Shown here: piece by piece, positions 1 through 64,000 of the stretch
Layout of the letters: every line of letters starts with the position of its first letter
Numbering within the stretch: the stretch's first letter is position 1
Origin: Blastocatellia bacterium
GTDB taxonomy: Bacteria > Acidobacteriota > Blastocatellia > RBC074
Length of the DNA: 64,000 nucleotides
NCBI GenBank assembly: GCA_035275345.1
Contig: DATEMY010000594.1
Location: forward strand, 7,084 to 71,083
Direction of reading: 5' to 3'
Notes under the pieces: model-generated
What the model was told of the DNA's origin: nothing
What the model saw: only the letters and a program-made list of their open reading frames with translations
The model's database searches: none
Position numbers and translations under genes: made by a program

Positions 1-177
1 TCTCCAAGCTCTCAGGTAGTTCAGGGGCTTCTGTGCGCCGCGGAAAGAAAAGACTTCCACATCGACGCCTGCGCGCCGCAGGAAATTCACTTGCTGCACA
101 AGGAAAGGAACGGCGTGGGGGCGTTCAGGCGTAGGCCATTGGCTGGAAACCATTAAGACGCGTATGGGTACATGCAT
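1..177 (-). CDS. Glycosyltransferase (GT-B, GT4/GT1-like), N-terminal fragment cut by window edge
   Basis: Hand translation of the minus strand from ATG (175-177) to position 1 is open. It reads MHVPIRVLMVSSQWPTPERPHAVPFLVQQVNFLRRAGVDVEVFSFRGAQKPLNYLRAWR, which resembles the first beta-alpha-beta of GT4-type transferases. It lies 15 nt downstream of the preceding gene in the same direction. It is not in the supplied ORF track. Confidence 0.4.
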   Translation of the reverse strand, partial: MHVPIRVLMVSSQWPTPERPHAVPFLVQQVNFLRRAGVDVEVFSFRGAQKPLNYLRAWR

Positions 178-192
178 TTGGAAATTTTCTCG

Positions 193-1626
193 CTATCGTT
201 TCTTGGGAAACTGTTCGATCATCAATCGCGATGCGTGACGATAGGTGGCAGGCGCCAGAACAGGTTGATGAATGTTAGGTGATGAGAGGAGGTTCCGCCG
301 ATCTCGCTTTTTATTGCTGGAGCCGTAGCCGTAGGCCACAGCATAGGCGAATATCAGCCAACCTTGTTTTGCCGCTTCCCATGGTACGGTCATGTTCACC
401 ATTAAGACGGCCAGAGCCAGAGCGAAAGGAAGAATTCCCTGCGTAGTTGCGCGCGCCTTCCAACCTGCCCACAGGCATAATCCAATACAGATGAATAGAG
501 GCGCCGCTCCCACAATTCCAGTTGAGGTTAAGACTTCGAGCGCCAGATTGTGGGTAGCTCTGGTTTTGCGTGTCTTACGCTTGGTCGGGTCTCCGAATTC
601 CAGGCTCTTGGTCCGCTCAAACAGTTCGTACTGCTGATTGCCGGGGCCCCAGCCGAATAAAGGTTTTTCCTCAATCATGTCGAATGCATGGGGGTATATA
701 TATTGTCGACCCGACATGTCTCCGCGCTTAACCGCCTTGTTGTAACGGCTCTTCATTGGTTCCGTGTTGATGATCACCCAAAGCGCTAAACTTAGCGCAG
801 ACAGAACGACAATGAAATTCCTGAACATTTTAAAGATATTGCCTTGCTTTAGCGTGAAAGCGAGAAACCCTACCCCGAGAGCCGCCATCCCGCCGCGAGA
901 ACCGGTCATGATGAGGCAAACTCCCTGGAGCGCCATCATCGGCCCGATCATCAAATAGAATCGCAGCTTGGTAATCAAACTGGATCGCCGCTTGATCGCC
1001 CCTAACCCGAAAGAAAGGCCCAGGAGCGCAATTATTCCTAAGGCCATGTTGGCGCCAACGATATTGGGGTCTTGTCCGAGAACTGTGCGCCTTGCTCCTT
1101 CGGAAGTTGAAAGGTAGACCGTAGTCCCGATGCCCAGTACCATCAAGGATGCCACTGCCGCGGAAGAGATCGCAAAACTCAATAAGGCGCCTCTGACTAT
1201 CGCCTCATACCCCAACAAGTTATAGCAAATCCAGAAAAGGAACGCCGCTTGAAGTAGATTAAGGAAGAATATCAATGCCTCGTTCATGTGATTTGAGTAG
1301 AACAAGGCCAATGCCATATAGATGAACAAATAGACTGTAAACCACCAGAATGCCTTGGGCGCCTTACGAAAGCAGATCCTTGGTTGAATCAAGGCGATCA
1401 TCATGAAGATCGCTCCGGTTATCGTATGTACCTCCAGCGGAATCGGCCTCGGTGGATACTCTAATGGGATTGAAAACACGAACCCGTAGAAAGCCCAGCG
1501 AACAATGGGATTCACAGCGAAGTGGGCGGGCTGACGCATCAGCCCTGAGCGGGGTTGATTGGCGACCGGACCTACCGTCAAGGCCGCGCTTAACCCTGCT
1601 TTTCCTGACAATGTGGCGCTGTTCAT
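193..1626 (-). CDS. O-antigen ligase / Wzy-like polysaccharide polymerase family membrane protein
   Basis: The 477-aa ORF is hydrophobic throughout, with about 10-12 TM helices. A large soluble loop is followed by a Wzy_C-like segment (RATHNLALEVLTSTGIVGAAPLF). Its start overlaps the stop of the upstream flippase ORF by 4 nt (1623-1626). Confidence 0.75.
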   Translation of the reverse strand: MNSATLSGKAGLSAALTVGPVANQPRSGLMRQPAHFAVNPIVRWAFYGFVFSIPLEYPPRPIPLEVHTITGAIFMMIALIQPRICFRKAPKAFWWFTVYLFIYMALALFYSNHMNEALIFFLNLLQAAFLFWICYNLLGYEAIVRGALLSFAISSAAVASLMVLGIGTTVYLSTSEGARRTVLGQDPNIVGANMALGIIALLGLSFGLGAIKRRSSLITKLRFYLMIGPMMALQGVCLIMTGSRGGMAALGVGFLAFTLKQGNIFKMFRNFIVVLSALSLALWVIINTEPMKSRYNKAVKRGDMSGRQYIYPHAFDMIEEKPLFGWGPGNQQYELFERTKSLEFGDPTKRKTRKTRATHNLALEVLTSTGIVGAAPLFICIGLCLWAGWKARATTQGILPFALALAVLMVNMTVPWEAAKQGWLIFAYAVAYGYGSSNKKRDRRNLLSSPNIHQPVLAPATYRHASRLMIEQFPKKR

Positions 1627-4568
1627 TTACGCAAAATGACGCTTATCGGACGGACTGTGGAGTCACTACCGGCCAGGTATGATGACCCGATGACCTCCAG
1701 ATCATCAGTCAGCATGGACTTTAACTTGTCGTGGAAATCCCTGGGCTTCTCTGAACTGTCTCCCCCATACACGAGAACCCTCCATGGGATGGCGCATAGA
1801 CTCTCGACCAAGCGGGCGCGATCGCCCCCCGAGAGACAAAACACTACTGCGGCAGGCAGCCTGGGGCGAAGGTATTCCGGGATGTCGTCTTCCAATCGAT
1901 ATTCGCCTTCGAGTTCGGCGCCGATCAGGGAGAATCTGGTCACTCCCAGAGAAAGCAAAAGGGGCTCTGTATGGGCCACGACTTCGGGCGAATCCCATCC
2001 AATGCCCCAGGCTGCTCCTTCAACCAAAGATGATTGCAGAGTCGCTCCTGAGTTACAGCCGATGTCCAGGACAACTCTTCCTTTCAGGCTTACGGAGGAC
2101 TTAGTAAATGCATCGGCGATGAACGACCACCGCTTGCCGGCGTTCTTGTCGCCGGGTACGTACATTCCGGCAGTGAATTGGTTGGAGCTGGCGCGATTCA
2201 TAGCTTTCCAGTTAAGGCCATTGCTATTGGGTAGATCTCTATTGGCGTTCGAGATTATCTGCTCTGACCAGGCTTGGGGATTTGAAAGGCCGAAGTTCTG
2301 GAAGTCTATATATTGAACCCGTCCCAGCTTATTCGAGTAGATCAGATTCTTGTTGCAATGCGGCGCCTTAAAGTCGATATTCTCTTCCCACTTGGGGATC
2401 AGTATCCTGAGATGGGTGCTCAGATTGAGGCGCTTGAGTTGATGCAAAAAGGACTCATACTGTTGGGTAGTTGGACACTCGCCGCTTACATGATCAGCCA
2501 CGAATACTGAATAAGTGGCGCCTTTAGCCTTCCAGCAGGTTAAATCCCAGATCCTTGGCCCAATACCGGATGAATACATCAGGTTTGCGGCGACCAGCCG
2601 GTCTTGAGGGGTTCCAAGTAGACGCTTAAGAACAATGAGAGTCTTGCGGTGGTTATAAAGGTAGCGCGCGCGCGCCGGATGGCGAAAGTCTTTAAGGACT
2701 TTGAAACCCGTTCCGGGAGGGTAAAAGCGAATGATTGATGGGATTATTTCGCTTAATCCTTCCTGGGGCGGGATATAAAAAGTGTGCCCTCCCTCGCTCA
2801 CCTCGATGCCCCGGGATCTGAACCAGGCAATCAGTTCGCCGGGAGAATCACAATGAGGAAATGGCACATTCCACGTTATCGCCGCCTGGTTCGGCGCCCT
2901 GCGGAAGCTTCCGTGACGAAACCCCGCAACCCCCCAGAAACCGTTCTGAATAATATGGCGAAGGACCAGAAAATTATCGTAAATGACTTCAACAACCTTA
3001 TATGCCGTTTCATTGTGGCGCAGATAGGCTTTCACACGCGCTTTCAGATTATCAGTACAATATTGCTGCACCTTGTCAATCGCTCCGAGAGAACTCTTGC
3101 TAAGCCACCTGTTCGGTAACAGCAGCGCCGCCGCAATAACGCCGATCATCGACGCCGCCACCGTGACGGCGAGAATGACAAGATGAGGTAACTGTTTAGC
3201 CCGAAGCAGGGAAGTCACAGGCATCGCTAAGACGGCTACTGAAACTCCAAAGACCACTCCGGGCAGCTGTGATAAGAAAAACTCTCTCCATCTGGATTTC
3301 GTCAAATAAATGCTCAGCTGTCCCAACAACAGGTAGATGACGGACAGAGCTACAACAACTCCGATCGCCACTCCGTTAATTCCATAGGTTGAGCCTATAA
3401 CAGAGCCGACGATAACACAGGTCGCATAAACGGCATGGCATCCGAATTTTAAATAGACCGCTCCCTTTGCGCGGGCCAGGGAGTCTCCCAGGTTATAAAT
3501 AGAATGAAAGATTCCCCCCAGACATAGAATCTGAAGTGGAGCTATAGCGCCTGTCCACTGCGGGCCGAATACCCCTGCCATTACTTCCGGGGCCGAGATA
3601 GCAAGCATAGTCAGAAGAGGGATGACAATGATCGCGGAAAAAAAGACCGATGCGATATAGGCTCGCTTCAATGCCGCTGTGTCGTCTTGCATCCTGGAAT
3701 AGACGGGAAATAGCACTAAACTAATGACCGATGAGAACTGGTACATCGGCAAAGAGACCAGTTGATAGGCCCTGGAATATAAACCCAAATCAACGGCGCC
3801 GAGCCAGCGGCCGACCACGAAGTAGTCGCCGTTGAGCGCGGCGTAATTGGCGAGTCGAGACAGGCTCGATCCCACGCCGAAATTCAAGAGTTGACGCGCC
3901 TCGGCCTGCGCGAAACTTGGCCGCAATGAGTGGGGAGATGCGGTGAAGAGCAATCCCGCCCGTATTACGGATTCGACGACCATCGCCCAGGCCAAGGCCC
4001 ATACCCCGGCTCCCGACGCCGCGAGTATTATTCCTACCAGCGCATACCCGATCGAATAAGAAGTAAGCTCTACTAAAAAGAGCTTTCGATAATCAAGCTT
4101 CCGCTCAAGGAGCGCCGCGGAGGTAGAGCCGAAGCTCGAAAACAGAAATGACAGCGAAATGAACCTCAGAAGCTGGGGCGCCGCGTCATTACGAAAGATT
4201 GCCGCCACCGCTGGCGCGCTCGCCCAGATAGCCGCAGAGATCACTACGCCGCTCAAGATTGATACCGTGAACGCAACGCGCACATGCCTCTTGGTCAGTT
4301 CTTTGCGCTGGATTATTGCGGGCGCCATTCCGATTTGGGAGACCCTGTAGGCAAGGTTTGTTACGATCATGACCAGAGTCAGAAGCCCAAAGGCGTCTAC
4401 CGGCAGAAGCCGCGCCAGTATGATGTTTACAAACAACCGCAGAACGAATGTTGACGACTCGGACAGAAAGCGCCATGCGAATGCGCCGATTGTGCGTTCA
4501 AATAAAGGGACCGCGTCCGGCGACTCCCTTTCCACGCCATCGAGTTCCGCTCTTTCCGTCACACGCAT
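1623..4568 (-). CDS. Wzx/MOP-family polysaccharide flippase fused to a C-terminal soluble module (kinase-like region plus class I SAM methyltransferase)
   Basis: The ORF is 981 aa. Residues ~25-495 are multi-TM and typical of polysaccharide biosynthesis/MOP flippases (FAWRFLSESSTFVLRLFVNIILARLL, RAYQLVSLPMYQFSSVISLVLFPVYSRMQ). Residues ~496-981 are soluble, with SAM-binding motif I GRVVLDIGCNSG (nt 2046-2081) near the C-terminus. The preceding ~300 aa carry weak kinase-like landmarks (GFKVLKDF, HCNKNLIY, YIDFQNF). Confidence 0.8.
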   Translation of the reverse strand: MRVTERAELDGVERESPDAVPLFERTIGAFAWRFLSESSTFVLRLFVNIILARLLPVDAFGLLTLVMIVTNLAYRVSQIGMAPAIIQRKELTKRHVRVAFTVSILSGVVISAAIWASAPAVAAIFRNDAAPQLLRFISLSFLFSSFGSTSAALLERKLDYRKLFLVELTSYSIGYALVGIILAASGAGVWALAWAMVVESVIRAGLLFTASPHSLRPSFAQAEARQLLNFGVGSSLSRLANYAALNGDYFVVGRWLGAVDLGLYSRAYQLVSLPMYQFSSVISLVLFPVYSRMQDDTAALKRAYIASVFFSAIIVIPLLTMLAISAPEVMAGVFGPQWTGAIAPLQILCLGGIFHSIYNLGDSLARAKGAVYLKFGCHAVYATCVIVGSVIGSTYGINGVAIGVVVALSVIYLLLGQLSIYLTKSRWREFFLSQLPGVVFGVSVAVLAMPVTSLLRAKQLPHLVILAVTVAASMIGVIAAALLLPNRWLSKSSLGAIDKVQQYCTDNLKARVKAYLRHNETAYKVVEVIYDNFLVLRHIIQNGFWGVAGFRHGSFRRAPNQAAITWNVPFPHCDSPGELIAWFRSRGIEVSEGGHTFYIPPQEGLSEIIPSIIRFYPPGTGFKVLKDFRHPARARYLYNHRKTLIVLKRLLGTPQDRLVAANLMYSSGIGPRIWDLTCWKAKGATYSVFVADHVSGECPTTQQYESFLHQLKRLNLSTHLRILIPKWEENIDFKAPHCNKNLIYSNKLGRVQYIDFQNFGLSNPQAWSEQIISNANRDLPNSNGLNWKAMNRASSNQFTAGMYVPGDKNAGKRWSFIADAFTKSSVSLKGRVVLDIGCNSGATLQSSLVEGAAWGIGWDSPEVVAHTEPLLLSLGVTRFSLIGAELEGEYRLEDDIPEYLRPRLPAAVVFCLSGGDRARLVESLCAIPWRVLVYGGDSSEKPRDFHDKLKSMLTDDLEVIGSSYLAGSDSTVRPISVILRK

Positions 4569-4651
4569 TATTTTAAAAGGATTGTTCTCGCCGCACGTGA
4601 TGAATATACGGGGATGGCCGCTTCCGTATAATCATAACAGTGGATTTTCTC

Positions 4652-6214
4652 TCAAGCTCCCGCGCCTTTTACATATTGCGGGGCGGCTTCTTTTATCAAT
4701 TCCTCCGCCCAGCCATTTTGGAGTACGAGGCGCGATGCGCGTTCATGATCGAGGTATTTCACGTTGCTATACATCGGATCGTGATAATCCTTGATCTTAC
4801 CGCTTTCGATAGCTTCGATAACTTGTTTCACACCTTGCTCCACAGTCCACTCAGGCGCATAACCAAGGGTGTCGTGTATCTTATTGAAATTAACACGGTA
4901 ATTGCGGCGGTCCGTGTCCGAACCCAGATCAACGATCTGAGCGGCAGGCACAAATTGATTTATGATTGAGCCAACTTGGTCAATGGTGTAGTTCTGTTCA
5001 TTCGAACCGACGTTGAAGGTCTGATGCTCGACCAGCGAAATTGGGGCTTCCAAAGTTTTGAAAACAGCCAATGCGGCGTCGCTCACATGCACGAAGGGAC
5101 GCCATTGATCACCGCCACAGATTGTAATCTGGCCTTCAATGAGGGCTTTCGCAGTAAGAAGGTTGATCACGAGGTCGAACCGAGTGCGACCAGAAAGGCC
5201 ATAGATGGTGCCAAAGCGCAGTACGGCAGGAGCGAAATCAGCGTCACACATGCTCATTAGAACCCGTTCTGACGCGATCTTACTGCGGGCGTATAGAGAA
5301 ACGGGGTTAAGTTCGGAATTTTCATCCAAAACTTCGTCGCAAGCGCCGTAGACCGAACAAGTGCTGGCGAAGATAAAGCGGCTGACCCCGCTCCCCTTGG
5401 CCACCTCGGCGATCATCCGCGTGGCCATCAGGTTGACTTCGATAGTTAGATCTTCATCCAGGGCGCAGGCCGGGTCGCCGACGATAGCGCCCAGATGAAT
5501 AACCGCATCCATGTTCTTCGTCGCCTCTACGACTTTATGGACATGGCGGAAATCAGCGTGCACGATTTCCAGCCGGGGGTGATACAAGAAATCCTGAGCC
5601 GCCTCAGAGCCATAGAGAAATAAATCTAACAGGCGCACGTTGTACCCTTTCTCCAACAGCATTGGCAACAAGGCGGAGCCGATGTAGCCGGCGCCTCCGA
5701 TAAGCAGAACATTCCGCCCTTTATCTTCCTCGTTCTGCTTAACCCCACGAGGTTCTGCGAGCACTATATTGGACCAAAGGGAAGACCAAAATCTGGAGCC
5801 TACTAGCAGAACTATGCTAGTAAACCAGGCGTACAGATATGTCCCGCGCTGGAGACCGGGGCCGTTTGTGACGTACGCAAGAAAACCAAAAAGTAAGAAA
5901 GCTAAACTGATGGCATGGATTACGATCAAAGCTTTATATCGCCCTCGGTAAGTACGTCCGTAAGAATAAAACCCGCTAAAAGAAAAGACGATCAGGCAGA
6001 CCAGCGTCAGTTGAATGCCGCTGTTACGGTACCCAATAATGTTATTCCACAGGAATTGCTTGTAAATAACTTTGTCCGCCGCATCCTCAGTCATTATGAG
6101 ATGAACCAACCGGATAACTATCGAAGTGAGGATAGCGACATTTATGAGAAAGGCATCAGCCAAACCCCGAAACACCATAGCCCGTTTAATACTCAAGCGA
6201 TTAAATATACCCAT
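4652..6214 (-). CDS. Membrane-anchored NAD-dependent sugar epimerase/dehydratase (extended SDR)
   Basis: The first ~150 aa contain about 4 hydrophobic helices. They are followed by a Rossmann motif LLIGGAGYIGSALL and the catalytic YxxxK (YARSKIASE). The gene sits in an EPS operon. Confidence 0.85.
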   Translation of the reverse strand: MGIFNRLSIKRAMVFRGLADAFLINVAILTSIVIRLVHLIMTEDAADKVIYKQFLWNNIIGYRNSGIQLTLVCLIVFSFSGFYSYGRTYRGRYKALIVIHAISLAFLLFGFLAYVTNGPGLQRGTYLYAWFTSIVLLVGSRFWSSLWSNIVLAEPRGVKQNEEDKGRNVLLIGGAGYIGSALLPMLLEKGYNVRLLDLFLYGSEAAQDFLYHPRLEIVHADFRHVHKVVEATKNMDAVIHLGAIVGDPACALDEDLTIEVNLMATRMIAEVAKGSGVSRFIFASTCSVYGACDEVLDENSELNPVSLYARSKIASERVLMSMCDADFAPAVLRFGTIYGLSGRTRFDLVINLLTAKALIEGQITICGGDQWRPFVHVSDAALAVFKTLEAPISLVEHQTFNVGSNEQNYTIDQVGSIINQFVPAAQIVDLGSDTDRRNYRVNFNKIHDTLGYAPEWTVEQGVKQVIEAIESGKIKDYHDPMYSNVKYLDHERASRLVLQNGWAEELIKEAAPQYVKGAGA

Positions 6215-6292
6215 GATAGACGCCTTTTATATATTAGTCGGAGTTGGACGCTATTATGTTATCGACGGAGGGGCGCCGAATGCGCGACGCGA

Positions 6293-8806
6293 TTAACCAT
6301 CTTTATTTTCGGGGCCTTTCACCCCTTTGGCGCCGCCTTGAAGAAAACTGCCTTCGGTCAACTTTCGCCGTAATGGCTTAAAGTAAGCGTCGCTATATTT
6401 ACTATGGGAGATTGGAGCGATGTTTAGCACAACGCCGAGGATTTTGGCGCCCACGCTGAGAAGCTCTCGTCGACTGCGACGAACAACGTCCCGATTACTT
6501 TTACCAGCGTGCACGACGAGGATGACGCCGTCAACGAGCGTTGACAGAATTACTGGGTCGGCCAGATTGGTCATCGGGGGAGAGTCGATAATAATATGGT
6601 CGAAGTGTTGGGAAAGCGTTTCCAACAGCCACTTCATCCTTTGGGAACTGAGCAGCTCGGCCGGCTTCTTCGGAATAGATCCGCTCGGAAGCACTGACAC
6701 CTTTTGTGTCTTATATTGCAGGATCACATCTTTTAGCTCCGCCCTGCCTAATAGAAATTCGGATAAACCGGGGCTCGGATTAAGTCCCAGCCTCTCAGAA
6801 ATTCTCGGGGTGCGAAGGTCGCAATCGATGATTAGCACCGACTTTCCGAGTTGCGCTATGCTCATCGCAGTGTTGATGGTTGTGGTGGTTTTCCCCTCAT
6901 TAGGTTGGCTGCTGGTGAAAAGCAGCGTCTTAGACGAGTCGATGTCAACCGAGAGCATGAATGACGCGACAAGCAAACGATAGGCCTCAGCCGCCGGAGA
7001 TTGGCTGTCGAGAGCTAAGGCGAGCGCCAGGGAAGATTCATCCGGTTTACCGACAAATTGGTCGGCCGGGTTTCTTGGCATGAATGCGCGCCTGGGAGGC
7101 AGGTCAATTTTCGGAATTGCAGCCAGAGTCGGCAATTGTAAGTGGCGGTCGATGTCGTCGATGTCCTGAATATTTTGGTCGAAGTATTCAAGTAGTATAG
7201 CGAGGCCGACTCCCAGGAACAGGCTGAAGCCCAGAGCGATCAATATCCATAGTTTGCGGGAGGGACCGATATCTAGGCTCGGAGTGCGCGCAGGCTGGAT
7301 CACGCGTATGTTGTTTTCTTGTTGGGCCATTTCGAATTTTGCCTGGTTACTCTTTTCCAGGAAACCCCGATATAGAGACTTGGATGTTTCAACTTCCTGT
7401 TGGAGTATGCCGTACTGGATCGTTTCCACATTTTCCTGCGCGCCCGCTTGTCTCGCCTGTTCCATCGCCCCCTTTAATGATTTTTCGTCACGGAGCGCGC
7501 GTTCATAGTCGATCCTCAGCTTTTCTTCCAACGTCCTGCCATAGGAATCTATCTGCTTCTGGATGGATGCTATCTGCTGGTTGATTTCGATGCTCTGGGG
7601 ATGATCGGGGCCGTAATTAACATCAAGTTGAGCGGATTGGATCGTAAGCTCGCTGAGCTTTTTCTGCAGCTCTGTAACCCTCGGGTTGGTAAAAGCCTCT
7701 GGGATCAGCGCGACGCGCCCCCGCTTCGCCTCTTGATAGAGTGATTCTTTGATTATCCGCTCGGTTTCGGCGCGCGTGACTTCTCCCTGGATTCGCGTGA
7801 CTTTTTCAGCGGCCAGGGATCCCTTGCCCAGCGGCGCGATGATTGTGTGATCTCTAGAGTAGTTGGCAAGCGCCTGTTCGGCTTTCTCAGCCCTCGACTT
7901 GAGTTCTTGCGTCGTACGTTCAAGCCATCCCGACGTTTCAGTCAGCTTGTCAGCCTTGCCCTGGAAACTGCGCTGTATGAACAACTGAGTGATACGGTTG
8001 CAGACAGCCGCTGCGAGGGCCGGGTTCGGATGCGCAAACTCGATTTTTATCAGGCGCGTGTCAGCTATAGCTTCCACGGAGTACATCTCTTCGAAAAGCG
8101 CAACGTAAGGCTCCAGGCGCCATCTATCATCGGGCGAAATTTGGCGCATGGACGCCGTCTGCGCCTCTGGAATAACAACTGTCTCGGGAATGTTCAAAAC
8201 TGGATTCGGAGCCGGCCGTAAGAATATACTGCTAGCGATGCTCTTAAGTGTCTCGCCGATCGTTTTTTTTCCCGGATCCAACAATTCAGGGTTTTGATCC
8301 AGCTTCATTTCGACTATCACTTCCTCGATTAGAGAGACGCTATCGAGCATAAAGAGCTTCGTCTTGATGCTTTCGTCGCCCTGTATAACCAAATCATTCT
8401 CTCCATACTTAACCAGCGACGTGTCTTCTTTACCGATAGAAATCACTGAATATGATCGGTAATATTCTTTTCTTCGATATATCTCGAATGTCACGAGAAG
8501 GGTGATAACAATGACCAGGATTGCAATTAACCGCCTGCGTTTGAATATTCCCCTGATATATTTAGCGTATTCGATTTGAGCGCCGCTCTCCTCGGCGCCG
8601 TAATTGTAGCCAGGCGCTTCCTGCTGGTATGACGCTCGAGGATAAGCGGCCTGTCCGGGAAATGTGTCGCTCGCGATGAGGCGGCGTTCTATCACGGTTT
8701 GTTTAGAGAGAGTATTGTCTCCCTCTATCTTGTAGATGACATAGTCCTGTTCATCTGACATTGGCGATTCTCCATACGCTGCTACCGCGCGCTTGGGGTA
8801 GCCCAA
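6293..8806 (-). CDS. Polysaccharide co-polymerase / BY-kinase (Wzc/GumC-like)
   Basis: An N-terminal Wzz-type region has a TM helix (LIAILVIVITLLVTFEIY), followed by a long coiled coil and a second TM (LWILIALGFSLFLGVGLAILLEYF). The C-terminal P-loop domain has Walker A SSQPNEGKTTTTIN, Walker A' VLIIDCDLRTP and Walker B HIIIDSPP. An alternative start MSDEQDY at 8761 would shrink the overlap with the upstream ORF. Confidence 0.85.
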   Translation of the reverse strand: MGYPKRAVAAYGESPMSDEQDYVIYKIEGDNTLSKQTVIERRLIASDTFPGQAAYPRASYQQEAPGYNYGAEESGAQIEYAKYIRGIFKRRRLIAILVIVITLLVTFEIYRRKEYYRSYSVISIGKEDTSLVKYGENDLVIQGDESIKTKLFMLDSVSLIEEVIVEMKLDQNPELLDPGKKTIGETLKSIASSIFLRPAPNPVLNIPETVVIPEAQTASMRQISPDDRWRLEPYVALFEEMYSVEAIADTRLIKIEFAHPNPALAAAVCNRITQLFIQRSFQGKADKLTETSGWLERTTQELKSRAEKAEQALANYSRDHTIIAPLGKGSLAAEKVTRIQGEVTRAETERIIKESLYQEAKRGRVALIPEAFTNPRVTELQKKLSELTIQSAQLDVNYGPDHPQSIEINQQIASIQKQIDSYGRTLEEKLRIDYERALRDEKSLKGAMEQARQAGAQENVETIQYGILQQEVETSKSLYRGFLEKSNQAKFEMAQQENNIRVIQPARTPSLDIGPSRKLWILIALGFSLFLGVGLAILLEYFDQNIQDIDDIDRHLQLPTLAAIPKIDLPPRRAFMPRNPADQFVGKPDESSLALALALDSQSPAAEAYRLLVASFMLSVDIDSSKTLLFTSSQPNEGKTTTTINTAMSIAQLGKSVLIIDCDLRTPRISERLGLNPSPGLSEFLLGRAELKDVILQYKTQKVSVLPSGSIPKKPAELLSSQRMKWLLETLSQHFDHIIIDSPPMTNLADPVILSTLVDGVILVVHAGKSNRDVVRRSRRELLSVGAKILGVVLNIAPISHSKYSDAYFKPLRRKLTEGSFLQGGAKGVKGPENKDG

Positions 8807-10241
8807 AATTTCTCCTGCGGCCAGCGGACGCGCCGCCGGCCTTCGGAAGGCCTCCGGTCTTCGATGGGGGTGATTTTGGCGTCATCTGTGAAGTGGGGAC
8901 GGCATATTCATGAGCGCCGATATCGAAACCTGTCCCCTGCGGCCTGATGCGACTGCTCCGATCATTCGACGCTTCAGGAATACTCGCCCCCGCGTCTATC
9001 GCGGGGCTGTCCGGAAGCAGCCGGAAATCGAACGCCGAAGGGTTTATAAATTTCGGATCAGTAGAGAGGAGATTGTTTATTGTCGTTATCCCCGCAGGGT
9101 TTACCTGGTCAATAATGCGACCGGACGTAGTCAGGTTGTTGCTTATTACCACATTAATGAACTTGGCGGAACCAACATCAATTGCGGCGCTGTTTGGCTG
9201 GTGAAAGATGTTATTAACTATCTTGACGTCTCTCAACTCGCCGCCGCCGCTCATGACGATGTGGCCTGTTTGATTGGGATTCGAGCCGGAAAAAGTGTTG
9301 TTAACAATGGTTGTCCGAGCCCTGGAATGTGGGTAGGCCTGAATCGCCCATCCGTGGTGATGATTGTAGAAGATATTGTTGCGAATCGTGACATCATTCC
9401 CCCTGGAATGGTAGACGCCATGATCATGATTCTGCCAGTATTTATTCGGAGGATTGCATCCGTCCTCTCCAGGCCCGAAACGTCCGATGTCGTGAATTGT
9501 GTTTCCTTCCACCAGCACGTTATCCTGAGAGATGTAAATTCCCACATTACCATTTGTGGTATTGACGCAAAATCTGCCTATGTGGTGAATATGATTGCCT
9601 GCGATCTGTATGTCATGACCTCCTTTGTATATTTCGAATCCGGCGGCGCTCCCGTCATTGCCCATGCCATAGACATCAAACCCTTCGAACCTGAGATAGT
9701 TGGCTGTTGGGGTCGCGAACCTGAAGCCGTTTTGCACCCTGTTGTTTTCGCCATCAATCTTAGCTCCCCAGGGGTTCCTGGACTTGAAAACTATCCATTT
9801 GCCGGGGGTTCCGCCTTTGGTGAGGCACACAACTGCTGTGATAGGGCTGCAGGATGGATGCGGGACGCCCATTGTATAAACACCGTCCTCCACGATAACT
9901 GTGTCCCCGGGATCGACTATGTCAGCGGCTCGTTGAATCGTCTTGAAAGGCAAGGCTTGGGTTCCGGGGTTGGAGTCGGAACCGCCGGGTGAAACGTAAT
10001 ATTTCATTCCAACCCCAAGCGGCGTGGGGAAGGAGACTGAAATGGCGAGTGTGGCTCCAGCAGTAGCGTCGCTATCGACCGGCGCTGTTTTATTATGGGA
10101 AGGCAAAGCTTCTCTTCCGTCTCCCGCCGTTCGATTAAGCGCTTGTATTTGAGCCAGGCACAGGATGGATAAGGCAATTAATGGAGTTATGCCGAAGGCC
10201 ACAATCACCATTCGACGGAACGTGGAAAAACGGATTTTCAT
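8751..10241 (-). CDS. Secreted right-handed parallel beta-helix protein (DUF1565/pectate-lyase fold)
   Basis: The N-terminus has a hydrophobic signal or anchor (MVIVAFGITPLIALSILCLAQ). The cap motif YYVSPGGSDSNPGTQALPFKTIQRAADIVDPGDTVIVEDGVY follows. Beta-helix rungs repeat along the protein (GNHIHHIG, GNTIHDIG, RNNIFYN, VNNTFSG, VNNIFHQ, SNNLT). Confidence 0.75.
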   Translation of the reverse strand: MKIRFSTFRRMVIVAFGITPLIALSILCLAQIQALNRTAGDGREALPSHNKTAPVDSDATAGATLAISVSFPTPLGVGMKYYVSPGGSDSNPGTQALPFKTIQRAADIVDPGDTVIVEDGVYTMGVPHPSCSPITAVVCLTKGGTPGKWIVFKSRNPWGAKIDGENNRVQNGFRFATPTANYLRFEGFDVYGMGNDGSAAGFEIYKGGHDIQIAGNHIHHIGRFCVNTTNGNVGIYISQDNVLVEGNTIHDIGRFGPGEDGCNPPNKYWQNHDHGVYHSRGNDVTIRNNIFYNHHHGWAIQAYPHSRARTTIVNNTFSGSNPNQTGHIVMSGGGELRDVKIVNNIFHQPNSAAIDVGSAKFINVVISNNLTTSGRIIDQVNPAGITTINNLLSTDPKFINPSAFDFRLLPDSPAIDAGASIPEASNDRSSRIRPQGTGFDIGAHEYAVPTSQMTPKSPPSKTGGLPKAGGASAGRRRNFGLPQARGSSVWRIANVR

Positions 10242-10242
10242 T

Positions 10243-11337
10243 TCAGAACCTCGAATTGCGGAGCACGCCGAGACCGAATGTTGTCAGGAGGGTCGCTCCG
10301 ACGGACTTGAACATGCTATTGGGGATAATGATCATATCGTTAGCCATGATTGCGATATCTTCCTTTTTGCCGTTCATTACATCAGCCACGTCAACCTTTA
10401 TTTCCATCCGTTTTTTAGTCATCATATCTTCACGGAAGATGATTGCGCGGGCAGACGCCGCTTTGAATGTCAAGCCCTGCGCGAGTGATATCGCCTGCCG
10501 GAGCGTCGTGCCTTCTCTGAAAGGGAAATGTCCCGGAGCTTTCACCTCGCCGGCGACGAAAAATACGTCCGCGGGGGGGATATTGACGATGCTTCCAGGC
10601 TCGATATACATGTTCTTGTCGAAGTCGCCTCTGAAGAGTCCGTTTATACTCACTCTTACCAGCTCATATCTCTCATCTTCGCTAATCTCCGAAACAGGGC
10701 TTGTGGATTGATCAGTTGAGGTCGCGGCGGAGCCCAGTGTTTGCAATGTTGGAGGGGAATCGCTCGCCGAGCGATGAATCTCTCGGATAATGAATGCGGT
10801 TGTACCGTGGTTCACGCTCAATCCGCCTGCCACAGTAATCAGTTTCACCAATGAAGGCCTACCCTCCATTTGGTATGGGCCAGGGCGATTTACAGATCCT
10901 TGAATAAAGAATACATGGCTGTTGAGCTGGGTGAGGGTAACTGTAACGCGAGGATTCTTCAGGTAACGCCCGCGCAAACCGTCCCCAATCAATTGTGACA
11001 GTTCTTCCGTAGTCTTCTGATTTACAGTGACCCGACCCAGATAACCCATGGTGATGGAGCCGGAAGCCGATACTCTAAACGTACCAGAAAGCTCGGGCGC
11101 GCGATCGATATGAATTTCGATAACGTCGCCGGGGCTGATTTTATAATCCTCTTTGACTTCAGCTACGGCGCGGGTCACCCCCAGCTCTTCTAGCGGCCGA
11201 TCCGTCGTCATTTTTTGTGATTTTCCCTGCGCCTGGCAATCCATCCGGCTTCCCAACACCGGACAGAGGGCCAAAAAGCAGAGCAGGCTGATCGATTTAA
11301 TAACCAACTGTTGTGATTTGCCAAATTTGATTCTCAT
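10243..11337 (-). CDS. Polysaccharide export outer-membrane protein (Wza-like; Poly_export plus SLBB domains)
   Basis: The protein has a signal peptide. It carries the Poly_export signature YKISPGDVIEIHIDRAPELSGTFRVSASGSITMGYLGRVTVNQKTTEELSQLIGDGLRGRYLKNPRVTVTL, followed by SLBB-like repeats (FFIQGSVNRPGPY, FFVAGEVKAPGHF). It is the first gene of the minus-strand EPS operon. Confidence 0.85.
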   Translation of the reverse strand: MRIKFGKSQQLVIKSISLLCFLALCPVLGSRMDCQAQGKSQKMTTDRPLEELGVTRAVAEVKEDYKISPGDVIEIHIDRAPELSGTFRVSASGSITMGYLGRVTVNQKTTEELSQLIGDGLRGRYLKNPRVTVTLTQLNSHVFFIQGSVNRPGPYQMEGRPSLVKLITVAGGLSVNHGTTAFIIREIHRSASDSPPTLQTLGSAATSTDQSTSPVSEISEDERYELVRVSINGLFRGDFDKNMYIEPGSIVNIPPADVFFVAGEVKAPGHFPFREGTTLRQAISLAQGLTFKAASARAIIFREDMMTKKRMEIKVDVADVMNGKKEDIAIMANDMIIIPNSMFKSVGATLLTTFGLGVLRNSRF

Positions 11338-11363
11338 TCAGCGCTCTCTATGGTGATTTCGTC

Positions 11364-11410
11364 GTGTTAAACCAGGGCTCTTTATCAGCAGATTGACCTG
11401 GTTTAAACAC
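11364..11410. promoter_or_regulatory. Inverted repeat GTGTTAAACCAGG(N20)CCTGGTTTAAACAC in the leader of EPS locus 1
   Basis: The arms are 13/14 nt with one extra A in the right arm. The repeat lies 27-73 nt upstream of the Wza-like start at 11337. A third GTTAAAC word occurs near 11549. Confidence 0.3.
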
Positions 11411-12563
11411 ACCCGTCCCGATAACTGTGAAACCGTGAAGGAAACCTCATGCCGAGGCAGCTTGATAGTTGTTTTTCAATAACGTCGAATTTAAGCCCTG
11501 GGACCGCTACAACCGCAAAATCATTCTCTACCCAAGCCGGGCAGCCTGGGTTAAACGGGTTACTTTCAAATGCTTATTGCCCCTCAAAGATAGGTTCCAG
11601 GGACAATACGACGCAGCAGCATTAGATTACCGAATAACTCTACTTAGTTGATATGCTGCAGCGTAATGCCGCAAGGCTGATCTGCTTCGGGTCGAAATAC
11701 TCATTCCGAGTCTGCGCATTGGACGTCGTCATTGGCAAGCGCCATTTGTCGGAGCAGATGCCAGAGAACGAAGACCGATTACACACTCCGAGTCAGTACC
11801 GTAATCGGAAGACCAAAGCGCTATGAGTACGCTTTGAAGATCAGCCTGAGCGACGCGATATTGTTTTTCTTGGACTGCAGAGGTAAGGAAAAGGTCCGTC
11901 GGGAGGAGGGGTTCCAATCCTGTGCATATGACTAATAACCTTCATCTGTTTATTGGTCTATCTTTCTCTTGAACTTTCTCTTGAAGTATTCAATGGGGAA
12001 GGCTTTTTTTTAACATCCTGCGCAATGATAAGGCCCTGTGTAACAACAGAATCAAGGCTAATGGGTATATAGCATACGGCCAATTGGGCGTCAATAATAA
12101 TAATAATGTCCTTTGTTGGAGTGGCGCGATTAAAAGCGGAAGGATGAATGGAAGCAGAAATCGCGGAAGGCGTCATCAGATTTCCATATTTGAGAGAACA
12201 GCGCTAACGCAATGCGCATTGTACGTGAATTGACAGTCTGCAACAACTGATGTATAAGCTTACGCCATCTGAGTTAAAATCGTCAATTATAAGACTTCAA
12301 GTAACAAAGGAATTCGATTTTCAAGTGGATGGGGTTGCCCTTCCCGCTTGGAAGGCGGCGCGCTATCCTCGGTCCGGCGACGTCGTCGGGTTAGGTTCAG
12401 GCGTTGCGGGAGAAGAAGGATTCAGGGCTTCAGACTAGGCGTCACTTTGCCGGCCGGGCAGTGATGTTCACCAACCTAACGAAAGGTAAGACGCGAAGCG
12501 TCATTACGGCATTTACTCGCGTATTCCCGCGTCTTCCTTGCGGATCACCTTCAAGGAGGAAGT

Positions 12564-15500
12564 ATGAAAACCACTCGTTTCCTGATCCTCAGTCTCTTTA
12601 TTCTCACGTTTTCCACCGACTGCTTTGGGCAGACAGCTTCGACGGCCAGTATTGTGGGAGAGGTTACAGACGCCAACGGCGCAGTGGTCGCCAAGGCCGC
12701 GGTAAAACTGGTGGATAAAGCCACCGGGGCCGAGAAGACAACCGCTACCGACAGCGCCGGGCGATATGTCTTTGCGGCGGTTGAACCCGGGAGCTACGAT
12801 TTGACAGTCACGGCGCAGGGCTTCCGCACCGCTGTTACCACCGGAGTCAAAGCGGAAGTGACCAAAGTGGCGACCATCGATGTGTCGTTGCAGATCGGCG
12901 GGGCCGCCGAGCAGGTGACAGTGACGGCGGTTGGAGAGGCGCAGTTGCAGACTGCGGATTCCGCCGTCGGCAACGTCATTGACGCTGACCGGATCAAGCG
13001 CCTGCCGACGGCCAATCGGCAGGCGACCGATCTTTTGCGGCTGCAACCGCTCGTCGCGCCGGGCGGCGAGGTCTCCGGTTCGCGCGCCGATCAGAATACT
13101 TACACGCTCGACGGCATTGACGTGACTGACCAAGTCGGATTTCGCGGCGCGTTTTTTACCGTCGTGCCGACGCCGACCGAATCGGTGGAGGAGTTCCGGT
13201 CGACGGTGGCCAATCCGAATGCGACCTTCGGCCGTTCCGCCGGCGCGCAGACGACGCTGGTGACCAAGCGCGGCAGGAACAGTTTATTCGGCTCGGTTTA
13301 CGAGTATCACCAGAATGACAACCTCAACGCCAATTCGTGGACGAACAACCAGCGGGGGGTGGCCAAACCGCCGCTGATTGAAAATCGCTTCGGCTTTTCG
13401 CTCGGCGGCCCCATCTGGAAGGACAAGGTCTTCTTCTTCGGCAACTACGAAGGTCGCCGGGTACCCGGCTCGACGACCGTCACGCGCGTCGTGCCGACGC
13501 AGAGCTTTCGCGACGGCCAACTCCGGTTTAGGGACAGCGCGGGCAATGTCGTGACGATTGACCCGAAGACCTTCGATTCGCGCGGCCTCGGCGCGAATCC
13601 GGCGATCCTTGCTTATCTCAAAAAGCTGCCGCTGCCGAACGCGTCTGGCTTCGGCGACGGGCTGAACACGGGCGGCTTTTCCGCCAATATCCCGACCACC
13701 ACCCGCGAGGATTACGGCGTGCTGCGGCTCGATTACCAGGTCAACGAGAACTGGTCGTTCGAAGCCAAGGGAGCGTTGTTCCGCAGCATTCAGTCCGGCG
13801 CCAATCAAGTCAACCTGCTCGACCTCGCGGCCGGCGCCGACACCACGCAGCGACCGAAGAATCTGACCTTCGGGCTGACCGGGACCATCGGCTCCAACTT
13901 CGTCAACGAGGCGCGTATCGGGCACTCCTTCGATGATTTCGTTTTGAAGGTCATCACGCCGACCGGCGCGCCCTCCGGTTTCAACATCGCGGTCAACCTG
14001 GCGCAAACACCGTCGGATAACAACCCGGCGCTCGCGCTGCTCGACGAGGCGATCGATGTGGACACGCAGCGGGCGCGGGAACAGTCGCTGGGCGGCGGCA
14101 CCTGGCAGTTCATTGACAACGCCACCTGGACGAAGGGCGCGCATACCGTGCAGTTCGGCGGCAATATGCGCCGCATCTCGACCTTCCACTTCCGCAACGA
14201 CAAGGTGATCGGCTCGGTGGCCTTTCCGGTGGCCGACATCGGCACAGCCGGAAACACGCCCGTTGCGGCGACTGAACGTCCGCAAACGTGCAACCTCACC
14301 GCCACGCCCGCCATTACGACCAACTGTCTCCAGGCGAGTGACGTGAACCGCTACAACCAATATTACAAATCGTTGCTCGGCATCGTGGACAACGTCAGTT
14401 ATCTGGCCGTGCGCGACGCCGACCTGAAACCGACGCCGATCGGCACGGGGCTGATCAATAACGCCGTGCTGCGCCACTGGGAGTTCTACGCCGGCGACAT
14501 TTGGAAGCTGAGGCCGAATCTGACCGTCAGCTACGGTTTACGCTATCAGTGGCACACGCCGCCGATAGATGAGCTGGACCGCCAGACGCTGCTGGCTTAC
14601 AAAGACACCGGGCAATTGATTGACCCGCAGGATTACCTGAAGCAAAAGGCTGCGGCGGCGGCCAATGGAGACATCTTCAATCCAGACATCTCCTACCTCC
14701 CGATCAAAAATGCGCCGCAGGATGGAGTCTTCCGGATTAACCGCAAAGACTTCTCGCCACGCGCTTCGGTGGCCTGGGAACCACGGTTCAAGGGCGGCCC
14801 ATTCGGCTTCCTCTTCGGCGAAAACAAGTCGGCGTTGCGTGGCGGCTACTCGCTGATCTACGACCGCGTCAACACCATCTCCAGCGTTGTCGTGCCGATG
14901 CTCGGCGTCGGTTTCGCGCAGACGCTCAGTGTCATCAGGCCGCTTAACAGCGCCGGGCTGCCTTTCCGCGCCGGAGTTGACGGCGCCATTCCCGTGCCGG
15001 TGAACACGGCGGTCACTGCGCCCGTCGTCCCGGCCAAACCCTTCGGCGAGACGCTCTCGTTCACCATGGATCCGGGCATCGAAGACCCTTATAACCACGC
15101 CGTCAATTTCAGCATTCAGCGCGAACTGCCGGGCCGCATGCTTCTCGAAGTCAGTTATGTGGGGCGGTTTGCGCGCAACCTCTACCAGAACGTCAACCTC
15201 AATTCCGCGCCGATCTTTTTCAAGGACAAGGCTTCGGGCCAGACTTTCGCCCAGGCCTTCGACGCCGTCGCGGCGCAATTGCGTGGCGGGGTAAAACCGG
15301 AGGCCGTGACGTCGCAGCCCTGGTTCCAGAATCAACTCGGCGCGGCGCTGGGACCCACTGCCACGCAGGTGCTGGCCGCGCAGCAGACCGCCGGCTTCAC
15401 CGGCGGCAATATCAACAATCTCTGGAACACGTTCATTGACTTCGTTGCGCCTCGGTCATTCAACAACCAGCAATCGCTCGATCTGTTCGTGCGGACGAGT

Positions 15501-16316
15501 CTGGGCCGGTCGAATTACAACGCGATGGCCATCACGCTGCACCAGCGGCTGGCGCGGGGCCTGACCTTCGACGTCAACTACACGCTCGGCAAATCGCTCG
15601 ACCAGATCGGTCTGATCCAGAACAACGTCGGCCAGTTTTCTTCAAGCTTTGACGGCGACATTGATTACGGCCCTTCGGATTTCGACTTCCGCCACATCTT
15701 CAACGCCAACGGCGTCTACGACCTGCCCTTCGGCAAAGGACGCTTCAGCGCGGGGAAATATCTGAACAAGGTGATCGGCGGCTGGCACGTGTCGGGCATT
15801 TATCAGGCCTTCAGCGGCGCGCCGCTGACCGTGGTGCAGGGCACGCAGGTCTACGGCGCGGGTCTGATCTTCGGCGCCTCGACCGGCGCGATCCCGACCG
15901 GCAGGCTCGACATCGACAATAGCGTCAAGAGCGGTGTGAGCGGTTCGGGTGGCGTCGGCGCGAGCGGCAATCCGGCCACCAAAGGCACGGGGCTGAACCT
16001 CTTCTCCGACCCGGAGAAGGTTTCAAAGAGCTTCCGCTCGATTCAACTGGCGGCAGACGGCCGGCAGGGGCGTGGCGCGCTGCGCGGCCCGTCGCGCTGG
16101 CAGTTCGATCTGTCGGTAGGCAAGACGACGACGATTTACGAACGGATCAAATTCGGATTGCAGTTCGATTTCTTCAATGTCTTCAACAAGGTCAATTTTG
16201 CCGACCCGACGCTCGACCTGCGCAACCCCGCCACCTTCGGCGTGATCACCACCCAGTTGATCGCCTCTGGGTTACGGCCGAGAGCTATTCAGATAGGCGC
16301 GCGACTGGAATTCTGA
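12564..16316 (+). CDS. TonB-dependent receptor with N-terminal CarboxypepD_reg-like domain
   Basis: A strong RBS (AAGGAGG) precedes the ATG, and the protein has a signal peptide. The CarboxypepD_reg signature is IVGEVTDANGAVVAKAAVKLVDKATGAEKTTATDSAGRYVFAAVEPGSYDLTVTAQGF. Plug motifs (LPTANRQATDLL, YTLDGIDVTD) follow, then a long beta-barrel ending IGARLEF. Confidence 0.9.
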   Translation: MKTTRFLILSLFILTFSTDCFGQTASTASIVGEVTDANGAVVAKAAVKLVDKATGAEKTTATDSAGRYVFAAVEPGSYDLTVTAQGFRTAVTTGVKAEVTKVATIDVSLQIGGAAEQVTVTAVGEAQLQTADSAVGNVIDADRIKRLPTANRQATDLLRLQPLVAPGGEVSGSRADQNTYTLDGIDVTDQVGFRGAFFTVVPTPTESVEEFRSTVANPNATFGRSAGAQTTLVTKRGRNSLFGSVYEYHQNDNLNANSWTNNQRGVAKPPLIENRFGFSLGGPIWKDKVFFFGNYEGRRVPGSTTVTRVVPTQSFRDGQLRFRDSAGNVVTIDPKTFDSRGLGANPAILAYLKKLPLPNASGFGDGLNTGGFSANIPTTTREDYGVLRLDYQVNENWSFEAKGALFRSIQSGANQVNLLDLAAGADTTQRPKNLTFGLTGTIGSNFVNEARIGHSFDDFVLKVITPTGAPSGFNIAVNLAQTPSDNNPALALLDEAIDVDTQRAREQSLGGGTWQFIDNATWTKGAHTVQFGGNMRRISTFHFRNDKVIGSVAFPVADIGTAGNTPVAATERPQTCNLTATPAITTNCLQASDVNRYNQYYKSLLGIVDNVSYLAVRDADLKPTPIGTGLINNAVLRHWEFYAGDIWKLRPNLTVSYGLRYQWHTPPIDELDRQTLLAYKDTGQLIDPQDYLKQKAAAAANGDIFNPDISYLPIKNAPQDGVFRINRKDFSPRASVAWEPRFKGGPFGFLFGENKSALRGGYSLIYDRVNTISSVVVPMLGVGFAQTLSVIRPLNSAGLPFRAGVDGAIPVPVNTAVTAPVVPAKPFGETLSFTMDPGIEDPYNHAVNFSIQRELPGRMLLEVSYVGRFARNLYQNVNLNSAPIFFKDKASGQTFAQAFDAVAAQLRGGVKPEAVTSQPWFQNQLGAALGPTATQVLAAQQTAGFTGGNINNLWNTFIDFVAPRSFNNQQSLDLFVRTSLGRSNYNAMAITLHQRLARGLTFDVNYTLGKSLDQIGLIQNNVGQFSSSFDGDIDYGPSDFDFRHIFNANGVYDLPFGKGRFSAGKYLNKVIGGWHVSGIYQAFSGAPLTVVQGTQVYGAGLIFGASTGAIPTGRLDIDNSVKSGVSGSGGVGASGNPATKGTGLNLFSDPEKVSKSFRSIQLAADGRQGRGALRGPSRWQFDLSVGKTTTIYERIKFGLQFDFFNVFNKVNFADPTLDLRNPATFGVITTQLIASGLRPRAIQIGARLEF

Positions 16317-16367
16317 ATCAAGCCAGGCGTCATTCAGGCAAAGACAAAAGGCGAATATCAAAATAAA

Positions 16368-16406
16368 GAGTTCGTGGCGCGGTTTTTTTACATGCGCCAC
16401 GAACTC
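16368..16406. terminator. Stem-loop between convergent genes (probable bidirectional terminator)
   Basis: GAGTTCGTGGCGC (16368-16380) pairs perfectly with GCGCCACGAACTC (16394-16406). The loop contains a T7 run. The hairpin lies 52 nt after the receptor stop codon. Confidence 0.55.
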
Positions 16407-16584
16407 TCAGGAAACCGGCTTGCCCGAATTATTACAACGGCCCCGGCGCCAAGGCGGCTTCATCCTCAAGATTGACTTCCTCCAAAATTAGTTGCTACGA
16501 CGATCGTCTTCCAATGACCATCAACGCGAAAATCCGGCAAAGGTTACGCGCGGCTTCCAGGATTTCCGCCAAAAACCATTTACT

Positions 16585-17340
16585 TCAGCGACCGTAAACG
16601 GAAACATGTTTGTCACTGGCGGAGTTGAATGGCTCTCGGTTCCAGCCGCCCCAACGGTCTTTCAGACGCAACCCGGCGATGCGGGCCATAAGATCGAGCT
16701 CGCTGGGCCAGGCGTACCGCTGGACCACCGGGTTCAGGCGAACTCCTGCGGGGGATAGAGACACGTGGCTCTCCTCGATCATCTGCGTCGCCATGTCGTG
16801 GCGAAGCACATCAAGACGGACTTCATCGACCCGGATTGTTTCGGCGTCCACGTATTGGTTGTTGCGTAACCGGTAAAGAAAGGAAGGCACATAGGCTTCC
16901 ACCACAAAGGATCCTTCGTCGATGAGATGGTTGGCGACATTCTGGAAGCATCGCACCTGGTCGTCCTGGGTCAGGAGGTTGAATAGTGAATTCCACACGA
17001 CGAAGATCAATCGATAGGCGTCCGGCGCGTGTACATCGGCGAAGTCTCCGACCGTAACCGAGATCTCGGCGCCACCCGGCTTCGCTCGCAATTGGGCAAT
17101 CATCGCAGGTGAGATATCGATTCCGTCGACGCGGATTCCCCGTGCGGCGAGCGGCAACGCGATCCGGCCGGCGCCGATGGCGAGCTCCAACGCGGGACCA
17201 TGACCCGCCAGCCGCTCCAGGAACGTGACGGCCTCAATCTCGTCGCCGCGTTGGACGTCACGGTAGGTCTCGGCGACGTCCTCGCCAAAGCTCATGCTCG
17301 GCTCATAACCCTTCATAATTCGACATCGATTTCTCCGCAT
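16585..17340 (-). CDS. Class I SAM-dependent methyltransferase
   Basis: Motif I is ALELAIGAGRIALPLAARGIRVDGIDISPAMI, with downstream motifs LIFVVWNSLFNL. The true start may be an internal Met (MKGYEPSM or MSFGEDV). Confidence 0.8.
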   Translation of the reverse strand: MRRNRCRIMKGYEPSMSFGEDVAETYRDVQRGDEIEAVTFLERLAGHGPALELAIGAGRIALPLAARGIRVDGIDISPAMIAQLRAKPGGAEISVTVGDFADVHAPDAYRLIFVVWNSLFNLLTQDDQVRCFQNVANHLIDEGSFVVEAYVPSFLYRLRNNQYVDAETIRVDEVRLDVLRHDMATQMIEESHVSLSPAGVRLNPVVQRYAWPSELDLMARIAGLRLKDRWGGWNREPFNSASDKHVSVYGR

Positions 17341-17382
17341 CGCCCGATGTGAACGGCGAAATCGTTGTAGCGCAGTTTCAGC

Positions 17383-18762
17383 TTACTTGCTGCTTGACTT
17401 GTCGGCGATGGCAATCAAATGACCTTGCGTGCGGAAGAAGAGGGTTCCTTCAGAGATAGCGGGTGTGGCCATACAGATCTCTCCCATGCTGTTCTTGGCC
17501 AGCGCCTCGAATTTGGGGCCTGCCTTGACCACATAAATGTCTCCGTCTTCACTTGAGAAGTAGAGCTTGCCGGCGGCCGCCACGGGCGATGCCGTGAAGC
17601 CGGTCGTACCCTCGCCAAGCCGCTCCTGGTAGACGCGGGCGCCTGTTTTGGCCTCGAAACAATTGAGGACGCCGTTGTTTTTACTGCTGTATAAATAATC
17701 GCCGTAAACCAATGGCGTGATCATGTAGGCGCCATCGCGCGGTACGCTCCAAGCCACATATTTGTTCGAGGTAGCGTCTTCCTTCAGAGAGATATCGCCG
17801 GTGGCGTCAAGGCGGATCGCGTAGATGGGCGCCAGGCGGCCATGAGCGTTGGTGATGAACACCAGGTCATGCGCCACGATCGGAGTCGGAACCGGAATGT
17901 CTCCGCCGCCCTGGAGGCGCCAGATCTCTTTTCCGGTCGAAGCGTCATATCCACCGGTATGTTTATATCCGTTGATGAGAAGAAGAGTCCGATCCCCTGA
18001 CCGATAGACGGTCGGGCTGCTCCAGGTGGGAACATCCTGCCGCGGCGTGCGCCAAATCTCGCTCCCATCTTTGATGCTGAAGGCGGCGACAAAGGAATCT
18101 TTCTGTATATCGCATTGCAGAAAGACCTTGTCTTCGAAAATGATGGGGGAACTTCCGAATTCCCACTGGGCGGAAGGGACCATGTAGAATCCGGAGTCCA
18201 GCACGCCGAGGTCCTTCTTCCAGAGCAGCTTTCCATTCAGGTCATAACAGTAGAGTCCCTCGGACCCGAACATGACCACCAGGCGCTGTCCGTCGGTCGC
18301 CGGAGTGGAGTTGGCATGGGTAGCCTTTGTGTGGCGCTTGATTTTTGGAACCCCGGTATAGGCGACCTGCTCCCAGAGGATCTTGCCCGTTTGCTTATCC
18401 AGGCAGTAAACCATCCACTTATGAGGAGTATCATCCTCGACTGAAGCAATGTCGCCGTACAGACCCACTCTGAGCTTGGCGTCTTTCTGCCCGCTGATGG
18501 CGCTTGTGATGAAGACCTGATTTCCCCAAATGACCGGGCTGGAATGGCCGAGGCCAGGTATTGGCGTCTTCCATTTTACGTTTTCGCCGGCAGGCGCATT
18601 CCATTTGGTCGGAGTGACGAATCCTTCGGCGACGCCGCTGGCGTTTGGGCCACGAAACGTGGGCCAATGAATCTCTGGCGCGGGGGCGTTACCTGGTGAG
18701 GCGGAAAGAAGCGTACCTAACAACAGAAGTATAGCTGGGAATCGGAGAGCGCTATGGTTCAT
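17383..18762 (-). CDS. Secreted PQQ-like/BamB-like beta-propeller repeat protein
   Basis: The protein has a signal peptide ([17 protein letters not shown]). Propeller blades repeat along it ([61 protein letters not shown]). Confidence 0.8.
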
Positions 18763-18961
18763 GTATAGTGTTCCTCTTACTTAAGTCGAAATTTGGATGA
18801 CGCTGGGTTGCGGAGGCTATTCTGCCACGTGTAGCTATGCCTCACAAGACAGCCGGCGTCGCCGGGGACTGAGCAGAGCGCGGTTCCCAATATCGGGATG
18901 GCCGATTCACCTGGTTCCCGATCTGAACTGGCTTATCGATGAGTAGGAGCGCGAACCATTC

Positions 18962-18993
18962 GGGAGCCCAATCGGACATTCGATTGGGCTCCC
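18962..18993. terminator. 13-bp perfect stem-loop downstream of the formyltransferase-like gene
   Basis: GGGAGCCCAATCG (18962-18974) pairs with CGATTGGGCTCCC (18981-18993) around a 6-nt loop. It lies 44 nt beyond the minus-strand stop at 19037. There is no clear U-tract. Confidence 0.4.
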
Positions 18994-19036
18994 GCTTTCA
19001 ACGTTAAGCAACACCTCGAAGTCGTCTCTTGAATGA

Positions 19037-19933
19037 TTATGTGGTTCGGGAAATGTTCGGCCCTGTTTGCGAATTCATCTCGGGGCCAACGTCCGATAGC
19101 GAATTCAATTCACGCAATCGACGTTTCAACCGCCGGCGTAGTTCGTCCTTCTCGCGTTTGACCGGTAAACGGTAGCGTTTACCGAGCGTGATGTCCTGCG
19201 GTTTGGGCTCGACAGTACTATCAGCGATCATTCTCACCGCCTCGATCATCAGTCGCACGCATGGATCTGTCATCTGCGCTCGATAGTCAGCGATGAACGC
19301 CTCGAAATTAAGGCCATAGGAATAATCGTAGCTGAGCGGCAGGGCTTCTTGAAGAATTATCTTGCCGGTGTCAACCGCGGGCTCGACGAAATGCACCGTG
19401 ATACCGATCTCTGACTCGTCGTTATACAACTCCCAGAAGACCGGTGGCCCGCCGCGGTAGTAAGGCGCGCGCCCCTGGTGAATATTGATCGAGCCGAGTC
19501 GCGGAATTTTGAAAACGGATTCCTTCAGGATATTAGTTCCCCAGACAACTCCCAGATCAGCGTCAGTCGAACGCATCAATTCGATGGACTCAGCTGTGTG
19601 ATAGTTCGACAAAAAATATACGGGCGCGTCTAGTCTCTCAGCGAATGCGCTCAGCGCTTTCTGGTTTTCCAGTATCTGATCGGCGGCGCCAGCCGATGTA
19701 TCATTGCGACCAGCGACCATGCGAACACCTTTCAAAGCGGTCGCAAGGTAACCTTCATAACGTATTGACCGGCGCAGTTTCTCTCGCAGTCCGGTGATTC
19801 GGCGGTTGATCTCAGTCTCTATAAACACGCCGGCAACTTCTACACCATCAAGCTTCAATAAATTATCTATCAAAGACTCAGCGTAGCCGTGCGTAAGCAC
19901 AATTACGCGCAGTTTATTATTTTCCCAGATCAT
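19037..19933 (-). CDS. Formyltransferase-fold protein (Formyl_trans_N-like; possible sugar N-formyltransferase)
   Basis: The catalytic-site-like segment is GSINIHQGRAPYYRGGPPVFWELYNDESEIGITVHFVEPAVDTGKII (N-x-H ... D pattern). The start is placed at MIWENNKLRVIVLTHG. The ORF track extends to a GTG at 19999. Confidence 0.65.
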   Translation of the reverse strand: MIWENNKLRVIVLTHGYAESLIDNLLKLDGVEVAGVFIETEINRRITGLREKLRRSIRYEGYLATALKGVRMVAGRNDTSAGAADQILENQKALSAFAERLDAPVYFLSNYHTAESIELMRSTDADLGVVWGTNILKESVFKIPRLGSINIHQGRAPYYRGGPPVFWELYNDESEIGITVHFVEPAVDTGKIILQEALPLSYDYSYGLNFEAFIADYRAQMTDPCVRLMIEAVRMIADSTVEPKPQDITLGKRYRLPVKREKDELRRRLKRRLRELNSLSDVGPEMNSQTGPNISRTT

Positions 19934-20516
19934 AGATTTTCGTTTCAGAAGAGTTCGTAATGGAAACTTCACACAAAATGGTTGAGCAAGAGCGGACACG
20001 CGAAATCATAATTTTTGTTGCGAGCCTGGCGCGCAAGAAGGTTGAATGAATTCGACAGTGTCCATCTTGCTTACTGTGATCGTTTTATCTCAAAGAGTCG
20101 CCGGCCACTTGAGTCAATTTCTATGCCGAAAAACTCAACTGTCATATCTGAGAGCTCAGTCCCATAGATAAGAGATTTTGCGTAACTATCTGACGCTGAT
20201 TAGAGCGGGGAACTGGAACGGCGGCTTCTAGTTGGGAGTATACGCCACAAAAAATGTGGCTTGTCGCCACAACCGTTTTCTGCTGATAAAACAAATCTGG
20301 CAGGATCTTCGATTCCCTGACTCAGCAAAAAACAGAGGGCTGGCGAATCACCAAGGGTAACGGTCGAGAAGAACGGAAGCGGTAAAAGCAAAAAGAATAA
20401 AGACGCAAGAAATGTCGCTCGTCATTGTTTCTTTTGCCTTTTTACTCCTCTTTTCGCCTCTTATAACTCTCGGCATACGAGAAGTTCATAATATTCCCAA
20501 ACATTCCATCAAACAT

Positions 20517-20568
20517 TTTGACGTGAGAATGACTCAATTCGGTTTGACGTGAGAATGACTCATCTCGG
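20517..20568. repeat. Tandem 26-bp direct repeat x2, each containing a TGAG-N5-CTCA mini-palindrome
   Basis: TTTGACGTGAGAATGACTCA occurs at 20517-20536 and again at 20543-20562, in each case followed by NNTCGG. The two 26-mers are 24/26 identical. They lie in a ~1.5-kb AT-rich non-coding region upstream of EPS locus 2. Confidence 0.6.
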
Positions 20569-21069
20569 TTGGTGAACCTAAGGAATAGGAGTTGCCCTGG
20601 GTTAATCGACAGTTTGCAAGAACATTCTCAAGAGGAGCAAGAGGTTTTAAGCATCTCTATGCGAGGGATATTGGTGTCCCAGTTGTTTGTATATGAAATC
20701 GGTTCTGCGTTGCGGCTCAATTTGAGTTGAAAGGGAACAAACACTACTTCATCTGATTGATCGCAGGATCATTTTTGCGCATGGAATCCTGGAACTCTGC
20801 GGTCTTTGCTCTTTTGAAATAATCCGTCGGATGACTTTTCAATCTGAAGTTAATCGCTTGATTTTGCGGACCAGTTTGAACCGAAGCTGAGTTACGCATT
20901 TCTTGTAAAGCTGTGCGAATAAACCGAATGTCATCAAATTGAGGTGGGAAAAACGACTCATAAGGCATTTCGATAGTTACGGGATGCGTCTCCAGAGTTA
21001 CTCAAAAGCTCAATTTGTGATTGGTTGTGGAAATAACCTGGTAGCCCGTAATTTTGAGGTACACCTCCG

Positions 21070-21438
21070 ATGTCACAAATATTTGTCAGAGTTGGCGACA
21101 AATTATCCATTCTTGTCTTTCTTCTCATCAGCCTTTCAGGGACAGCGTTAAGTCAATCCGGAGCGTCAGGCGCGGCAGTCGGCCGCGAAGCGCGAGCGAC
21201 GACTATTTCAAAAATCGGAGCAAAAAGCGCCGCTCACGAACCGTCCCGGGATAAAAGAATAAAGGGTTCGGTCATATTGTCTGAGGTTGAGCCCTTACTT
21301 CTGCTCTTATTCGGCCTGTCCCTGTTCACAGTGGCTACGCTCATCAAGGTGAGATTATCGCGAGTCAATCCTGCGATAAGCCAGAGCTTCGATCCATTCT
21401 TCTCGGGATCAACCGATAAGCCTGGAATGAGTTCGTGA
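21070..21438 (+). CDS. Small secreted hypothetical protein with a PEP-CTERM-like segment
   Basis: The ORF is 122 aa with an N-terminal signal-like segment LSILVFLLISLSGTALSQS. Later comes SEVEP-LLLLLFGLSLFTVATLI-KVRLSR (an acidic-Pro motif, a TM helix and a basic cluster). Coding status is uncertain. Confidence 0.35.
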   Translation: MSQIFVRVGDKLSILVFLLISLSGTALSQSGASGAAVGREARATTISKIGAKSAAHEPSRDKRIKGSVILSEVEPLLLLLFGLSLFTVATLIKVRLSRVNPAISQSFDPFFSGSTDKPGMSS

Positions 21439-21509
21439 CCTGATCCGTTAAAACTGGAACGCATTCGTAATCCGATTCTGAAGAAACAGAATTTTTTGAA
21501 GGGATAGAT

Positions 21510-23099
21510 ATGGAAAGCTTGAGACCAAGAGGCCTGGTTGAATATTTAGAAATCATCTGGAGAGGGAAGTTACTGATCTTTTTGGTGGCGGCGTCAATCT
21601 TGATTGCGGCGTTCCTGGTCATTCGCCGCATCCCGAACGTTTACGAATCTCGATCGTCGATCGTCATCTCCAAACAAGCCAATGAAGATTCAATGCTGCC
21701 TGGCGCCTCGCTCGCGGCTTTGACACAGAAGATGACCAGCCGCGGAAATCTGGCGGCGATCATCGACCGTTATGGGCTGTATCGTCATCTTCCCGGTCAG
21801 GTCTTTGACGCGGACGCCGCCGTCGAGCGCTTGCGTAAAGAGATCAAGCTGGACGTCAAGATGCGCAACTATTATCCGGACGCGCCTGAGGCCTTAACGG
21901 TCAGTTACCGATACACCGACCCGTCGATCGCTCAGCGAGTAGTGGCCGATCTGGTCTCCGTTTTCGAACAGGCGAATGACACGATGCGGCGGCAGGCCGA
22001 GATCGAACTCCACCGATTTCACGATAAGCTCTCGGAGGTCGAAAGCCAGTTGCAGTCGCTCGCCCCAAGACGCGACATTTCGTTCATTCAAGCGGGAATC
22101 TCCGCGCGCTCCAGTGGCGTCGCCTCGGAAATTCGAGCGCAGAGACTCGCCACATCCAACCTGATGGAGTCACTAAGCGACAAGGAGTTCATGCTCGAGC
22201 GGCAGTTGGACGAGCAGAAGCGGCAGATGGCCGAACAGGAGAAACTGGCCAGGTCAGCTCCGCGCGTAAATGGATTTTCGGGAGGCGGCGCCTATGGCGT
22301 CTTACTGACGCGTAGAGCCGAGGTCGAAGGGCGGATCAGCGACCTGCTCACATCCGTGACCGAGAAGAATCCCAAGCTCGTTCAGGCCCGGTCTCAATTG
22401 ACGGCGATCAATCAGGAGATCTCTCGCCTCGATGCCGGGAGTGAATCCAGCGCGGATGCGACCGCCAGCTCACTTTCTCCCGAAGGGCGTGAATTGCGCG
22501 CCATGCAGCGGGAAGCGCAGCGCATGCAGACCGAACTCGAAGTCACTAAGCGCGACCTGGGCCGCAAATCACAGACCTTGAAATCTCTGCCCGGCATCCC
22601 GTCTACCAGCGCGGGCGCCATCCCCACCGGCGCGTCCGCTGACACAAGGGCCGAGTACGACCGTGTGTTGGGGCGCTACAACTGGTTGATGGATAAACAG
22701 GAGACGATGCAGAAGCTCTTGAGGGACGACGGGAAACACGTAGCGATGTTTCAAATGATTGACGCTCCCAACCTTTCGTGGATGTCGGTCGCGCCGAACC
22801 GCATGTTCCTGCTGTTACTGGCGGCGGGAATCGCCCTTGGTATGGGATTGCTGGCCGCGGCGGCGCGAGAGTTACCGCGGTTGCGGATGATCCATAACGA
22901 GAGCGATGTAGGTTATTACCTGGGAACTCCCGTGTTGGCGCTGATCCCGGAGACATTGACGTCTTACGAACGTAGTCGCCGCCGAAGACTGGGCGGCCTG
23001 CGCTGGCTGGGTCTATTGCTGCTGGCCGCGGTTTTGATCCCGATATTCTTCGTGGCGCTCGACCGCCTTCATATTTTTCAGATTCTGGCGAATAAGTAA
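21510..23099 (+). CDS. Polysaccharide chain-length determinant (Wzz/GumC-type PCP without a kinase domain)
   Basis: The N-terminal Wzz motif and TM are LVEYLEIIWRGKLLIFLVAASILIAAFLVIRRIPNVYESRSSIVI. A long coiled coil follows. The C-terminal TM helices are MFLLLLAAGIALGMGLLAAA and WLGLLLLAAVLIPIFFVAL. Confidence 0.85.
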   Translation: MESLRPRGLVEYLEIIWRGKLLIFLVAASILIAAFLVIRRIPNVYESRSSIVISKQANEDSMLPGASLAALTQKMTSRGNLAAIIDRYGLYRHLPGQVFDADAAVERLRKEIKLDVKMRNYYPDAPEALTVSYRYTDPSIAQRVVADLVSVFEQANDTMRRQAEIELHRFHDKLSEVESQLQSLAPRRDISFIQAGISARSSGVASEIRAQRLATSNLMESLSDKEFMLERQLDEQKRQMAEQEKLARSAPRVNGFSGGGAYGVLLTRRAEVEGRISDLLTSVTEKNPKLVQARSQLTAINQEISRLDAGSESSADATASSLSPEGRELRAMQREAQRMQTELEVTKRDLGRKSQTLKSLPGIPSTSAGAIPTGASADTRAEYDRVLGRYNWLMDKQETMQKLLRDDGKHVAMFQMIDAPNLSWMSVAPNRMFLLLLAAGIALGMGLLAAAARELPRLRMIHNESDVGYYLGTPVLALIPETLTSYERSRRRRLGGLRWLGLLLLAAVLIPIFFVALDRLHIFQILANK

Positions 23100-23119
23100 T
23101 CAATGATGGAAAGGCATAG

Positions 23120-23938
23120 ATGACGATGCGACATACGAAAAATAGAACTACGAATGATCCTGTTGTGGAAATTTCCGGTCAGACATTGGCTGCAGTGGAA
23201 TCGGTCTCTGGAACGATCTCGAGGTCGGGAAGATTGTCGCAGGTGGACGGCAGGGCCATGAGCATTCACAATCCGATCCAACCCGCGAGTGTAGCGTCGA
23301 TCACGTTATCCCGGCTCGAACGGCGCCTGGTTACGTTTTACGATTTCGATCCGGAGGCGAGCGCGCCATTCCATCGTCTCGCTATCTCACTGATCTCGGC
23401 CTCGGCCACATGGAATATCCAACGCGTGTTGATCGCTTCGGCGCTCTACGGCGATGGGAGGACCAGTGTAACGCTCAACCTTGCGGCGGCGCTGTCCCGC
23501 GCGCGCCAGCGTGTCCTGGTCGTAGACAGTGACTTCGTTCGTCCGTCGGCGCTGCGGCAGCTCGGGGTGGATGCGGAGATAGGTTTGGCCGAAGCGATCA
23601 CGCAAGACCTGCCGCCAGGAGATGCAATGATGCGGGTGTTACCCGGCGGGTTCAATCTTCTGCCGACACGCGCGCCGGTAGAGAACTCCGCGGAACTTCT
23701 GGCCTCGCCGGTATTCGAGCGGATGTTGCGAATATTGGAGCCGGACTATGACTTCATCCTGTTCGATTCCGCGCCGCTGTTGGAGGTCGCCGACGCGAGC
23801 CTGCTCGAACTCTGTACGGATTCGACGCTGCTGATCATCCGCCCCGGCTGCGCTTCAACCCGGCAGATGGCCAGGGCTATCACCCTGCTCGATGAAAAAC
23901 GAATTCTTGGCGCCGTGCTCAACCGCGTCGTGACTTAA
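23120..23938 (+). CDS. BY-kinase-like / MinD-ParA-type P-loop protein with a degenerate Walker A
   Basis: The Walker A-like segment is IASALYGDGRTSVT, with Arg (AGG, 23459-23461) where the P-loop Lys is expected. Walker A' is VLVVDSDFVRPS and Walker B is DFILFDSAPLL. There is no C-terminal Tyr cluster. The true start may be internal. Confidence 0.75.
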   Translation: MTMRHTKNRTTNDPVVEISGQTLAAVESVSGTISRSGRLSQVDGRAMSIHNPIQPASVASITLSRLERRLVTFYDFDPEASAPFHRLAISLISASATWNIQRVLIASALYGDGRTSVTLNLAAALSRARQRVLVVDSDFVRPSALRQLGVDAEIGLAEAITQDLPPGDAMMRVLPGGFNLLPTRAPVENSAELLASPVFERMLRILEPDYDFILFDSAPLLEVADASLLELCTDSTLLIIRPGCASTRQMARAITLLDEKRILGAVLNRVVT

Positions 23939-23947
23939 TGGGATTTG

Positions 23948-25333
23948 ATGATGATTTCGAAATACCTCACTAAAGGGATTGGACTGGTTATTTTCGAAGG
24001 GATTCTGATTTCCATTTGTTGCGTCGTGGCGATCTATATCCGGTTCGGCTCCGAAGCTTCAGATGCTCTCGACGATCATCTCGTGTGGCTGAAGATACTG
24101 CTGGCATCGACCTTGATTCTTACTTCGTTCTACCTGTTCGACCTCTACGATTTTCGCGTGATTAGTCGTCGTCCGGTGCTGTTATTGCGGTTGGCGCAGG
24201 CGTTGGGAATCGGGGGAATCGCGCTCGCAATGCTCTTTTACGCCTGGCCGGACATGATGCTGGGCCGAAGCGTCTTCCTCATCAGCCTGTTACTGATAAT
24301 GGTCTTTATGGCGGGCTGGCGTTCACTGGCCAACTGGCTGCTCGACCATCCTCGTTTGGCGGAGCGGGTGCTCATACTGGGCGTCGAGCAGGAGGCGGTG
24401 GCGATTGCCCGCGAGGCGCTTCGCCGGCGGGAAGCCGGGTATGAAGTGGTCGGATTCATCGGTGAAGACCCCGCTCTGGTTGGGAGGAGCCTGATTAACC
24501 CTTGCGTGATCGGGACGATGTCTGATCTGGAATCGGTCGTCGACCGGCATCGAGCTGACAGGATAGTCATTGCGATGCCGGACCGCCGCGGTCGATTACC
24601 GCTCGATCTGCTGCTAAAACTGAAAGTGCGCGATGGAGTGGCGCTGGAGGAAGCTGAAGTTTTTTACGAAAGACTGACGGGCAAGATCGGTGGCGAGAGG
24701 TTGCGCCTCGGTCAATTGGTCTTCGCCGACGCCACACGCTGGGCGCTCCTCTATCGACGTTCGCGCCGGCTGATGGATGTCACACTGTCAATTATCCTGG
24801 GGCTCCTGGCCTCGCCGCTTATGTTACTGACGGCGTTGGCGATCAAACTCGATTCGCACGGTCCGATCTTCTACTGGCAGGAGCGGGTCGGACTCCACAA
24901 CACTTTATTCCGGATCGTCAAATTTCGTTCGATGCGAATAGACGCCGAAGCGAATGGACCGGTATGGGCCGGTAAGGCTGATTCACGCGTAACTCGCGTC
25001 GGGCGATGGATTCGCAAACTCCGAATCGATGAGCTGCCGCAACTGTTCAACATCATCCGGGGCGAGATGAGCTTGATCGGACCACGACCTGAGCGGCCGG
25101 TCTTCATCGAACAACTCGAGCAGCGGATCCCTTATTACTCAGAGCGCCACCTAGTCAAACCGGGACTGACTGGCTGGGCGCAAGTTCGTTACCCCTACGG
25201 CGCGTCTTTCGAAGATGCGCGGGAAAAACATCAGTACGACCTTTACTACATCAAAAATCAATCGCCGATGCTCGATCTGCTGATTCTGCTCGAAACAGCG
25301 CGCATCGTGCTCTTCGGGCGACTCTCTCGCTGA
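23948..25333 (+). CDS. Polyprenyl-phosphate sugar phosphotransferase (bacterial sugar transferase, WbaP/EpsB-like initiating enzyme)
   Basis: About 4 N-terminal TM helices are followed by a linker domain and the C-terminal signature LFRIVKFRSMRIDAEANGPVWAGKADSRVTRVGRWIRKLRIDELPQLFNIIRGEMSLIGPRPERP. Confidence 0.9.
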   Translation: MMISKYLTKGIGLVIFEGILISICCVVAIYIRFGSEASDALDDHLVWLKILLASTLILTSFYLFDLYDFRVISRRPVLLLRLAQALGIGGIALAMLFYAWPDMMLGRSVFLISLLLIMVFMAGWRSLANWLLDHPRLAERVLILGVEQEAVAIAREALRRREAGYEVVGFIGEDPALVGRSLINPCVIGTMSDLESVVDRHRADRIVIAMPDRRGRLPLDLLLKLKVRDGVALEEAEVFYERLTGKIGGERLRLGQLVFADATRWALLYRRSRRLMDVTLSIILGLLASPLMLLTALAIKLDSHGPIFYWQERVGLHNTLFRIVKFRSMRIDAEANGPVWAGKADSRVTRVGRWIRKLRIDELPQLFNIIRGEMSLIGPRPERPVFIEQLEQRIPYYSERHLVKPGLTGWAQVRYPYGASFEDAREKHQYDLYYIKNQSPMLDLLILLETARIVLFGRLSR

Positions 25334-25348
25334 AAAACGAGAGCAAAG

Positions 25349-26197
25349 ATGTCGCCGAGCGAAGATGTCGCCGGAGGAAATATGAATAGAAATAAGTTGA
25401 TGAATTATGCGGGATGCTTTGCGCTTACGGTCGCGTTGGCGTCGCTGGAATGCGCGTTAATAGGTAAATCCGCGTTCGCGCAATCATCGCCGTCCGCCGG
25501 GCGTAAGCAAGCGGATGGAAAAGAGAGTGGCGCCAAGGGCATCGATGAAAAAGATTCGGACGCCAGCGCTCATAGCCGCCAGGATTCAAGCGCTGACCGG
25601 CTTTTCAGCGGAATCTACAGCGAGTTTCACGAAACATATCGGCTCGGCCCGGCGGATGAGGTCGCGATTCGTGTGATGGGGCAACCTGATTACACGCTAG
25701 AGCGCGTCAAGGTCTCTCCGGCGGGCGCCGTCTATCATCCGCTGCTAGGCGATGTGGAAGTGGCGGGGATGACCGTTCCTCAACTGGTCGAGCGGCTGAC
25801 TAAAGATCTCAGCGAATACCTGATAAATCCGAGGGTGAGCGTGGCGTTGATCGACGCCAACAGCGCGAAGATCGGCGTACTCGGCGATGTCATGCATCCG
25901 GGCGTCGTGGTAATGAACAGGCCGATGAATCTGCTTGAAGCGATCAGCGCTTCCGGAGGATTCAACGACAGCGGCAGCAAGTCAGGCGTTACCGTGCTCA
26001 GGCAGTCGAGCGACGGCCGGTCCCAGACCATGACGGTAAACGTTAAGCGTATTCTCGAAGGAAAAGCCAAAGCTGAAGAAAACATCACGATGCGGGCCGG
26101 CGACACAGTGATCGTCCATGGCAACACGAAAAAGAAATTAGCTTACATCATGTCGCTGACTGGATTCGGGAATTTCCTTTACTTCCTTTCACGCTGA
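25349..26197 (+). CDS. Polysaccharide export protein (Wza-like, short form; Poly_export plus SLBB)
   Basis: The Poly_export signature is YRLGPADEVAIRVMGQPDYTLERVKVSPAGAVYHPLLGDVEVAGMTVPQLVERLTKDLSEYLINPRVSVALI, followed by the SLBB segment IGVLGDVMHPG. An alternative start MNRNK at 25382 is preceded by GGAGGA. Confidence 0.85.
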   Translation: MSPSEDVAGGNMNRNKLMNYAGCFALTVALASLECALIGKSAFAQSSPSAGRKQADGKESGAKGIDEKDSDASAHSRQDSSADRLFSGIYSEFHETYRLGPADEVAIRVMGQPDYTLERVKVSPAGAVYHPLLGDVEVAGMTVPQLVERLTKDLSEYLINPRVSVALIDANSAKIGVLGDVMHPGVVVMNRPMNLLEAISASGGFNDSGSKSGVTVLRQSSDGRSQTMTVNVKRILEGKAKAEENITMRAGDTVIVHGNTKKKLAYIMSLTGFGNFLYFLSR

Positions 26198-26203
26198 ATT
26201 TCA

Positions 26204-27724
26204 ATGATTTTCGGGAAGAGCGGACAAAATGAGCAAATCGGGTTTACGCGACGCGCGGCGTGGCTGATGACGGCGCATGTAATCGCCTTTGGACTCTCTT
26301 TCCTAGCGCCACTCTTGCTGGTGCGCTTGCTGAGTCAGACCGATTTCGGCGTTTACAAGCAGGTCTTTCAGGTTTTGATCACCGTGATTTCGGCGCTCAA
26401 CCTGCAAATGGCTTCTACCGCTTTTTACTTTATGCCCCGCGTCCCTGAGAAGAAATTGGAGGTAACGATCAATGTGCTGGCGTTCTACGCGGCGGCCGGG
26501 TCAATGATAGCGGCGCTTTTCGTCCTGTACCCAGAATGCGCGCTGCTCGTTTTTAAGGGCGGGGAACTCGTGGCTTATATGCCGTTGCTCGGCGTCACGA
26601 TACTGCTCTGGATGGTCTCATCGAACCTCGAGGTCATCCCCCTGGCGCTGGGTGACGTCCGAAGCTCATCGGTCTTCATAGTGATCTCACAGCTGATGAA
26701 AACATTCTTGATGGTCAGCGCCGCGCTCAGCTTCCAGAGCGTCAGGGCCATCATCTGGGCAGCGGTGATTCAGGGAATTTTGCAGATCCTGTTTATGTTC
26801 GCCTACATCTGGCGACGATTCGGATCGCTGTGGGGAGCGTTCGACTGGCCGCTTTTTAAGGCGCAGGTCGCCAACGCCTTGCCGTTCGGAATCGGCAGTT
26901 TTACCCAAACCGCGCAAGCCGACTTGCATAACTTCGTAGTCTCGCGCTTCTTCGCGCCCGCCTCATTCGCTGTTTACTCCGTTGGTCTTTTTCAGCTGCC
27001 GCTGCTGGGACTGTTGACCACTTCATTCGGCAGCGCGTTGATTCCCGAAGTCTCGCAACTCGCGGCGGTGGGCGATCGACGGGGAATTATTCCAGTGTGG
27101 TTTAACGCTGTGCGAAAACTGGCGCTGGTGATTATTCCGGCATGCGCGCTGATGTTCGTGCTTCGATACGAGATCATACTCCTGTTGTTTACGAGCGCTT
27201 ACGAAGCGGCGGTCCCGCTATTTGCGATCTATTTATTCAGCGCGCTGCTTCCGATGGCTTTGACCGGATCGCCGATCCGCGCGCATCAAGAATTCAAATT
27301 CTTCCATCTCAAACTCTATCTGGCTCTGTTGCCGGTGACCTTCGGCGCGCTTTACGTGGGCATTAAGACGGCCGGACTGCTCGGCGCGGTGGTGGCGCTT
27401 GTCGCGACCCAAACATTGGAGACGGCGATCGCGGTGACTGCCGTCGGACGACGACTGGGTTTTGTCGCGAGCGATCTGCGACATCTGGCGCCTGCGCTGA
27501 AATCGGTTCTGGCGGCGGGGGCTGCATCTCTCGCTGCTTTCGCAACAAAACTCCCGCTCGCGCAGACTCACGCTTTGATCAAGATAGTCGTCTGCGGCGC
27601 GGTGTTCGGTCTGATTTATGTATTCGCCGCTTATTCGCTGGGCGCCGTGACCTGCGCGGAGAAAGCGGAATTTCGCGCGACGCTGTCACGCCTGATACTT
27701 CTGGCGGCCGCGCGCGGTAACTGA
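26204..27724 (+). CDS. Wzx/MOP-family oligosaccharide flippase
   Basis: The 506-aa ORF has about 12-14 TM helices with the flippase-like layout (AAWLMTAHVIAFGLSFLAPLLLVRLLSQTDFGVYKQVFQ). It sits in an operon. Confidence 0.8.
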   Translation: MIFGKSGQNEQIGFTRRAAWLMTAHVIAFGLSFLAPLLLVRLLSQTDFGVYKQVFQVLITVISALNLQMASTAFYFMPRVPEKKLEVTINVLAFYAAAGSMIAALFVLYPECALLVFKGGELVAYMPLLGVTILLWMVSSNLEVIPLALGDVRSSSVFIVISQLMKTFLMVSAALSFQSVRAIIWAAVIQGILQILFMFAYIWRRFGSLWGAFDWPLFKAQVANALPFGIGSFTQTAQADLHNFVVSRFFAPASFAVYSVGLFQLPLLGLLTTSFGSALIPEVSQLAAVGDRRGIIPVWFNAVRKLALVIIPACALMFVLRYEIILLLFTSAYEAAVPLFAIYLFSALLPMALTGSPIRAHQEFKFFHLKLYLALLPVTFGALYVGIKTAGLLGAVVALVATQTLETAIAVTAVGRRLGFVASDLRHLAPALKSVLAAGAASLAAFATKLPLAQTHALIKIVVCGAVFGLIYVFAAYSLGAVTCAEKAEFRATLSRLILLAAARGN

Positions 27725-27734
27725 CGCAAACGTA

Positions 27735-29198
27735 ATGAGAATGCAATCGCACCAGCTCAATGCTTCAACAATGCCCGGAACGCTGATCAGGCCCCGGGCG
27801 GTGAGACCGGGGACCGTATCGCATCGGGGCGGAATCGGTCTTCCGTCGAGGACTGAGACCCTCGCGATTCGCGGTAAACACTGGCTGGCGTTCGCCGGTG
27901 TCTATCTATTCACGCTTCTGCTTTACGCGCGGCCCAATGACCTTTTCCCGGGGCTCGGCAGTTTCCCGCTGGTCAAGATTGTGGCGATCGGGGCTCTGAT
28001 GGCTTACATCGCCTCGAAGGCCGCCTCTGGAGAAAGATTATCCGTTTGGACTAAAGAGATGACGATGCTTCTGGTCATCATGGCTCTTGGATTGATACTC
28101 GCGCCTGTCGCGGCGTCGCCATCCGACAGTCTGAACACGCTTTCCGATCCATTTCTCAAGACGGTGATCATCTTCATCCTGATGGTCAATCTGATCGATA
28201 CGCGTCAGCGAATCTTTTCGATGTGGAAGCTGGTCGTGATCTGTGGCTCGGCGCTGGGACTGGACGCGATCAAGAGCTACGCGAGGGGAGAGTTCACCGC
28301 TCGAGGGGTGCGAATCGAGGGACTGGTTGGAGGAATGTTCGGCAATCCGAATGACCTGGCGACGGCGCTGGTTGTGCTGCTGCCTTTCGCGATCTTCCTG
28401 GCGCTATCCAGTAAAGGCGTCGCGCGCCTGTTCTATTTGGGTTGCGCCGCGATTATGACCATCGCGACGCTGGTTACTTTCTCACGCGGCGGGTTTCTGG
28501 GGTTGATCGCGATGGGCGGAGTGTTGCTATGGAAGCTCGGGCGCGGGCGACGGTTCAGGACTTTACTCGCTTCCGCGCTGATCTGTGGAATTCTGTTCGT
28601 CGTTACGCCAGGCGGTTATGGAAGCCGGATCTCGACGATTTTTAACATCGAAGAGGACGAGACTGGTTCCGCCCAGGAGCGGCGAGAGCTGATGGAACTG
28701 GCCGCCTCGATGGCCATCCGGCGCCCGATCGTGGGAGTCGGCATGGGAAATTTTCACATCTACTCGATTCACGAAAAACAAGCGCACAACTCGTACCTTG
28801 AAATCGCAGCCGAGCTGGGCGTGATGGGACTGATCGCTTATTTGATCGTGATTCTGGCGCCCTTGCGCTCTCTCCGTCGTATCGAGCGCAAGACCAAGGC
28901 CATGGAATCAGAAAGCGATACCGAGATGTATCGTTTGAGCGTGTGTATTCAGGCTGCGCTGATCGCGTATATGGTTTGCAGCTTTTTCGCCTCGATTCAG
29001 TACCTCTGGTACCTCTACTACACCGCGGCTTATGCGGTGGCGCTCAGACAGATTCACAAAGCGGAAGAACTGGAGAATGCGACGTCCCCGGGCGAGATTC
29101 TTAAGGCGCCAGCCTATTCCAAGCAAACCAGAGGAACGCTCTGGCAGTCGGTCTGGGATCGGACAGGGCGATCGGTTGTTCGAGTGAGAAACGGATGA
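27735..29198 (+). CDS. O-antigen ligase / Wzy-like polymerase family membrane protein
   Basis: The protein is multi-TM and carries a Wzy_C-like motif (TFSRGGFLGLIAMGGVLL ... HNSYLEIAAELGVMGLIAYLI). Confidence 0.8.
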   Translation: MRMQSHQLNASTMPGTLIRPRAVRPGTVSHRGGIGLPSRTETLAIRGKHWLAFAGVYLFTLLLYARPNDLFPGLGSFPLVKIVAIGALMAYIASKAASGERLSVWTKEMTMLLVIMALGLILAPVAASPSDSLNTLSDPFLKTVIIFILMVNLIDTRQRIFSMWKLVVICGSALGLDAIKSYARGEFTARGVRIEGLVGGMFGNPNDLATALVVLLPFAIFLALSSKGVARLFYLGCAAIMTIATLVTFSRGGFLGLIAMGGVLLWKLGRGRRFRTLLASALICGILFVVTPGGYGSRISTIFNIEEDETGSAQERRELMELAASMAIRRPIVGVGMGNFHIYSIHEKQAHNSYLEIAAELGVMGLIAYLIVILAPLRSLRRIERKTKAMESESDTEMYRLSVCIQAALIAYMVCSFFASIQYLWYLYYTAAYAVALRQIHKAEELENATSPGEILKAPAYSKQTRGTLWQSVWDRTGRSVVRVRNG

Positions 29199-29239
29199 CG
29201 GCAATCAGTAGTTAGAAGAAGGGAAGAGAGGGAGTAGTA

Positions 29240-30442
29240 ATGTTTATGAGTCCTCAAATCACACAAGACCTGATCTTTCAGATCGTCTTCATTGCGGTTA
29301 TGGCGATGATAGCGTTCGTTTATGCGGGCTATCCGGCGTTGATCTTCGCGCTCAGCGTCGTTTTCAAGCGGCAGGTTCGGCGCGCTGACATAACGCCGCG
29401 CGTTTCGATCATCATCGCCGCATACAACGAAGAACGAGACATCGCAGCGAAGCTGGAAAACACGCTCGCGCTCGATTACCCGCGAGATCGGATGGAGATT
29501 GTCGTCGCGTCCGACTGTTCGACGGATCGGACTGATGAGATCGTCCGTCGCTTCGGCGAGGAGGGCGTAATCTTAAGCCGGCAGCCGGACCGCTTCGGAA
29601 AGACCGTCGCTCAACATCGAGCCGTCAAAGTTTCATCCGGTGAGATCCTGGTTTTCTCCGACGCGACGACGATGTACGAGCCGGATGCGTTAAGGAAAAT
29701 CGTTCGAAGCTTCGCCGATCCGGAGGTGGGCTGTGTCGCAGGGCAGCTGGTTTACGTCGACGCGTCGTCTTCGGTCGTCGGCAAAGGGTGTCGCTCCTAC
29801 TGGGGATACGAAAAATTTTTGAAAGCTTGCGAGAGCCGTATGGGCTCACTGATCGGCGTCAGTGGCTGTTTTTACGCCGTGCGGCGAATCTGTCATTCGC
29901 GGCTGGCTATCGATATGATCGATGATTTTGTGATCGCGATCGAAATCCACCTTCAAAATTTGCGCGCCGTTTATGAGCCGGAAGCGATCGCTGTGGAAGA
30001 TACCAACCGTCGGTCCAAAGACGAGTTCAGGATGCGGGTACGTGTAATCAAACAAACGATAAGCGCCTTGCTTCGTTACCGCCATGCGCTGAATCCCATT
30101 CGCCACAAGTTATTCGCTTTTCAGATGATTACGCACAAAGCGCTGCGTTATGCCGTGCCTTATCTATTGATCGCAGCGCTCGTCGCCAGCGGCCTGGCCA
30201 GCGACTCCGTCGCGTGGCTCCGGTTCGCATTCATCGCTCAGGTGGCCCTCTATGTCGCCGCGTTTGTCGGTTGGTTCGCGGAGCGTCTGAAGATCAAGCT
30301 CGGTCCGCTCGCGATCCCTTATTACTTCGTCCTCGTCAACGCCGCGTCATTAGTCGCGTTTTTGAAAGTTGTATACGGCGAACCATACATCGTGTGGGAA
30401 ACGGTTCGCGAAACGCATGGCGTCACTCAGAGAAGGAAGTAA
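29240..30442 (+). CDS. Membrane-embedded family-2 glycosyltransferase (synthase-like topology)
   Basis: An N-terminal TM helix precedes the GT-A core (VSIIIAAYNEERDI, VVASDCSTDRTDEI, LVFSDATT, AVEDT, FRMRVRV). About 4 C-terminal TM helices follow. Confidence 0.85.
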   Translation: MFMSPQITQDLIFQIVFIAVMAMIAFVYAGYPALIFALSVVFKRQVRRADITPRVSIIIAAYNEERDIAAKLENTLALDYPRDRMEIVVASDCSTDRTDEIVRRFGEEGVILSRQPDRFGKTVAQHRAVKVSSGEILVFSDATTMYEPDALRKIVRSFADPEVGCVAGQLVYVDASSSVVGKGCRSYWGYEKFLKACESRMGSLIGVSGCFYAVRRICHSRLAIDMIDDFVIAIEIHLQNLRAVYEPEAIAVEDTNRRSKDEFRMRVRVIKQTISALLRYRHALNPIRHKLFAFQMITHKALRYAVPYLLIAALVASGLASDSVAWLRFAFIAQVALYVAAFVGWFAERLKIKLGPLAIPYYFVLVNAASLVAFLKVVYGEPYIVWETVRETHGVTQRRK

Positions 30443-31753
30443 ATGACAGACGGAATCATAACCATCGAAAAAGATCCGCGGATCATAGCCGCCGACTTTA
30501 CATCAGAGACTGAAATCATCGAGAAGGCGCTGCTTCCCGATGCCGCCGACGCGTTGCGCGGAAGAGATATGCTCTGCTTCAGCCATGACTGGAGCGGCGA
30601 TCCCTTGTCGAAGACGCATTTGATGCGATTGATGGCGCGCGACAACCGTGTTCTCTGGGTTAATTCCATCGGCTATCGCACGCCGACGGCGTCAAAGGCC
30701 GATTTAAGTAGAGCCCTTAAGAAGTTGTTGGCGGCGGCGAATCCGTTGCGCGAAGTCGAACCAAACATGTTTACGCTCAACCCGCTGGTTATCCCCGCTT
30801 ACGGCAATCCCGGCGTGCGAGCGTTCAACCGACGATTTCTGCGCTGGCAGGTCAGGCGCGCCATGCGACAGCTCGAGTTTGACCGGGTAATAAATTGGGT
30901 CTTCAACCCGGCGGCTTCCGTGATCGCCGGCGAATTGGGGGAAGAAACCGTCATTTACTACTGCGTCGATGAATACACTGCGTTTACCGGGGTGGATTCC
31001 GATTCGCTGGCTGAGTTGGAACGACAATTGATGATGCGCTCCGACCTTGTCATCGTCTCAGCCGACCGTCTTTATCGATCCAAAGCGCCGTTCAACCCGC
31101 GGACAGCGCTCGTCAGGCACGGCGTGGATTATTCGCACTTCAGCCGAGCGCTCGACCACCGGACGAACGTGCCCGATGAGATCGCCCGTCTTCCTCGCCC
31201 GGTGATCGGCTTCTTCGGACTGATCGCCGATTGGGTGGATGTGGAGTTGATCGCGAGCGTGGCGGAGCGTTTTTCTACGGGGTCGCTGGCGCTGCTGGGC
31301 AAAGTAACAACGGACATTTCAATGCTCGAGCGGGCGCCCAATGTTCATTTGTTGGGACGTAAGCATTACAGCGAGCTGCCGGCGTTTTGTAAGGGGTTTG
31401 ATGTGGCGTTGATGCCGTTTCGCATCAATGAGCTGACATTGAACGCGAATCCGCTCAAGGCCCGCGAATATCTTGCGGCCGGCTTACCGGTGGTTTCGAC
31501 CGCGATCCCCGAAGTCGAGGCGCTAGGTCTTTGTCGAATCGGAGTAGATCGAGAAAGTTTCCTGTTCGAGGTCGAGCAGTCCCTGCTCGACCCTGGACCC
31601 AAAGTGGAGCGAAGCGAGTCGGTTCGTGGCGAAAGTTGGGAGACGCGAGTCGATGAAATACGGAGCCACCTCGCCAGATTGTTTGATGATGAAGAGTGGT
31701 TCGAGAACGGAAAATGCTGGAAGACTGATTATCTCGATTGTGGAAGTAATTGA
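30443..31753 (+). CDS. GT-B glycosyltransferase (GT1-family, TuaH-like)
   Basis: The ATG immediately follows the previous TAA. The C-terminal Glycos_transf_1-like region is VIGFFGLIADWVDVELI...GRKHYSELPAFCKGFDVALMPFRINELTLNANPLKAREYLAAGLPVVST. Confidence 0.75.
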   Translation: MTDGIITIEKDPRIIAADFTSETEIIEKALLPDAADALRGRDMLCFSHDWSGDPLSKTHLMRLMARDNRVLWVNSIGYRTPTASKADLSRALKKLLAAANPLREVEPNMFTLNPLVIPAYGNPGVRAFNRRFLRWQVRRAMRQLEFDRVINWVFNPAASVIAGELGEETVIYYCVDEYTAFTGVDSDSLAELERQLMMRSDLVIVSADRLYRSKAPFNPRTALVRHGVDYSHFSRALDHRTNVPDEIARLPRPVIGFFGLIADWVDVELIASVAERFSTGSLALLGKVTTDISMLERAPNVHLLGRKHYSELPAFCKGFDVALMPFRINELTLNANPLKAREYLAAGLPVVSTAIPEVEALGLCRIGVDRESFLFEVEQSLLDPGPKVERSESVRGESWETRVDEIRSHLARLFDDEEWFENGKCWKTDYLDCGSN

Positions 31754-31766
31754 AGAGAGGTAATTC

Positions 31767-33512
31767 ATGAAAAGATATGAAACACTCAAAGTGATAGCAT
31801 CCATTATATTCGCGATCTGTCTTTGCGGCTCCTTAAATGGTTGTTATCAGCGGCCGGTTTCTGCGCAGTTCGACATCGATATCATTGAATCTGTAATGAA
31901 TCGCGAGCGACCATCGTCACTCGCTCCCGGTGATCCGGAACTCCCGCGCGTCAGTCTGGATACGACTTATATTGCGCCCTCCGGGAAAACCATCAATGTC
32001 GCGGCGGGCAGCGATGTTCAAAAAGCTATCGACCAGGCGACGCCCGGCGATGTGATCATGCTCCAGGCGGGCGCAACCTTCACCGGCAATTTCAAACTGC
32101 CGAACAAGAGCGGGACGGGCAAAAGCGGCTCGAGCTGGGTCGTCATCCGCACATCGGCGTCGGACGCGAGTCTTCCGGCTCCTGGCGCGCGGATCACACC
32201 GCAGTTCAGCTATGTGATGGCGAGACTGATCAGTCCGAATTCCAATCCAGTCGCTCAAACGGAAGCCGGCGCGCATCACTATCGTTTCATCGGAATCGAA
32301 TTCGGCGTCGCGCCTGGTCAGAATATCTACAATATCATCAATTTCGATGCGGAACAGAAATCTCTCGCCACAATCCCGCATGACCTGATCATCGATCGTT
32401 GTTATATACACGGAAATGATAAGGGAAATGTCTCACGTGGAATTGCGCTCAACTGCGCGCGCGCGGCGGTGATCGATTCGTATATCTCCAATTGCCACGG
32501 CGAGGGATTCGATACGCAGGCGATCGCCGGTTGGAACGGCGCCGGCCCTTTCAAGATCGTCAATAATTATCTCGAAGGAGCCGGCGAAAACTTCATGCTC
32601 GGAGGCGCCGACCCCGCGATCAAAGACCTCATCCCATCGGACATAGAGTTCCGATTGAATCACGTTTACAAGCCGCTTTCGTGGAAGAAAGGCGATCCGA
32701 CTTACGCGGGGATCCCGTGGACGATCAAGAACCTGTTCGAGCTGAAGAATGCGCAACGCGTATTGATTGATCGCAACATGTTCGAGAACAACTGGGCGGA
32801 CGCGCAGAATGGCTTTGCGATTCTCTTCACGCCGCGCAACCAGAATGGCCGTTCACCCTGGTCGGTGGTTCAGGACGTGACCTTTACCAATAATATCGTG
32901 CGGCATTCCGGCGGCGCCTTCAACATCGCCGGGCCGGACAATGAGGCGGGGAAGAGTCTTCCATCCCAGCGGATACTGATAAAGAACAACCTCATCGACG
33001 ACATAGATGGCGTGAAGTGGGGCAGCGTGAATCATGGCCCGGCGGATAGCAGGTTTATTCAAATCGTCGGCGGGCCGCTCAATATAACGGTTGATCACAA
33101 CACTATTTTCCATACCGGCAGCTTGATCGTCGCTGATGTGGCGCCGAGTCCGGGCTTTGTCTTTCGTAATAACTTCGCGCCCCACAACAAGTACGGCGTG
33201 ATGGGCAGCGACCGCGCTCCCGGCGTTGATACGCTCGATTTCTATTTCCCCGGCCATATTTTCAGTAAAAACGTTATCACGGGAGCTCAAAGCCGGAATT
33301 ATCCGAAAGATAATTTCTATCCGGATTCACTTGAAAAAGTGGGCTTCGTAGATCGCGCGAAGGGAAATTACCGGCTGACGGCCGGCAGCTCGTACCGAAA
33401 AGCCGGTACGGATGGCAAAGACATCGGATGCGACTTCGATTCATTGGTCGATCAGCAGGTTACTTCGTCGTCCGTTCAGGCCGCGTCAGGCGGCGGAACA
33501 GTGAGGAGATGA
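31767..33512 (+). CDS. Secreted (possibly lipoprotein) right-handed beta-helix protein
   Basis: The signal peptide ends in a possible lipobox (ICLCGSLNGC). Beta-helix features include ATPGDVIMLQAGATFTG, IIDRCYIHGND, VIDSYISNCHGEGFDTQAI, IVNNYLEGAGENFMLGG, FTNNIVRH, IKNNLIDD and FRNNFAPHN. Confidence 0.7.
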   Translation: MKRYETLKVIASIIFAICLCGSLNGCYQRPVSAQFDIDIIESVMNRERPSSLAPGDPELPRVSLDTTYIAPSGKTINVAAGSDVQKAIDQATPGDVIMLQAGATFTGNFKLPNKSGTGKSGSSWVVIRTSASDASLPAPGARITPQFSYVMARLISPNSNPVAQTEAGAHHYRFIGIEFGVAPGQNIYNIINFDAEQKSLATIPHDLIIDRCYIHGNDKGNVSRGIALNCARAAVIDSYISNCHGEGFDTQAIAGWNGAGPFKIVNNYLEGAGENFMLGGADPAIKDLIPSDIEFRLNHVYKPLSWKKGDPTYAGIPWTIKNLFELKNAQRVLIDRNMFENNWADAQNGFAILFTPRNQNGRSPWSVVQDVTFTNNIVRHSGGAFNIAGPDNEAGKSLPSQRILIKNNLIDDIDGVKWGSVNHGPADSRFIQIVGGPLNITVDHNTIFHTGSLIVADVAPSPGFVFRNNFAPHNKYGVMGSDRAPGVDTLDFYFPGHIFSKNVITGAQSRNYPKDNFYPDSLEKVGFVDRAKGNYRLTAGSSYRKAGTDGKDIGCDFDSLVDQQVTSSSVQAASGGGTVRR

Positions 33513-33519
33513 AATTCTG

Positions 33520-34764
33520 ATGCGTTCATGCGAGCCGAGTTATTTCGAAAAACTTAAATGGTCGCTCCCGTGGCTGAGTCGCTATCCGATTTGGCGAGCC
33601 GGGGAATTAACGCGCAGGACGTTTGGCGCAATATCCGTCGCGGGGGCTGCGCATCTCATTCTGGTTGTCGCGAATCACTTCGAGCCGGCATGGGATGAGA
33701 AATACGGCATGGTTGATTTGGCGACTCAGCTATCGCGCGTAGAGGAATGGTGTGATCAGGCGCGCGCAATAGGCATGGCGGCGCGCGATTCTGATGGGAC
33801 GCCGTTCCGCCACACATACTTCTATCCGGGTGAGCAGTACCACCGGCCGTTGCTGGATCGATTGGCGAAACTCGAGGCCGACGGCTTTGGAGAAGTTGAG
33901 ATCCACCTGCATCACGGAATGGAGCGGCCGGACACGGCCGAGAATTTGCAGCGATCGTTGGAAGAGTTTCGCGACACTCTTGCGGAAGAGCATCAGTGCC
34001 TTTCGCGGCTAGATGGGGAAGGGCAGCCGCGATATGCGTTCGTGCACGGCAATCTGGCGCTCGCCAATTCAATGGGCGGGCGTTGCTGCGGTGTGGATTC
34101 CGAGATGCGCATTCTGGCCGACACCGGATGTTACGCCGATCTGACTCTGCCCGCGGCGCCGTTGCAGCCACAGACGCCGCGAATAAATGCGCTGTATCAA
34201 TGCGGTCGCCCGCTTAACGAACGCATGCCGCATTGGACTGGAAAAAATCTGCGGGTCGGCGCAGAAGTAACGCTACCGATATTGTTGACCGGGCCTCTGG
34301 TTTTCGATTGGAGCCGGAGGCGGAGCGGGTTGCCCGCGCCGAGAATTGACGACGGCGTTGTTAAGACAGGTTATCCGATCACCCCGATGCGGCTGCGCCG
34401 CTGGCGTGGAGCGGGCATTTCAGTCTCAGGGCGACCGGAGTGGATTTTCATCAAACTTTATTGCCACGGATTTTTCACGAATGATCAGGCCGTAACCATC
34501 GGCGAGCCGGCTCTACGGTTTTTGCAAGAGACGCTTGAACAAGTGGACCGCGACGGGCGATTAAAGGTGCATTTCGCCACGGCGCGAGAGGCGTTCAATA
34601 TCGCTCTCGCCGCCGTCGATGGACGCAGCGGTGAGCCGAATCAATATCGCAATTATCGGTTGCGTCCGATCAGGCGGACGTCTGCGCCACAGCCCCGAAA
34701 TAAGCATCGCGATACGAATGTCGAGGCGATGCGCCGAGAAGGAGAGTATGAGCGCTGTATATAA
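33520..34764 (+). CDS. Hypothetical protein (414 aa) with a His-cluster; function unknown
   Basis: The ORF lies 7 nt after the upstream gene, within the operon, and has non-repetitive globular composition. Notable motifs are HLILVVANHFEPAW, GEVEIHLHHGMERPDT, YAFVHGNLALAN and CCGVDSEMRILADTGCYADLT. I could assign no family by eye. Confidence 0.6.
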   Translation: MRSCEPSYFEKLKWSLPWLSRYPIWRAGELTRRTFGAISVAGAAHLILVVANHFEPAWDEKYGMVDLATQLSRVEEWCDQARAIGMAARDSDGTPFRHTYFYPGEQYHRPLLDRLAKLEADGFGEVEIHLHHGMERPDTAENLQRSLEEFRDTLAEEHQCLSRLDGEGQPRYAFVHGNLALANSMGGRCCGVDSEMRILADTGCYADLTLPAAPLQPQTPRINALYQCGRPLNERMPHWTGKNLRVGAEVTLPILLTGPLVFDWSRRRSGLPAPRIDDGVVKTGYPITPMRLRRWRGAGISVSGRPEWIFIKLYCHGFFTNDQAVTIGEPALRFLQETLEQVDRDGRLKVHFATAREAFNIALAAVDGRSGEPNQYRNYRLRPIRRTSAPQPRNKHRDTNVEAMRREGEYERCI

Positions 34765-35572
34765 CTATGATGGGATTACGACGCGTCTCGCCTCAACGGA
34801 TGGCGGGAGCGAATCGAGCAGGATGGCAATGTCGGTTTATCGTAACGCGCCGCAGGAGCAGGATCGCGTAAGCGATTTAATGGGCGTCATTCCAGATGGG
34901 CTGGCTTCAGTTCTGGACGTCGGCGCGCGCGACGGCTATCTCTCGCGACTGCTGGCCGGGCGTTTCGCTTCGGTTACGGCGCTGGATTTGGAAAGTCCCG
35001 CGATCTCTCACGATCGGATCACCTGCGTTAAAGGCGACGTCACGCGCCTGGAATTCCCCGACAACTCATTCGACGTGGTCGTTTGCGCGGAGGTGCTTGA
35101 ACATATTCCACCCGAAGGACTGGAACTGGCGTGTAGTGAATTGAGCCGTGTCGCCGGTTCCCACGTCGTGATCGGGACTCCTTACCGTCAGGACATTCGT
35201 GTTGGTCGAACAACCTGTCAGGCCTGTGGCCGTAAAAATCCGCCCTGGGGACACGTTAACGTTTTTGATGAGAGGCGACTTGAGAGGCTCTTTCGTCCCC
35301 TTCAACACGTCAGCACGACGTTCGCCGGCTCCAACCGTTTTCGAACGAATGCGATTGCCGCCTGGTTGATGGACCTCGGCGGCAATCCGTGGGGAAGTTA
35401 CGATCAAGAAGAAGCCTGTATTTATTGCGGGAGCCAGATCGAAATGCCCGCCGAACGAAGTTTCATACAAAAGCTCAGTTCGAGATTGGCATATTTAATA
35501 AACGCCGCGCAGTCATATTTTGTCTCCTCCAGACCCAGTTGGATTCATATGGTCTTCAATAAACGACAATAG
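34747..35572 (+). CDS. Class I SAM-dependent methyltransferase with CxxC...CxxC zinc-ribbon insert
   Basis: AAGGAG (34738-34743) precedes the ATG at 34747. Motif I is VLDVGARDGYLSRLLAGRFASVTALDL and the post-I/II segment is FDVVVCAEVLEHI. The Cys pairs are TCQACG and CIYCG. Confidence 0.8.
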
Positions 35573-35645
35573 TTTCTTACTGACTGTAAACGAAGAAAAG
35601 GTCATAGCATAAAAGCGCGACTCTGATCGATAGCGCGCATTAAAT

Positions 35646-37154
35646 ATGAGCGAAAAACATTACCAGATCGAATTACCGCGGCGCCTGCTCCAACGCAGGA
35701 CGCATTATGTCGAATCGGCGACAAACACGGCGCTTGCGCCGCAGAGATTGCTTTACATCGCTTATCAATTTGCGCCGAGTTTGGAGATGGGCGCGCGCTC
35801 CTGTGTTCAGATAGCGCGCCATCTGCCTGCATACGGATGGTCTCCAGTTGTGCTTACGATCGATGAAAAATACGTCGAGGGACAATACCTTGGGCGCATC
35901 GATGAAGTAGCTCAACTCGGATTACCGGATGAGGTGGTCAGGACCCGGCTTCTGCCTCACCCCTTCGATCTGTATCGCTGGCTGAAAGCTTCACGCTCAG
36001 GTAACTCTCAGCGCGGCCGCGAGAATCGCGGAGACGCCACATCGATTGAAGTCGATGCGCCGTTGCGCGCCAAGAACAGGTTGCGTCGTTTCCTCATCTC
36101 GACGCTGAGTATCCCTGACTTGTGCACTGGATGGATTTTCCCGGCCGTCATCGCCGGGCTGAAAGCGGCGCGACGCTCAGGAGCGCAACAACTCTTCTCA
36201 TCAGGTCCCTTCTGGTCGAATCATCTCGTCGGGTTTGCGCTCTCCTATCTGACTGGATTGCCATGGACCGCGCATTTTCGCGATCCCTGGGTCGCCGGCG
36301 CTCCTGAAAAGCCCGCCAGCGCGATCTCCGCTAAGATAAATGAATGGTTGGAGCGGATAATCGTTACCCGCGCATCCGCTGTCATAAGCGTCACCGAGGA
36401 GCATTCAGATACTTTCCGATCGGTGTATCCATTCCTCTCCCCCGGTAAATTCATCACCGTTCCGAACGGTTATGACAGCGACGAATGGGAAAATCTGCCG
36501 GCCGATATACAAGCCGACGAGAAAAGTAAAGAAAAGTTTTTGATTACTTACGCCGGAACATTTTATATCGAACGTGATCCGCAACCTTTGTTTAGAGCGA
36601 TAAAGTCATTGATCGACGACGGGGAAATTGGGCGCGATCAGATTCAAGTAGATTTGATCGGCTGGTGTGATACCAGTGAGGGACGCTCGGTGCGGGAGAT
36701 GGCCGATGAATGTGGGGTGTGCGATTGCATTAATATCCTTGGTCCGCGCAGCCGACCTGAGACTCTCTATCGGATGTCCCAAGCGAACCTGCTCCTCTTG
36801 CTGGCTGAACGGTTCGTCATACAAATACCGGGGAAGACCTATGAATACTTGCGAGCCGGCCGACCGATTTTGGCGCTCACATCGAAAGGCGCGCTCGCTA
36901 ATTTTTTGAGAAGGATCGGTGGTGGTTGGGTCGTCGACCCAAAGGATGACGCCGGCATCGTGTCGGCTTTGAAAGAGAGCGTCAGGCAATGGAAACAAGG
37001 ACGACAAGGTCGCGTCGCTGATCAGTCTTTAGTCGCCGGCTTTGACCGTCGCGTTCTCGCCGGTCAATTAACGAAATTATTCGATCGTATAAGCGCTCAA
37101 TCAAAACGGATCGCATCGGTACAGCGGACGCAAACCACCAGAAAACCAAAATGA
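35646..37154 (+). CDS. GT-B glycosyltransferase (GT4-like)
   Basis: The N-terminus is LLYIAYQFAPSLEMGARSCVQIARHLPAYGWSPVVLT. The later region is FLITYAGTFY...LLLLLAERFVIQIPGKTYEYLRAGRPILALT, which is EX7E-like. Confidence 0.75.
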   Translation: MSEKHYQIELPRRLLQRRTHYVESATNTALAPQRLLYIAYQFAPSLEMGARSCVQIARHLPAYGWSPVVLTIDEKYVEGQYLGRIDEVAQLGLPDEVVRTRLLPHPFDLYRWLKASRSGNSQRGRENRGDATSIEVDAPLRAKNRLRRFLISTLSIPDLCTGWIFPAVIAGLKAARRSGAQQLFSSGPFWSNHLVGFALSYLTGLPWTAHFRDPWVAGAPEKPASAISAKINEWLERIIVTRASAVISVTEEHSDTFRSVYPFLSPGKFITVPNGYDSDEWENLPADIQADEKSKEKFLITYAGTFYIERDPQPLFRAIKSLIDDGEIGRDQIQVDLIGWCDTSEGRSVREMADECGVCDCINILGPRSRPETLYRMSQANLLLLLAERFVIQIPGKTYEYLRAGRPILALTSKGALANFLRRIGGGWVVDPKDDAGIVSALKESVRQWKQGRQGRVADQSLVAGFDRRVLAGQLTKLFDRISAQSKRIASVQRTQTTRKPK

Positions 37155-37190
37155 GGATAACGATGAGCGGAAACTCGATACAGGTAAGAA

Positions 37191-38819
37191 ATGAGTGATT
37201 GTTTTCTACATATACGGCGCGAAGCGGACGGCTTTGAAATAGCGGGCCCGGCGGCGGGTATGGCCGGTCACAAGATACAAAACTCGGGGAGAACTGTACC
37301 CGACGGTATCTTTGCGGAATGGGCCTGGGATGGCGGTCGTCTTCAGATCCGTAATGATAGATATGGCTTTCATCCAATATATTACTTCGCAAACCGTGAC
37401 GAGATAGCCGTTTCTACCTCGATTGTCCGTTTGTTGGAGGCCGGCGCGCCGCGCACGCTCGATGAAGCCGGATTGGCGGCATTCCTGAGACTCGGTTTTT
37501 TTCTGGGAGAAGACACTCCATTTCTGGCGATTCGCGCGTTGCCCCCATCTTCCGTACTGGAATGGCAAAACGGCGAGCTTGCGGTTTCAGGACAGATCAC
37601 GGTCATGAAGCCTTCTTCGCTCAGCCGCGGCGCCGCTATAGACGGTTACATATCGCTGTTCCGCGATGCGATACGACGGCGTCAACCATCCAATCCGAAT
37701 GTCGTCGTACCCCTGAGTGGAGGGCATGATTCCCGGCATATTCTGCTCGAATTATGTCGGCAGAACAGTCCCCCCGATTTTTGCGTGACGGCGCGAGCTT
37801 TCCCGACGATAGAAGTTTACAACGAGTTTGAGGTGGCTTCGGCGCTGTGTCGATCACTTGGTCTATCACATCTGACGCTTGACCAGCGCGGATCGATGGC
37901 GCAAGCGGAGCTCAACAAGAATTTGAGAACGGGCTTCTGTTCATTCGAGCATAATTGGTACCTGGTTGTCGCTGACCACTTGAATCGAACCGCCGGAGCG
38001 GTCTACGACGGCATCGGTGGCGATGTGCTTTCAGCAGGTCCATTCCTGTCGGAGAAGCGCGTCGATTTGTGCGAACGAGGACGCCTGAGGGAATTGTCTG
38101 ACGATCTTATTTCAGTCATCACCGACCAGCTAATTGAAAACTCGCTTTGTCCGGATCTGGCGCGCCGGCTCAATCCTGAGGTGGCCTTTGCGCGTTTTGA
38201 AACGGAGTTTCGAAAACACCTCGATGCGCCCGATCCCGTTAGCTCCTTCCATTTTTGGAACCGGACGCGGCGATCGATCTCGCTCTGTCCATACGGGTTG
38301 CTTCGAGATACGCGGGAGGTTTTCAGTCCATATCTGGATCACGAAGTTTTTGATTTGCTGGCGTCGCTGCCTGCCCGAATGTTTTTGGATCAGACCTTTC
38401 ATACCGAGACGATTCAGCGCGCCTATCCTGAATTCGCTCATTTTCCATTTTCGGAGCGAAAGGACCCGGGCGGGTCGTATCGAAAGCCTTATCGGCTTTA
38501 TGCGCTGGCCGCAATGCGCTATCTCCTCCGCGCGCGTTCGCATATCCTGCTTCGCGGCTCCTATTTCGTCCCGCGATTAATGCGCTGCCTGATAGATCGG
38601 AGCTATTTACCCGCCGCGGAATGGATCGGATCGTTCGCGCTGTTCCTCGCTCAATTGGAATCGATCATTGGCGTCTCAGCGCCGCCATCGGATCTACCTT
38701 CGTCGCCCGACGCGCCGGAACGAAGCAGGCAAGCAAGGCGACTAGCGCCAGCAGCAGCGCAATCACACCGAAAGTCGCCGGATCGGTGGCGCTCACGCCG
38801 AAGAGCAGATTCTTCATAG
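37191..38819 (+). CDS. Asparagine synthase-related (AsnB-like) PP-loop ATP-pyrophosphatase protein
   Basis: The PP-loop is VVVPLSGGHDSRHIL. The N-terminal Ntn-like domain lacks the Met-Cys start and begins MSDCFLH. The last ~50 codons overlap the convergent permease gene and look non-native. Confidence 0.75.
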   Translation: MSDCFLHIRREADGFEIAGPAAGMAGHKIQNSGRTVPDGIFAEWAWDGGRLQIRNDRYGFHPIYYFANRDEIAVSTSIVRLLEAGAPRTLDEAGLAAFLRLGFFLGEDTPFLAIRALPPSSVLEWQNGELAVSGQITVMKPSSLSRGAAIDGYISLFRDAIRRRQPSNPNVVVPLSGGHDSRHILLELCRQNSPPDFCVTARAFPTIEVYNEFEVASALCRSLGLSHLTLDQRGSMAQAELNKNLRTGFCSFEHNWYLVVADHLNRTAGAVYDGIGGDVLSAGPFLSEKRVDLCERGRLRELSDDLISVITDQLIENSLCPDLARRLNPEVAFARFETEFRKHLDAPDPVSSFHFWNRTRRSISLCPYGLLRDTREVFSPYLDHEVFDLLASLPARMFLDQTFHTETIQRAYPEFAHFPFSERKDPGGSYRKPYRLYALAAMRYLLRARSHILLRGSYFVPRLMRCLIDRSYLPAAEWIGSFALFLAQLESIIGVSAPPSDLPSSPDAPERSRQARRLAPAAAQSHRKSPDRWRSRRRADSS

Positions 38820-41289
38820 TCCTCGTCACTGCAACCGACGCAATCAGTCCAAGCCCCACGCCGGCCAACGCCAGCTTCATTCCCTGTCCAATCACCAATC
38901 TGAGCACATTGCCAGGCGAGGCGCCGAGCGCCATCCGAACGCCGATTTCGCGCGTGCGCTGAGCGACCGCGTATGACATCAATCCGTAAATCCCGATACT
39001 GGCGAGCGCAAGCGCTACGACGGCGAAGACGGTCAGCAAAAGCATGGAAAAACGCCGGGCAGCGACTGATTGCGCTAAGATCTGTTCCATCGTGCGCACA
39101 TTGAAGACGGCCTGATCTTTATTCAAGGCCGCAATCTGGGCGCGCACCGCCGAGGCCAGGCTCGACGGTTCGGTATCGGTGCGCGTCAGCAGATTGATGC
39201 GCCGGACGCTATTGGGCAGCGTCTGCAACGGAGTCTGATTGAAATTGGTGTAAAACTGGGCGACTGGCGATTGTCCCTCCAGGCTGTAAGGTTCGACGTG
39301 CCGGACGACGCCCACGATCTCTAAACTCGGCGAGTCGGTAGACTGCTTCAATCGCTTTCCGATCGGGTCTTCCTTGGGAAAGTGTCGCCGGGCGAGCGCT
39401 TCGTCAATGACGATCACCCTCCGGCTGTCTCGACTGTCCTCGGCGGTGAAGAGCCGGCCTTTTATCAACTCAATGCCCATCGCCCGGAAATAATCGGGAC
39501 TCACGGTATAGCGAATGCCAAAGCCCTTATTGTCGGGCTCCGTCCGTCCCTCAATTATGAAACCCGGGTGGTTCGCCCCCCCAAATGGAAGCCCGTTCGA
39601 CACAGCGACTGATTTAACGCCGGGCAGGTTGCGGACTTTCTGCTGCAACTGTTCGAAGAAGTTCGCCACCTGCTGACCATCAGGGTTATTGACGGTGACT
39701 TGCATCGTGAGCAGGTTCTGCGCTTTGAAGCCCGGATCAACCTGTAGCACGCGCCGAAAGCTCTGAATGAGCAAACCCGCGCTGACCAACAGCGTCAGCG
39801 TCAGGGCGACTTCACCGGCCACCAGCGCGCTGCGAAGCCGCTGGCGGGGCCCGGATGAACCCCGTTCTCCTTCCTTTAACCCTTCAATCAGATTCGGGCG
39901 TGAGGCTTGCAATGCCGGAGCCAGGCCGAATAGCAAACCGGTCAGGAGCGAGACGACGATCGTGAAGACCAACACCGGAGCGTCACCCCGGGCTTCATGC
40001 AGGCGCGGGATGCCCTCAGGCAAATGCCCGGCGATAAAACTCGTCCCCCAGAGCGAGAGTAGTATCCCCAGAGCGGCGCCCAACGTGGCCAACAGAGCGC
40101 TCTCGGTTAGCAGTTGACGTACTATCGTGGCGCGGCTGGCGCCGAGCGCCACACGCAACGCCATCTCCGAGGCGCGCCCGGACGCGCGCACGAGCAAGAG
40201 ATTGGCGACGTTGGCGCAGGCGATCAATAAAACCAGGCCGACCGAGCCCTGCAAAATCAACAGCGGCTGTCGCACGTCGCCGACAAAGCTTTCGTGCAGC
40301 GGCGTCAGGCGCGCGCGCCGTCCTTTGTTGCTCTGCGGATACTGTTGTTCCAGACGCGCGGCTATCATATTCAACTCCGTCTCCGCCTGCCGCTCCGACA
40401 CGTTCGGTTTCAAACGCGCCAGGACGTCGGTCCCCGGATCTGCGCCGCGCTGCTTGAAGCGTTCCGCCGAGAGACCGATGGGCACGGATACATCGGCTTC
40501 CGCCCCGAACCGGAAATCCGCCGGAGTAATCCCGATTACGGTGAAGCTTTGATTGTTAAGCGTGAGCTGTCGCCCAATGACGCCTGGATCCTCGCCGAAC
40601 CTGCGACGCCAGACTCCGTAACTCAGGATCACCGCCGGAGTGGCGTCCGGACGGTCTTCTTCAGCGCGAAAGTCGCGCCCAACGAGCGGCTTGATTCCCA
40701 GTGTGGAGAAGAACTCCGCCGAAACCAGCCGCCCCTCCAAGCGTTCCGGTTCGCCGCCGCCGGTGAAGTTGAAACTCTCGTTCTCGCGCACCGCCACCAT
40801 TGAATCGAAGAGCGTGTTCTGCGCGCGCCAATCGGCGAAGTTGGGATATGAGGGAGAGAAGCCCCCGGCGCCGTAATGCTCTTGCAAGATCACCAGGCGC
40901 TCGGGCTCTTTATATGGAAACGGGCGTAGGAGAACCGCATTGACAATGCTGAAGATCGCGGTGTTCGCGCCGATCCCCAGCGCCAACGTCAAGACAGCGA
41001 TCAAGGTGAAGCCGGGTCGTGTCCGCAGCGTTCGCGCGCCGTAGCGCAGGTCTCGCCACAACTCTTCGATCCATCGTACCCCGCGAGCGTCGCGGCTCCG
41101 CTCTTTCGCTTGTTCCATCCCGCCGAAACGCTTGAAGGCCTCGCGGCTGGCCTCCTCCGGACTCATCCCCAGGCGGATGTTCTGCTCGGTCTGTCGCTCG
41201 ATGTGGTAGCGCATCTCCTCGTCGAGTTCACGTTCGGCTTGCGGTCTGCGCAGCAACGCTCGCAGCGCAGTCTTCAATCTGCTCAGCAT
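38665..41289 (-). CDS. ADOP-family duplicated MacB/FtsX-type ABC permease (no adjacent ATPase)
   Basis: The characteristic N-terminus is LRALLRRPQAERELDEEMRYHIERQTEQNIRLGMSPEEASREAFKRFGGMEQAKERSRDARGVRWIEELWRDLRYGARTLRTRPGFTLIAVLTLALGIGANTAIFS. Two MacB_PCD/FtsX halves follow. The protein ends FVPARRATKVDPMAALRRQ. Confidence 0.9.
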   Translation of the reverse strand: MLSRLKTALRALLRRPQAERELDEEMRYHIERQTEQNIRLGMSPEEASREAFKRFGGMEQAKERSRDARGVRWIEELWRDLRYGARTLRTRPGFTLIAVLTLALGIGANTAIFSIVNAVLLRPFPYKEPERLVILQEHYGAGGFSPSYPNFADWRAQNTLFDSMVAVRENESFNFTGGGEPERLEGRLVSAEFFSTLGIKPLVGRDFRAEEDRPDATPAVILSYGVWRRRFGEDPGVIGRQLTLNNQSFTVIGITPADFRFGAEADVSVPIGLSAERFKQRGADPGTDVLARLKPNVSERQAETELNMIAARLEQQYPQSNKGRRARLTPLHESFVGDVRQPLLILQGSVGLVLLIACANVANLLLVRASGRASEMALRVALGASRATIVRQLLTESALLATLGAALGILLSLWGTSFIAGHLPEGIPRLHEARGDAPVLVFTIVVSLLTGLLFGLAPALQASRPNLIEGLKEGERGSSGPRQRLRSALVAGEVALTLTLLVSAGLLIQSFRRVLQVDPGFKAQNLLTMQVTVNNPDGQQVANFFEQLQQKVRNLPGVKSVAVSNGLPFGGANHPGFIIEGRTEPDNKGFGIRYTVSPDYFRAMGIELIKGRLFTAEDSRDSRRVIVIDEALARRHFPKEDPIGKRLKQSTDSPSLEIVGVVRHVEPYSLEGQSPVAQFYTNFNQTPLQTLPNSVRRINLLTRTDTEPSSLASAVRAQIAALNKDQAVFNVRTMEQILAQSVAARRFSMLLLTVFAVVALALASIGIYGLMSYAVAQRTREIGVRMALGASPGNVLRLVIGQGMKLALAGVGLGLIASVAVTRTMKNLLFGVSATDPATFGVIALLLALVALLACFVPARRATKVDPMAALRRQ

Positions 41290-41422
41290 TATGGATCACC
41301 TCTCGTTTTTCGATAGGGCAGAGGGTAAGGGCTGTCCAATCGGATGTCAATAGGAAGAGGTTGGTTATGTCTCGGCCTCAGAAGACAGGTCTGCGGTTGA
41401 CGGGAAGCCGATTTGCGACAAA

Positions 41423-41537
41423 CAGGAAAATGGCGGACAGGGAAATGGCAGACAGGAAAATACGGGAAAAGAAAACAAACAATGACATTCCATGTCTGTC
41501 TGCCATTTTCCTGTCTGTCAGTTTTCTGTCCGCCATT
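41423..41537. repeat. Imperfect long palindrome built from ~15-nt tandem units (GGAAAATGGCRGACAG)
   Basis: The left arm 41429-41461 pairs with the right arm 41505-41537. Across 33 positions there is 1 mismatch and 3 G-T pairs, and the loop is 43 nt. The element lies 40 nt downstream of the methyltransferase stop (41576) and upstream of the ADOP start. Confidence 0.7.
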
Positions 41538-41575
41538 AGCCGGAGGGCGGCTCCGCTCGAAGCAGACTGATTCTT

Positions 41576-42364
41576 TTACTTTGGTTTCCGCGCGCGGATA
41601 TGGAGGAAGTAGGCCACGACCTGCGCGTCTTGCATGTCTGGGCAGACTCGGACGGTTTCGTCGTTCGGTCGCGGCTCTTCGATGCGCTCAAGGCGAAAGC
41701 CAGTTTCGATCAGCAGATTCAGCCACTGGCTCACGGTTCGTGTGAAGCGGGGTGTCTTGAACTTCGGCAATCCCTGCTTCGCCTCCGGCGGCGCAGCTCC
41801 GAAGAGCTACTCTGAGATCTCTCCGCTGAGATTTCGGAAGTAGTCGCCGACCTCAATCGCATATGTCATGCGGTTTTCGTCGCGCAGATTTCTGCGATGG
41901 GGCGTATCGAAGCAGGGATGGGTGATGGAGAACTGCAGAAACCCACGGGGCTTCAGGACGCGATAAGCGTCGGCGAGCGCGCGGTCTGTTTCGGGAATGT
42001 CCATCAAGCTCATGAAGGCCGTGGCGAAGTCGAACGCCGCGTCGGCAAACGGCAGTTCCACGGCGCTGGCGACCCGATAGTCGATGCCCAATGGGTCTTG
42101 TTCCTCCAATTGTTTGGCATGCGCTATAAAATTCTCCGAAATGTCGATGGCTGTTACCAGGGCTCGACGTTGGGCCAGCAACCTTGTGTTGTGACCTTCT
42201 CCACAACCAATATCCAGACCTGAAAGTCCTGTCACGTCCGGCAGCATTGCGAAGAAGGCTGGTGTGTTGAGGTAGTCCCGATAGACGTCAAAACCGGCTC
42301 GCGACAGTTTCGTCCAGGCCTCAGCGTTGGCGTTCCAAAAACGCCCTACTTCTTCGTGATCCAT
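41576..42364 (-). pseudogene. Class I SAM-dependent methyltransferase interrupted by an in-frame TAG
   Basis: ORFs 41807-42364 and 41576-41770 are in the same frame (594 nt apart). The minus-strand reading is ...YFRNLSGEISE-TAG-LFGAAPPEAKQGLPKFKTPRFTRTVSQWLNLLIETGFRLERIEEPRP..., a continuous methyltransferase. Motif I is GLDIGCGEGHNTRLLA. The stop codon is at 41807-41809. Confidence 0.7.
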
Positions 42365-42555
42365 TTCAGTTCACCCTCTTCCTTCCAGATAGATTCTGTA
42401 TATAGACATTGGAACTTAGGAAAGAGTCAAGCGCCAATTTTTCTTGCAAGCCTTTGCGGTCATGCCCGTTCATGCAGCGCCACGATTAATATTCTGAATC
42501 CAAATACTGATCAACCGCTCGCTTTGCCGGGAAATTTATTATCGCGGAGGTTCCC

Positions 42556-44721
42556 ATGCCAGCCAGACCCGGCGCCCCATTGTTGTTGTTGGGATTTTTT
42601 CTTGCCGCGCTTTGCGCCGCGGCCACATTCCTCGACCGGCCAGCCGCTTCTGCGCAAGTCATTGCTGCGAAAGATAAAATTACGCAGGGGCAATTGCGGA
42701 TACTTGGCGCGCAAGGCAGGCCAGGCGGCCTATGCCCGCTAAAACATACCGACGTGAAGGCTGAAATCAGCGGCTTTCTTGCGCGCGTCACTCTCACGCA
42801 GGAGTTTTATAATCCGAAGGAGCAGGAGATCGAGGCGGTCTATCTTTTCCCCTTGCCGACGCGTTCCGCAGTGGATCAGTTGACGATGGATGTCGGCGGG
42901 CGGGTGATCCGCGGCGAGATCAAGCGTCGCGAGGAAGCGCAGTGGCTCTTTGCGCAAGCGCGCAAGGAAGGCCGCGTCGCCGCGCTCCTGGATCAGGAGC
43001 GACCGAATCTCTTCACCCAGTCGGTCACTAACATCCCGCCGGAGGCCGCCGTCAAAGTGACGATCAGTTATGTCGAGACGCTTACTTATGAAGACGGCGT
43101 CTATGAGTTCACGTTTCCAATGGTCGCGGGCTCACGCTACATCCCCGGCGATAAGAAGCCAGGCGCCGAGCCGGACAAGGGGAAACAGGCCACAGTGGGA
43201 ACCGATCAGGTCCCAGTCGCCGCGCGCATCACTCTGCAGCGCCTGCCCAAGGGGATGCGGCCAGGCCACGAAATCTCGCTCGAAGTCGTAATCGACAGCG
43301 GCGTCCCGTTGGAGCAGGTCAGGTCGGAATTGCACGAGATCGAAGTCGACCGCGACAGCCATCATCAAGCCGTCGTCAGGCTCAAAGAGAAGGCCGTGAT
43401 TCTCGACCGTGACTTTACTCTGCGGTTCGGAGTAGGCGGTTTGCAGATCGCCGACGCTGTGCTGGCTCATCGAGACGAAAGAGGCGGCTATTTCACGTTG
43501 ATGCTGCAACCGCCAACTCGCGTCGCGGCGGATGACGTCACTCCGAAGGAACTAGTTTTCGTCCTGGACACATCCGGATCAATGGAGGGATTGCCGATCG
43601 AGACGGCGAAGCGCGTGATTCGCCTCGCGCTCGATGGGTTATATGAACACGACACTTTCAACCTCATCACGTTCGCCGGAGATACTCACGTTCTGTTCGA
43701 TAAACCCGTCCTGGCGACCAGAGAGAATCTGCTGAAAGCGAAGGGGTTATTGGACGGGAAGCAGGGAAGCGGCGGAACCGAGATGATGAAAGCGATTCGC
43801 GCGGCGCTGGCCGATACCGACGCGCAAGATCACATCCGCATAGTCTGCTTCCTGACAGACGGAGATGTCGGCAATGACATGGAGATCATCAGCGAGGCGC
43901 AACGGCATCCGAAGGCCCGCGTCTTCTCGTTCGGGATCGGCAATTCGGTCAACCGTTTCCTGCTCGACAAATTGGCCGAACTGGGGCGCGGCGAAGCCGA
44001 ATATGTCTTTCTGAATCGCGGCGACCGGAAAGACGCGGAGGAGGCGGCCGCCGCCGCCAAACGGTTTTACGAACGAGTGCGCGCGCCGCTGTTGACCGAC
44101 ATCAGCGTGGATTGGAATGGGTTGCCGGTGGAGGACGTCTATCCCAAGCGGCTGCCCGATCTGTTCAGCGCCAAACCGCTCTTCATCACGGGTCGCTATA
44201 CGGGCGGCGCGAGCGGCGTCATACGGTTGCGCGGCCGAGCCGCCGGCGCCGATTCTTTACGCGAGATCAATGTCGACTTGCCGGAATCGGAAGAGCGCCA
44301 TGGCGCGCTGGCGTCGCTCTGGGCGCGCACTCGGATTGACAGTTTGATGGCGCAGGATTACAGGGGATTGCAAACCGGCAATGTGCGAAAGGATATTGAA
44401 GAGGAGATCACGCTACTCGGACTCGACTACCGTCTGATGACACAGTTCACTTCATTCATTGCCGTCGGTGAACCCGCAACCTCCACGAGTGGAGCGCCAG
44501 AACGAGTCGCCGTTCCCGTGGCCGCGCCGAATGGAACGGCAATGAATAGACCCCCTGGCATATATTCGACCGTGACCGTCACGGCCAGTTCTCCCACGCT
44601 CGATACCAGCAGCGTGGAGATCGCCGCAACGATTGAGGAACGGCGCCTGGACCAGTTGCCGCTGAATATGGGGCAGCCGACCGAATTGGCGAAGCTGACT
44701 CCGGGCGCGGCGCCTGCCTGA
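42556..44721 (+). CDS. Secreted VIT plus von Willebrand factor A (vWA) domain protein whose C-terminus is a TonB-receptor plug linker
   Basis: A GGAGG RBS precedes the start and the protein has a signal peptide. The VIT segment is LKHTDVKAEISGFLARVTLTQEFYNPKEQEIEAVYLFPLP...RGEIKRREEA. The vWA MIDAS motif is LVFVLDTSGSMEG. The tail STVTVTASSPTLDTSSVEIAATIEERRLDQLPLN resembles the receptor linker/plug entry. Confidence 0.85.
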   Translation: MPARPGAPLLLLGFFLAALCAAATFLDRPAASAQVIAAKDKITQGQLRILGAQGRPGGLCPLKHTDVKAEISGFLARVTLTQEFYNPKEQEIEAVYLFPLPTRSAVDQLTMDVGGRVIRGEIKRREEAQWLFAQARKEGRVAALLDQERPNLFTQSVTNIPPEAAVKVTISYVETLTYEDGVYEFTFPMVAGSRYIPGDKKPGAEPDKGKQATVGTDQVPVAARITLQRLPKGMRPGHEISLEVVIDSGVPLEQVRSELHEIEVDRDSHHQAVVRLKEKAVILDRDFTLRFGVGGLQIADAVLAHRDERGGYFTLMLQPPTRVAADDVTPKELVFVLDTSGSMEGLPIETAKRVIRLALDGLYEHDTFNLITFAGDTHVLFDKPVLATRENLLKAKGLLDGKQGSGGTEMMKAIRAALADTDAQDHIRIVCFLTDGDVGNDMEIISEAQRHPKARVFSFGIGNSVNRFLLDKLAELGRGEAEYVFLNRGDRKDAEEAAAAAKRFYERVRAPLLTDISVDWNGLPVEDVYPKRLPDLFSAKPLFITGRYTGGASGVIRLRGRAAGADSLREINVDLPESEERHGALASLWARTRIDSLMAQDYRGLQTGNVRKDIEEEITLLGLDYRLMTQFTSFIAVGEPATSTSGAPERVAVPVAAPNGTAMNRPPGIYSTVTVTASSPTLDTSSVEIAATIEERRLDQLPLNMGQPTELAKLTPGAAPA

Positions 44722-44733
44722 GCGGTCACGTCT

Positions 44734-47082
44734 GTGGGTCTTCGTGCAAGACCCGAACCTCTCATTAACCAGGGCGACGCCAGCGTTAGTCTCGATGGCG
44801 TCGATTTGACCAACGACGTGACAGGCGGAGCGCTTGCGGCCGCGCCGCTCGGCGCGCTTAAGGAGATGAGCGTCACCAGCTTCGGCGTCCAGGCGGACCA
44901 GGGACGCGTCTCCACTGCCACCATCCAACTTGCGACCAAAGCCGGAACACACGGGTGGCATGGAACGGCGTCGTTTTTCCGTCGCGGCGATCAATGGAGC
45001 GCGTTGCCCGCGACCTTTGAACGCAATGGGACTGTCCCTTCATTTGGCCGTTCGCAATCCGCAGGCGCGCTGGGCGGCCCAATATTCAAAGACCGCGCCT
45101 TCTGGTTCGGATCGTTTGAAAGTTTGCGACAGCATTCGCTGTTGCAGGCCGGAGAGCGCGACCTCGAAGCGCAAAGGATCCGAAACGGACTGAGCGCGAC
45201 TCCGTTGACGTCCACACTCGGACTGTTGCGAGCGGACATGGTTATTTCCGACCGTGACCGGCTGGAGATGCTCTACGCCGCCGAACGAAGCGATGGCGCC
45301 GATCTGCCGGCAATGCAGCGATCACTCGCATCCGCGTCGCAACGACAGCGCTTCGACGAGGAATTCAATCTAGGGGCGCTGGTTTACACGCGAACCATTT
45401 CGCCGACGCTCGTGGCGGATGCGCGCCTTGGCTTCAGCGGGTTGCGGGCCGCGAGCGCTGCGGCGACGAACGGACTGCAACTCAACTTTCCCGACTTACA
45501 GGCGGGCGCGCCTTTCCGAGCTCCGGCGCTGCCGCGCCACAATCGTACGCAACTGTCGGGCAATCTCATCAAGATCGCGGGAAGACACACGCTCAAATTC
45601 GGAGGCGAGATGCATCGGATTAGCGCCGAACAGGCGCTCGGCTTCGGTTCCGGTTCGATCGAATTCGTAGAGAACTTCGCGAGCGCTGACCGCAACGGCG
45701 ACGGGAGAGTCGACGACGACGATTTGCTCATCAGCGTCACGCTGCGCAAAGTCTCGTCGCAGGGGCGCAACGCTTATTTGCGGAACACGCATCTCGCCGC
45801 CTTCGCGCAAGACGATTGGCGCGTCCGCCCGAATCTAAGGCTCAACCTGGGCGCGCGATGGCAATTCGACACGAACGAGAAGAACCTGAGTGGTTACGCC
45901 AACATCAATCCGCTCATCCGCCATTTCCTGCGCGGCGAACGGACTCCTGACCGTAATAACTTCGCGCCGCACGCGGGCTTCGCGCGGTCTTTCGACAATG
46001 GACGGTTCGTCGCGCGCGGCGGTTATAACCTGCTTTTCGACCGCATCCCGCTGCAATACATCGCGCTCGAACAGACGCTCGACGGTCGCAATACGGTCAT
46101 TGCGGCGACCGGCGGCAAGGTCTGGCCGAACGCGCCGGGAATCAACATCCTGGACAACTCCTTGCAGAATCCGATGACGCAACAGGCGTTGTTGGAGCTG
46201 CAGTGGCTCCCCACAAACAACCTGATCGCGCGCGCGGGCTATCTGCACAGCTTCGGTTCCCACATCCTGTTGGGGCGCAGTCTCGGCGCGGTCTTCAATC
46301 CGCTGACCGGCGGACTCGACCGCGTGGTTAATCTCGAATCGAGTGGCAAATCGAAATACGACGCGTTGAACCTGAGCGTCGAGAAGCGGCTGTCGCAGCG
46401 ATGGCAATTGCTCGCCAACTACGCGTTCTCGAAGTCGTTCAATTACGCCAACGGCGACCAACTGCCGTTCTTTACCGGAATGGCCGACCCGAACAATCTG
46501 CGGCTCGAATACGGACCTTCGTCGTTCGACCGCAGGCATCGCTTCAGTATGAGCGGGCAGTACGAAATCCCGTTCGATATCCACGCCGCCGTCGTCTGGA
46601 CGATGGCTACAGGGACGCCGATGGATATTTTGCTGCCCGACGCGAGCGCCCGCCCGCCTTTTCTGCAGCGCAACGCCGGCGGACGACTCTTCCGCACGGC
46701 GGACGAACTCAACCGATTTATCACATCGCTCAACGATGCGGGCGGCGTGAATGGCGCGCCGCTACCTCTCGTCGGCGCCGGCGCGAAATTCAATGACAGT
46801 TTTCAGAGCTTCGATCTGCGGCTCACGAAAAGATTCCGGTTGCGTGGCGACGCCAGGTTTGAACTTGGCGGAGAGTTCTTCAATCTCTTCAACCAGACCA
46901 ACATTCTAGGATGGTCGAACTATTCCGGTTTTTCCAACGCGCTGGCGCGTGACAGCGCAAATGCAGGCGATCCGGGATTTCTAAAATCAACAGGCTTCGG
47001 CCGTCCACTTACCACAGCAGGCAGGCTCTTTACGGCCGGAGGTCCGCGCAGTTTTCAGTTCGTGGCGAAGTTCTCTTTTTGA
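44734..47082 (+). CDS. TonB-dependent receptor plug/beta-barrel portion lacking its own signal peptide (in frame with the upstream VIT-vWA ORF)
   Basis: The ORF is in the same frame as 42556-44721, separated only by a TGA (44719-44721) and 4 codons. Plug-like segments are SVSLDGVDLTND and IQLATKAGTHGWHGTASFFRRGDQW. Barrel repeats follow, and the protein ends FQFVAKFSF. The only available start is a GTG with no leader peptide. Confidence 0.7.
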   Translation: MGLRARPEPLINQGDASVSLDGVDLTNDVTGGALAAAPLGALKEMSVTSFGVQADQGRVSTATIQLATKAGTHGWHGTASFFRRGDQWSALPATFERNGTVPSFGRSQSAGALGGPIFKDRAFWFGSFESLRQHSLLQAGERDLEAQRIRNGLSATPLTSTLGLLRADMVISDRDRLEMLYAAERSDGADLPAMQRSLASASQRQRFDEEFNLGALVYTRTISPTLVADARLGFSGLRAASAAATNGLQLNFPDLQAGAPFRAPALPRHNRTQLSGNLIKIAGRHTLKFGGEMHRISAEQALGFGSGSIEFVENFASADRNGDGRVDDDDLLISVTLRKVSSQGRNAYLRNTHLAAFAQDDWRVRPNLRLNLGARWQFDTNEKNLSGYANINPLIRHFLRGERTPDRNNFAPHAGFARSFDNGRFVARGGYNLLFDRIPLQYIALEQTLDGRNTVIAATGGKVWPNAPGINILDNSLQNPMTQQALLELQWLPTNNLIARAGYLHSFGSHILLGRSLGAVFNPLTGGLDRVVNLESSGKSKYDALNLSVEKRLSQRWQLLANYAFSKSFNYANGDQLPFFTGMADPNNLRLEYGPSSFDRRHRFSMSGQYEIPFDIHAAVVWTMATGTPMDILLPDASARPPFLQRNAGGRLFRTADELNRFITSLNDAGGVNGAPLPLVGAGAKFNDSFQSFDLRLTKRFRLRGDARFELGGEFFNLFNQTNILGWSNYSGFSNALARDSANAGDPGFLKSTGFGRPLTTAGRLFTAGGPRSFQFVAKFSF

Positions 47083-47209
47083 ATCAGAGGCCGGATACGG
47101 CACGCCCTGCATACTCCAATCTGTGGAAACCTTCCGAGTTGGAGCATCGCGATCGCAAATCACTCCCCTTGAAGAAATCCTGTCCAGACTTTTTTTAGGT
47201 CGCTCCACC

Positions 47210-47368
47210 CTTAACCGTGGAGCCTAACTAATGAGGGAAAAGAGAGATTACGGAACAAACGGAAATAACGGAACAGACTGAAGATTTTCATTTTTTTCAG
47301 TCTGTTCCGTTATTTCCGTTTGTTCCGTAATCTCTCTTCGACCTGGTCTGACTCCCTCCACGGTTAAG
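47210..47368. repeat. Nested palindrome: perfect 42-43-bp stem with a 13-nt loop, flanked by an outer 13-bp inverted repeat
   Basis: Segment 47241-47282 (AGAGAGATTACGGAACAAACGGAAATAACGGAACAGACTGAA) is the exact reverse complement of 47296-47337. The arm contains three 9-nt units (CGGAAMAWA). The outer IR is CTTAACCGTGGAG (47210-47222) with CTCCACGGTTAAG (47356-47368). Confidence 0.9.
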
Positions 47369-47584
47369 CGTAGACTTACCCTTCCTTTGCTTGCGGACAT
47401 TTTGTATAAATTCGAAGAAATCGGGATGGATCGGAAAGCTCCCTTGCTTACGCGCACGCGGGTTCTTTGTCTAATTGGATCAATTTTGCCTGCTTTGATG
47501 TAAATGGACAGAGGTTCATTTGCGGGACTCGTGCGCCCGACAGTACAAGCGTCCGCGAAACAGACCAAAAAGGAGTGACTAGAC

Positions 47585-50584
47585 ATGACTCATCACGCGA
47601 CTCAACGCATGCTCAACGAAGCGCCGTCTCCGCTCCCCATCGTCGCCGCGCTTATTATGGCCCTTTTTGCCACGCTGCCGGCGCTTGCGCAGTCCGGCAA
47701 TCTCGCGCTGGGACGAAGCGTCACGCGTAGCTCGGATGTTTCGTCCGGCCGCGCGCCGAACGCCGTGGACGGAAATGTAGCCACGTTTTGGCAGCCGTTA
47801 ATGAGCGACCGGCAGGACGATTCCATGGTGTGGCTGACCGTCGATCTCGGCGGCGCCACAACGTTCAACGAGATCGTCCTTAACTTCCGCACCAATGTGG
47901 CGAACGTAAATGGCTTCCGCGCGCTTACCTCGAACGACAATGCGACCTGGCAGCCGGCCTTCTCGAAGTTCCGGCCGGACCAGACATTTGCGAACATCGA
48001 CAGGTCGTCGTTCCCGGACGTCACGGCTCGCTTTGCGCGCGTGGAGATTGTTCTGACCAATCCCACACCCAACTTTCAATTGAACGAGCTTGAGCTGTAC
48101 TCGTCGACGCCGTCGCTCTCGCGCGTGTTCTTCACAACCACCGACGGGCGCGCGCTCTCGCCGGCCGAAACGATCACCCTGTCCGTCGGAGCCTCGGCGC
48201 CGCTCACGCTACGAGGGCGGCTCACGAACGGCCAGGACATCACGCTGGAAAACGCGACTGTCACGATGACGAGCGCCAAGCCGGCGATTGCCTCCGTGGC
48301 CCCCACGGGCGCCGACGCCGCGATTGCGGCGATACTACAGGGCGTCGCTTTGATCACCGCCCGCGCGTCACTGGACGGCGTCAGCAGGGAAGTCACTCTC
48401 TGGATCGACAGCTTCGATCCGGCGATGGTCGTGGCCGATCTCACCCTGGCGCACACATCGATGGAGACCGCGATCGGCCGTCCGGCAGTGATCCCGGTCG
48501 GCTCGGCGTTTCCGTCGCTGAAGGCGCACGCCTACGAGAAGCTCGCGCTGACCGGCAGGCTGACGCGCTCGGCCCACACGGACGTCGACGGCGTCGACGT
48601 CGTGACGGCTCTGGAGCTGCCAACGACAATCATCTTGCCGGGAGTTCCAACAGAGATCGCCCTTCCGGGGACCGCCGATCAGCCGGGGCTATACCGGCTC
48701 AGCTTGTCGCTGCAGCGCTCGGGCCGGCCGGATGTCTACGACGCCTTCACTTTTAGCGTGCTCGATCCCGCGCAGACCCCACCCGGGCAGAGCCATATCG
48801 TGTTCGCCGGCCCGAGCGGCAGGCTCGGGTACGCGCCCGACTTCAAGGGTAATCGCCCGCTAGATTTCTCGAATGCCGGCTACGGCGGCGGGGGCGTCGC
48901 GCTGCCGAATGCGCAAGTACGGGTCGCCGTAACGCCAGACGAGGGAGACGACAGCGCGCGTATCCAGGCGGCGATCGACCAGGTGTCGGCGATGCCGCAG
49001 AATGCGGAGGGGATTCGCGGCGCCGTCCTGCTCAAGCGCGGCAGGTTCGAGGTGGGAACGACGCTCGTAATCCGCGCGAGCGGCGTTGTCCTCCGCGGCG
49101 AGGGCCGCGGCGAGGATGGAACGATCCTGTTCGCCACCGGCACGGCCAAGCGTAATGTGCTTGAAGTCGGCGGGCCGGCCGGCCGGCTGCTGCTGCCGGC
49201 GCGAACTCAGATCGCGGATCTTTACGCGCCGTCCGGCGCGCGCAGGCTGCGCCTCGAAGACGCGAGCGTCTTCAAGGTGGGTGATTCCGTGCTGGTCCGG
49301 CGCGTCGGCAACGATCGCTGGATCCACGCGATTGCGATGGATCAGATCGTGGAGGCCGACCAGGATGTGGTTCAGTTTACGCCGTTCAACCTCGATTTCG
49401 ATCGCATCATCACCGCGATCGACGGAAACACGATCACCCTCGATGCGCCGATTGCGAATGCGATTGAGAGTCGCTGGGGCGGGGGAGAAGTCATTCGCTA
49501 CGACGATCCTGATCGTATCGAGCACGTCGGCGTCGAACAGCTTCGCGTCGTCGTCGAATTTAATCCCGACGTGACGGCAGTGAACGACGGCGTTACCTAC
49601 TTCGCCGACGAGGACCATGCGGCGACATTCGTCGCGCTCGACAGCGTCAAAAACGCCTGGGTGCGCGAGGTGACGAGCCAACACCTGGAACATTCGCTGG
49701 CGAACGTGCTGCGCAACGCGAAGTGGGTGACGGTCCAGGACTGCGCCGCCATTGACATGGTTAGTCTGATCACCGGCAGCCGCCGCTATAACTTCAAGCT
49801 CGCCGGCCAGCTGACGCTCGTGCAGCGTAATCACGCCGAAACGGCCCGGCACGCGTATGTGGTCGATTCCCGCGTGCCGGGTCCGAACGTATTCCTCGAC
49901 AGCGACTCGATAAACGAGTTCGCCACGAGCGAACCGCATCACCGCTGGTCAGTCGGTGGCCTCTACGACAATATTGCGTCCGACATCGCCATGCAGGATC
50001 GCGCGTGGCTCGGTTCCGGACACGGCTGGGCGGGCGCGAACTACGTGGCCTGGAATACCAGAGGCGATCTTGTCGCGCAACAGCCGCCGACAGCCCAGAA
50101 TTACGCGATCGGCCACGTGGGACGCAAAGTGGCTGGCTTTGCGCCAAACTCCCAGGATCCGAGGCCGCGGCAGGATGGGTGGTGGGAATCGCTCGGCCAG
50201 AATGTCGAGCCACGCAGCCTGTATCTGCGGCAGCTCACCGACCGCCTCGGCGCGGACGCCGCGCAGCGCATCGAGCGAACGACGGTCGTCGTCGGCGCGC
50301 TGGACACGCCGCGAGTGGAGTCGGATCTGCCGCTGACGAAAGGGATCAAGGTCGATAATCACGCGCTGGCAGGCTTCTCGTCGACAGTTTTCGAATACAT
50401 TGTTACGCTGCCGGCGGGGACGACCAGAGTCCCCGAAGTTCGACCGCACGACAACCGGCATCGCTTCGAGACGCTGCCTGCGTCGCACGTGAACGGCAAG
50501 TCCACGCTCATCTTGTGGGACAAGCGGGACGCGTCGAAATCCGTGCGCTACACAATCCGGTTCGTGACGCCGGGATCCTTGTAG
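47585..50584 (+). CDS. Secreted multidomain carbohydrate-active-like protein (F5/8 type C discoidin, Big_2, pectate-lyase-fold beta-helix, cadherin-like C-terminal domain)
   Basis: An AAGGAG RBS precedes the start and the protein has a signal peptide. The discoidin segment is NLALGRSVTRSS...NAVDGNVATFWQP...VWLTVDLGG...ELELYS. The Ig-like region is ITLSVGASAPLTL...ASVAPTG. The beta-helix cap is DDSARIQAAIDQVSAM...GAVLLKRGRFEVGTTLVIRASGVVLRGEG. The C-terminal beta-sandwich segment is LTKGIKVDNHALAGFSSTVFEYIVTLPAGTTRV. Confidence 0.8.
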   Translation: MTHHATQRMLNEAPSPLPIVAALIMALFATLPALAQSGNLALGRSVTRSSDVSSGRAPNAVDGNVATFWQPLMSDRQDDSMVWLTVDLGGATTFNEIVLNFRTNVANVNGFRALTSNDNATWQPAFSKFRPDQTFANIDRSSFPDVTARFARVEIVLTNPTPNFQLNELELYSSTPSLSRVFFTTTDGRALSPAETITLSVGASAPLTLRGRLTNGQDITLENATVTMTSAKPAIASVAPTGADAAIAAILQGVALITARASLDGVSREVTLWIDSFDPAMVVADLTLAHTSMETAIGRPAVIPVGSAFPSLKAHAYEKLALTGRLTRSAHTDVDGVDVVTALELPTTIILPGVPTEIALPGTADQPGLYRLSLSLQRSGRPDVYDAFTFSVLDPAQTPPGQSHIVFAGPSGRLGYAPDFKGNRPLDFSNAGYGGGGVALPNAQVRVAVTPDEGDDSARIQAAIDQVSAMPQNAEGIRGAVLLKRGRFEVGTTLVIRASGVVLRGEGRGEDGTILFATGTAKRNVLEVGGPAGRLLLPARTQIADLYAPSGARRLRLEDASVFKVGDSVLVRRVGNDRWIHAIAMDQIVEADQDVVQFTPFNLDFDRIITAIDGNTITLDAPIANAIESRWGGGEVIRYDDPDRIEHVGVEQLRVVVEFNPDVTAVNDGVTYFADEDHAATFVALDSVKNAWVREVTSQHLEHSLANVLRNAKWVTVQDCAAIDMVSLITGSRRYNFKLAGQLTLVQRNHAETARHAYVVDSRVPGPNVFLDSDSINEFATSEPHHRWSVGGLYDNIASDIAMQDRAWLGSGHGWAGANYVAWNTRGDLVAQQPPTAQNYAIGHVGRKVAGFAPNSQDPRPRQDGWWESLGQNVEPRSLYLRQLTDRLGADAAQRIERTTVVVGALDTPRVESDLPLTKGIKVDNHALAGFSSTVFEYIVTLPAGTTRVPEVRPHDNRHRFETLPASHVNGKSTLILWDKRDASKSVRYTIRFVTPGSL

Positions 50585-50632
50585 TCGCCGCGTTCCGATT
50601 TCCGCTTTCAGCCTAGACCGATTTTCACACCA

Positions 50633-50752
50633 GTGTACGGGTTAATAGAACGCTGATGACGCGGATCAAACGGATGTTCGCGGATAACCCCCTAGAAAGA
50701 TCAGCGTAAATCCGCTTGATCCGCGTCATCAGCGTTCTATTAACCCATACAC
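50633..50752. repeat. Long palindrome (42-nt arms, 40/42 complementary, 36-nt loop)
   Basis: Segment 50633-50674 (GTGTACGGGTTAATAGAACGCTGATGACGCGGATCAAACGGA) pairs with 50711-50752 (TCCGCTTGATCCGCGTCATCAGCGTTCTATTAACCCATACAC). The element lies 49 nt downstream of the stop of the 999-aa gene. Confidence 0.9.
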
Positions 50753-50777
50753 GCAAATGATAACCGCTATAAAACCT

Positions 50778-50817
50778 GTGTCGCGCAGCGCGCCTACGTG
50801 TCGCGCAGCGCGCCTAC
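50778..50817. repeat. Perfect tandem 20-bp repeat x2
   Basis: GTGTCGCGCAGCGCGCCTAC occurs at 50778-50797 and again at 50798-50817. Confidence 0.85.
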
Positions 50818-51102
50818 GCTCTGATATTCAGCCTTCAATGGGAAGGAAAGACGTGTTGGCGCGCGCCGCCTGATAACTGCGCATGCAGGAGTCCGGGATT
50901 GAAGATCCGCTGATCGAGCCAGATCCTGAACCTCAGTCAGGTCGAAGCGTCAAGAACCGAAAATCTTGGTCAAATATAGAGACAATCTCCACTTCGAGCC
51001 TGGCCTGCCGCGCTCTAAGTGGTCCGGATGTTGCAATAATCGTCCTCAGGCAAGAAGAAAAATATAGTAAAGTATGAAAATATACCCAGAGTAATAAAGC
51101 CT

Positions 51103-52461
51103 ATGAGTTCGCCTGAAGCCATTCCCGAACGTCCAGCCAATGAAGGCGGCGCGACAGGACTCGCATTCATGCTGCGCGCTTTGGACCACCGAAACTATCG
51201 GTTGTTCTTCAGTGGACAGAGCATTTCGCTAATCGGCACTTGGATGACCCGGATCGCTACCAGCTGGCTGGTATATCGCTTGACGAACTCCTCGCTGCTG
51301 CTGGGCGTCGTCGGATTTGTTGGACAGTTTCCTTCTTTTCTCCTCGCCCCGGTCGCCGGCGTTCTGGTCGATCGCTGGAATCGGCATCGCTTGTTGATGG
51401 CGACGCAGGTGATGGCGATGGCGCAATCGTTCGCGCTGGCTGCATTAACTCTCACCGGCGTCGTCAAGATCTGGCAGGTGATCGCGCTCAGCGCCTTTCA
51501 GGGCGTGATCAACGCCTTCGATATGCCCGCGCGACAGGCTTTCGTGGTGGAGATGGTTGAGAAGCGGGAGGATTTATCGAATGCCATTGCGCTCAACTCC
51601 TCGATGGTGAACGCCGCGCGGTTGCTGGGCCCTTCGCTTGCAGGCGTTATCATCGCGGCGGTGGGAGAAGGGTGGTGCTTTATGCTGGACGGCGTCAGCT
51701 ACCTGGCCGTCATCGCCTCGCTTCTACTGATGACGCTCTCACGCGCGGTTGAGGAACATCTCGAAGAGGAAAACCTATTCCGACAATTCCGGGAAGGCTG
51801 GAACTACGTCGCCGGGTTTACTCCCATTCGAAACATGCTGTTGTTGCTGGCCCTGGTGAGCCTGGTCGGCATGCCATACACTATACTGATGCCGGTATTC
51901 GCCGACGAAATACTGGGCGGCGGCCCGTACACGTTGGGATGGTTGATGGCGGCTTCCGGCATGGGAGCTTTAATGGGCGCCCTGTTCCTGGCCGCGCGCA
52001 AGACAGTACTGGGGCTGGGAAAATTCATCCCGATGATGGCCGGGGCCTTCGGCGCGGGGTTGATCGCCTTCTCTTATTCCCGCGCGCTTTGGCTGTCCCT
52101 GTTGTTGATGGTCGTGACCGGATTGGGGTTCATGGTACAAATGGCTGTTAGCAACACCTTGTTGCAGACCATCGTCGAGGAAGACAAGCGCGGGCGCGTG
52201 ATGAGTTTTTACACCGCGGCTGTGATGGGAACCACGCCTTTCGGCAGTCTGCTGGCGGGCATAGCGGCGACCAAAATAGGGGCTCCGCACACGCTTTTGA
52301 TCAGCGGAATTTGTTGCATCGGGGGGGCGCTGTGGTTCGCCAAGACGCTCCCGGCCCTGCGTCGCGACGTCCGACCCATCTATATGAGAATGGGAATCCT
52401 GCCGCAAGTCGCGTCAGGCCTCCAAAAGACTTCTGAATTGACTGTTCCGCCGGAAACCTGA
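51103..52461 (+). CDS. MFS transporter (DHA3/EntS-like family)
   Basis: The 452-aa ORF has about 12 TM helices. Family hallmarks include NYRLFFSGQSISLIGTWMTRIATSWLVY and LAPVAGVLVDRWNRHRLL. Confidence 0.85.
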   Translation: MSSPEAIPERPANEGGATGLAFMLRALDHRNYRLFFSGQSISLIGTWMTRIATSWLVYRLTNSSLLLGVVGFVGQFPSFLLAPVAGVLVDRWNRHRLLMATQVMAMAQSFALAALTLTGVVKIWQVIALSAFQGVINAFDMPARQAFVVEMVEKREDLSNAIALNSSMVNAARLLGPSLAGVIIAAVGEGWCFMLDGVSYLAVIASLLLMTLSRAVEEHLEEENLFRQFREGWNYVAGFTPIRNMLLLLALVSLVGMPYTILMPVFADEILGGGPYTLGWLMAASGMGALMGALFLAARKTVLGLGKFIPMMAGAFGAGLIAFSYSRALWLSLLLMVVTGLGFMVQMAVSNTLLQTIVEEDKRGRVMSFYTAAVMGTTPFGSLLAGIAATKIGAPHTLLISGICCIGGALWFAKTLPALRRDVRPIYMRMGILPQVASGLQKTSELTVPPET

Positions 52462-52513
52462 AGAAAGCTTCTCGGTGGCTCTGGCGCCCACGTTTTCCGC
52501 AGGAGACGCGACT

Positions 52514-53218
52514 ATGAAATCAACTGTTGAGCAAATCCGGGAGCGCTTTGATCACGACGTCGAACGCTTCTCGAACTTAGAAACCGGACAATCTGCGACC
52601 GTGGACGCGCCACTCACCCTGGATCTGATCGCGAGCGTCGCGGCGGCTACCACTCCATTCGCGACTCATTTACTCGATATCGGATGCGGCGCCGGCAATT
52701 ACACGCTTAAAATTCTGCAGCGCATCCCTGATCTCAACATCATGCTCGTCGATCTGAGCAAGCCGATGCTCGACCGCGCTGTTGAGCGGGTGCGCCCGGT
52801 GACGAAGGGTGAGATCAAGATGGCCCAAGCCGACATTCGTGACCTTGACCTCGGCGAATCGCGGTTCGATATCATCGTCGCGGCAGCCGTGTTTCACCAC
52901 TTGCGAGACGACAGCGAGTGGTCGGGCGTCTTTCGTAAATGCCACCTCGCGCTGAGGCCGGGAGGGTCGATATGGATCTCTGATCTCGTTGCGCATCCGA
53001 ACCAGAAAGCGCAGGCAGTGATGTGGACGCGATACGGAGAATATCTCGAGCAATTACGCGGACCGGAATACCGCGAGCATGTGTTCGCCTACGTCGAGCA
53101 GGAGGACACGCCGCGTTCTGTGCTGTACCAGGTCGATCTGCTACGAGAGCTAGGCTTCCGGGAGGCGGAGATCCTGCACAAGAACGGTTGCTTCGCGGCC
53201 TTCGGCGCTATTAAGTGA
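52514..53218 (+). CDS. Class I SAM-dependent methyltransferase
   Basis: AGGAG lies 8 nt upstream of the ATG at 52514. Motif I is LLDIGCGAGNYTLKILQRIPDLNIMLVDLSKPML, followed by FDIIVAAAVFHHL. Confidence 0.8.
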   Translation: MKSTVEQIRERFDHDVERFSNLETGQSATVDAPLTLDLIASVAAATTPFATHLLDIGCGAGNYTLKILQRIPDLNIMLVDLSKPMLDRAVERVRPVTKGEIKMAQADIRDLDLGESRFDIIVAAAVFHHLRDDSEWSGVFRKCHLALRPGGSIWISDLVAHPNQKAQAVMWTRYGEYLEQLRGPEYREHVFAYVEQEDTPRSVLYQVDLLRELGFREAEILHKNGCFAAFGAIK

Positions 53219-53269
53219 TCAGCATACAAGGAGGGATTGAACGCGAACATTAAGAGACTCATCCCAATC

Positions 53270-53971
53270 CTATCGTCTGGCTAATTTAACTAAAATCGCC
53301 CGCGCCGCTTCAGGAGTATCTACCGGCGCGTCAAAATCAATTCTCAATTTCCGGTTATCAGCCAGCATATCAAACCCTTCACTATCAATCCCTGTCATTG
53401 TTACATCATTGACCGTAGCGCTTTTCAATACCTTGCAATAATGGAATAACGCCTCCTTGTGATCCTGGTTCATATGATCAACGATACCACTCTCCGTTTC
53501 ATGGAAGGGGTTCTTGAGAAGCATCGCATCCGGTTCGATCCAGTAGATCTCTCCGAATCCGCCAATGAAGCGCGCTCTCCGCAAACGAATGCAATAGAGC
53601 GAGAAATCATGGGTCTCGAAGTAGGACTCGGCGGAGGGAAAATATCGTAAATAGCGGCGCCGGATTTTCGTATCCGATGGGTCGACTGATTCAGCGTCTC
53701 CGATCCAGGTCAGACGGCTGCTCGCCTGCGGATCATCCACGCACTGATCAAAAATCGTGAGCGACACTTTCTTGTTGCGCTTAATATTGCGAGTATGCTG
53801 GGCGATATCGCTGATGAGCATGGTCGGGGCGCCATCATAATTAAGGACATAAGGAGCGATTGAGCCGAATGGGTATCCCTCAACATCAACCGAGTGTGTG
53901 GAAAGTACGCCAACGCTTTGGCGCTTCAGCAGCATCCTTGCCGTTCTTGCCTGGTCTGACATGTTCGACAT
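53270..53971 (-). CDS. Pyridoxamine-5'-phosphate-oxidase-fold FMN/heme-binding protein with DUF2470-like C-terminal domain (HugZ-like)
   Basis: The N-terminal region is ARMLLKRQSVGVLSTHSVDVEGYPFGSIAPYVLNYDGAPTMLISDIAQHTRNIKRNKKVSLTI. The C-terminal region is IVDHMNQDHKEAL...MTGIDSEGFDM. Confidence 0.7.
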   Translation of the reverse strand: MSNMSDQARTARMLLKRQSVGVLSTHSVDVEGYPFGSIAPYVLNYDGAPTMLISDIAQHTRNIKRNKKVSLTIFDQCVDDPQASSRLTWIGDAESVDPSDTKIRRRYLRYFPSAESYFETHDFSLYCIRLRRARFIGGFGEIYWIEPDAMLLKNPFHETESGIVDHMNQDHKEALFHYCKVLKSATVNDVTMTGIDSEGFDMLADNRKLRIDFDAPVDTPEAARAILVKLARR

Positions 53972-54045
53972 TTTATCTTATTCTTTGGCGCGCGCCTCGC
54001 CAAAAGTCGATTCATCCGTATTTTGAACAAAGGCTCTCAATTTAA

Positions 54046-55557
54046 TCAAACCAATAGTTTGCGCACTACATTGCCGCTTACGTCGGTCAGGCGGAAGTCG
54101 CGTCCCTGGAAACGGTATGTCAGCCTGGCGTGATCCAATCCCATCAAATGCAGGATCGTCGCGTGAAGGTCATGAACCTCGACCGGGTCTTCAACCACGT
54201 TGTAGCCCAGTTCATCGGTCCGTCCGATGGTGACGCCGGGTTTGACCCCGCCGCCGGCCATCCACATCGTGAACGCGCGCGGATGATGGTCGCGGCCCAA
54301 AAAGCGCGATCCTTTGCGCTCCTCATTCATCGGTGTGCGCCCGAACTCGCCTCCCCAGATCACAAGGGTCGAATCGAGCAGGCCGCGATCCTTGAGGTCT
54401 TTGATCAACGCCGCCGCCGCGCGATCTGTCTCACGGCAAAGGTATGCGAGCGAACTGACGATATCGTTGCTGGGCACGTCCCCGTGCGTATCCCAACCGC
54501 GGTGGAAGAGCTGTACGAATCGCACGCCGCGCTCTACCAGACGGCGAGCCAGCAGGCAGTTGTTGGCGAACGAAACCTCGCCGGGCCTGGCGCCATACAT
54601 CTCGTGGACGAGGCTCGACTCCTTTGCGATGTCGGTCAGCTCGGGCACGCTGGTCTGCATTCGGTAAGCCATCTCGAACGCGGCGATGCGCGTCTCGATC
54701 TCCGGGTCGCCGACCTCCCCCAGATGCAATTGATTCAGGTCGCGCATTGTGTCGAGTGATTCTCGCCTCGCTTCGGCGCTCAGTCCTTCGGGGTTGTTCA
54801 GGTATAACACCGGCTCGCCCTTGGCGCGAAACTCCACGCCCTGGTAGACGGTCGGCAGAAATCCCGTCCCCCAACATGATTTGCCTCCGTCCGGGTTTCC
54901 TCGCCCCGAAAGCAGCACGACGAAGCCCGGCAGGTCGCGGTTCTCGCTTCCCAGGCCGTAAGTCAGCCACGATCCGACGCTGGGCCGCCCAATGATCTGG
55001 TGGCCCGTGTTGATGAAGATTTGCGCGGGGGCGTGATTGAATTGCGTGGTTTGAGCTGAACGGATGATGGCGATCTCGTCGGCGATGGAAGCAGTGTGCG
55101 GCAACAGCTCGGAGATTTCGGCCCCGCACTCTCCGTGACGCTTGAAGCTGTGCGGCGAGCCGAGCAGTCGCGGCGTCCCTTTGATGAAGGCGAACCGCTC
55201 GCCCCTGGTGAAGCTTTCGGGGATCGGCTGGCCGTTCAATTCTTCCAGCTTGGGCTTGTAATCGAACAGATCGAGTTGCGACGGCCCGCCCGCCATAAAA
55301 AGATAGATGATGTTCCGGGCCTTGGGCGCGAAGTGTGGAGGCTTCTGCTCCACCGGCGATATTGAATTGGCCGCCGATCCACCCGGTTTGGCTTGTTTGG
55401 CCGGTTCGGCCTGTTTGGCCTGTTTGGCCTGTTTGGCCTGCGCGAAGATATTCTGATCGAGCATCGATGACAGCGCCAGCGCGCCGATACCGAACCCCGT
55501 CTGTCGGAAGAAGTGGCGTCGCGTTATCTGCTTTAACGATTCGTTCTTTTCATTCAT
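54046..55557 (-). CDS. DUF1501 domain protein (sulfatase-like fold, Tat signal)
   Basis: The twin-arginine signal is [22 protein letters not shown]1501 hallmarks are [30 protein letters not shown] and GRDHHP. The gene is paired with an upstream DUF1553 gene, as is typical. Confidence 0.9.
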
Positions 55558-55575
55558 AAAATCTTCTCGCCCTCT

Positions 55576-58500
55576 CTACTCCTTCGTCAATGTCTCATCC
55601 AGGCTTAGCAGCGTATTGGAGACCACGGTCAAAGCCGCAAGCTCCGCGAGATTCGTCTTTTTGTCCGCGTCATTCGATAGCGTGCGCGCCGCCTCGACGT
55701 CTTTGGTGAACCGGGCGAGTTGGCGTTGATATAAGGCCTCAAGCGCCTCGATCTCCTTTTCATTGGGGCGGCGAGCCATGCAGAGTCGGAACCCGTATGT
55801 CAGCCGCTCGCGCAATCCAGGCCCGGCTTCGGCCAGGACGCGTTTGGCCAGTCCTCGGGCAAAATCGAAGAAGACCGGATCGTTGAGCGTTGTCAACGCC
55901 TGGAGCGGCGTGTTGGTACGGAGGCGTCGGACAGCGCAGAACTCGCGGCTCGGAGCGTCGAAGGACGTCATACTTGGCGGCGGGGTCGTGCGCCTGATCG
56001 CCGTGTAGACGCCGCGGCGGTAGCGATCTTCGGGTCTCCCGATCGGCGAGGGATTGACGCTCGGCCCGCCGACGGCTCGATTGAGCAGGCCGCTCGCCGC
56101 AAGCCCGATGTCTCGCACCATCTCGGCTTCCACACGGAAGCGAGGCCCCCGCGACAACAGCCGATTGTACGGGTCGCGCTCGCGGAGCGCCGGAGTGACT
56201 TTGGACGATTGGCGGTAGGTGGCCGAGGTCACGATCAATCGGAGCAGCGACTTCATGTTCCAGGGTCTGGGAGATATGGTACTAATGGGACTGATACGAC
56301 TTATGGGACGCTCTGTCTCGCTGTCTCCTCGTCCCCCTGTCTCTCCGTCTCTCCGTCTCTCCGTCTCTCCGTCTCTGAACCTGACCGCCAGCCAGTCAAG
56401 CAACTCCGGATGGCTGGGGCGCTCGCCCTGCGTTCCGAAGTCCTCGCTCGTCTCGACAAGACCGCGACCGAAGATTTGCTCCCAGAACCGGTTGACCGTC
56501 ACGCGGCTGCTGAGAGGGTTCTCTTCATCAACGAGCCAATAGGCCAGCCCGAGCCGGTTGGGCATGCGTTCCGCCGGTAGCGGCGGCAGAACGGCTGGAG
56601 TGTCGGCGTAGACCTTCTCACCGATGTTCGTGTAACTGCCGCGCGCCCGCAGGTAGGTCGAGGGACGCTCGAACGAAGCGCGCTCACGCATCACCAGCGC
56701 CTTTTCGATTCTGATCGCGTTGATCTCCACCTGCAGTTTGGCGAGCCGATCTCGCTCCGCCTCGAGTAGCGGCGTGGTCGCAAGGAATTCTTTTGTCAGA
56801 GCCGCTTTCTGCGCAGCGTTTCGCCGCGCGGGAGGAACGACGAGTATGGGACGCAACTCCGCCGGCAGTCCGGCGACGAAGGCCGGGACTTGCGCCGAGG
56901 TCACCGAGAGGCGGAAGCGCCCGATGCTCTGCCTGCGGCTGAACTCCGATCCGAATTTCAGCCTCACTTTGAGCAGCGTCTCGCCCTCCATCATCAGGGG
57001 TTTTTCAAGATTGAGGACGAGCTGATAACCGAGTCGCTCGTCACGTTTCAGCGCGTCCACTCCCCACCCGACCTCGTTCGTCTCGTCGAGCAGGTTGGCC
57101 GGGGCGAAGTAGGTTGGAGCGGAGGTCCCGCGGTAAGCGTCGAGATATTCGTCGGCATTGGCCTCCCTGAACTTCAGCTTGCGCGTCTCACTCGGCGAAC
57201 CGGCGGGCGAGACCTCGACCTCGAAGCGGTTGAGAATGAAGTTGCCGTATATGTCGCGCCCCGGCCCGCCGCGCGGCAATTTCTCGTGCGGCAGCGCTTC
57301 GAGCCTGACGCCGGTGACTCCTCGCAGATTGGCCTTGGCGACCACCGTATAGGTTTCCATACCGGGGTTTGCGCCAGTCGCCAGAATCGACCTGTCTTCC
57401 AGCTTCGTGAGCGTCGTCCCATTGTCAGCAGATATTTCCGAAGTATCGAGCGCGATCCAATCGGCCTGGGCTTCTGAGAACTTGCGCTCCCATTCTTCCA
57501 TCGCCGCTGCGAGCGCGGGCGTGACGGTCTTGAGACGTTCTTCGAGGCTTTTGATCTCGGCTTGCAGTCTGGCGCGCCTGGCGGCTTGCTCCGGCGCCGG
57601 CGTCTCGATCTCCGGCTCGACCACCCAGCCTTCGTTGCCCGGTTGCTGATAGATCGCGTATTCGTAGTTATCGAAGAACGCTAACAGCTTGTAATACTCC
57701 TTTTGCGTGAAGGGGTCGTATTTGTGGTTGTGGCACTGGGCGCAGCCGATGGTCGCGCCGAGCCAGACGGTTCCTGTCGTGTTCACGCGATCGATCAACG
57801 TCTCCCAGCGCGCTTCCTCGTCATCGACGCCGGCTTCCTGGTTGAGCATCGTGTTGCGGTGGAAGCCGGTGGCGATCTTCTGATCGATGGTCGCGTTCGG
57901 TAACATATCGCCAGCAATCTGCTCGACCGTGAATTGATCGAATGGCATGTCCTGATTGAGCGCGTTGATCACCCAATCGCGATATTTCCACATCATGCGC
58001 GGCGTGTCGCGCTCGTAGCCGTTGGAGTCGGCGTAGCGCGCCAGATCGAGCCAGGGACGCGCCCATCGCTCGCCGAAATGCGGGCTGGCCAGCAGACGGT
58101 CAACCAGCTTTTCATAGGCGTTCGGCGAAGAGTCGGCGAGGAATTGATCGACCTCCTTTGGGCTTGGCGGCAGCCCCGTGAGATCGAGATAGACACGGCG
58201 GATGAGTGTCTCCTTCGCGGCTTCGGGCGACGGCGCGAGTCCTTCCTTCTCAAGCCGCGCAAGGATGAAACGGTCAATCGGGTTGCGCGCCCAGGCGGCG
58301 TTCTTAACTACCGGCGGCTCCGAGCGAACAGGTTTGATATAAGCCCAATGCTTCTGAATCCTCCTCTCGCTCTCTCCCGCTCTCGCCCTCTCGCTCTCTC
58401 CCTCCGGCCATTCCGCCCCCTGATCGATCCACTTACGGATCATCTCGATCTGTTCGGGTCTGAGCGGAGCGCCGCCCATCGGCATTCGGGCCTCGCCGTC

Positions 58501-58821
58501 TTCGCCGAGAATACGGCGCAACAACAAACTCTTTCCGGCCTCGCCGGGGTTGATCACCGCGCCCGAGATCCCGCCTTCGAGCGCCGACTTCCTGTTGTCG
58601 AGCCGCAACTGGCCCCGCGCGATCTTAGACCCATGACATTTATAACAGGCCGCTTCGAATATGGGCCGAATGTCGCGCGCGAAATCGATGGTTTGACTGG
58701 CGGCGGAGCCACCGAAGAACGGCGCGGACGCCGCGCCCAAACAAAAGAGGCAGAGCAGTAACTTGCCTCTATTCTTCCACATTCTTACGGGACGCTTCAT
58801 AAGCCAACTTCTCAAAGTCAT
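55576..58821 (-). CDS. PSCyt1 (c-type haem CxxCH), DUF1549 (PSCyt2) and DUF1553 (PSD1) domain protein
   Basis: The protein has a signal peptide and the haem motif ACYKCHG. The DUF1549 region is [19 protein letters not shown]...[12 protein letters not shown]. The segment [19 protein letters not shown] follows. The DUF1553 tail is [12 protein letters not shown]. The true start may be MKRPVRMW at 58800. Confidence 0.9.
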
Positions 58822-59261
58822 TTTGTGTGGTTCATGTCAGTACGAATAGACAATGCTATCCGCCGTTGAATTTCTTCTATTCGAGTCGGATTCTTGAGAA
58901 TTAAATCCGGATTTCTGACGATGGACAGGCTGGATCTGAACTTCTCATTGACTAATGCCTCTTGCTCAACGCGCTCAATAAACTCTTCCGAGTTGCCATA
59001 GAGTAAGTCTTCCAGAGGACCCGCTCCGATGTAGCCAAGCGCATCGTCATCTGGAGCAGCGGCCACCAGTTCTTTGATGAACTCCCATTTCTGCTCCGCG
59101 TCTAACTCCCACTCCATTCTTATCGCCCATCTTCGGCGCTTAAGCCAGGCTTCCACCACGGTCACAGCGTTGACCTCTCGCCGCCCAACTTTGTATTTTC
59201 CTTTGTTGTTCATGCTTACTTCAAATCGCCATTTGCTCTCTTTGATCCTAAAAATCTCCAC
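58818..59261 (-). CDS. Hypothetical small protein (AT-rich gene; possibly DUF6869-like)
   Basis: The ORF is 147 aa with a GTG start; an alternative ATG (MNNKGKY) lies at 59213. Its stop overlaps the ATG of the downstream DUF1553 gene in an ATGA arrangement (58818-58821). A recognisable motif is LGYIGAGPLEDLL. The family assignment is from memory and weak. Confidence 0.5.
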   Translation of the reverse strand: MEIFRIKESKWRFEVSMNNKGKYKVGRREVNAVTVVEAWLKRRRWAIRMEWELDAEQKWEFIKELVAAAPDDDALGYIGAGPLEDLLYGNSEEFIERVEQEALVNEKFRSSLSIVRNPDLILKNPTRIEEIQRRIALSIRTDMNHTK

Positions 59262-59306
59262 TCATTCGTCGCTGCGGCGACTGGACGATCGAGCTGGCGC
59301 CCTTGG

Positions 59307-59332
59307 CGGCGTTGATGGCCTTTGAGAAATAA
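59307..59332 (-). promoter_or_regulatory. Conserved upstream motif, copy A (CGGCGTTGATGGCCTTTGAG-AAATAA on the plus strand)
   Basis: The core is 19/20 identical to 61730-61749. Both copies lie roughly 45-70 nt upstream of minus-strand start codons (59261 and 61681). Confidence 0.4.
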
Positions 59333-59353
59333 ATGCAACCAGGTGGGGGCAAC

Positions 59354-59665
59354 AGCCTATGGAGTGCGGATTCTTGGGATACTGCTGGCAAACTCTCTGA
59401 TTCCCTAGCGCCAGCGGCGCGTAATGTTTATAGAACACGTTACGCGATAGTTCTCCAAGCTCCGTAGGAGCGATATGTGCTGGATGTCGCTCCTACGGAG
59501 CTTGGGAGAATTGCCTGTCGGGTTCTATAAACATCGCGCTCCTACGGAGCTCGGGAGAATTGCCTGTCGGGTTCTATAAACATCGCGCTCCTACGGAGCT
59601 AAGAGCCTGGAGACTCATTTTCTGAGTTTGCCAGCAGTATCCCAAGAATCCGCACTCAATAGGCT
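59354..59665. repeat. 312-bp composite palindromic element: 42-nt terminal inverted repeats enclosing an inner hairpin and 49-bp tandem repeats
   Basis: The TIRs are 59354-59395 and 59624-59665, with 1 mismatch. The inner stem is TTCTCCAAGCTCCGTAGGAGCGA (59451-59473) with TCGCTCCTACGGAGCTTGGGAGAA (59487-59510) around a 13-nt loop. The 49-bp unit GCTCCTACGGAGCTYGGGAGAATTGCCTGTCGGGTTCTATAAACATCGC occupies 59489-59537, 59538-59586 and a partial copy to 59600. Confidence 0.9.
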
Positions 59666-59785
59666 TCGCCGTTCATGATCTGAATTGCGCATCTCCCAAT
59701 ACTGAGATTCCTGGCCGCGCTTTTTTCTCAAAGCCCATCAACTCCGGGGCAAGCTCAAACGCCGCAACGCGGCAATGGAAAATCT

Positions 59786-60733
59786 TCATTCGTCACTCAT
59801 TCCGCTCGCCAGGGCTCGAATGTATGCGGCGTTACACCCGCAACATCCGCCGACATAGCCGATGCCTTCGGTCTTCGCCATGCGACCGAAGTCAGAGAAC
59901 TCTTCCCTCGACACCTGGATGGTCTCCAACTCGTCCGGGAACTGGGGGAGACGCGTGAAGCACGGAGTCTCGTCCGTAGCTCGGAACGCCGCTGGCTGAG
60001 CCGCCAGCGGAACCTCGACCGCCGCGCGCATCTCGCGCAGCGCTATCAACATTCTCTTCGGCTCCTGCTCGCAGTTGGCCCCCACCACATGAGCGCCGGC
60101 CGTCGCCATCTCGCGGGCGCATTCGGCCGGAGAATGGCCGTCGCTCGATTGATCGCGCCTGGGGCGGAAGCTCATCGTGGCGATCAGCGGCAAACCGCTC
60201 GCGCGCGCGCATTCGAGCGCGATCAACATCTCCTCGAGGTGGAAGAAAGTCTCGAGTATCAGAAAGTCCACGCCGGCTTCGGTCAGCAAGCGTGTCTGCT
60301 CGGCCAGCAGCTCGCGCACGAAGTGGGCGACCCCGCGCCCTTCGCGCTCGAAGAGCTGCGTTCGCGAGATCGATCCCGCCACAAGCGCCTTGCCGTCCGC
60401 CGCCTCGCGCGCGACCCGCACCGCGTTCTGGTTGATCAGCTCGGTCTCGGCGCCGTAGCCGGCCCGCTTCAGCTTCTCGCGCGTGCCGAAGAATGTCAGC
60501 GCCTGCAATACCTGCGACCCGGCGCGTAGAAATTCGAGGTGCAGTTGGCGGAGAGCGTCAGGATGCTCTATCGCCACTTCGGGCGTGAATTGCCCACTGC
60601 CGCGCCCAGTCCCCACCTTCTCTCGCTTCGAGCCGCTGTCAACATAACCGCGCCGTTCGAGTTCAATCAGATAACCTCCATCTCCGAGCACGATCCCTCG
60701 CTCTTTGATCAAGGTCAGCACATCTGTCTGCAT
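59786..60733 (-). CDS. Homocysteine S-methyltransferase family protein (BHMT-like)
   Basis: The Hcy-binding domain reads GDGGYLIELERRGY, EHPDALRQLHLEFLRAGSQVLQALTF, VGANCEQEP, and the zinc-site motif VGGCCGCNAAYIRAL. Confidence 0.85.
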   Translation of the reverse strand: MQTDVLTLIKERGIVLGDGGYLIELERRGYVDSGSKREKVGTGRGSGQFTPEVAIEHPDALRQLHLEFLRAGSQVLQALTFFGTREKLKRAGYGAETELINQNAVRVAREAADGKALVAGSISRTQLFEREGRGVAHFVRELLAEQTRLLTEAGVDFLILETFFHLEEMLIALECARASGLPLIATMSFRPRRDQSSDGHSPAECAREMATAGAHVVGANCEQEPKRMLIALREMRAAVEVPLAAQPAAFRATDETPCFTRLPQFPDELETIQVSREEFSDFGRMAKTEGIGYVGGCCGCNAAYIRALASGMSDE

Positions 60734-61681
60734 TTATTCGCCTCCGAAAAAATATAGGGAATCCGGACGATCGCAGCGACGTAAAAAATTGATCGCCGCG
60801 CCGATCATGCCGTTTCCGGCCAGCGCGGCGCGATTTATTGGAAGGCCACGCCCGGCCTCCGCCCAGATGTGTTCGCGCGTCGAGCGAAGAAAACATTCCC
60901 AGTAGAACCCGCCGGCTCGTCCCAATCCTCCGCCGACTACAACTGCCTCCGGATCGAGCGTGTTGACCAGCAAGCCGGTCGTGGCGCCAAGCGCATGGCC
61001 GGCGCTCCGAACTATTTCGATCGCTCGCGCGTCGCCGCCTTGAGCGGCCTTGATGACCTCCTCCGCCCGCGAAACCTTCTCCGAAGAGTAAGGTTGATAG
61101 CGCTCGGCGAGCGCAGGTCCTGAGGCGTATTCCTCGAGAGCCACTCCGTTACTCGCGCCGCATTCCGCGCAGGTCGAAGTGAGCGGGCTGCTCGCGCATA
61201 TCAACGCGGCGCCGTGCGCGCCCGCATAAGGTCGTTTATGCGGCACGAGGCAACAACTGATGCCGGTGCCCACAGTGAGATAGAGAAAAATCTCGTAATC
61301 TTTCCCCGCCCCGTAAATCGCTTCGGCCAGCGCGGCGGCGCGCACGTCAGACTCAACCACTGTCGGCGCAATTCGTGAAAGGCGTTCAGCTATCGGCCAG
61401 CCGTCCCACTTGATCGTGTGTCCGCTCGTGACATTGCCTTGCAGATCGACCAGTTCGGCAACACAGAGGCCGATCCCCGCGACTTTCATTCCCGCCGCTT
61501 CAGCCCCATTTATCAGTTCGACCGAGAGCGCCTCGACATCGCGCAGCACAGCCTCTCCGCCCCGCTCGGGGCCGGTCGAGAGATGGCGAGGGAAGAACAA
61601 TTGGCCCGCCCCCGTCACGACGCCCGCGGCGATCTTGGTCCCGCCGACGTCAACGCCAAGAGCGCAGATGTTCTGGGCCAT
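60734..61681 (-). CDS. ROK-family protein (sugar kinase-like)
   Basis: The N-terminal ATPase motif is ALGVDVGGTKIAAGVV, followed by LTVGTGISCC and VVVGGGL. The usual CxCGxxGC zinc motif is only partly present (TCAECGASNG). The stop abuts the start of the next gene. Confidence 0.8.
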   Translation of the reverse strand: MAQNICALGVDVGGTKIAAGVVTGAGQLFFPRHLSTGPERGGEAVLRDVEALSVELINGAEAAGMKVAGIGLCVAELVDLQGNVTSGHTIKWDGWPIAERLSRIAPTVVESDVRAAALAEAIYGAGKDYEIFLYLTVGTGISCCLVPHKRPYAGAHGAALICASSPLTSTCAECGASNGVALEEYASGPALAERYQPYSSEKVSRAEEVIKAAQGGDARAIEIVRSAGHALGATTGLLVNTLDPEAVVVGGGLGRAGGFYWECFLRSTREHIWAEAGRGLPINRAALAGNGMIGAAINFLRRCDRPDSLYFFGGE

Positions 61682-61729
61682 GAGTCCTTGGTCCTTTATC
61701 GTTTCGCGAATCGGCTATTGAGCTTAGAT

Positions 61730-61756
61730 CGGCGTTTATGGCCTTTGAGTAAATAA
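61730..61756 (-). promoter_or_regulatory. Conserved upstream motif, copy B (CGGCGTTTATGGCCTTTGAG-TAAATAA on the plus strand)
   Basis: See copy A. This copy lies ~50-75 nt upstream of the ROK start (61681), in the 159-nt gap after the oxidoreductase gene. Confidence 0.4.
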
Positions 61757-61840
61757 CGCGACAAAGCTGCCTCGACGGAAGTCAGGCCATGGGAGAAAGC
61801 ATTGCCAATTGCGCACTACGCATTGCGCATTGATTTGCTA

Positions 61841-62974
61841 TTACTGCTCATCCGCCGGTCGAGTATGATCATGCAGCCGATGAAAATCGCGTCTGTGTTC
61901 TCCCAGGCTCAAATCCAGCTCGCGAAAGCGTGAGTTAATGGGCGCCCATCGCCCCTCTTTAGCTGACGCGGCGGCGGCCTCTATCACCTCGAGCAGGTGC
62001 AGGTCGTGCGTGATCTCGGCGAGCGGCTCTCTCCCCTCGAACAGCGCAGTGACTGCTTCAGTCAATCCGTCCGTCCACATCCAGGTCCCTTCCACCGGTT
62101 CGTACTCTTCCCAACGACCAGATTCGTTGCGCCAGATTTCAAAACCTCGCGGGTCCCAATCGTCGCCGAGCAGATTGGCGCTTCCCTCTGAGCCGTAAAT
62201 CTCCAGCGCGGGACGGCGGTAGCGTTGGATCGCGTGGCTCGAGACGACGCTCGAAAGCGCTCCTGACTCGTGTCGCAGAATGACGTGTGAGACGTCATGG
62301 CCGGGATCGGTTATTTCACGGTCGCCGGCGAATCGGGATTTGATCGCCGTATGCTCGGCCGCCAGGACTTCGACGGCCGGGCCCAGCAGCGCGGTGAGAC
62401 TCTTCAAGTTGTAGACGCCGACCTCCGCCAGCGGCCCGACCTTGCCTTGATGATACCAGGCGGCCCAGGTCGATCCCGCGTTGCCGTATAGTCCGCGAGC
62501 CGAGTGCGGGCGGCCGATCGCCCCGTTTCTGATTTGTTCCCAGAAGGCGCGAAATGTCGGCGCAAGATGAATGAACGGGGCTGCGATCAGAAACAGGCCG
62601 CGTTTATCCGCCAATTCCGCCAGCTCTTCTCCTTCAGCGCGAGTCGTCGCCAGCGGTTTCTCTACCAAAACACTCTTGCCGCTCTCCAGCGCCTGCCGGA
62701 CCAGCCCGGCGTGACTCTCCGGAGGCGTGATTATCAAGATCAGATCGACGTCGGACCGGATCGCTTCATCCGGCTCCGGCGCCAGCTGAATTCCGGGACG
62801 GCGGCTGCGCAATTCATCCCACCGTTCTCTACGCCTGGCGCAGACCGGACCGAGCGACGCTTGCCCTTTGGGGATCAGGCGGTCCAGCGCCCGCAAATAC
62901 GCCCACAGGACGTTGCCCGCTCCGATAATTCCGACTCGAACGGGACGATTTAGTGATCGCCTCATCGTGTTCAT
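61841..62974 (-). CDS. Gfo/Idh/MocA-family NAD(P)-dependent oxidoreductase
   Basis: The N-terminal Rossmann motif is VRVGIIGAGNV and the EKP motif is VLVEKPLATT. The C-terminal alpha/beta domain follows. Confidence 0.85.
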   Translation of the reverse strand: MNTMRRSLNRPVRVGIIGAGNVLWAYLRALDRLIPKGQASLGPVCARRRERWDELRSRRPGIQLAPEPDEAIRSDVDLILIITPPESHAGLVRQALESGKSVLVEKPLATTRAEGEELAELADKRGLFLIAAPFIHLAPTFRAFWEQIRNGAIGRPHSARGLYGNAGSTWAAWYHQGKVGPLAEVGVYNLKSLTALLGPAVEVLAAEHTAIKSRFAGDREITDPGHDVSHVILRHESGALSSVVSSHAIQRYRRPALEIYGSEGSANLLGDDWDPRGFEIWRNESGRWEEYEPVEGTWMWTDGLTEAVTALFEGREPLAEITHDLHLLEVIEAAAASAKEGRWAPINSRFRELDLSLGEHRRDFHRLHDHTRPADEQ

Positions 62975-63417
62975 TCTTGCCCAGTCTCAAACTTGGCGTC
63001 ATTGGTCTCGTAAGAGAGCATTGCTCCGCCTGCGACGGCGAGCGCGATTCCGATCCACTGCCTGAAGGTCAGCGTCTCCGCCAGGAAGATTCGCGCCAAC
63101 ACGATCGTGACGAGCGGGTATAGCGCCGTCAGCGGCACAGCAACAGAGGCCTTGGCGCCTCGCTCCAGCGCCTCGAAAAGCGCCCACGAGCCCAGCCCGT
63201 TGGTGACGCCTCCGAGCAGACCGATCGACGCCACTCGCCAACTCAGTTCCGTGAGGGCCCCCTCACGCCAGAGTAACGGAAGCAGCGCCGCGAATCCCAC
63301 GATCAGCCAGACCAGCAGCGATCGTGACGAGATGCGGTTGGTCCCCAATTTTTGAAGAAGCCCGACGACGCCCCAACAGACCGTGGCGACGCAGGCGTAG
63401 AAAAACCAAGCGTCCAT
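62971..63417 (-). CDS. Half-size EamA-like (DMT superfamily) membrane protein
   Basis: The 148-aa ORF has 4-5 TM helices and EamA-like segments (CWGVVGLLQKLG, ALERGAKASVAVPLTALYPLVTIVLARIFLAE). It overlaps the downstream gene by 4 nt. Confidence 0.7.
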   Translation of the reverse strand: MDAWFFYACVATVCWGVVGLLQKLGTNRISSRSLLVWLIVGFAALLPLLWREGALTELSWRVASIGLLGGVTNGLGSWALFEALERGAKASVAVPLTALYPLVTIVLARIFLAETLTFRQWIGIALAVAGGAMLSYETNDAKFETGQE

Positions 63418-63426
63418 TTCATCGCC

Positions 63427-63894
63427 TCAAAACGAGAGTATAACAATCGCGGCCGTCGCCAGAAGCATCCCCGCCGCCTGAATACGATTGATCCGTTCTC
63501 GCAGGAACGCGAACGCGAGCGCTACCGTCAGGAGCGGAAAGAGCGCCGTGAACGGACCGACGACAGACGCCTGTCCCCTGGCCAGCGCCGCGTAATACGC
63601 GAGCATTCCCAGCCCGCTGAAGACTCCGTTCAAGATTCCGTAGATCGCCCCGCGCCGATCGGTTTCAACTTTGAACCCGAGCTGCGCCCATGCCAGTATC
63701 GACGGCGGTATGATTCCGATGGTAAATAGAATCTGGAGTTGTTGCGGCGATATTTGATCCGATCCCAGCTTTGACAAAAATCCCCAGACTCCCCACCACA
63801 CGACACAGTGCAGGGCGTAGAGCAGCCACGATGAATGTCGCTTACCGAAGCTCCCAATACTCGAATATTTCATATGACATATTCCATATCTCAT
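63427..63894 (-). CDS. Half-size EamA-like (DMT superfamily) membrane protein (paired with 62971-63417)
   Basis: The ORF has 4-5 TM helices and EamA-like segments (WWGVWGFLSKLG, ALARGQASVVGPFTALFPLLTVALAFAFLRE). The first 7 codons fall in a low-complexity repeat, so the start may be MKYSSIG at 63873. Confidence 0.7.
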   Translation of the reverse strand: MRYGICHMKYSSIGSFGKRHSSWLLYALHCVVWWGVWGFLSKLGSDQISPQQLQILFTIGIIPPSILAWAQLGFKVETDRRGAIYGILNGVFSGLGMLAYYAALARGQASVVGPFTALFPLLTVALAFAFLRERINRIQAAGMLLATAAIVILSF

Positions 63895-63926
63895 CTGTCA
63901 TATTTCATATTGCATATGAGATATGA
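63871..63926. repeat. Degenerate 14-nt tandem repeat x4 (CATATNNCATNTNN)
   Basis: The units are CATATGACATATTC, CATATCTCATCTGT, CATATTTCATATTG and CATATGAGATATGA. Partial self-complementarity exists (ATATCTCAT with ATGAGATAT). The repeat spans the 5' end of the EamA-like gene. Confidence 0.6.
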
Positions 63927-64000
63927 TTCCGCCTTCATTCTCGACGATGTAAGGACAGAACCGTAATGAATCGCAATCCACGCCGCGTAATCGCGAAAGC

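Follow-up and report, generated by a model that had tools for sequence, protein, structure and literature searches.

The 981-aa protein encoded near one end of the window (the whole stretch of 64,000 nucleotides analysed here) is, at roughly even odds in our estimate (about 0.5), a Wzx flippase whose cytoplasmic C-terminal part is a bifunctional tailoring enzyme made of a probably active kinase-like, ATP-dependent domain and a SAM methyltransferase. The fusion is genuine, and the C-terminal module represents a small unnamed family that is nearly always found beside or fused to Wzx flippases. The following features were assigned; residue conservation refers throughout to an alignment of 145 family members.

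1623..4568, minus strand: whole fusion gene, 981 aa, ATG start; NCBI HKQ79249.1, from a Blastocatellia MAG, labelled merely "lipopolysaccharide biosynthesis protein"
3126..4499, minus strand: MOP/Wzx-type flippase domain, aa 24-481, about 14 hydrophobic helices
2943..3098, minus strand: two long amphipathic helices, aa 491-542 (residues 7-34 and 36-58 of the AlphaFold module), directly after the last TM helix
2235..2888, minus strand: minimal protein-kinase-like domain, aa 561-778 (AlphaFold pLDDT 88.4, pTM 0.84; Foldseek)
2700..2702, minus strand: Lys623 in GFKVLKDF, candidate ATP-binding beta3 lysine (Lys in 144/145)
2346..2375, minus strand: putative remodelled catalytic loop D732-F-K-A-P-H-C-N-K-N741 (conservation and hhalign register)
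2304..2306, minus strand: Asp755 of YIDFQNF, candidate DFG-type metal-binding Asp (Asp in 143/145; hhalign)
2151..2225, minus strand: linker, aa 782-806 (pLDDT <50, module residues 298-322), poorly conserved
1626..2147, minus strand: class I (Rossmann) SAM methyltransferase, aa 808-981, with D859 as the post-I acidic residue (profile search, Foldseek, conservation)
2046-2081, minus strand: SAM motif I, GRVVLDIGCNSG

The flippase part is complete. It matches Pfam PF13440 (Polysacc_synt_3) over aa 50-342 (E 3e-76), PF01943 (E 3.5e-27) and, over aa 24-481, NCBIfam PRK10459 (MOP flippase) at 236 bits, under the 273-bit equivalog cutoff; the Pfam search of the 981-aa protein gave no match to PF03023 (MurJ family). 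The initial annotation had described this ORF as a Wzx flippase with a long soluble extension, which the ORF, Pfam and NCBIfam confirm. It had put the end of the last TM helix at about aa 495, which is slightly late, as a crude hydropathy scan places this helix at aa 463-481, but the open soluble extension of about 500 aa beyond it stands. All the peptides it had quoted (GFKVLKDF, VFVADHVSGE, HCNKNLIY, YIDFQNF and GRVVLDIGCNSG) are present, the last exactly at the position given when computed from the ORF coordinates. The host of the gene is an uncultured soil Acidobacterium. Because the number of TM helices is even and the topology of Wzx and MurJ is N-in/C-in (PMC2932511), the module would face the cytoplasm and so have access to ATP and SAM.

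That a frameshift error or a mis-assembly of this MAG merged an ordinary wzx gene with an ordinary methyltransferase gene has a very nearly negligible probability. The source contig is indeed metagenome-assembled, and indels do arise in such assemblies, as seen in the close homologue L046, which is split by a frameshift, but this frameshift lies within the kinase-like domain, away from the junction. Six homologues of 51-85% identity read through the junction in an unbroken frame, the same fusion being present in independent assemblies at 82-85% and at 51-52% identity, and at least eight separate 50%-identity clusters carry it, including full-length proteins of 980-1017 aa. The fusion is also found in the GTDB genome L004, and in the module tree it turns up at no fewer than five distinct positions. 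The continuous frame in the six homologues and the clusters effectively refutes a frameshift or mis-assembly, and the fusion is evidently kept in relatives.

The module occurs mainly on its own, as a protein of about 470 aa, and is also fused to a GT2 glycosyltransferase. With 295 clusters out of 1.84 billion representatives its family is small, and the members were seen in MAGs only. Among the 35 most conserved columns the window's copy deviates at a single site. It has Gly where 133 of the 145 members have Glu (E935G). As most members are encoded by a gene of their own, the fusion is one form within a wider family of Wzx partners, a recurrent "Rosetta stone" version of the module-flippase partnership.

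This partnership is apparent from the gene neighbourhood. Of 41 species-level loci, 36 have the module gene either fused to a Wzx gene or right next to one. The 41 loci range over Acidobacteriota, Gemmatimonadota and Anaerolineales but are not independent, because many belong to one family, Pyrinomonadaceae. Wzx is fused in one locus, lies directly upstream in nine and directly downstream in 26, and is some 1 kb off in one; the remaining four, two of them from Planctomycetes, have no adjacent Wzx. The functional coupling of the module to Wzx that had been proposed from the window is thereby strongly backed. The window itself contains the following genes around the fusion.

193..1626, minus strand: Wzy/O-antigen-ligase-like polymerase (Pfam Wzy_C, E 5e-21)
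4652..11337, minus strand: upstream operon-like block of four genes
4652-6214, minus strand: membrane-anchored NAD epimerase/dehydratase
6293-8806, minus strand: Wzc-type co-polymerase/tyrosine autokinase
8751-10241, minus strand: beta-helix protein
10243-11337, minus strand: Wza-type exporter

The start of the polymerase gene overlaps the stop of the fusion gene by 4 nt (ATGA), suggesting that the two are translationally coupled, and the order at locus L003 (CapD-like, Wzx, module, Wzy, with a 13-nt overlap) matches that of the window. The loci are rich in further tailoring genes, namely an AsnB-like amidotransferase, a second methyltransferase, a deacetylase, a sulfotransferase and a carbamoyltransferase.

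The module consists of a helical hairpin, a kinase-like domain of about 215 aa, a disordered linker and the methyltransferase. The amphipathic helix pair is also present at the N-terminus of stand-alone members in the alignment and may be a membrane- or Wzx-docking element; the stand-alone forms, too, would dock physically on Wzx. The linker differs in length between homologues, and the kinase-like and methyltransferase domains occur together in 147 of the 221 collected proteins spanning the whole module. In the AlphaFold model of the two-domain module (pLDDT 87.9, pTM 0.86) they are packed confidently as one unit.

The kinase-like reading of aa 561-778 is supported by the predicted structure of that domain and by Foldseek against the PDB, where the best 50 matches are all protein kinases (CK2alpha at the top, E 2.2e-4, probability 1.0) with modest TM scores of 0.35-0.43 (given as 0.39-0.43 for the domain itself). 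The earlier proposal of a kinase-like extension is thus borne out by modelling and not by sequence profiles: Pfam and PDB sequence searches gave no match, and no profile ties the domain to any kinase family. It lacks the Gly-rich loop, the activation segment and helices aF-aI. Asp732 is Asp or Glu in 144/145 members and Asn741 is Asn in 141/145, the two being nine residues apart versus the canonical five, and hhalign pairs D732 with the kinase HRD Asp at low confidence (probability 1.25%). The initial annotation held that an Asn (N739) replaces the catalytic Asp, which was probably a misregistration, as N739 is conserved in only 89/145 members whereas the nearly invariant D732 precedes N741. 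D675 is conserved in 143/145, and the Gln after the DF motif (DFQ) is invariant. With conservation of 97-99% at Lys623, Asp732, Asn741 and Asp755, the domain is probably active.

The methyltransferase expected after it is well founded in both profile and fold. Profile searches against PDB sequences gave the protein arginine methyltransferase (PRMT) 6cu3 (E 4.3e-8) and CmoB 7ct8 (E 8e-5), and Foldseek of the module gave CmoB 4qnv (E 4e-8) and hundreds of other methyltransferases. Pfam Methyltransf_9 matches weakly at motif I, and the Pfam and NCBIfam scores are under their cutoffs (14.7 vs 23.8 bits and 12.6 vs 209 bits). D835, C838, G841 and D859 of the SAM motif are at least 90% conserved, and R878 is invariant. 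CmoB and PRMT appear as the nearest relatives mainly because of the shared SAM-binding core, to which the likeness is confined, and the context of the module is unrelated to tRNA or protein modification.

The best-known comparable enzyme is WbdD of E. coli O9a, a bifunctional kinase/methyltransferase of an ABC-transporter-dependent O-antigen pathway (methyltransferase 1-210, kinase 211-459, coiled coil 460-708; PMC3482155). Both combine a eukaryotic-like kinase fold without canonical Gly-rich or activation loop and a class I SAM methyltransferase on one polypeptide from a glycan-assembly locus, and WbdD acts at the cytoplasmic membrane face, its product licensing export, to which the module can be likened. 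On the other hand, the domain order is reversed, the module has no trimeric coiled coil, its pathway is Wzx/Wzy with the enzyme tethered to the transporter itself, and WbdD was absent from the PDB profile matches at E<=10 and from the best 50 Foldseek matches. The other precedent is MviN/MurJ (Rv3910) of Mycobacterium tuberculosis, which flips lipid II and carries a pseudokinase on its cytoplasmic side (Gee et al. 2012, cited in PMC11898655); in it, as here, an intracellular kinase-fold domain follows the last core TM helix of a MOP-superfamily flippase. MviN belongs to the MurJ family and the window's protein to the Wzx/PST family. MviN possesses a 15th TM helix plus an extracellular domain but no methyltransferase, and its kinase-fold domain, phosphorylated and non-catalytic, serves as a scaffold for FhaA, whereas catalytic-type residues are conserved in the module family. 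The module resembles WbdD and MviN in concept and belongs to neither family. The claim of novelty therefore stands in part: we found no description of the Wzx, kinase-like and methyltransferase architecture in the literature, but MviN already provides a MOP flippase with a cytoplasmic kinase-fold domain, and most members of the module family have a gene to themselves.

We infer both the substrate, a lipid-linked repeat unit, and the chemistry of the module. The helical hairpin would hold it at the cytoplasmic mouth of the flippase, where it would modify the completed undecaprenyl-diphosphate-linked unit just ahead of translocation, by transferring a phosphoryl group, a methyl group, or both to the same site, the last yielding a methyl-phosphate as with WbdD. 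Decoration would thereby be coupled to export; in most relatives the same enzyme is not fused but made from a gene next to that of the flippase. The word "tailoring" is preferable to "capping", which fits the Wzy pathway poorly in its literal sense because the non-reducing end of the incoming unit is the acceptor. The modest TM scores, the low hhalign probability, the lack of a sequence link to any kinase family or to WbdD, the atypical catalytic loop, the PRMT and CmoB relatives of the methyltransferase, the four loci with no adjacent Wzx and the E935G change speak against the tailoring reading.

It is unlikely, but deserves some weight, that the two domains carry out independent reactions, sugar O-methylation and a separate kinase-fold reaction (phosphorylation elsewhere, AMPylation or ATP-dependent ligation), with neither methyl-phosphate nor gating. 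Kinase-fold enzymes with other chemistries exist (SelO AMPylation, SidJ glutamylation), and the DFQ motif, the remodelled loop and the many other tailoring genes would suit such a reading, but the co-occurrence of the domains and their confident packing favour a joint reaction, and the invariant Arg878 would suit an anionic (phosphate) acceptor. A regulatory pseudo-enzyme, a non-catalytic scaffold or nucleotide sensor that would gate the flippase, perhaps under the control of phosphorylation or ATP/SAM levels, without modifying glycans, seems improbable. Such a role has its precedent in the MviN pseudokinase as cited in PMC11898655, and the atypical loop, the lack of a Gly-rich loop and of a kinase profile match, and the Wzc tyrosine autokinase encoded at the same locus agree with it; the conservation of the Lys/Asp/Asn/Asp set and of the SAM motifs over 145 divergent members is typical of active enzymes and not of pseudokinases, the kinase-like part is always paired with a methyltransferase, mostly in a free-standing protein, and the GT2 fusion indicates glycan chemistry.

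It is, if anything, less probable still that the module phosphorylates and/or methylates Wzx itself, Wzy or Wzc rather than the sugar unit, as the top structural matches (protein kinases) and the best methyltransferase sequence matches (PRMTs) might suggest. The former say little on the substrate, given that protein kinases dominate the PDB, and the PRMT match spans just the generic SAM-binding strands (about 65 residues). The domain has neither an activation segment nor the aF-aI lobe with which protein kinases bind their substrates, and the glycan kinase WbdD likewise most resembles Src/ROCK (PMC3482155).

The tailoring reading accords in concept with Wzx-type flippases, which tell decorated from undecorated substrates (PMC6436433; TacF of S. 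pneumoniae, PMC13385700), so that only correctly decorated lipid-linked units are exported, although in TacF and the O-unit-specific Wzx the decorating enzymes are separate proteins, the specificity resides in the flippase cavity and no enzyme is attached to the transporter. In the module family, the fusion and the gene neighbourhood suggest that the decoration of a sugar unit is tied to its export.

The fusion gene is an ORF with an ATG start that encodes 981 aa, and the ORF and every peptide quoted from it in the initial annotation were present in the window sequence; GRVVLDIGCNSG lies exactly at nt 2046-2081. The features of its surroundings are as follows:

193-1626, minus strand: Wzy, whose start overlaps the stop of the fusion gene as ATGA
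1623..4568, minus strand: the fusion ORF
4652-6214, minus strand: NAD-dependent epimerase/dehydratase with a hydrophobic N-terminal region of ~160 aa, upstream of the fusion gene
12564-16316, plus strand: outer-membrane beta-barrel protein of 1250 aa (CarboxypepD_reg and OMP_b-brl_4, E 1.6e-147)
21510-30442, plus strand: second, separate exopolysaccharide locus of the XrtA/PEP-CTERM type

The N-terminal half of the fusion protein is, to judge from its sequence, a complete MOP/Wzx-type flippase. It matched PF13440 (Polysacc_synt_3) in Pfam at aa 50-342 (E 3e-76, 256.8 bits, cutoff 23) and PF01943 (Polysacc_synt; E 3.5e-27, 95.9 bits, cutoff 28.2), and there was no match to the Pfam MurJ profile. 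The NCBIfam model PRK10459 'MOP flippase family protein' spans aa 24-481 and scored 236 bits against the equivalog cutoff of 273 bits, so that the flippase is a member of this family and not a WzxC orthologue or equivalog. In a crude hydropathy scan, ~14 hydrophobic helices were seen, the last one at aa 463-481, and no hydrophobic segment was found beyond aa 481, which leaves ~500 aa of soluble sequence after the transporter. NCBI entry HKQ79249.1, derived from a MAG and titled 'lipopolysaccharide biosynthesis protein [Blastocatellia bacterium]', is this exact protein; its annotation leaves out the C-terminal extension, and stand-alone relatives of the extension are labelled 'hypothetical' or 'methyltransferase'. 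An identical protein is encoded on ENA contig k141_2133725 (L045), which ends 496 nt past the gene and cuts Wzy to 166 aa; the window runs 1622 nt past the fusion gene, beyond the end of that copy, and so represents either another or a longer record of the same assembly.

In the window the genes run in the order epimerase, fusion and Wzy, and the Wzy_C, Wzc-type and Poly_export genes are on the same strand as the fusion gene. No priming transferase was identified within the visible part of this locus; the hydrophobic N-terminus of the epimerase bears a weak likeness to the N-terminus of polyprenyl glycosylphosphotransferases (TIGR03025, E 2e-7). The second locus encodes a chain-length determinant, a tyrosine autokinase, an exporter, an exosortase-associated O-ligase-like protein and a TIGR03013 priming glycosyltransferase (451 bits, cutoff 393), and its MOP-type flippase (26204-27724) is without any extension. 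The beta-barrel gene stands between the two polysaccharide loci, and minus-strand genes for a methyltransferase, a BamB-like beta-propeller and a formyltransferase are found near it.

An AlphaFold model of the module (aa 485-981; alignment of 39 homologues) had a pLDDT of 87.9 and a pTM of 0.86, and was divided into four parts:

aa 491-542: two long helices
aa 561-778: alpha/beta domain, kinase-like
aa 782-806: disordered linker
aa 808-981: Rossmann domain

The helical hairpin is common to the stand-alone members of the family too. The C-terminal domain is a class I SAM methyltransferase, as had been proposed at the outset. Single-sequence searches of the extension against Pfam, NCBIfam and the PDB gave just a sub-threshold match to motif I, and the family profile matched the protein arginine methyltransferase 6cu3 (E 4.3e-8) and also CmoB among PDB sequences. 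When the whole module was searched by Foldseek, CmoB was retrieved at E 4e-8 among 602 PDB matches at E<=1e-3, and the top 50 were all methyltransferases. In the model, the secondary-structure elements of the Rossmann domain follow the order beta1-beta7, as in the seven-stranded class I fold. Motif I, VLDIGCNSG, is a G-C-N-x-G variant of hh-D/E-h-G-x-G-x-G, in which D835, C838 and G841 are conserved at 90-93% and G837 at 81% in the family; the acidic residue at the end of beta2 is D859 in GWD (90% conserved), and Arg878 is invariant (145/145 sequences). No curated methyltransferase threshold of Pfam or NCBIfam was reached (best PF08003, 14.7-15.8 bits against a cutoff of 23.8), and no named subfamily appears to fit the domain. 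At aa 935 (window 1764-1766) the window protein has Gly (LVYGGDSSE), where 133/145 members, and also its 76-85% identical relatives, have Glu (LVYEGH...). This E935G is the sole departure of the window copy from the 35 most conserved columns of the family, and could be either a real variant affecting methyltransferase function or a base error.

Because the whole-module Foldseek search was swamped by methyltransferases, we modelled the N-domain alone (pLDDT 88.4, pTM 0.84). Its top 50 PDB matches were all protein kinases, including CK2alpha, AAK1, RIPK2, PknB and Cdc7 (E 2e-4 to 2e-3, probability 0.98-1.0, ~180-190 aligned columns, query-normalised TM 0.33-0.43), so that a bilobal kinase fold is supported for the predicted structure; an ATP-grasp reading of the N/D-x-Q motifs was dropped, as Foldseek gave protein kinases only. 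The domain is minimal (~215 aa). The family alignment has no GxGxxG or other Gly-rich loop ahead of the Lys strand, and the domain ends one helix past the DFG-type strand and is thus without an activation segment and an aF-aI lobe. A Pfam scan of 28 family members at E<=10 gave chance matches alone, including one to ABC1 at E 0.25, and the N-domain profile had no match among PDB sequences. Run by HMMER against 1.84 billion representatives, the same domain collected 295 clusters, all apparently family members, and among the best 150 of the 295 none linked it to a known kinase family. The middle domain therefore seems to be without detectable sequence relatives outside its own family, and the kinase-like extension of the initial annotation stands by its predicted fold and not by a sequence-profile match to any kinase family. 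Conservation among 145 members was as follows:

K623 (motif GFKILKDF): 144/145
D675: 143/145
D732: D or E in 144/145
N741: 141/145
D755 (motif YVDFQNF): 143/145
Q757: 137/145

K623, D732, N741 and D755, conserved at 97-99%, are the candidate ATP/Mg residues. An hhalign comparison with PKA, CK2alpha, PknB and CDK2 placed D732 at the HRD Asp, N741 at the catalytic-loop Asn and D755 at the DFG Asp, with a 4-residue insertion in the loop; its probability was 1.25%, and we took this register as a lead. The Asn that had been thought to replace the catalytic Asp, N739, is conserved in just 89/145 members and is not the residue picked by that register, and its placement there in the initial annotation is probably wrong. 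It seems most likely from the alignment that the domain retains all of its catalytic residues within a remodelled loop, and this counts against a pseudokinase.

That the fusion arose as an assembly artefact is hardly credible, since the same uninterrupted fusion occurs in independent homologues. The junction is continuous in six database homologues that are 82-85% and 51-52% identical (Blastocatellia and Pyrinomonadaceae MAGs), and an exhaustive profile search found the fusion in at least 8 separate 50%-identity clusters (proteins of 875-1017 aa, with the module from residues ~450-600 onward), each with a Polysacc_synt/Polysacc_synt_3 transporter at the N-terminus. One GTDB genome (L004) likewise has it, and the fusion is thus genuine and seen in related genomes. 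In L046 (8001-10869), a close homologue whose flippase part is 85% identical, a frameshift between ...NI and APHCNKNL breaks the gene right within the kinase-like catalytic loop. The 248 aa beyond it remain intact (77% identity), and the break probably reflects an indel of the long-read assembly, not a pseudogene. On a neighbour-joining tree of 145 module sequences, fusions stand at at least 5 separate positions among stand-alone forms, and in two of these fusions (P0162 and P0168) the module is joined to a different Wzx subtype; fusion, or fission, must therefore have occurred repeatedly.

In most cases the module is a protein by itself, ~440-500 aa long. Of the 147 proteins collected that cover it in full, 116 stand alone, 18 are longer by an N-terminal region of ~100-150 aa, 11 carry an N-terminal extension of >400 aa and two are fused to a GT2 glycosyltransferase. 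The long extensions comprise 10 Wzx fusions (two of them duplicate entries) and P0134 (1028 aa), whose N-terminal region of ~570 aa is unannotated; the GT2 fusions are P0055/P0056 (L002 8001-10337; 778 aa), with the transferase at the N-terminus. P0112 (734 aa), counted as stand-alone, has a second class I methyltransferase at its C-terminus. Most Pyrinomonadaceae members (L006-L037; P0072-P0079) are 570-595 aa long and have an extra conserved N-terminal region of ~130 aa with the motif ...APIKAGWL...G..AY.TYSDP.EF..., which looks like a small winged-helix-type domain.

We scanned 185,579 species-representative genomes with a profile from a 12-sequence alignment and found 41 loci, all in MAGs, mostly of Pyrinomonadaceae and other Acidobacteriota but also of Gemmatimonadota, Planctomycetes and Anaerolineales; all members of the family come from uncultured bacteria. 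Wzx is fused to the module in one of the 41 loci, immediately upstream in nine, immediately downstream in 26 (often with an overlap of a few nt), ~1 kb away in one and not adjacent in four, although many of these loci are from one bacterial family and hence not independent. For these counts a narrow Wzx HMM was supplemented with Pfam, which identified Wzx in L003 and eight further loci. L003, a metagenomic locus whose module is 32% identical, has the order of the window, with a CapD-like dehydratase, Wzx, the module and Wzy_C, and its Wzx and module genes overlap by 13 nt. The Pyrinomonadaceae order is the reverse (Wzy-like, module, Wzx, AsnB, GT4), and the linkage to Wzx holds across phyla in both gene orders. 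An AsnB-like amidotransferase neighbours the module in 29/44 loci, and GT4 and GT2 transferases, Wzy-like proteins, an AMP-binding enzyme, another methyltransferase and a DUF3473 polysaccharide deacetylase also recur; the module loci are heavily tailored exopolysaccharide loci of the Wzx/Wzy type. A conserved ORF of ~429 aa without a Pfam match (cluster c3; L025 959-2245 and 21 others, 22 loci in all) was also seen, 1-2 genes upstream of the module, either directly or before the Wzy-like gene.

In full-text literature searches, no Wzx was found described with such a module as a fused part or as a partner, and we therefore regard the module as an unnamed enzyme family, a dedicated Wzx partner that is recurrently fused. 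The closest architectural precedent is MviN, a MOP flippase with a cytoplasmic kinase-fold domain; this domain is described as a degenerate scaffold on the MurJ flippase (Gee 2012, as cited in PMC11898655). The window fusion likewise appears, from its model, to be a MOP flippase followed by a kinase-fold domain. MviN, however, belongs to the MurJ family, has degenerate catalytic residues and carries an extra TM and an extracellular domain, none of which applies to the window fusion, and it is without a methyltransferase, whereas the fusion has one; the comparison with MviN draws on its published description. An MviN-like regulatory pseudokinase is quite unlikely here, given that the catalytic set is most likely kept. 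In an Actinoplanes EPS cluster (PMC13390465) the methyltransferase and kinase-like genes are separate and unfused. The claim of novelty thus needs to be narrowed: no description of the architecture was found, but a MOP flippase with a kinase-fold domain has a precedent and the module mostly stands alone. What is new is a minimal kinase-like domain in an unnamed Wzx-partner enzyme family.

By analogy, WbdD would be the closest functional counterpart of the module, as both combine a kinase and a methyltransferase in one polypeptide within a glycan locus. WbdD, however, has the order methyltransferase, kinase and coiled coil, which is reversed in the module, and serves an ABC-transporter (Wzm/Wzt) pathway, whereas the window locus is of the Wzx/Wzy/Wzc/Wza type. 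WbdD was absent from the PDB profile matches and from the Foldseek top 50. In Wzy polymerisation the acceptor is the non-reducing end of the incoming unit. A literal chain-terminating cap is therefore unlikely in this pathway and was rejected as the default reading; of the WbdD-like capping proposed initially, the pairing of the two enzymes in a glycan locus stood, while no WbdD homology was detected, and tailoring or licensing describes the module better than capping.

ATP and SAM are cytoplasmic. Both termini of Wzx and MurJ are also in the cytoplasm (PMC2932511), and Wzx-type flippases tell decorated from undecorated units (PMC6436433; TacF, PMC13385700). In the reading that we favour, with a probability of roughly one half, the module would act on the completed Und-PP-linked repeat unit where this enters the flippase from the cytoplasm, and would transfer a phosphate and/or a methyl group to it, possibly a methyl-phosphate as in WbdD (PMC3482155), and the helical hairpin may be the docking element. 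We observed a flippase with a C-terminal two-domain enzyme, catalytic-type residues conserved in both domains and strong genomic coupling to Wzx. That the module is, more broadly, an active bifunctional enzyme with a function coupled to that of Wzx is quite probable. Two unrelated tailoring reactions, or chemistry other than that of a kinase, would be an unlikely alternative to the favoured reading, and an enzyme that modifies proteins is improbable. A tentative extension of the favoured reading, possible but doubtful, is a Wzx/Wzy counterpart of the 'modify, then export' scheme of WbdD-Wzt, in which an ATP- and SAM-dependent enzyme, attached to the flippase by docking or fusion, would give each lipid-linked unit a small phospho/methyl tag, possibly a methyl-phosphate, that is required by the flippase as a quality-control gate. 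If this is true, the repeated independent fusions in several phyla would be the record of an obligate physical complex of enzyme and transporter.

To our knowledge, no Wzx has been shown to operate in a physical complex with a tailoring enzyme. The family offers a natural covalent enzyme-flippase complex together with split versions, making channelling or gating directly testable, and bears on the question of how Wzx recognises complete, decorated repeat units. With the family comes a domain so far without annotation, a minimal fold of the kinase-like type that has no Pfam model. There is also a hint that soil Acidobacteriota, Gemmatimonadota and Planctomycetota commonly decorate their exopolysaccharides with phospho/methyl groups.

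Follow-up and report, generated by a model that had tools for sequence, protein, structure and literature searches.

The frame that spans positions 42556 to 47082 of the window (the whole 64,000-nucleotide stretch of Blastocatellia DNA analysed here) is interrupted by a single TGA at 44719-44721. Read through, it encodes a VIT-vWA-plug-barrel protein of about 1508 amino acids that resembles TonB-dependent transporters, and this architecture is genuine. The UGA is conserved and selected and very probably translated through; it marks neither a dead gene nor an assembly error. We consider it probable, though by no means secure, that the locus is one recoded gene in which the UGA most likely specifies selenocysteine and in which a periplasmic VIT-vWA module is carried by an outer-membrane transporter.

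The two halves of the gene, ORF1 (42556-44721, 721 residues) and ORF2 (44734-47082, GTG start, 782 residues), lie in the same frame on the forward strand, as do all the features described below, and apart from the TGA the frame contains no stop before its true end. ORF1 begins with a Sec-type signal peptide (residues 1-33, 42556-42654), read from the sequence by its hydrophobic core and ASA/Q cleavage motif; this region has no lipobox and forms a helix at residues 7-24 in the AlphaFold model. The signal peptide is followed by a VIT domain (residues 62-172, 42739-43071; Pfam PF08487, 1.1e-35) and a vWA domain (residues 332-484, the range of the VWA match, 43549-44007; Pfam VWA, VWA_2 and VWA_3). 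The vWA domain has a complete MIDAS made up of D338-x-S340-x-S342 (DTSGS, 338-342), T408 and D435, and these residues were invariant in alignments of 23 and of 46 homologues. The C-terminal part of the ITIH-like VIT-vWA module (44008-44475) extends to about residue 640, as judged from the AlphaFold model, which is folded from residue 45 to about 640 (mean pLDDT 71.5) and disordered at 642-721, and from an alignment to PARP4 that reaches residue 648. Comparison with the PDB showed homology to the VIT-vWA modules of PARP4 (5e-40) and ITIH4 (2e-25). No match to CarboxypepD_reg (PF13620/PF13715) was obtained in ORF1; this domain is present in an intact receptor encoded elsewhere in the window (12564-16316).

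Beyond the module comes a flexible linker, and the transporter part begins within ORF1. A profile alignment placed the family consensus ETVTVTA on the TonB box of FepA (DTIVVTA, residues 12-18), which identifies the sequence STVTVTA at residues 671-677 (44566-44586) as the TonB box of the window protein. The first part of the plug (LPLN..., a helix and a PG motif; 44587-44718) was recognised by BLASTP across the stop, by the plug profile and by dN/dS. The TGA follows in the first apical loop, and the remainder of the plug (44722-45036) was delimited by strands at model residues 20-88 and by the profile match to solved plugs. The initial annotation had proposed that the end of ORF1 corresponds to the plug entry of the intact receptor, and this was borne out: BLASTP against that receptor aligned 197 amino acids across the TGA (30% identity, E 1e-14), and a profile of the family's plug region matched the solved plugs of PirA, FepA and FusA with E values of 1e-10 to 6e-9. 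With the window sequence alone, Pfam Plug (PF07715) gave no match and phmmer against the PDB found no plug. The remaining sequence (45037-47082, true stop TGA at 47080-47082) is a 22-strand TonB-dependent-transporter barrel that ends in Phe (...AKFSF). ORF2 matched PF25183 (OMP_b-brl_4) at 8.5e-81, its AlphaFold model had about 21-22 strands (pTM 0.66, strand pLDDT 80-95), and the 50 matches listed by Foldseek against the PDB were all TonB-dependent transporters (E 2.5e-19 to 1e-15). The structure models were made of the two halves separately. Energy coupling through TonB-ExbBD and substrate import are predicted for this protein as traits of its class.

Dozens of uninterrupted VIT-vWA-transporter homologues of 1500-1640 amino acids were found in the class Blastocatellia, confirming the suspicion that the two ORFs together form a fusion of about 1500 residues. 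The closest, P0001, was 74% identical, P0002 and P0003 were 55% identical, and more than 40 others of 1550-1640 amino acids were present. Fusions of this kind from Blastocatellia/Pyrinomonadaceae (P0002, P0009 and P0019, for example) share the domain order and the taxon with the window protein, and their VIT-vWA parts are 54-74% identical to it; a UGA is present in none of them. In the databases they are named either "TonB-dependent receptor" or "Ca-activated chloride channel family protein". Most of the uninterrupted fusions form a separate clade (clade B, 1550-1640 amino acids), the barrels of which are only 24-27% identical to the window barrel and are no closer to it than the unrelated receptor in the same window. 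Fusion to a barrel must therefore have arisen at least twice, or barrels have been swapped. The VIT-vWA module is also found in paralogues fused to TonB_C and, in one case, to MotA/ExbB. As the initial annotation had surmised, the VIT-vWA-transporter architecture appears to be undescribed: no description was found in the literature searched, and a census of the N-terminal domains of 34,893 TonB-dependent transporters recognised five architectures only, none of them VIT-vWA (PMC6434023).

Another 23 public loci, which represent at least seven further lineages and extend down to 60% amino-acid identity, had TGA at the identical codon. The TGA-bearing loci (which include L082-L087, L091, L092 and L097-L105) have 697-743 codons upstream, where complete, and 786-817 open codons downstream. 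Mutual identities of the TGA-bearing contigs are 60-82%, so they are not copies of one erroneous sequence. Two additional assemblies are base-identical to the window at the TGA locus and carry the TGA: it was reproduced in L104, the window-matching contig from ENA, and in L105, an independent Logan assembly that is identical over 3035 nt. At least 17 clusters of proteins of 744-813 amino acids begin immediately after the UGA. All public annotations examined split the family members into two "genes", one half being named "hypothetical protein" or "outer membrane receptor protein involved in Fe transport" and the other a VIT/vWA or "Ca-activated chloride channel" protein.

Selection has acted on both sides of the UGA. 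Nei-Gojobori dN/dS past the UGA was 0.19-0.35 in every pair of UGA-bearing genes (dS 0.19-1.09), compared to 0.18-0.29 ahead of it. A relative-rate test showed no acceleration past the stop (43 vs 54 unique changes), and decay after the stop was rejected on both grounds. Judged by these substitution patterns, purifying selection is as strong on the 786 codons downstream as on the upstream part.

Two general explanations for an in-frame stop were rejected. TGA is an ordinary stop in 19 of the 33 long ORFs of the window, which rules out reassignment of the genetic code. General nonsense suppression was suggested by an in-frame TAG in the adjacent methyltransferase gene and was rejected because the window alone has that stop: TGG stands in the matching public contig, Trp occupies the position in all three homologues retrieved, and the 120 homologues listed are all uninterrupted. 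This change and P283L in ORF1 are private damaging differences of the window relative to the matching contig. The methyltransferase shows no synteny in relatives, no other convincing interrupted gene was found in the 64-kb window, and the neighbourhood of the fused genes showed nothing conserved beyond lineage-local synteny and gave no pointer to a substrate or partner.

Selenocysteine is the most likely residue to be inserted. In one sister lineage, represented by L002/P0002 and P0003, the UGA column holds the Cys codon TGC, one substitution from TGA. In the alignment that placed Cys in the UGA column, the UGA had been entered as C, a choice that biases towards this pairing; an ungapped count from the conserved PG gave the same column. 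Against selenocysteine, the closest relative without the UGA (L001/P0001) has CCA (Pro) at the column and the nearest ordinary transporters also have Pro (PGNTLAP, PGNLPAP), so the residue is not universally Cys; clade B has Gly, Ala or Pro. Nor is there a CxxU-type redox motif.

A candidate, SECIS-like recoding signal was found in the nucleotide sequence 3' of the UGA. The block GG(T/G)CTTCGTGCAAGACCCGAA (44737-44757) matched exactly in all 15 TGA-bearing loci compared and nowhere else. Among eight lineages, only 16% of the degenerate columns that are invariant in amino acid are invariant in codon, yet none of the codons from +7 to +12 past the UGA varies; the next longest run of this kind in about 1500 codons is 3. 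The longest invariant nucleotide run of the gene (18 nt; the next is 13) starts 21 nt after the T of the TGA, and in synonymous conservation the 12-codon windows starting at +1 to +5 ranked 13-61 of 1359. With the G before it (44736), the block can form the hairpin GGGUCUU-CGUGC-AAGACCC (44736-44754), 14 nt past the UGA. The window form has 7-8 bp, a GU-containing loop (CGUGC), a predicted energy of -10.3 kcal/mol and a z score of -2.6, and it is perfect in 5 loci. Also against selenocysteine, in most lineages there is a G.A mismatch at the fourth pair, the energy is -5.3 kcal/mol and z is about 0, no better than shuffles. In L001, the relative without the UGA, the 3' arm is altered. RNAalifold on seven lineages detected no covariation or compensatory change and did not recover the simple hairpin, and an Rfam scan around the UGA returned no match.

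Part of the machinery for selenocysteine is present in the class. SelA (TIGR00474) was identified in the Blastocatellia loci L041 and L072 (530-535 bits vs a cut-off of 268), and a third locus, L070, matched E. coli SelA along its whole length in tblastn (E 5e-86; not scored against TIGR00474). When all retrieved loci were searched for selA, selB, selD and tRNA-Sec, only SelA was found, in these three other loci; none of the four was present in the 64-kb window or in about 140 kb of UGA-bearing contigs, a sample too small to be informative. We found no report on selenocysteine use in Blastocatellia. Predictions from other phyla include a TonB-dependent receptor and an outer-membrane barrel protein that are selenoproteins (PMC12013277, PMC13188914).

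We propose that the ribosome would decode the UGA in the first apical loop of the plug rather than stop there, with the invariant hairpin-forming block that lies 14 nt further on guiding the insertion of selenocysteine. Ribosomes that did stop at the UGA would give rise to the 721-residue VIT-vWA product, either a by-product or a second isoform. In the full-length protein, the VIT-vWA module would hang in the periplasm in the manner of the CarboxypepD_reg or STN extensions of other transporters, and its MIDAS may bind a partner from the periplasm or the inner membrane where TonB meets the receptor. By its position N-terminal to the TonB box, the module should be periplasmic and should act there, not as a surface adhesin. 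The initial annotation's description of it as an adhesion or ligand-capture module is accordingly doubtful, as a role at the surface would contradict the established topology of these transporters.

The strongest competitor, which we regard as unlikely but deserving serious attention, is that a standard or suppressor tRNA reads through the UGA in a programmed, leaky manner, with the stop kept to set the ratio of two products. These would be an abundant, soluble periplasmic VIT-vWA protein of 721 residues with a free TonB box and a rarer full-length transporter, and the invariant downstream block would serve as a read-through stimulator. The conservation of the UGA, the selection on both sides of it and the nucleotide-level element fit this explanation equally well. 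The Pro in P0001 and in the nearest ordinary transporters indicates that relatives do not depend on a particular residue at the site, and the imperfect hairpin of most lineages also fits. Stand-alone VIT-vWA paralogues exist, about ten of 74 with vestigial plug motifs at the same place, which shows that a form without the barrel is viable. Acidobacteria have been reported to contain unusual candidate nonsense-suppressor tRNAs (PMC5389517), a further point in favour of read-through. Against it, the base following the UGA varies (G or T), so there is no conserved leaky tetranucleotide context, and selenocysteine accounts better for the Cys codon of the sister lineage and for the presence of SelA in the class. 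Programmed UGA read-through also has very few known precedents in bacterial chromosomal genes. A leaky stop with its own 3' stimulatory element would be a stop-codon-based regulatory device of a kind undescribed for such genes, and we think it rather doubtful that the locus is one. If it were, the short form could act as a competitor for TonB or for the partner of the VIT-vWA module, and the locus would offer a snapshot of the origin of the stand-alone paralogues with vestigial plug motifs.

It is very improbable that the locus comprises two functional genes, with ORF1 encoding a periplasmic VIT-vWA protein and ORF2 a barrel translated by termination-reinitiation at the GTG 12 nt downstream. 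In many assemblies, public annotation pipelines do place two genes here, 12 nt apart, and both parts are under purifying selection. However, ORF2 has no signal peptide and begins in mid-plug, leaving the TonB box and the first 45 or so plug residues on the other polypeptide; the initial annotation had likewise argued that it cannot function alone. The codon at +5 after the UGA is GTG, ATG or CAG by lineage (CAG in L097), which means that there is no conserved restart codon; nor is there a Shine-Dalgarno sequence at the proper distance, and the stop-free relatives are single polypeptides. The remaining suggestion of the initial annotation, a recently inactivated gene or a sequencing or assembly error hiding an intact one, can draw on the private damaging differences that the window carries elsewhere but is refuted, to the point of being scarcely credible, by an identical TGA in three assemblies and in the 23 related loci at dS values up to about 1, and by the 786 or more codons that follow with neither further stops nor frameshifts and with the low dN/dS given above.

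The Oar-type transporters (CarboxypepD_reg, plug and a PF25183/PF00593 barrel, as in Myxococcus xanthus Oar; PMC6434023) are among the known systems closest to the recoded transporter proposed here. The barrel belongs to the same family (PF25183), and the two have in common the TonB box, the plug, 22 strands, the C-terminal Phe and an extra domain that follows the signal peptide and precedes the TonB box; CarboxypepD_reg transporters of about 990 amino acids from Blastocatellia are the nearest relatives of the window barrel (44-49% identity). They differ in that the CarboxypepD_reg extension of about 85 residues is replaced here by a VIT-vWA module of about 600 residues, in that the plug of the window clade lacks the usual SVNGQR motif and Pfam Plug match, and in the conserved in-frame UGA in the plug.

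The predicted selenoprotein receptor (BuS5; PMC12013277, PMC13188914) is likewise TonB-dependent, with a proposed in-frame UGA for selenocysteine and Cys-containing homologues, but it belongs to a different family and phylum and has no VIT-vWA module. Its selenocysteine is part of a CxxU motif and does not occur among the first 430 or so residues printed, which places it beyond the plug, whereas the window protein has a lone site in the first plug loop. Membership in the FCYXU-type selenoprotein TonB-dependent receptor family (NF049945) was rejected, since the score was 9.4 bits against a cut-off of 825 and the FCYxU motif is absent.

In the eukaryotic proteins ITIH1/ITIH4 (inter-alpha-trypsin inhibitor heavy chains) and vault PARP4, the VIT domain, vWA domain and C-terminal module align with the window protein over about 600 residues, yet the module here is tethered to a transporter plug rather than secreted or vault-bound. 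The vWA proteins proposed to be motor-coupled periplasmic force transducers (PMC12204202) are periplasmic vWA modules linked to Ton/Tol machinery, as the window module is proposed to be; a TonB-like helix holds those in the inner membrane, while the protein described here has its own outer-membrane barrel and a VIT domain. Membership in TIGR03788, the "marine proteobacterial sortase target" family, was rejected (508.3 bits vs a cut-off of 551.65), as the protein has no sortase sorting signal and its C-terminus is a barrel.

With its VIT-vWA module of about 600 residues in front of the TonB box, the family adds a sixth kind of N-terminal extension to the five that the published census of these transporters recognised. 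The fusion of the module's paralogues to TonB_C or ExbB-like domains suggests that the Ton system of Acidobacteria has a periplasmic layer that is still unexplored. Recognising the UGA as recoded would repair the split annotations of a widespread family of outer-membrane proteins in soil acidobacteria. If the inserted residue is selenocysteine, this would add a new family of selenoproteins to a soil class that is largely aerobic, and the placement of selenocysteine at the ligand-facing apex of the plug would hint that the entrance of a TonB-dependent channel is a site of soft-metal or redox chemistry.

ORF1 (42556-44721, + strand, 721 aa) and ORF2 (44734-47082, + strand, 782 aa from a GTG start) are in the same frame, and a single TGA (44719-44721) stands between them. 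ORF1 begins with a Sec-type signal peptide and carries a VIT domain (E 1e-35) and a vWA domain whose MIDAS motif (DTSGS...T...D) is complete; ORF2 encodes a PF25183 outer-membrane barrel (8.5e-81) whose last residue is Phe. The initial annotation had described the frame, the MIDAS-bearing module and the terminal Phe in these terms, and every point held. Its view that the C-terminal end of ORF1 is related to receptor plugs was borne out by BLASTP, in which 197 residues aligned straight over the TGA with the window's intact CarboxypepD_reg receptor (E 1e-14), and by a family profile of the TGA region that matched the solved plugs of PirA, FepA and FusA (E 1e-10 to 6e-9) and aligned the STVTVTA motif on the FepA TonB box. 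The AlphaFold model of the post-TGA part is a transporter barrel, and 50 of 50 Foldseek matches listed for it were TonB-dependent transporters (E 2.5e-19 to 1e-15). The ORF1 model was folded only to residue ~640; its final 80 residues, which comprise the linker, TonB box and plug start, were disordered when modelled alone.

The proposed fusion of VIT-vWA, plug and barrel is real, as uninterrupted homologues were recovered with the read-through product of ORF1 and ORF2 as query. P0001 (1507 aa) was 74% identical with full coverage, P0002 and P0003 were 55% identical, and more than 40 further homologues were 1550-1640 aa long. All contained VIT, VWA and PF25183 and all came from Blastocatellia/Pyrinomonadaceae. 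A scan of species-representative genomes yielded at least 16 loci with single ORFs of 1540-1740 codons. Literature searches found no published description of this architecture, and VIT-vWA is in none of the five architectures of a census of transporter N-termini (PMC6434023). The closest barrel relatives of the window are ordinary CarboxypepD_reg receptors of ~990 aa (44-49% identity). The window's barrel is only 24-27% identical to those of the larger fusion clade, and a neighbour-joining tree built on the VIT-vWA module places unfused forms between the two fused clades; either the fusion therefore arose at least twice or barrels were exchanged.

A metagenome scan and contig look-ups gave loci L083-L087, L091, L092 and L097-L105, every one with TGA at the identical codon. 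The TGA-bearing loci fall into no fewer than eight lineages, which share 60-88% amino-acid identity in pairwise comparison; complete upstream reading frames were 697-743 codons, and contigs reaching the true stop had 786-817 open codons downstream. A representative-protein search returned P0121 (782 aa, 81% identical), which begins at the same VGLRARPEP as ORF2 and whose upstream gene stops with TGA 12 nt ahead of its start. At least 17 database clusters of 744-813-aa 'barrel-only' proteins start at the post-TGA point. A sense codon at the site was seen only in P0001/L001 (CCA, Pro) and P0002/P0003/L002 (TGC, Cys). Reassignment of the genetic code was ruled out because 19 of the window's 33 long ORFs terminate normally at TGA.

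By the Nei-Gojobori method, dN/dS after the TGA was 0.19-0.35 for all pairs of TGA-bearing genes (dS 0.19 to 1.09), dN/dS before it was 0.18-0.29, and a relative-rate test showed no faster change after the TGA in the window's lineage. The 786 downstream codons are, judging from these sequences, translated. Since neither a pseudogene nor an error is able to give this pattern of conservation across lineages with dN/dS in the purifying range, the earlier proposal of a recently inactivated gene or assembly error has next to no chance of being right; two other assemblies reproduce the window's own locus, and both have the TGA: ENA contig ERZ27257057 k141_2133725 (L104; 4 differences in 8349 nt) and, independently, Logan assembly L105 (no difference over 3035 nt).

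The differences from L104 fall at 41808, 41819, 43403 and 47314, and two look damaging. A class I SAM methyltransferase (41576-42364, - strand) has an in-frame TAG at 41807-41809 where L104 has TGG; Trp (ISEWLFG) was present in 3 of 3 retrieved homologues, and 120 of 120 homologues among the matches listed were uninterrupted. In ORF1, P283L replaces a Pro that scarcely varies among homologues. Both changes are confined to the window and have no connection with the conserved TGA; the TAG is either a variant or an error. Two tandem ~150-aa membrane proteins at 62971-63897 (- strand) also share one frame with one TGA between them; a Met start of its own opens the second, and on visual inspection the two resemble paired half-size EamA/SMR-like transporters, not a broken gene.

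Elsewhere, large polysaccharide biosynthesis/export clusters occupy 193-11337 and 21510-38819, with a Wzy-like ligase, flippase, epimerase, GNVR/ParA-type tyrosine kinase, Poly_export/SLBB, glycosyltransferases and an asparagine synthase-like gene. At 54046-58821 (- strand), a DUF1501 protein comes after a PSCyt1/PSCyt2/PSD1 (DUF1549/DUF1553) cytochrome-like protein; such pairs are typical of Planctomycetes and some Acidobacteria.

The nucleotide sequence 3' of the TGA was unusually constant. A block, GG(T/G)CTTCGTGCAAGACCCGAA, was identical in 15 of 15 TGA-bearing loci available for the scan and was absent from the rest of the window and from the 88 remaining loci. Across eight lineages, 16% of degenerate codon columns with an invariant amino acid were codon-invariant, and codons +7 to +12 formed a six-codon invariant run, the longest in ~1500 codons (next longest, three). 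The gene's longest invariant nucleotide run (18 nt; next longest, 13) begins 21 nt after the T of the TGA. In the window, a hairpin (GGGUCUU-CGUGC-AAGACCC; -10.3 kcal/mol, z -2.6) lies 14 nt after the UGA. Several lineages have G.A at the fourth pair, with folding then no better than shuffles, and no compensatory changes were found among the lineages compared; in the UGA-free L001 the 3' arm is altered to GCC AAA. Codon +5, the supposed start of ORF2, is GTG, ATG or CAG, so separate initiation is not conserved, and it is very improbable that ORF1 and ORF2 are two separately translated genes.

In all likelihood, then, the two ORFs are one recoded gene. The main rival concerning the kind of recoding, programmed read-through without selenocysteine giving a soluble 721-residue form plus the full-length form, is a tentative possibility, favoured by stand-alone VIT-vWA paralogues that keep vestiges of plug motifs directly behind the module and by candidate suppressor tRNAs reported in Acidobacteria (PMC5389517). 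We lean toward selenocysteine. The UGA and the coding sequence on either side are conserved, the downstream hairpin has GU in its loop and is spaced from the UGA much as in E. coli fdhF, and a sister lineage has Cys at the same column, its TGC one step from TGA. True SelA genes (TIGR00474, 530-535 bits, well over cut-off) were present in Blastocatellia loci L041 (14782-16203) and L072 (14032-15465), and L070 (10171-11526, - strand) gave a full-length match, by tblastn only. Selenoproteins are already known from Acidobacteria (PMC1794560, PMC12013277), and selenoprotein receptors and outer-membrane barrels have been predicted elsewhere (PMC12013277, PMC13188914). Against selenocysteine, P0001 and the nearest ordinary receptors have Pro at the UGA column, there is no CxxU motif, the hairpin is imperfect in most lineages, and an Rfam scan around the UGA gave no match. 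Membership in the known FCYXU receptor selenoprotein family was rejected (9.4 vs 825 bits).

Stand-alone VIT-vWA proteins P0116, P0120, P0093, P0096 and P0008 retain, at residues ~650-735 right after the module, plug-motif remnants (LPxNGRN..., NRSRSNSFAIDGVS) that are short and weak and positionally consistent, suggesting that the stand-alone proteins may descend from barrel fusions. Stand-alone VIT-vWA genes adjoin CarboxypepD_reg transporter genes in either order (L019 7620-13732, L078 6288-13220), an association not established because the locus ranking favours such pairs. In the three MAG loci L041, L072 and L070, 4-6 kb separate SelA from a stand-alone VIT-vWA gene, and the neighbour of SelA is a histidine kinase, not SelB. 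In P0025, P0030, P0053 and about 30 others (930-980 aa, named 'TonB family protein'), VIT-vWA is followed by a Pro-rich linker, TonB_C and a conserved ~90-aa C-terminal domain; in one case (P0108) a MotA/ExbB domain is fused to the module.

The full-length protein would be exported by Sec and assembled with the plug inside the barrel and the TonB box toward the periplasm. Because the VIT-vWA module is N-terminal to the TonB box, a linker of ~30 residues would hold it in the periplasm, where other transporters carry their CarboxypepD_reg and STN extensions, contrary to the cell-surface placement supposed initially. The fusions of module paralogues to TonB_C and, once, MotA/ExbB domains suggest that the module may use its MIDAS site where TonB meets the receptor. 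No conserved neighbour genes hinting at a substrate were found. In the profile alignment the recoded residue falls on FepA G59/N60, where the first plug loop begins. In FhuA, PG-VSVGT-R81 forms apex A and contacts ferrichrome, and by likeness the loop presumably faces the ligand pocket, where a selenolate could serve as a soft-metal ligand or have a redox role. Transporters with N-terminal extensions and bacterial recoding or selenoproteins are kinds already known. The VIT-vWA-extended TonB-dependent transporter family with a conserved recoded stop is real, undescribed and of more interest than was first proposed.

Follow-up and report, generated by a model that had tools for sequence, protein, structure and literature searches.

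The question raised by this locus is what kind of element fills the spacer between two minus-strand genes of a Blastocatellia genome, and which mobile systems could have assembled the inverted repeats of which it consists. The spacer lies within the 64,000-nucleotide stretch of DNA that was analysed (the window) and runs from the start, at 59261, of a DUF6869 gene (58818-59261, minus strand) to the stop codon, at 59786, of a homocysteine S-methyltransferase (BHMT-like) gene (59786-60733, minus strand), which abuts the palindrome. The original prediction was of a 312-bp MITE-like composite bounded by 42-nt arms. An inverted-repeat search recovered both arms (59354-59395 and 59624-59665), which are 98% complementary with one mismatch and enclose 228 nt, and the 28-nt core of the arms has 2 exact matches in the window against 0 expected. 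The arm-bounded element is therefore real, but the palindrome does not end at its arms, inverted symmetry continuing outwards through a further pair of arms (59307-59343 and 59710-59746, 81% complementary) to outermost hairpins at 59268-59281 and 59760-59773. Given these outer arms and hairpins, the real object is the entire 524-bp spacer (59262-59785), which is one nested palindrome of three layers. The neighbouring feature first described as a shared promoter-like motif is an arm of the third, outer palindromic repeat (O type), and the likeness in arm length to palindromes at 47240 and 50633 involves no sequence kinship, the arm core being present nowhere else in the window.

From left to right, the outermost layer begins with the hairpin GTCGC-TGCG-GCGAC (59268-59281), the left end of a repeat whose unit resembles Acido-Lenti-1 and whose hairpin, linker and O arm recur together at other loci. 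The left O arm (GTTGATGGCCTTTGAGAAATAAATGC..., 59307-59343) forms the long stem of this repeat by pairing with the right O arm (59710-59746), also delimited by the inverted-repeat search. Fused directly to the left O arm is a MITE end of IRR type (59340-59395, plus strand), which contains the left 42-nt arm. The left REP-like unit (59408-59476, minus strand) follows, composed of the hairpin GCGCC-AGC-GGCGC (59408-59420), the box ATGTTTATAGAAC (59424-59436) and the hairpin GCTCC-GTA-GGAGC (59459-59471). Beyond the central loop of the inner palindrome (59477-59484 in the inverted-repeat search) lie the right REP-like units (59485-59600, plus strand), with hairpins at 59489-59501, 59538-59550 and 59587-59599 and the box GTTCTATAAACAT at 59522-59534 and 59571-59583; canonical copies have one unit and the final hairpin here. 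The second MITE end, of IRL type (59624-59695, minus strand), comprises the right 42-nt arm and an outer IRL part (…CGCCGTTCATGATCTGAATTGCGCATC), and the degenerate hairpin CGCCGC-AA-CGCGGC (59760-59773) closes the outermost repeat on the right, intact units of this type being found at the orthologous site of a related genome (G001).

The inner palindrome that had been predicted is present, but its arms (59455-59476 and 59484-59505, 22 nt, 95%, 7-nt loop) are slightly narrower in extent than the stem first given for it (59451-59473 with 59487-59510 around a 13-nt loop). The hairpin 15-mer CGCTCCTACGGAGCT occurs 4 times in the window against 0.19 expected. Two large asymmetries interrupt the palindrome: its right arm is longer by about 35 bases, and it contains the tandem unit. 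No ORF longer than 58 aa lies inside the element. The predicted single-stranded DNA fold of 59300-59750 has an energy of -136 kcal/mol (z = -16 relative to shuffled sequences).

The element belongs to a dispersed family. By BLAST, 52 loci match in the 11.6-Mb, 703-contig genome (the window copy and 51 others, which are 78-94% identical to it), many lying at contig termini, where such repeats break the assemblies of metagenome-assembled genomes (MAGs). The genome-wide search that the original prediction had proposed thus revealed a multicopy family, both here and in three genomes of the same genus. Matches are present in 23 of the 41 related genomes compared (7/7 in the genus and 18/24 in the family), the named relatives being Blastocatellia and Pyrinomonadaceae MAGs, and the most widely conserved part is the inner doublet (59406-59551). 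No open frame of at least 150 aa crosses the midpoint of 74% of the loci, compared with 8% of random sites. Given that copies are only 78-89% alike, the window copy is most likely an old and now immobile fossil.

The 42-nt arms match the ends of an insertion sequence (IS). Public genomes were scanned with the 19-nt arm core, and in a Blastocatellia contig from a genome of the same genus (L176, equivalent to G007:C48) a pair of arms, oriented inwards as in the window, encloses one 559-aa ORF with the domains DUF772 and DDE_Tnp_1_6, which scores 308 bits on the NCBIfam IS1182 model (cut-off 270). Both terminal inverted repeats (TIRs) of this IS can be aligned with the window arms over approximately 45-50 columns, and the outer, non-identical parts of the arms correspond to the left and right ends of the IS. 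The outer IRL motif GCATAAATC..GGCGGAGCC is common to the intact IS and to MITEs of G001, G006 and G007, and in G001 a partial transposase adjoins an arm. Among the related genomes compared, the arms are confined to the window's own genome (G000), G001, G006 and G007, always in pairs approximately 230-280 bp apart, and G002 and G004, which are rich in the interior units, have no arms. In G001 and G006 the arms enclose the same REPIN-like doublet as in the window. The MITEs of G007 have the same arms around an unrelated interior of GACGACTGA-type periodic hairpins (L329, L330 and L331, equivalent to G007:C436, C266 and C472), indicating that the arms are the constant, mobilised part, and a single IS lineage appears in this way to have captured different palindromes.

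Judged from sequence comparison, the 312-bp piece is a real MITE, extending more fully over approximately 59340-59695, and its parent is probably of IS1182 type. The MITE-like character first proposed is supported by the alignment of the arms with both TIRs of an intact IS, by the lack of an ORF and by the multicopy distribution. The original prediction had named an identifiable parent IS as a ground for its own refutation; with the IS1182-family IS of a same-genus genome as such a parent, the element is by this rule ordinary rather than new. In common with MITEs of IS1182-family elements, it is short, ORF-free and bounded by the TIRs of an autonomous IS, of which an intact copy exists in a same-genus genome, and its relatives are multicopy, mostly intergenic and divided into subfamilies with common ends and different interiors. 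It differs from them in that the window interior is not IS-derived, being a complete REPIN-like doublet from an unrelated transposase, in that the left end of the window copy is fused to another repeat, and in that neither a target-site duplication nor a partner IS in the assembly was seen.

Target-site duplications are reported to be variable or absent in the IS1182 family. No direct repeats were found at 15 copies of the element, and same-genus genomes offered no empty site for the intact IS, so that the exact termini of the IS are not fixed. The prediction that no transposase is nearby and no target-site duplication is visible was correct at this locus. An IS1182 transposase of this lineage was not found in the window's own assembly by tblastn, which returned weak matches (39% over 99 aa), but this assembly is 89% complete and in 703 contigs, and a copy could therefore be unassembled. 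Two fragments lying 3 kb apart on contig C506 have no transposase between them. In Candidatus Chloroploca (Chloroflexota; L160, L162 and L166) the 19-nt arm core occurs at several loci as inverted pairs 183 bp apart, which could be related MITEs; alternatively, the core may be a motif conserved at the ends of this IS lineage.

The MITE interior is inverted relative to the non-identical outer ends in C609, C534 and C353, as compared with the window copy, C631, C446, C101 and C89. This difference is most simply explained by flipping of the interior through recombination between the near-perfect 42-nt arms.

The interior itself leads to a different enzyme. A Pfam Y1_Tnp search of the genome located a gene for a 158-aa Y1 protein (G000:C85:15737-16213), which is flanked by two of the BLAST loci. 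Only one copy of the gene is present, its nearest other relative in the genome being 38% identical, and its product has an HUH motif (DHVH) and a catalytic-tyrosine region, its nearest solved structures being IS608 and ISDra2 TnpA. The gene flanks are inverted copies of a 62-nt two-hairpin unit, in the order hairpin GCTCC-GTA-GGAGC, spacer of about 20 nt, box CTATAAACAT and second short hairpin, and this is the same unit as the left REP-like unit of the window, also found beside orthologues of the gene. Joined without the gene, the two flanks are exactly the inner palindrome of the window. The 42-nt arms are absent from these flanks, which speaks against a single enzyme having moved all layers. 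The other Y1 loci in this genome do not resemble any layer of the element.

The association between gene and hairpins extends well beyond this genome. Among 80 orthologue loci fetched from Acidobacteriota, Bacteroidota, Verrucomicrobiota, Ignavibacteria and Planctomycetota, most have hairpins in inverted orientation near both gene ends. Covariation of the second hairpin is seen over 58 flanks, each of its four variable stem pairs having between 9 and 24 double changes and no more than 8 unpaired cases; none of 500 shuffles reaches the observed covariation score, and slid controls are approximately 40% paired. Of the 23 related genomes that have the units, 10 were found to have an orthologue of the gene, and no orthologue was found in the 18 without units. 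This co-occurrence is only suggestive as the genomes are kin, and G002, which is assembled in 9 contigs and has 30 matches but no Y1 orthologue, is a real exception. Of the 57 hairpin clusters in the window's genome, 29 have arms and 28 do not, the arm-less clusters being canonical doublets of approximately 200 bp, bracketed by GGTTTCTACA and TGTAGAAACC, with the same architecture as those inside arms. From these comparisons, the interior is most probably a REPIN-like passenger derived from a different, Y1 (HUH) transposase. The 13-mer motifs of the unit were absent from the literature searched.

Several features of this interior are shared with the REP/REPIN-RAYT systems, REPtrons and BIMEs (Nunvar 2010; Bertels & Rainey 2011, PMC3116915; Ton-Hoang 2012; Di Nocera 2013, PMC3733652), including a single-copy Y1/HUH gene flanked by inverted copies of a hairpin repeat, extragenic dispersal of that repeat as inverted doublets and tandem clusters, hairpin stems kept by compensatory changes and the presence of a GTA(G) motif. 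The enzyme, however, falls outside the RAYT clades (30.4 bits on NF047646, NCBIfam REP_Tyr_transpos, against a cut-off of 80) but exceeds the threshold of the IS200 model (NF033573, 69.8 bits against 55); the unit is 62 nt long with two hairpins and a CTATAAACAT box, and GTA is here the loop of a hairpin, not an unpaired 5' tag. It also differs from the IS200/IS605-derived PATE, which have distinct left and right hairpins in subterminal positions on the same strand, whereas the two end units described here are inverted copies of one another.

The protein has the signatures of TnpA_Y1 subclass 1.2, as defined by Quentin, Siguier, Chandler and Fichant 2018 (PMC6006769), an assignment made by signature rather than with the models of those authors. 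It agrees with that subclass in its length (approximately 150-160 aa), in its DH[VI]H, WQ and Y...Q..HH signatures and in its low copy number. No REP or terminal structures are listed for subclass 1.2 in that work (PMC6006769), whereas most of the orthologue loci fetched here have inverted hairpins at both ends, adding evidence that IS200-like genes of subclass 1.2 have cognate hairpin repeats.

The 49-bp tandem at the right side of the interior was predicted with 2.3 copies and one mismatch, and was found as such at 59488-59600 with 98% matches. Its copies are one base apart, and since they are 98% identical as compared with 78-89% between family members, the tandem is a young, local event. 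Slippage between the identical 15-nt hairpins at the two ends of each unit, or unequal exchange between them, could have produced it. Similar amplification is seen at other loci, including C609 and a locus with five 46-bp units (L043). The latter lies upstream of an orthologous Y1 gene (L043:1254-1485, from G017), where the unit is present in approximately five tandem copies with a 46-bp period.

Taken together, the arms and the interior favour a reading of the locus, to which a probability of roughly 0.8 is given, as an old, gene-less MITE of IS1182 type that carries a REPIN-like passenger of Y1 hairpins and lies inside a third palindromic repeat. The MITE layer (59340-59695) would be non-autonomous, its ends being the TIRs of an IS1182-family (DDE) insertion sequence. 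MITEs move when a transposase, supplied in trans, binds both ends. The second layer (59408-59599) would be an inverted doublet of the 62-nt terminal units of the Y1/HUH cassette at G000:C85:15737-16213, presumably recognised as hairpins in single-stranded DNA, and such units occur on their own at about 25 further loci. In the third layer the O arms and outer hairpins would constitute an Acido-Lenti-1-like host repeat, in the sense of a repeat that harbours another, with the MITE at its centre. The anatomy, the copy numbers, the matches of the arms to an intact IS and of the interior to the Y1 flanks, the empty sites and the hairpin covariation are observed; the enzyme responsible for each layer, the nesting order and the slippage are inferred. 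The locus is then of an ordinary kind, consisting of a MITE whose parent IS can be identified and which has a passenger of REP type, with nesting that is unusually deep. A striking palindrome is thereby explained as layered mobile DNA rather than as a new system. It also suggests that a MITE can spread the putative recognition hairpins of another transposase: about half of the hairpin clusters of the genome lie inside MITE arms, and the copy counts of REP-like repeats therefore need not mirror the activity of their own enzyme.

A broader version of this reading is tentative. It proposes that an Acido-Lenti-1-like repeat carries an IS1182 MITE that itself carries a REPIN of Y1 subclass 1.2, that the layers amplify their passengers and that the tip of a long hairpin is a preferred landing site. 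If true, this would be a general growth route of 'onion' palindromes in Blastocatellia genomes, and, at odds with how it has been described in print, subclass 1.2 would represent a RAYT-like system that spans phyla and has an almost unvarying DNA hairpin.

The outermost repeat bears on how this particular copy reached its site. O-module matches number 28 in the genome, and the O-type repeat is also present with other interiors. In many Acidobacteriota MAGs, O pairs lie 80-590 bp apart (approximately 80 loci); the O arms were also considered as the ends of another IS, but there is no pair of transposase size among these loci, all being within 80-590 bp. The junction AACCAGGTG.GGGCGAC, in which an O arm is fused to a right-type MITE end, is common to at least 7 loci, and the O[MITE]O block may itself therefore have been copied. 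In the window copy the outer part of the left MITE end has been replaced by this O-arm junction, so that the copy may have spread as cargo of the outer repeat and not through its own ends.

It is accordingly possible, if on balance doubtful, that the outermost repeat (O arms and outer hairpins) was the last unit to transpose, with the MITE and REPIN carried along. The normal outer IRR motif (CTTGAAATGGCGAC) is missing from the shared junction at those loci, O-type elements with other interiors exist and G001 has outer-type units at the orthologous site, all of which speaks for this reading. However, no enzyme has been linked to the O-type repeat, G006 has a solo MITE end without O arms at the orthologous site, and identical junctions would arise if the MITE strongly preferred the O hairpin as its target. 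Elsewhere in the window, a half O-type copy is found at 61714-61840, upstream of a ROK gene, with an O arm (61730-61756) followed by GCATTGC heptamer repeats, and full O-type copies with the same interior occur at C283 and C58 of the same genome.

The outermost layer is built similarly to the Acido-Lenti-1 motif, a candidate RNA (Rfam RF01687; Weinberg 2010, PMC2864571), both having a hairpin, a CTAA.A.C box and a short GC hairpin. The RF01687 covariance model gave no match in 58800-60200 at E<=1 and none in the window at E<=0.01, and Acido-Lenti-1 is best regarded as a sister family rather than as the window repeat's own. The model has 35 matches in the genome, often as inverted pairs. A second Y1 gene of subclass 1.2 (G000:C50:6605-7051, YIANQEEHH) has inverted hairpin units of its own on its flanks. 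One of these units is matched by RF01687 (C50:6498-6542), directly upstream of this second gene, and the catalogued RNA motif appears to be a terminus of a Y1 cassette at the DNA level.

A function for the host, either as an RNA hairpin with a role in termination, stabilisation or processing between the BHMT-like gene and the DUF6869/PSCyt operon, or as a protein-binding cruciform, would agree with the position of the palindrome between same-strand genes, with its very stable predicted fold, with the covariation of its hairpin stems and with the cataloguing of a sister unit as a candidate RNA. Comparison of orthologous sites makes such a function unlikely, as G007 and G006 have intact flanking genes at the site without the palindrome. 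In G007 only about 21 bp separate the BHMT stop from the PSCyt start; the spacer in G006 is approximately 130 bp, including the solo MITE end, and that in G001 consists of 322 bp of outer-type units. The search for empty sites suggested by the original prediction was thus productive, both at the window site (G007) and at another family member, C351, where the site is empty in G001 and G006 and the two genes are 6 bp apart. The approximately 21 bp in G007 and the 6-bp gap at the C351 site indicate that these repeats insert into very short intra-operon spacers. A scan of the locus for promoters and terminators found no signal above chance, the Rfam search returned spurious hairpin matches of microRNA type with no Acido-Lenti-1 and no Flavo-type motif, and the family behaves as dispersed selfish repeats.

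The DUF6869 gene does not belong to the repeat. It lies between the BHMT-like gene and the PSCyt/DUF1549/DUF1553 gene, its stop codon overlapping the start that follows. Among the 41 related genomes only 2 were found to have it, and it is absent from the site in G001, G006 and G007, indicating that it is a sporadic accessory gene. It was considered as cargo of the element and rejected, being single-copy and present elsewhere in G001 without these repeats.

The analysis started from a model in which the Y1 enzyme moves all layers, the whole palindrome being a pure element of REPIN/BIME type and the arms an extended stem. The interior units do flank a single-copy Y1 gene, the lack of a target-site duplication is as expected for HUH enzymes, and copy-specific variants are common to both arms of a copy in 20 cases, compared with 4.6 when partners are shuffled. 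This model was dropped and is now very improbable, since the arms bound a DDE transposase gene of the IS1182 family in G007 and also enclose an unrelated interior there, by which it is largely refuted; the flanks of the Y1 gene and the unit-rich genomes G002 and G004 lack the arms as well. That the element is a unique local duplication or an assembly artefact has next to no probability, since, although the genome is a fragmented MAG, the 51 other loci and the homologous copies in independent assemblies refute this of the complete element, if not of the number of 49-bp units.

A separate observation was made near the Y1 gene, where a hairpin with arms of GGGCAAAA-type tandem octamers (L032:2981-3060, from G000:C85) represents a 'periodic-arm hairpin' class.
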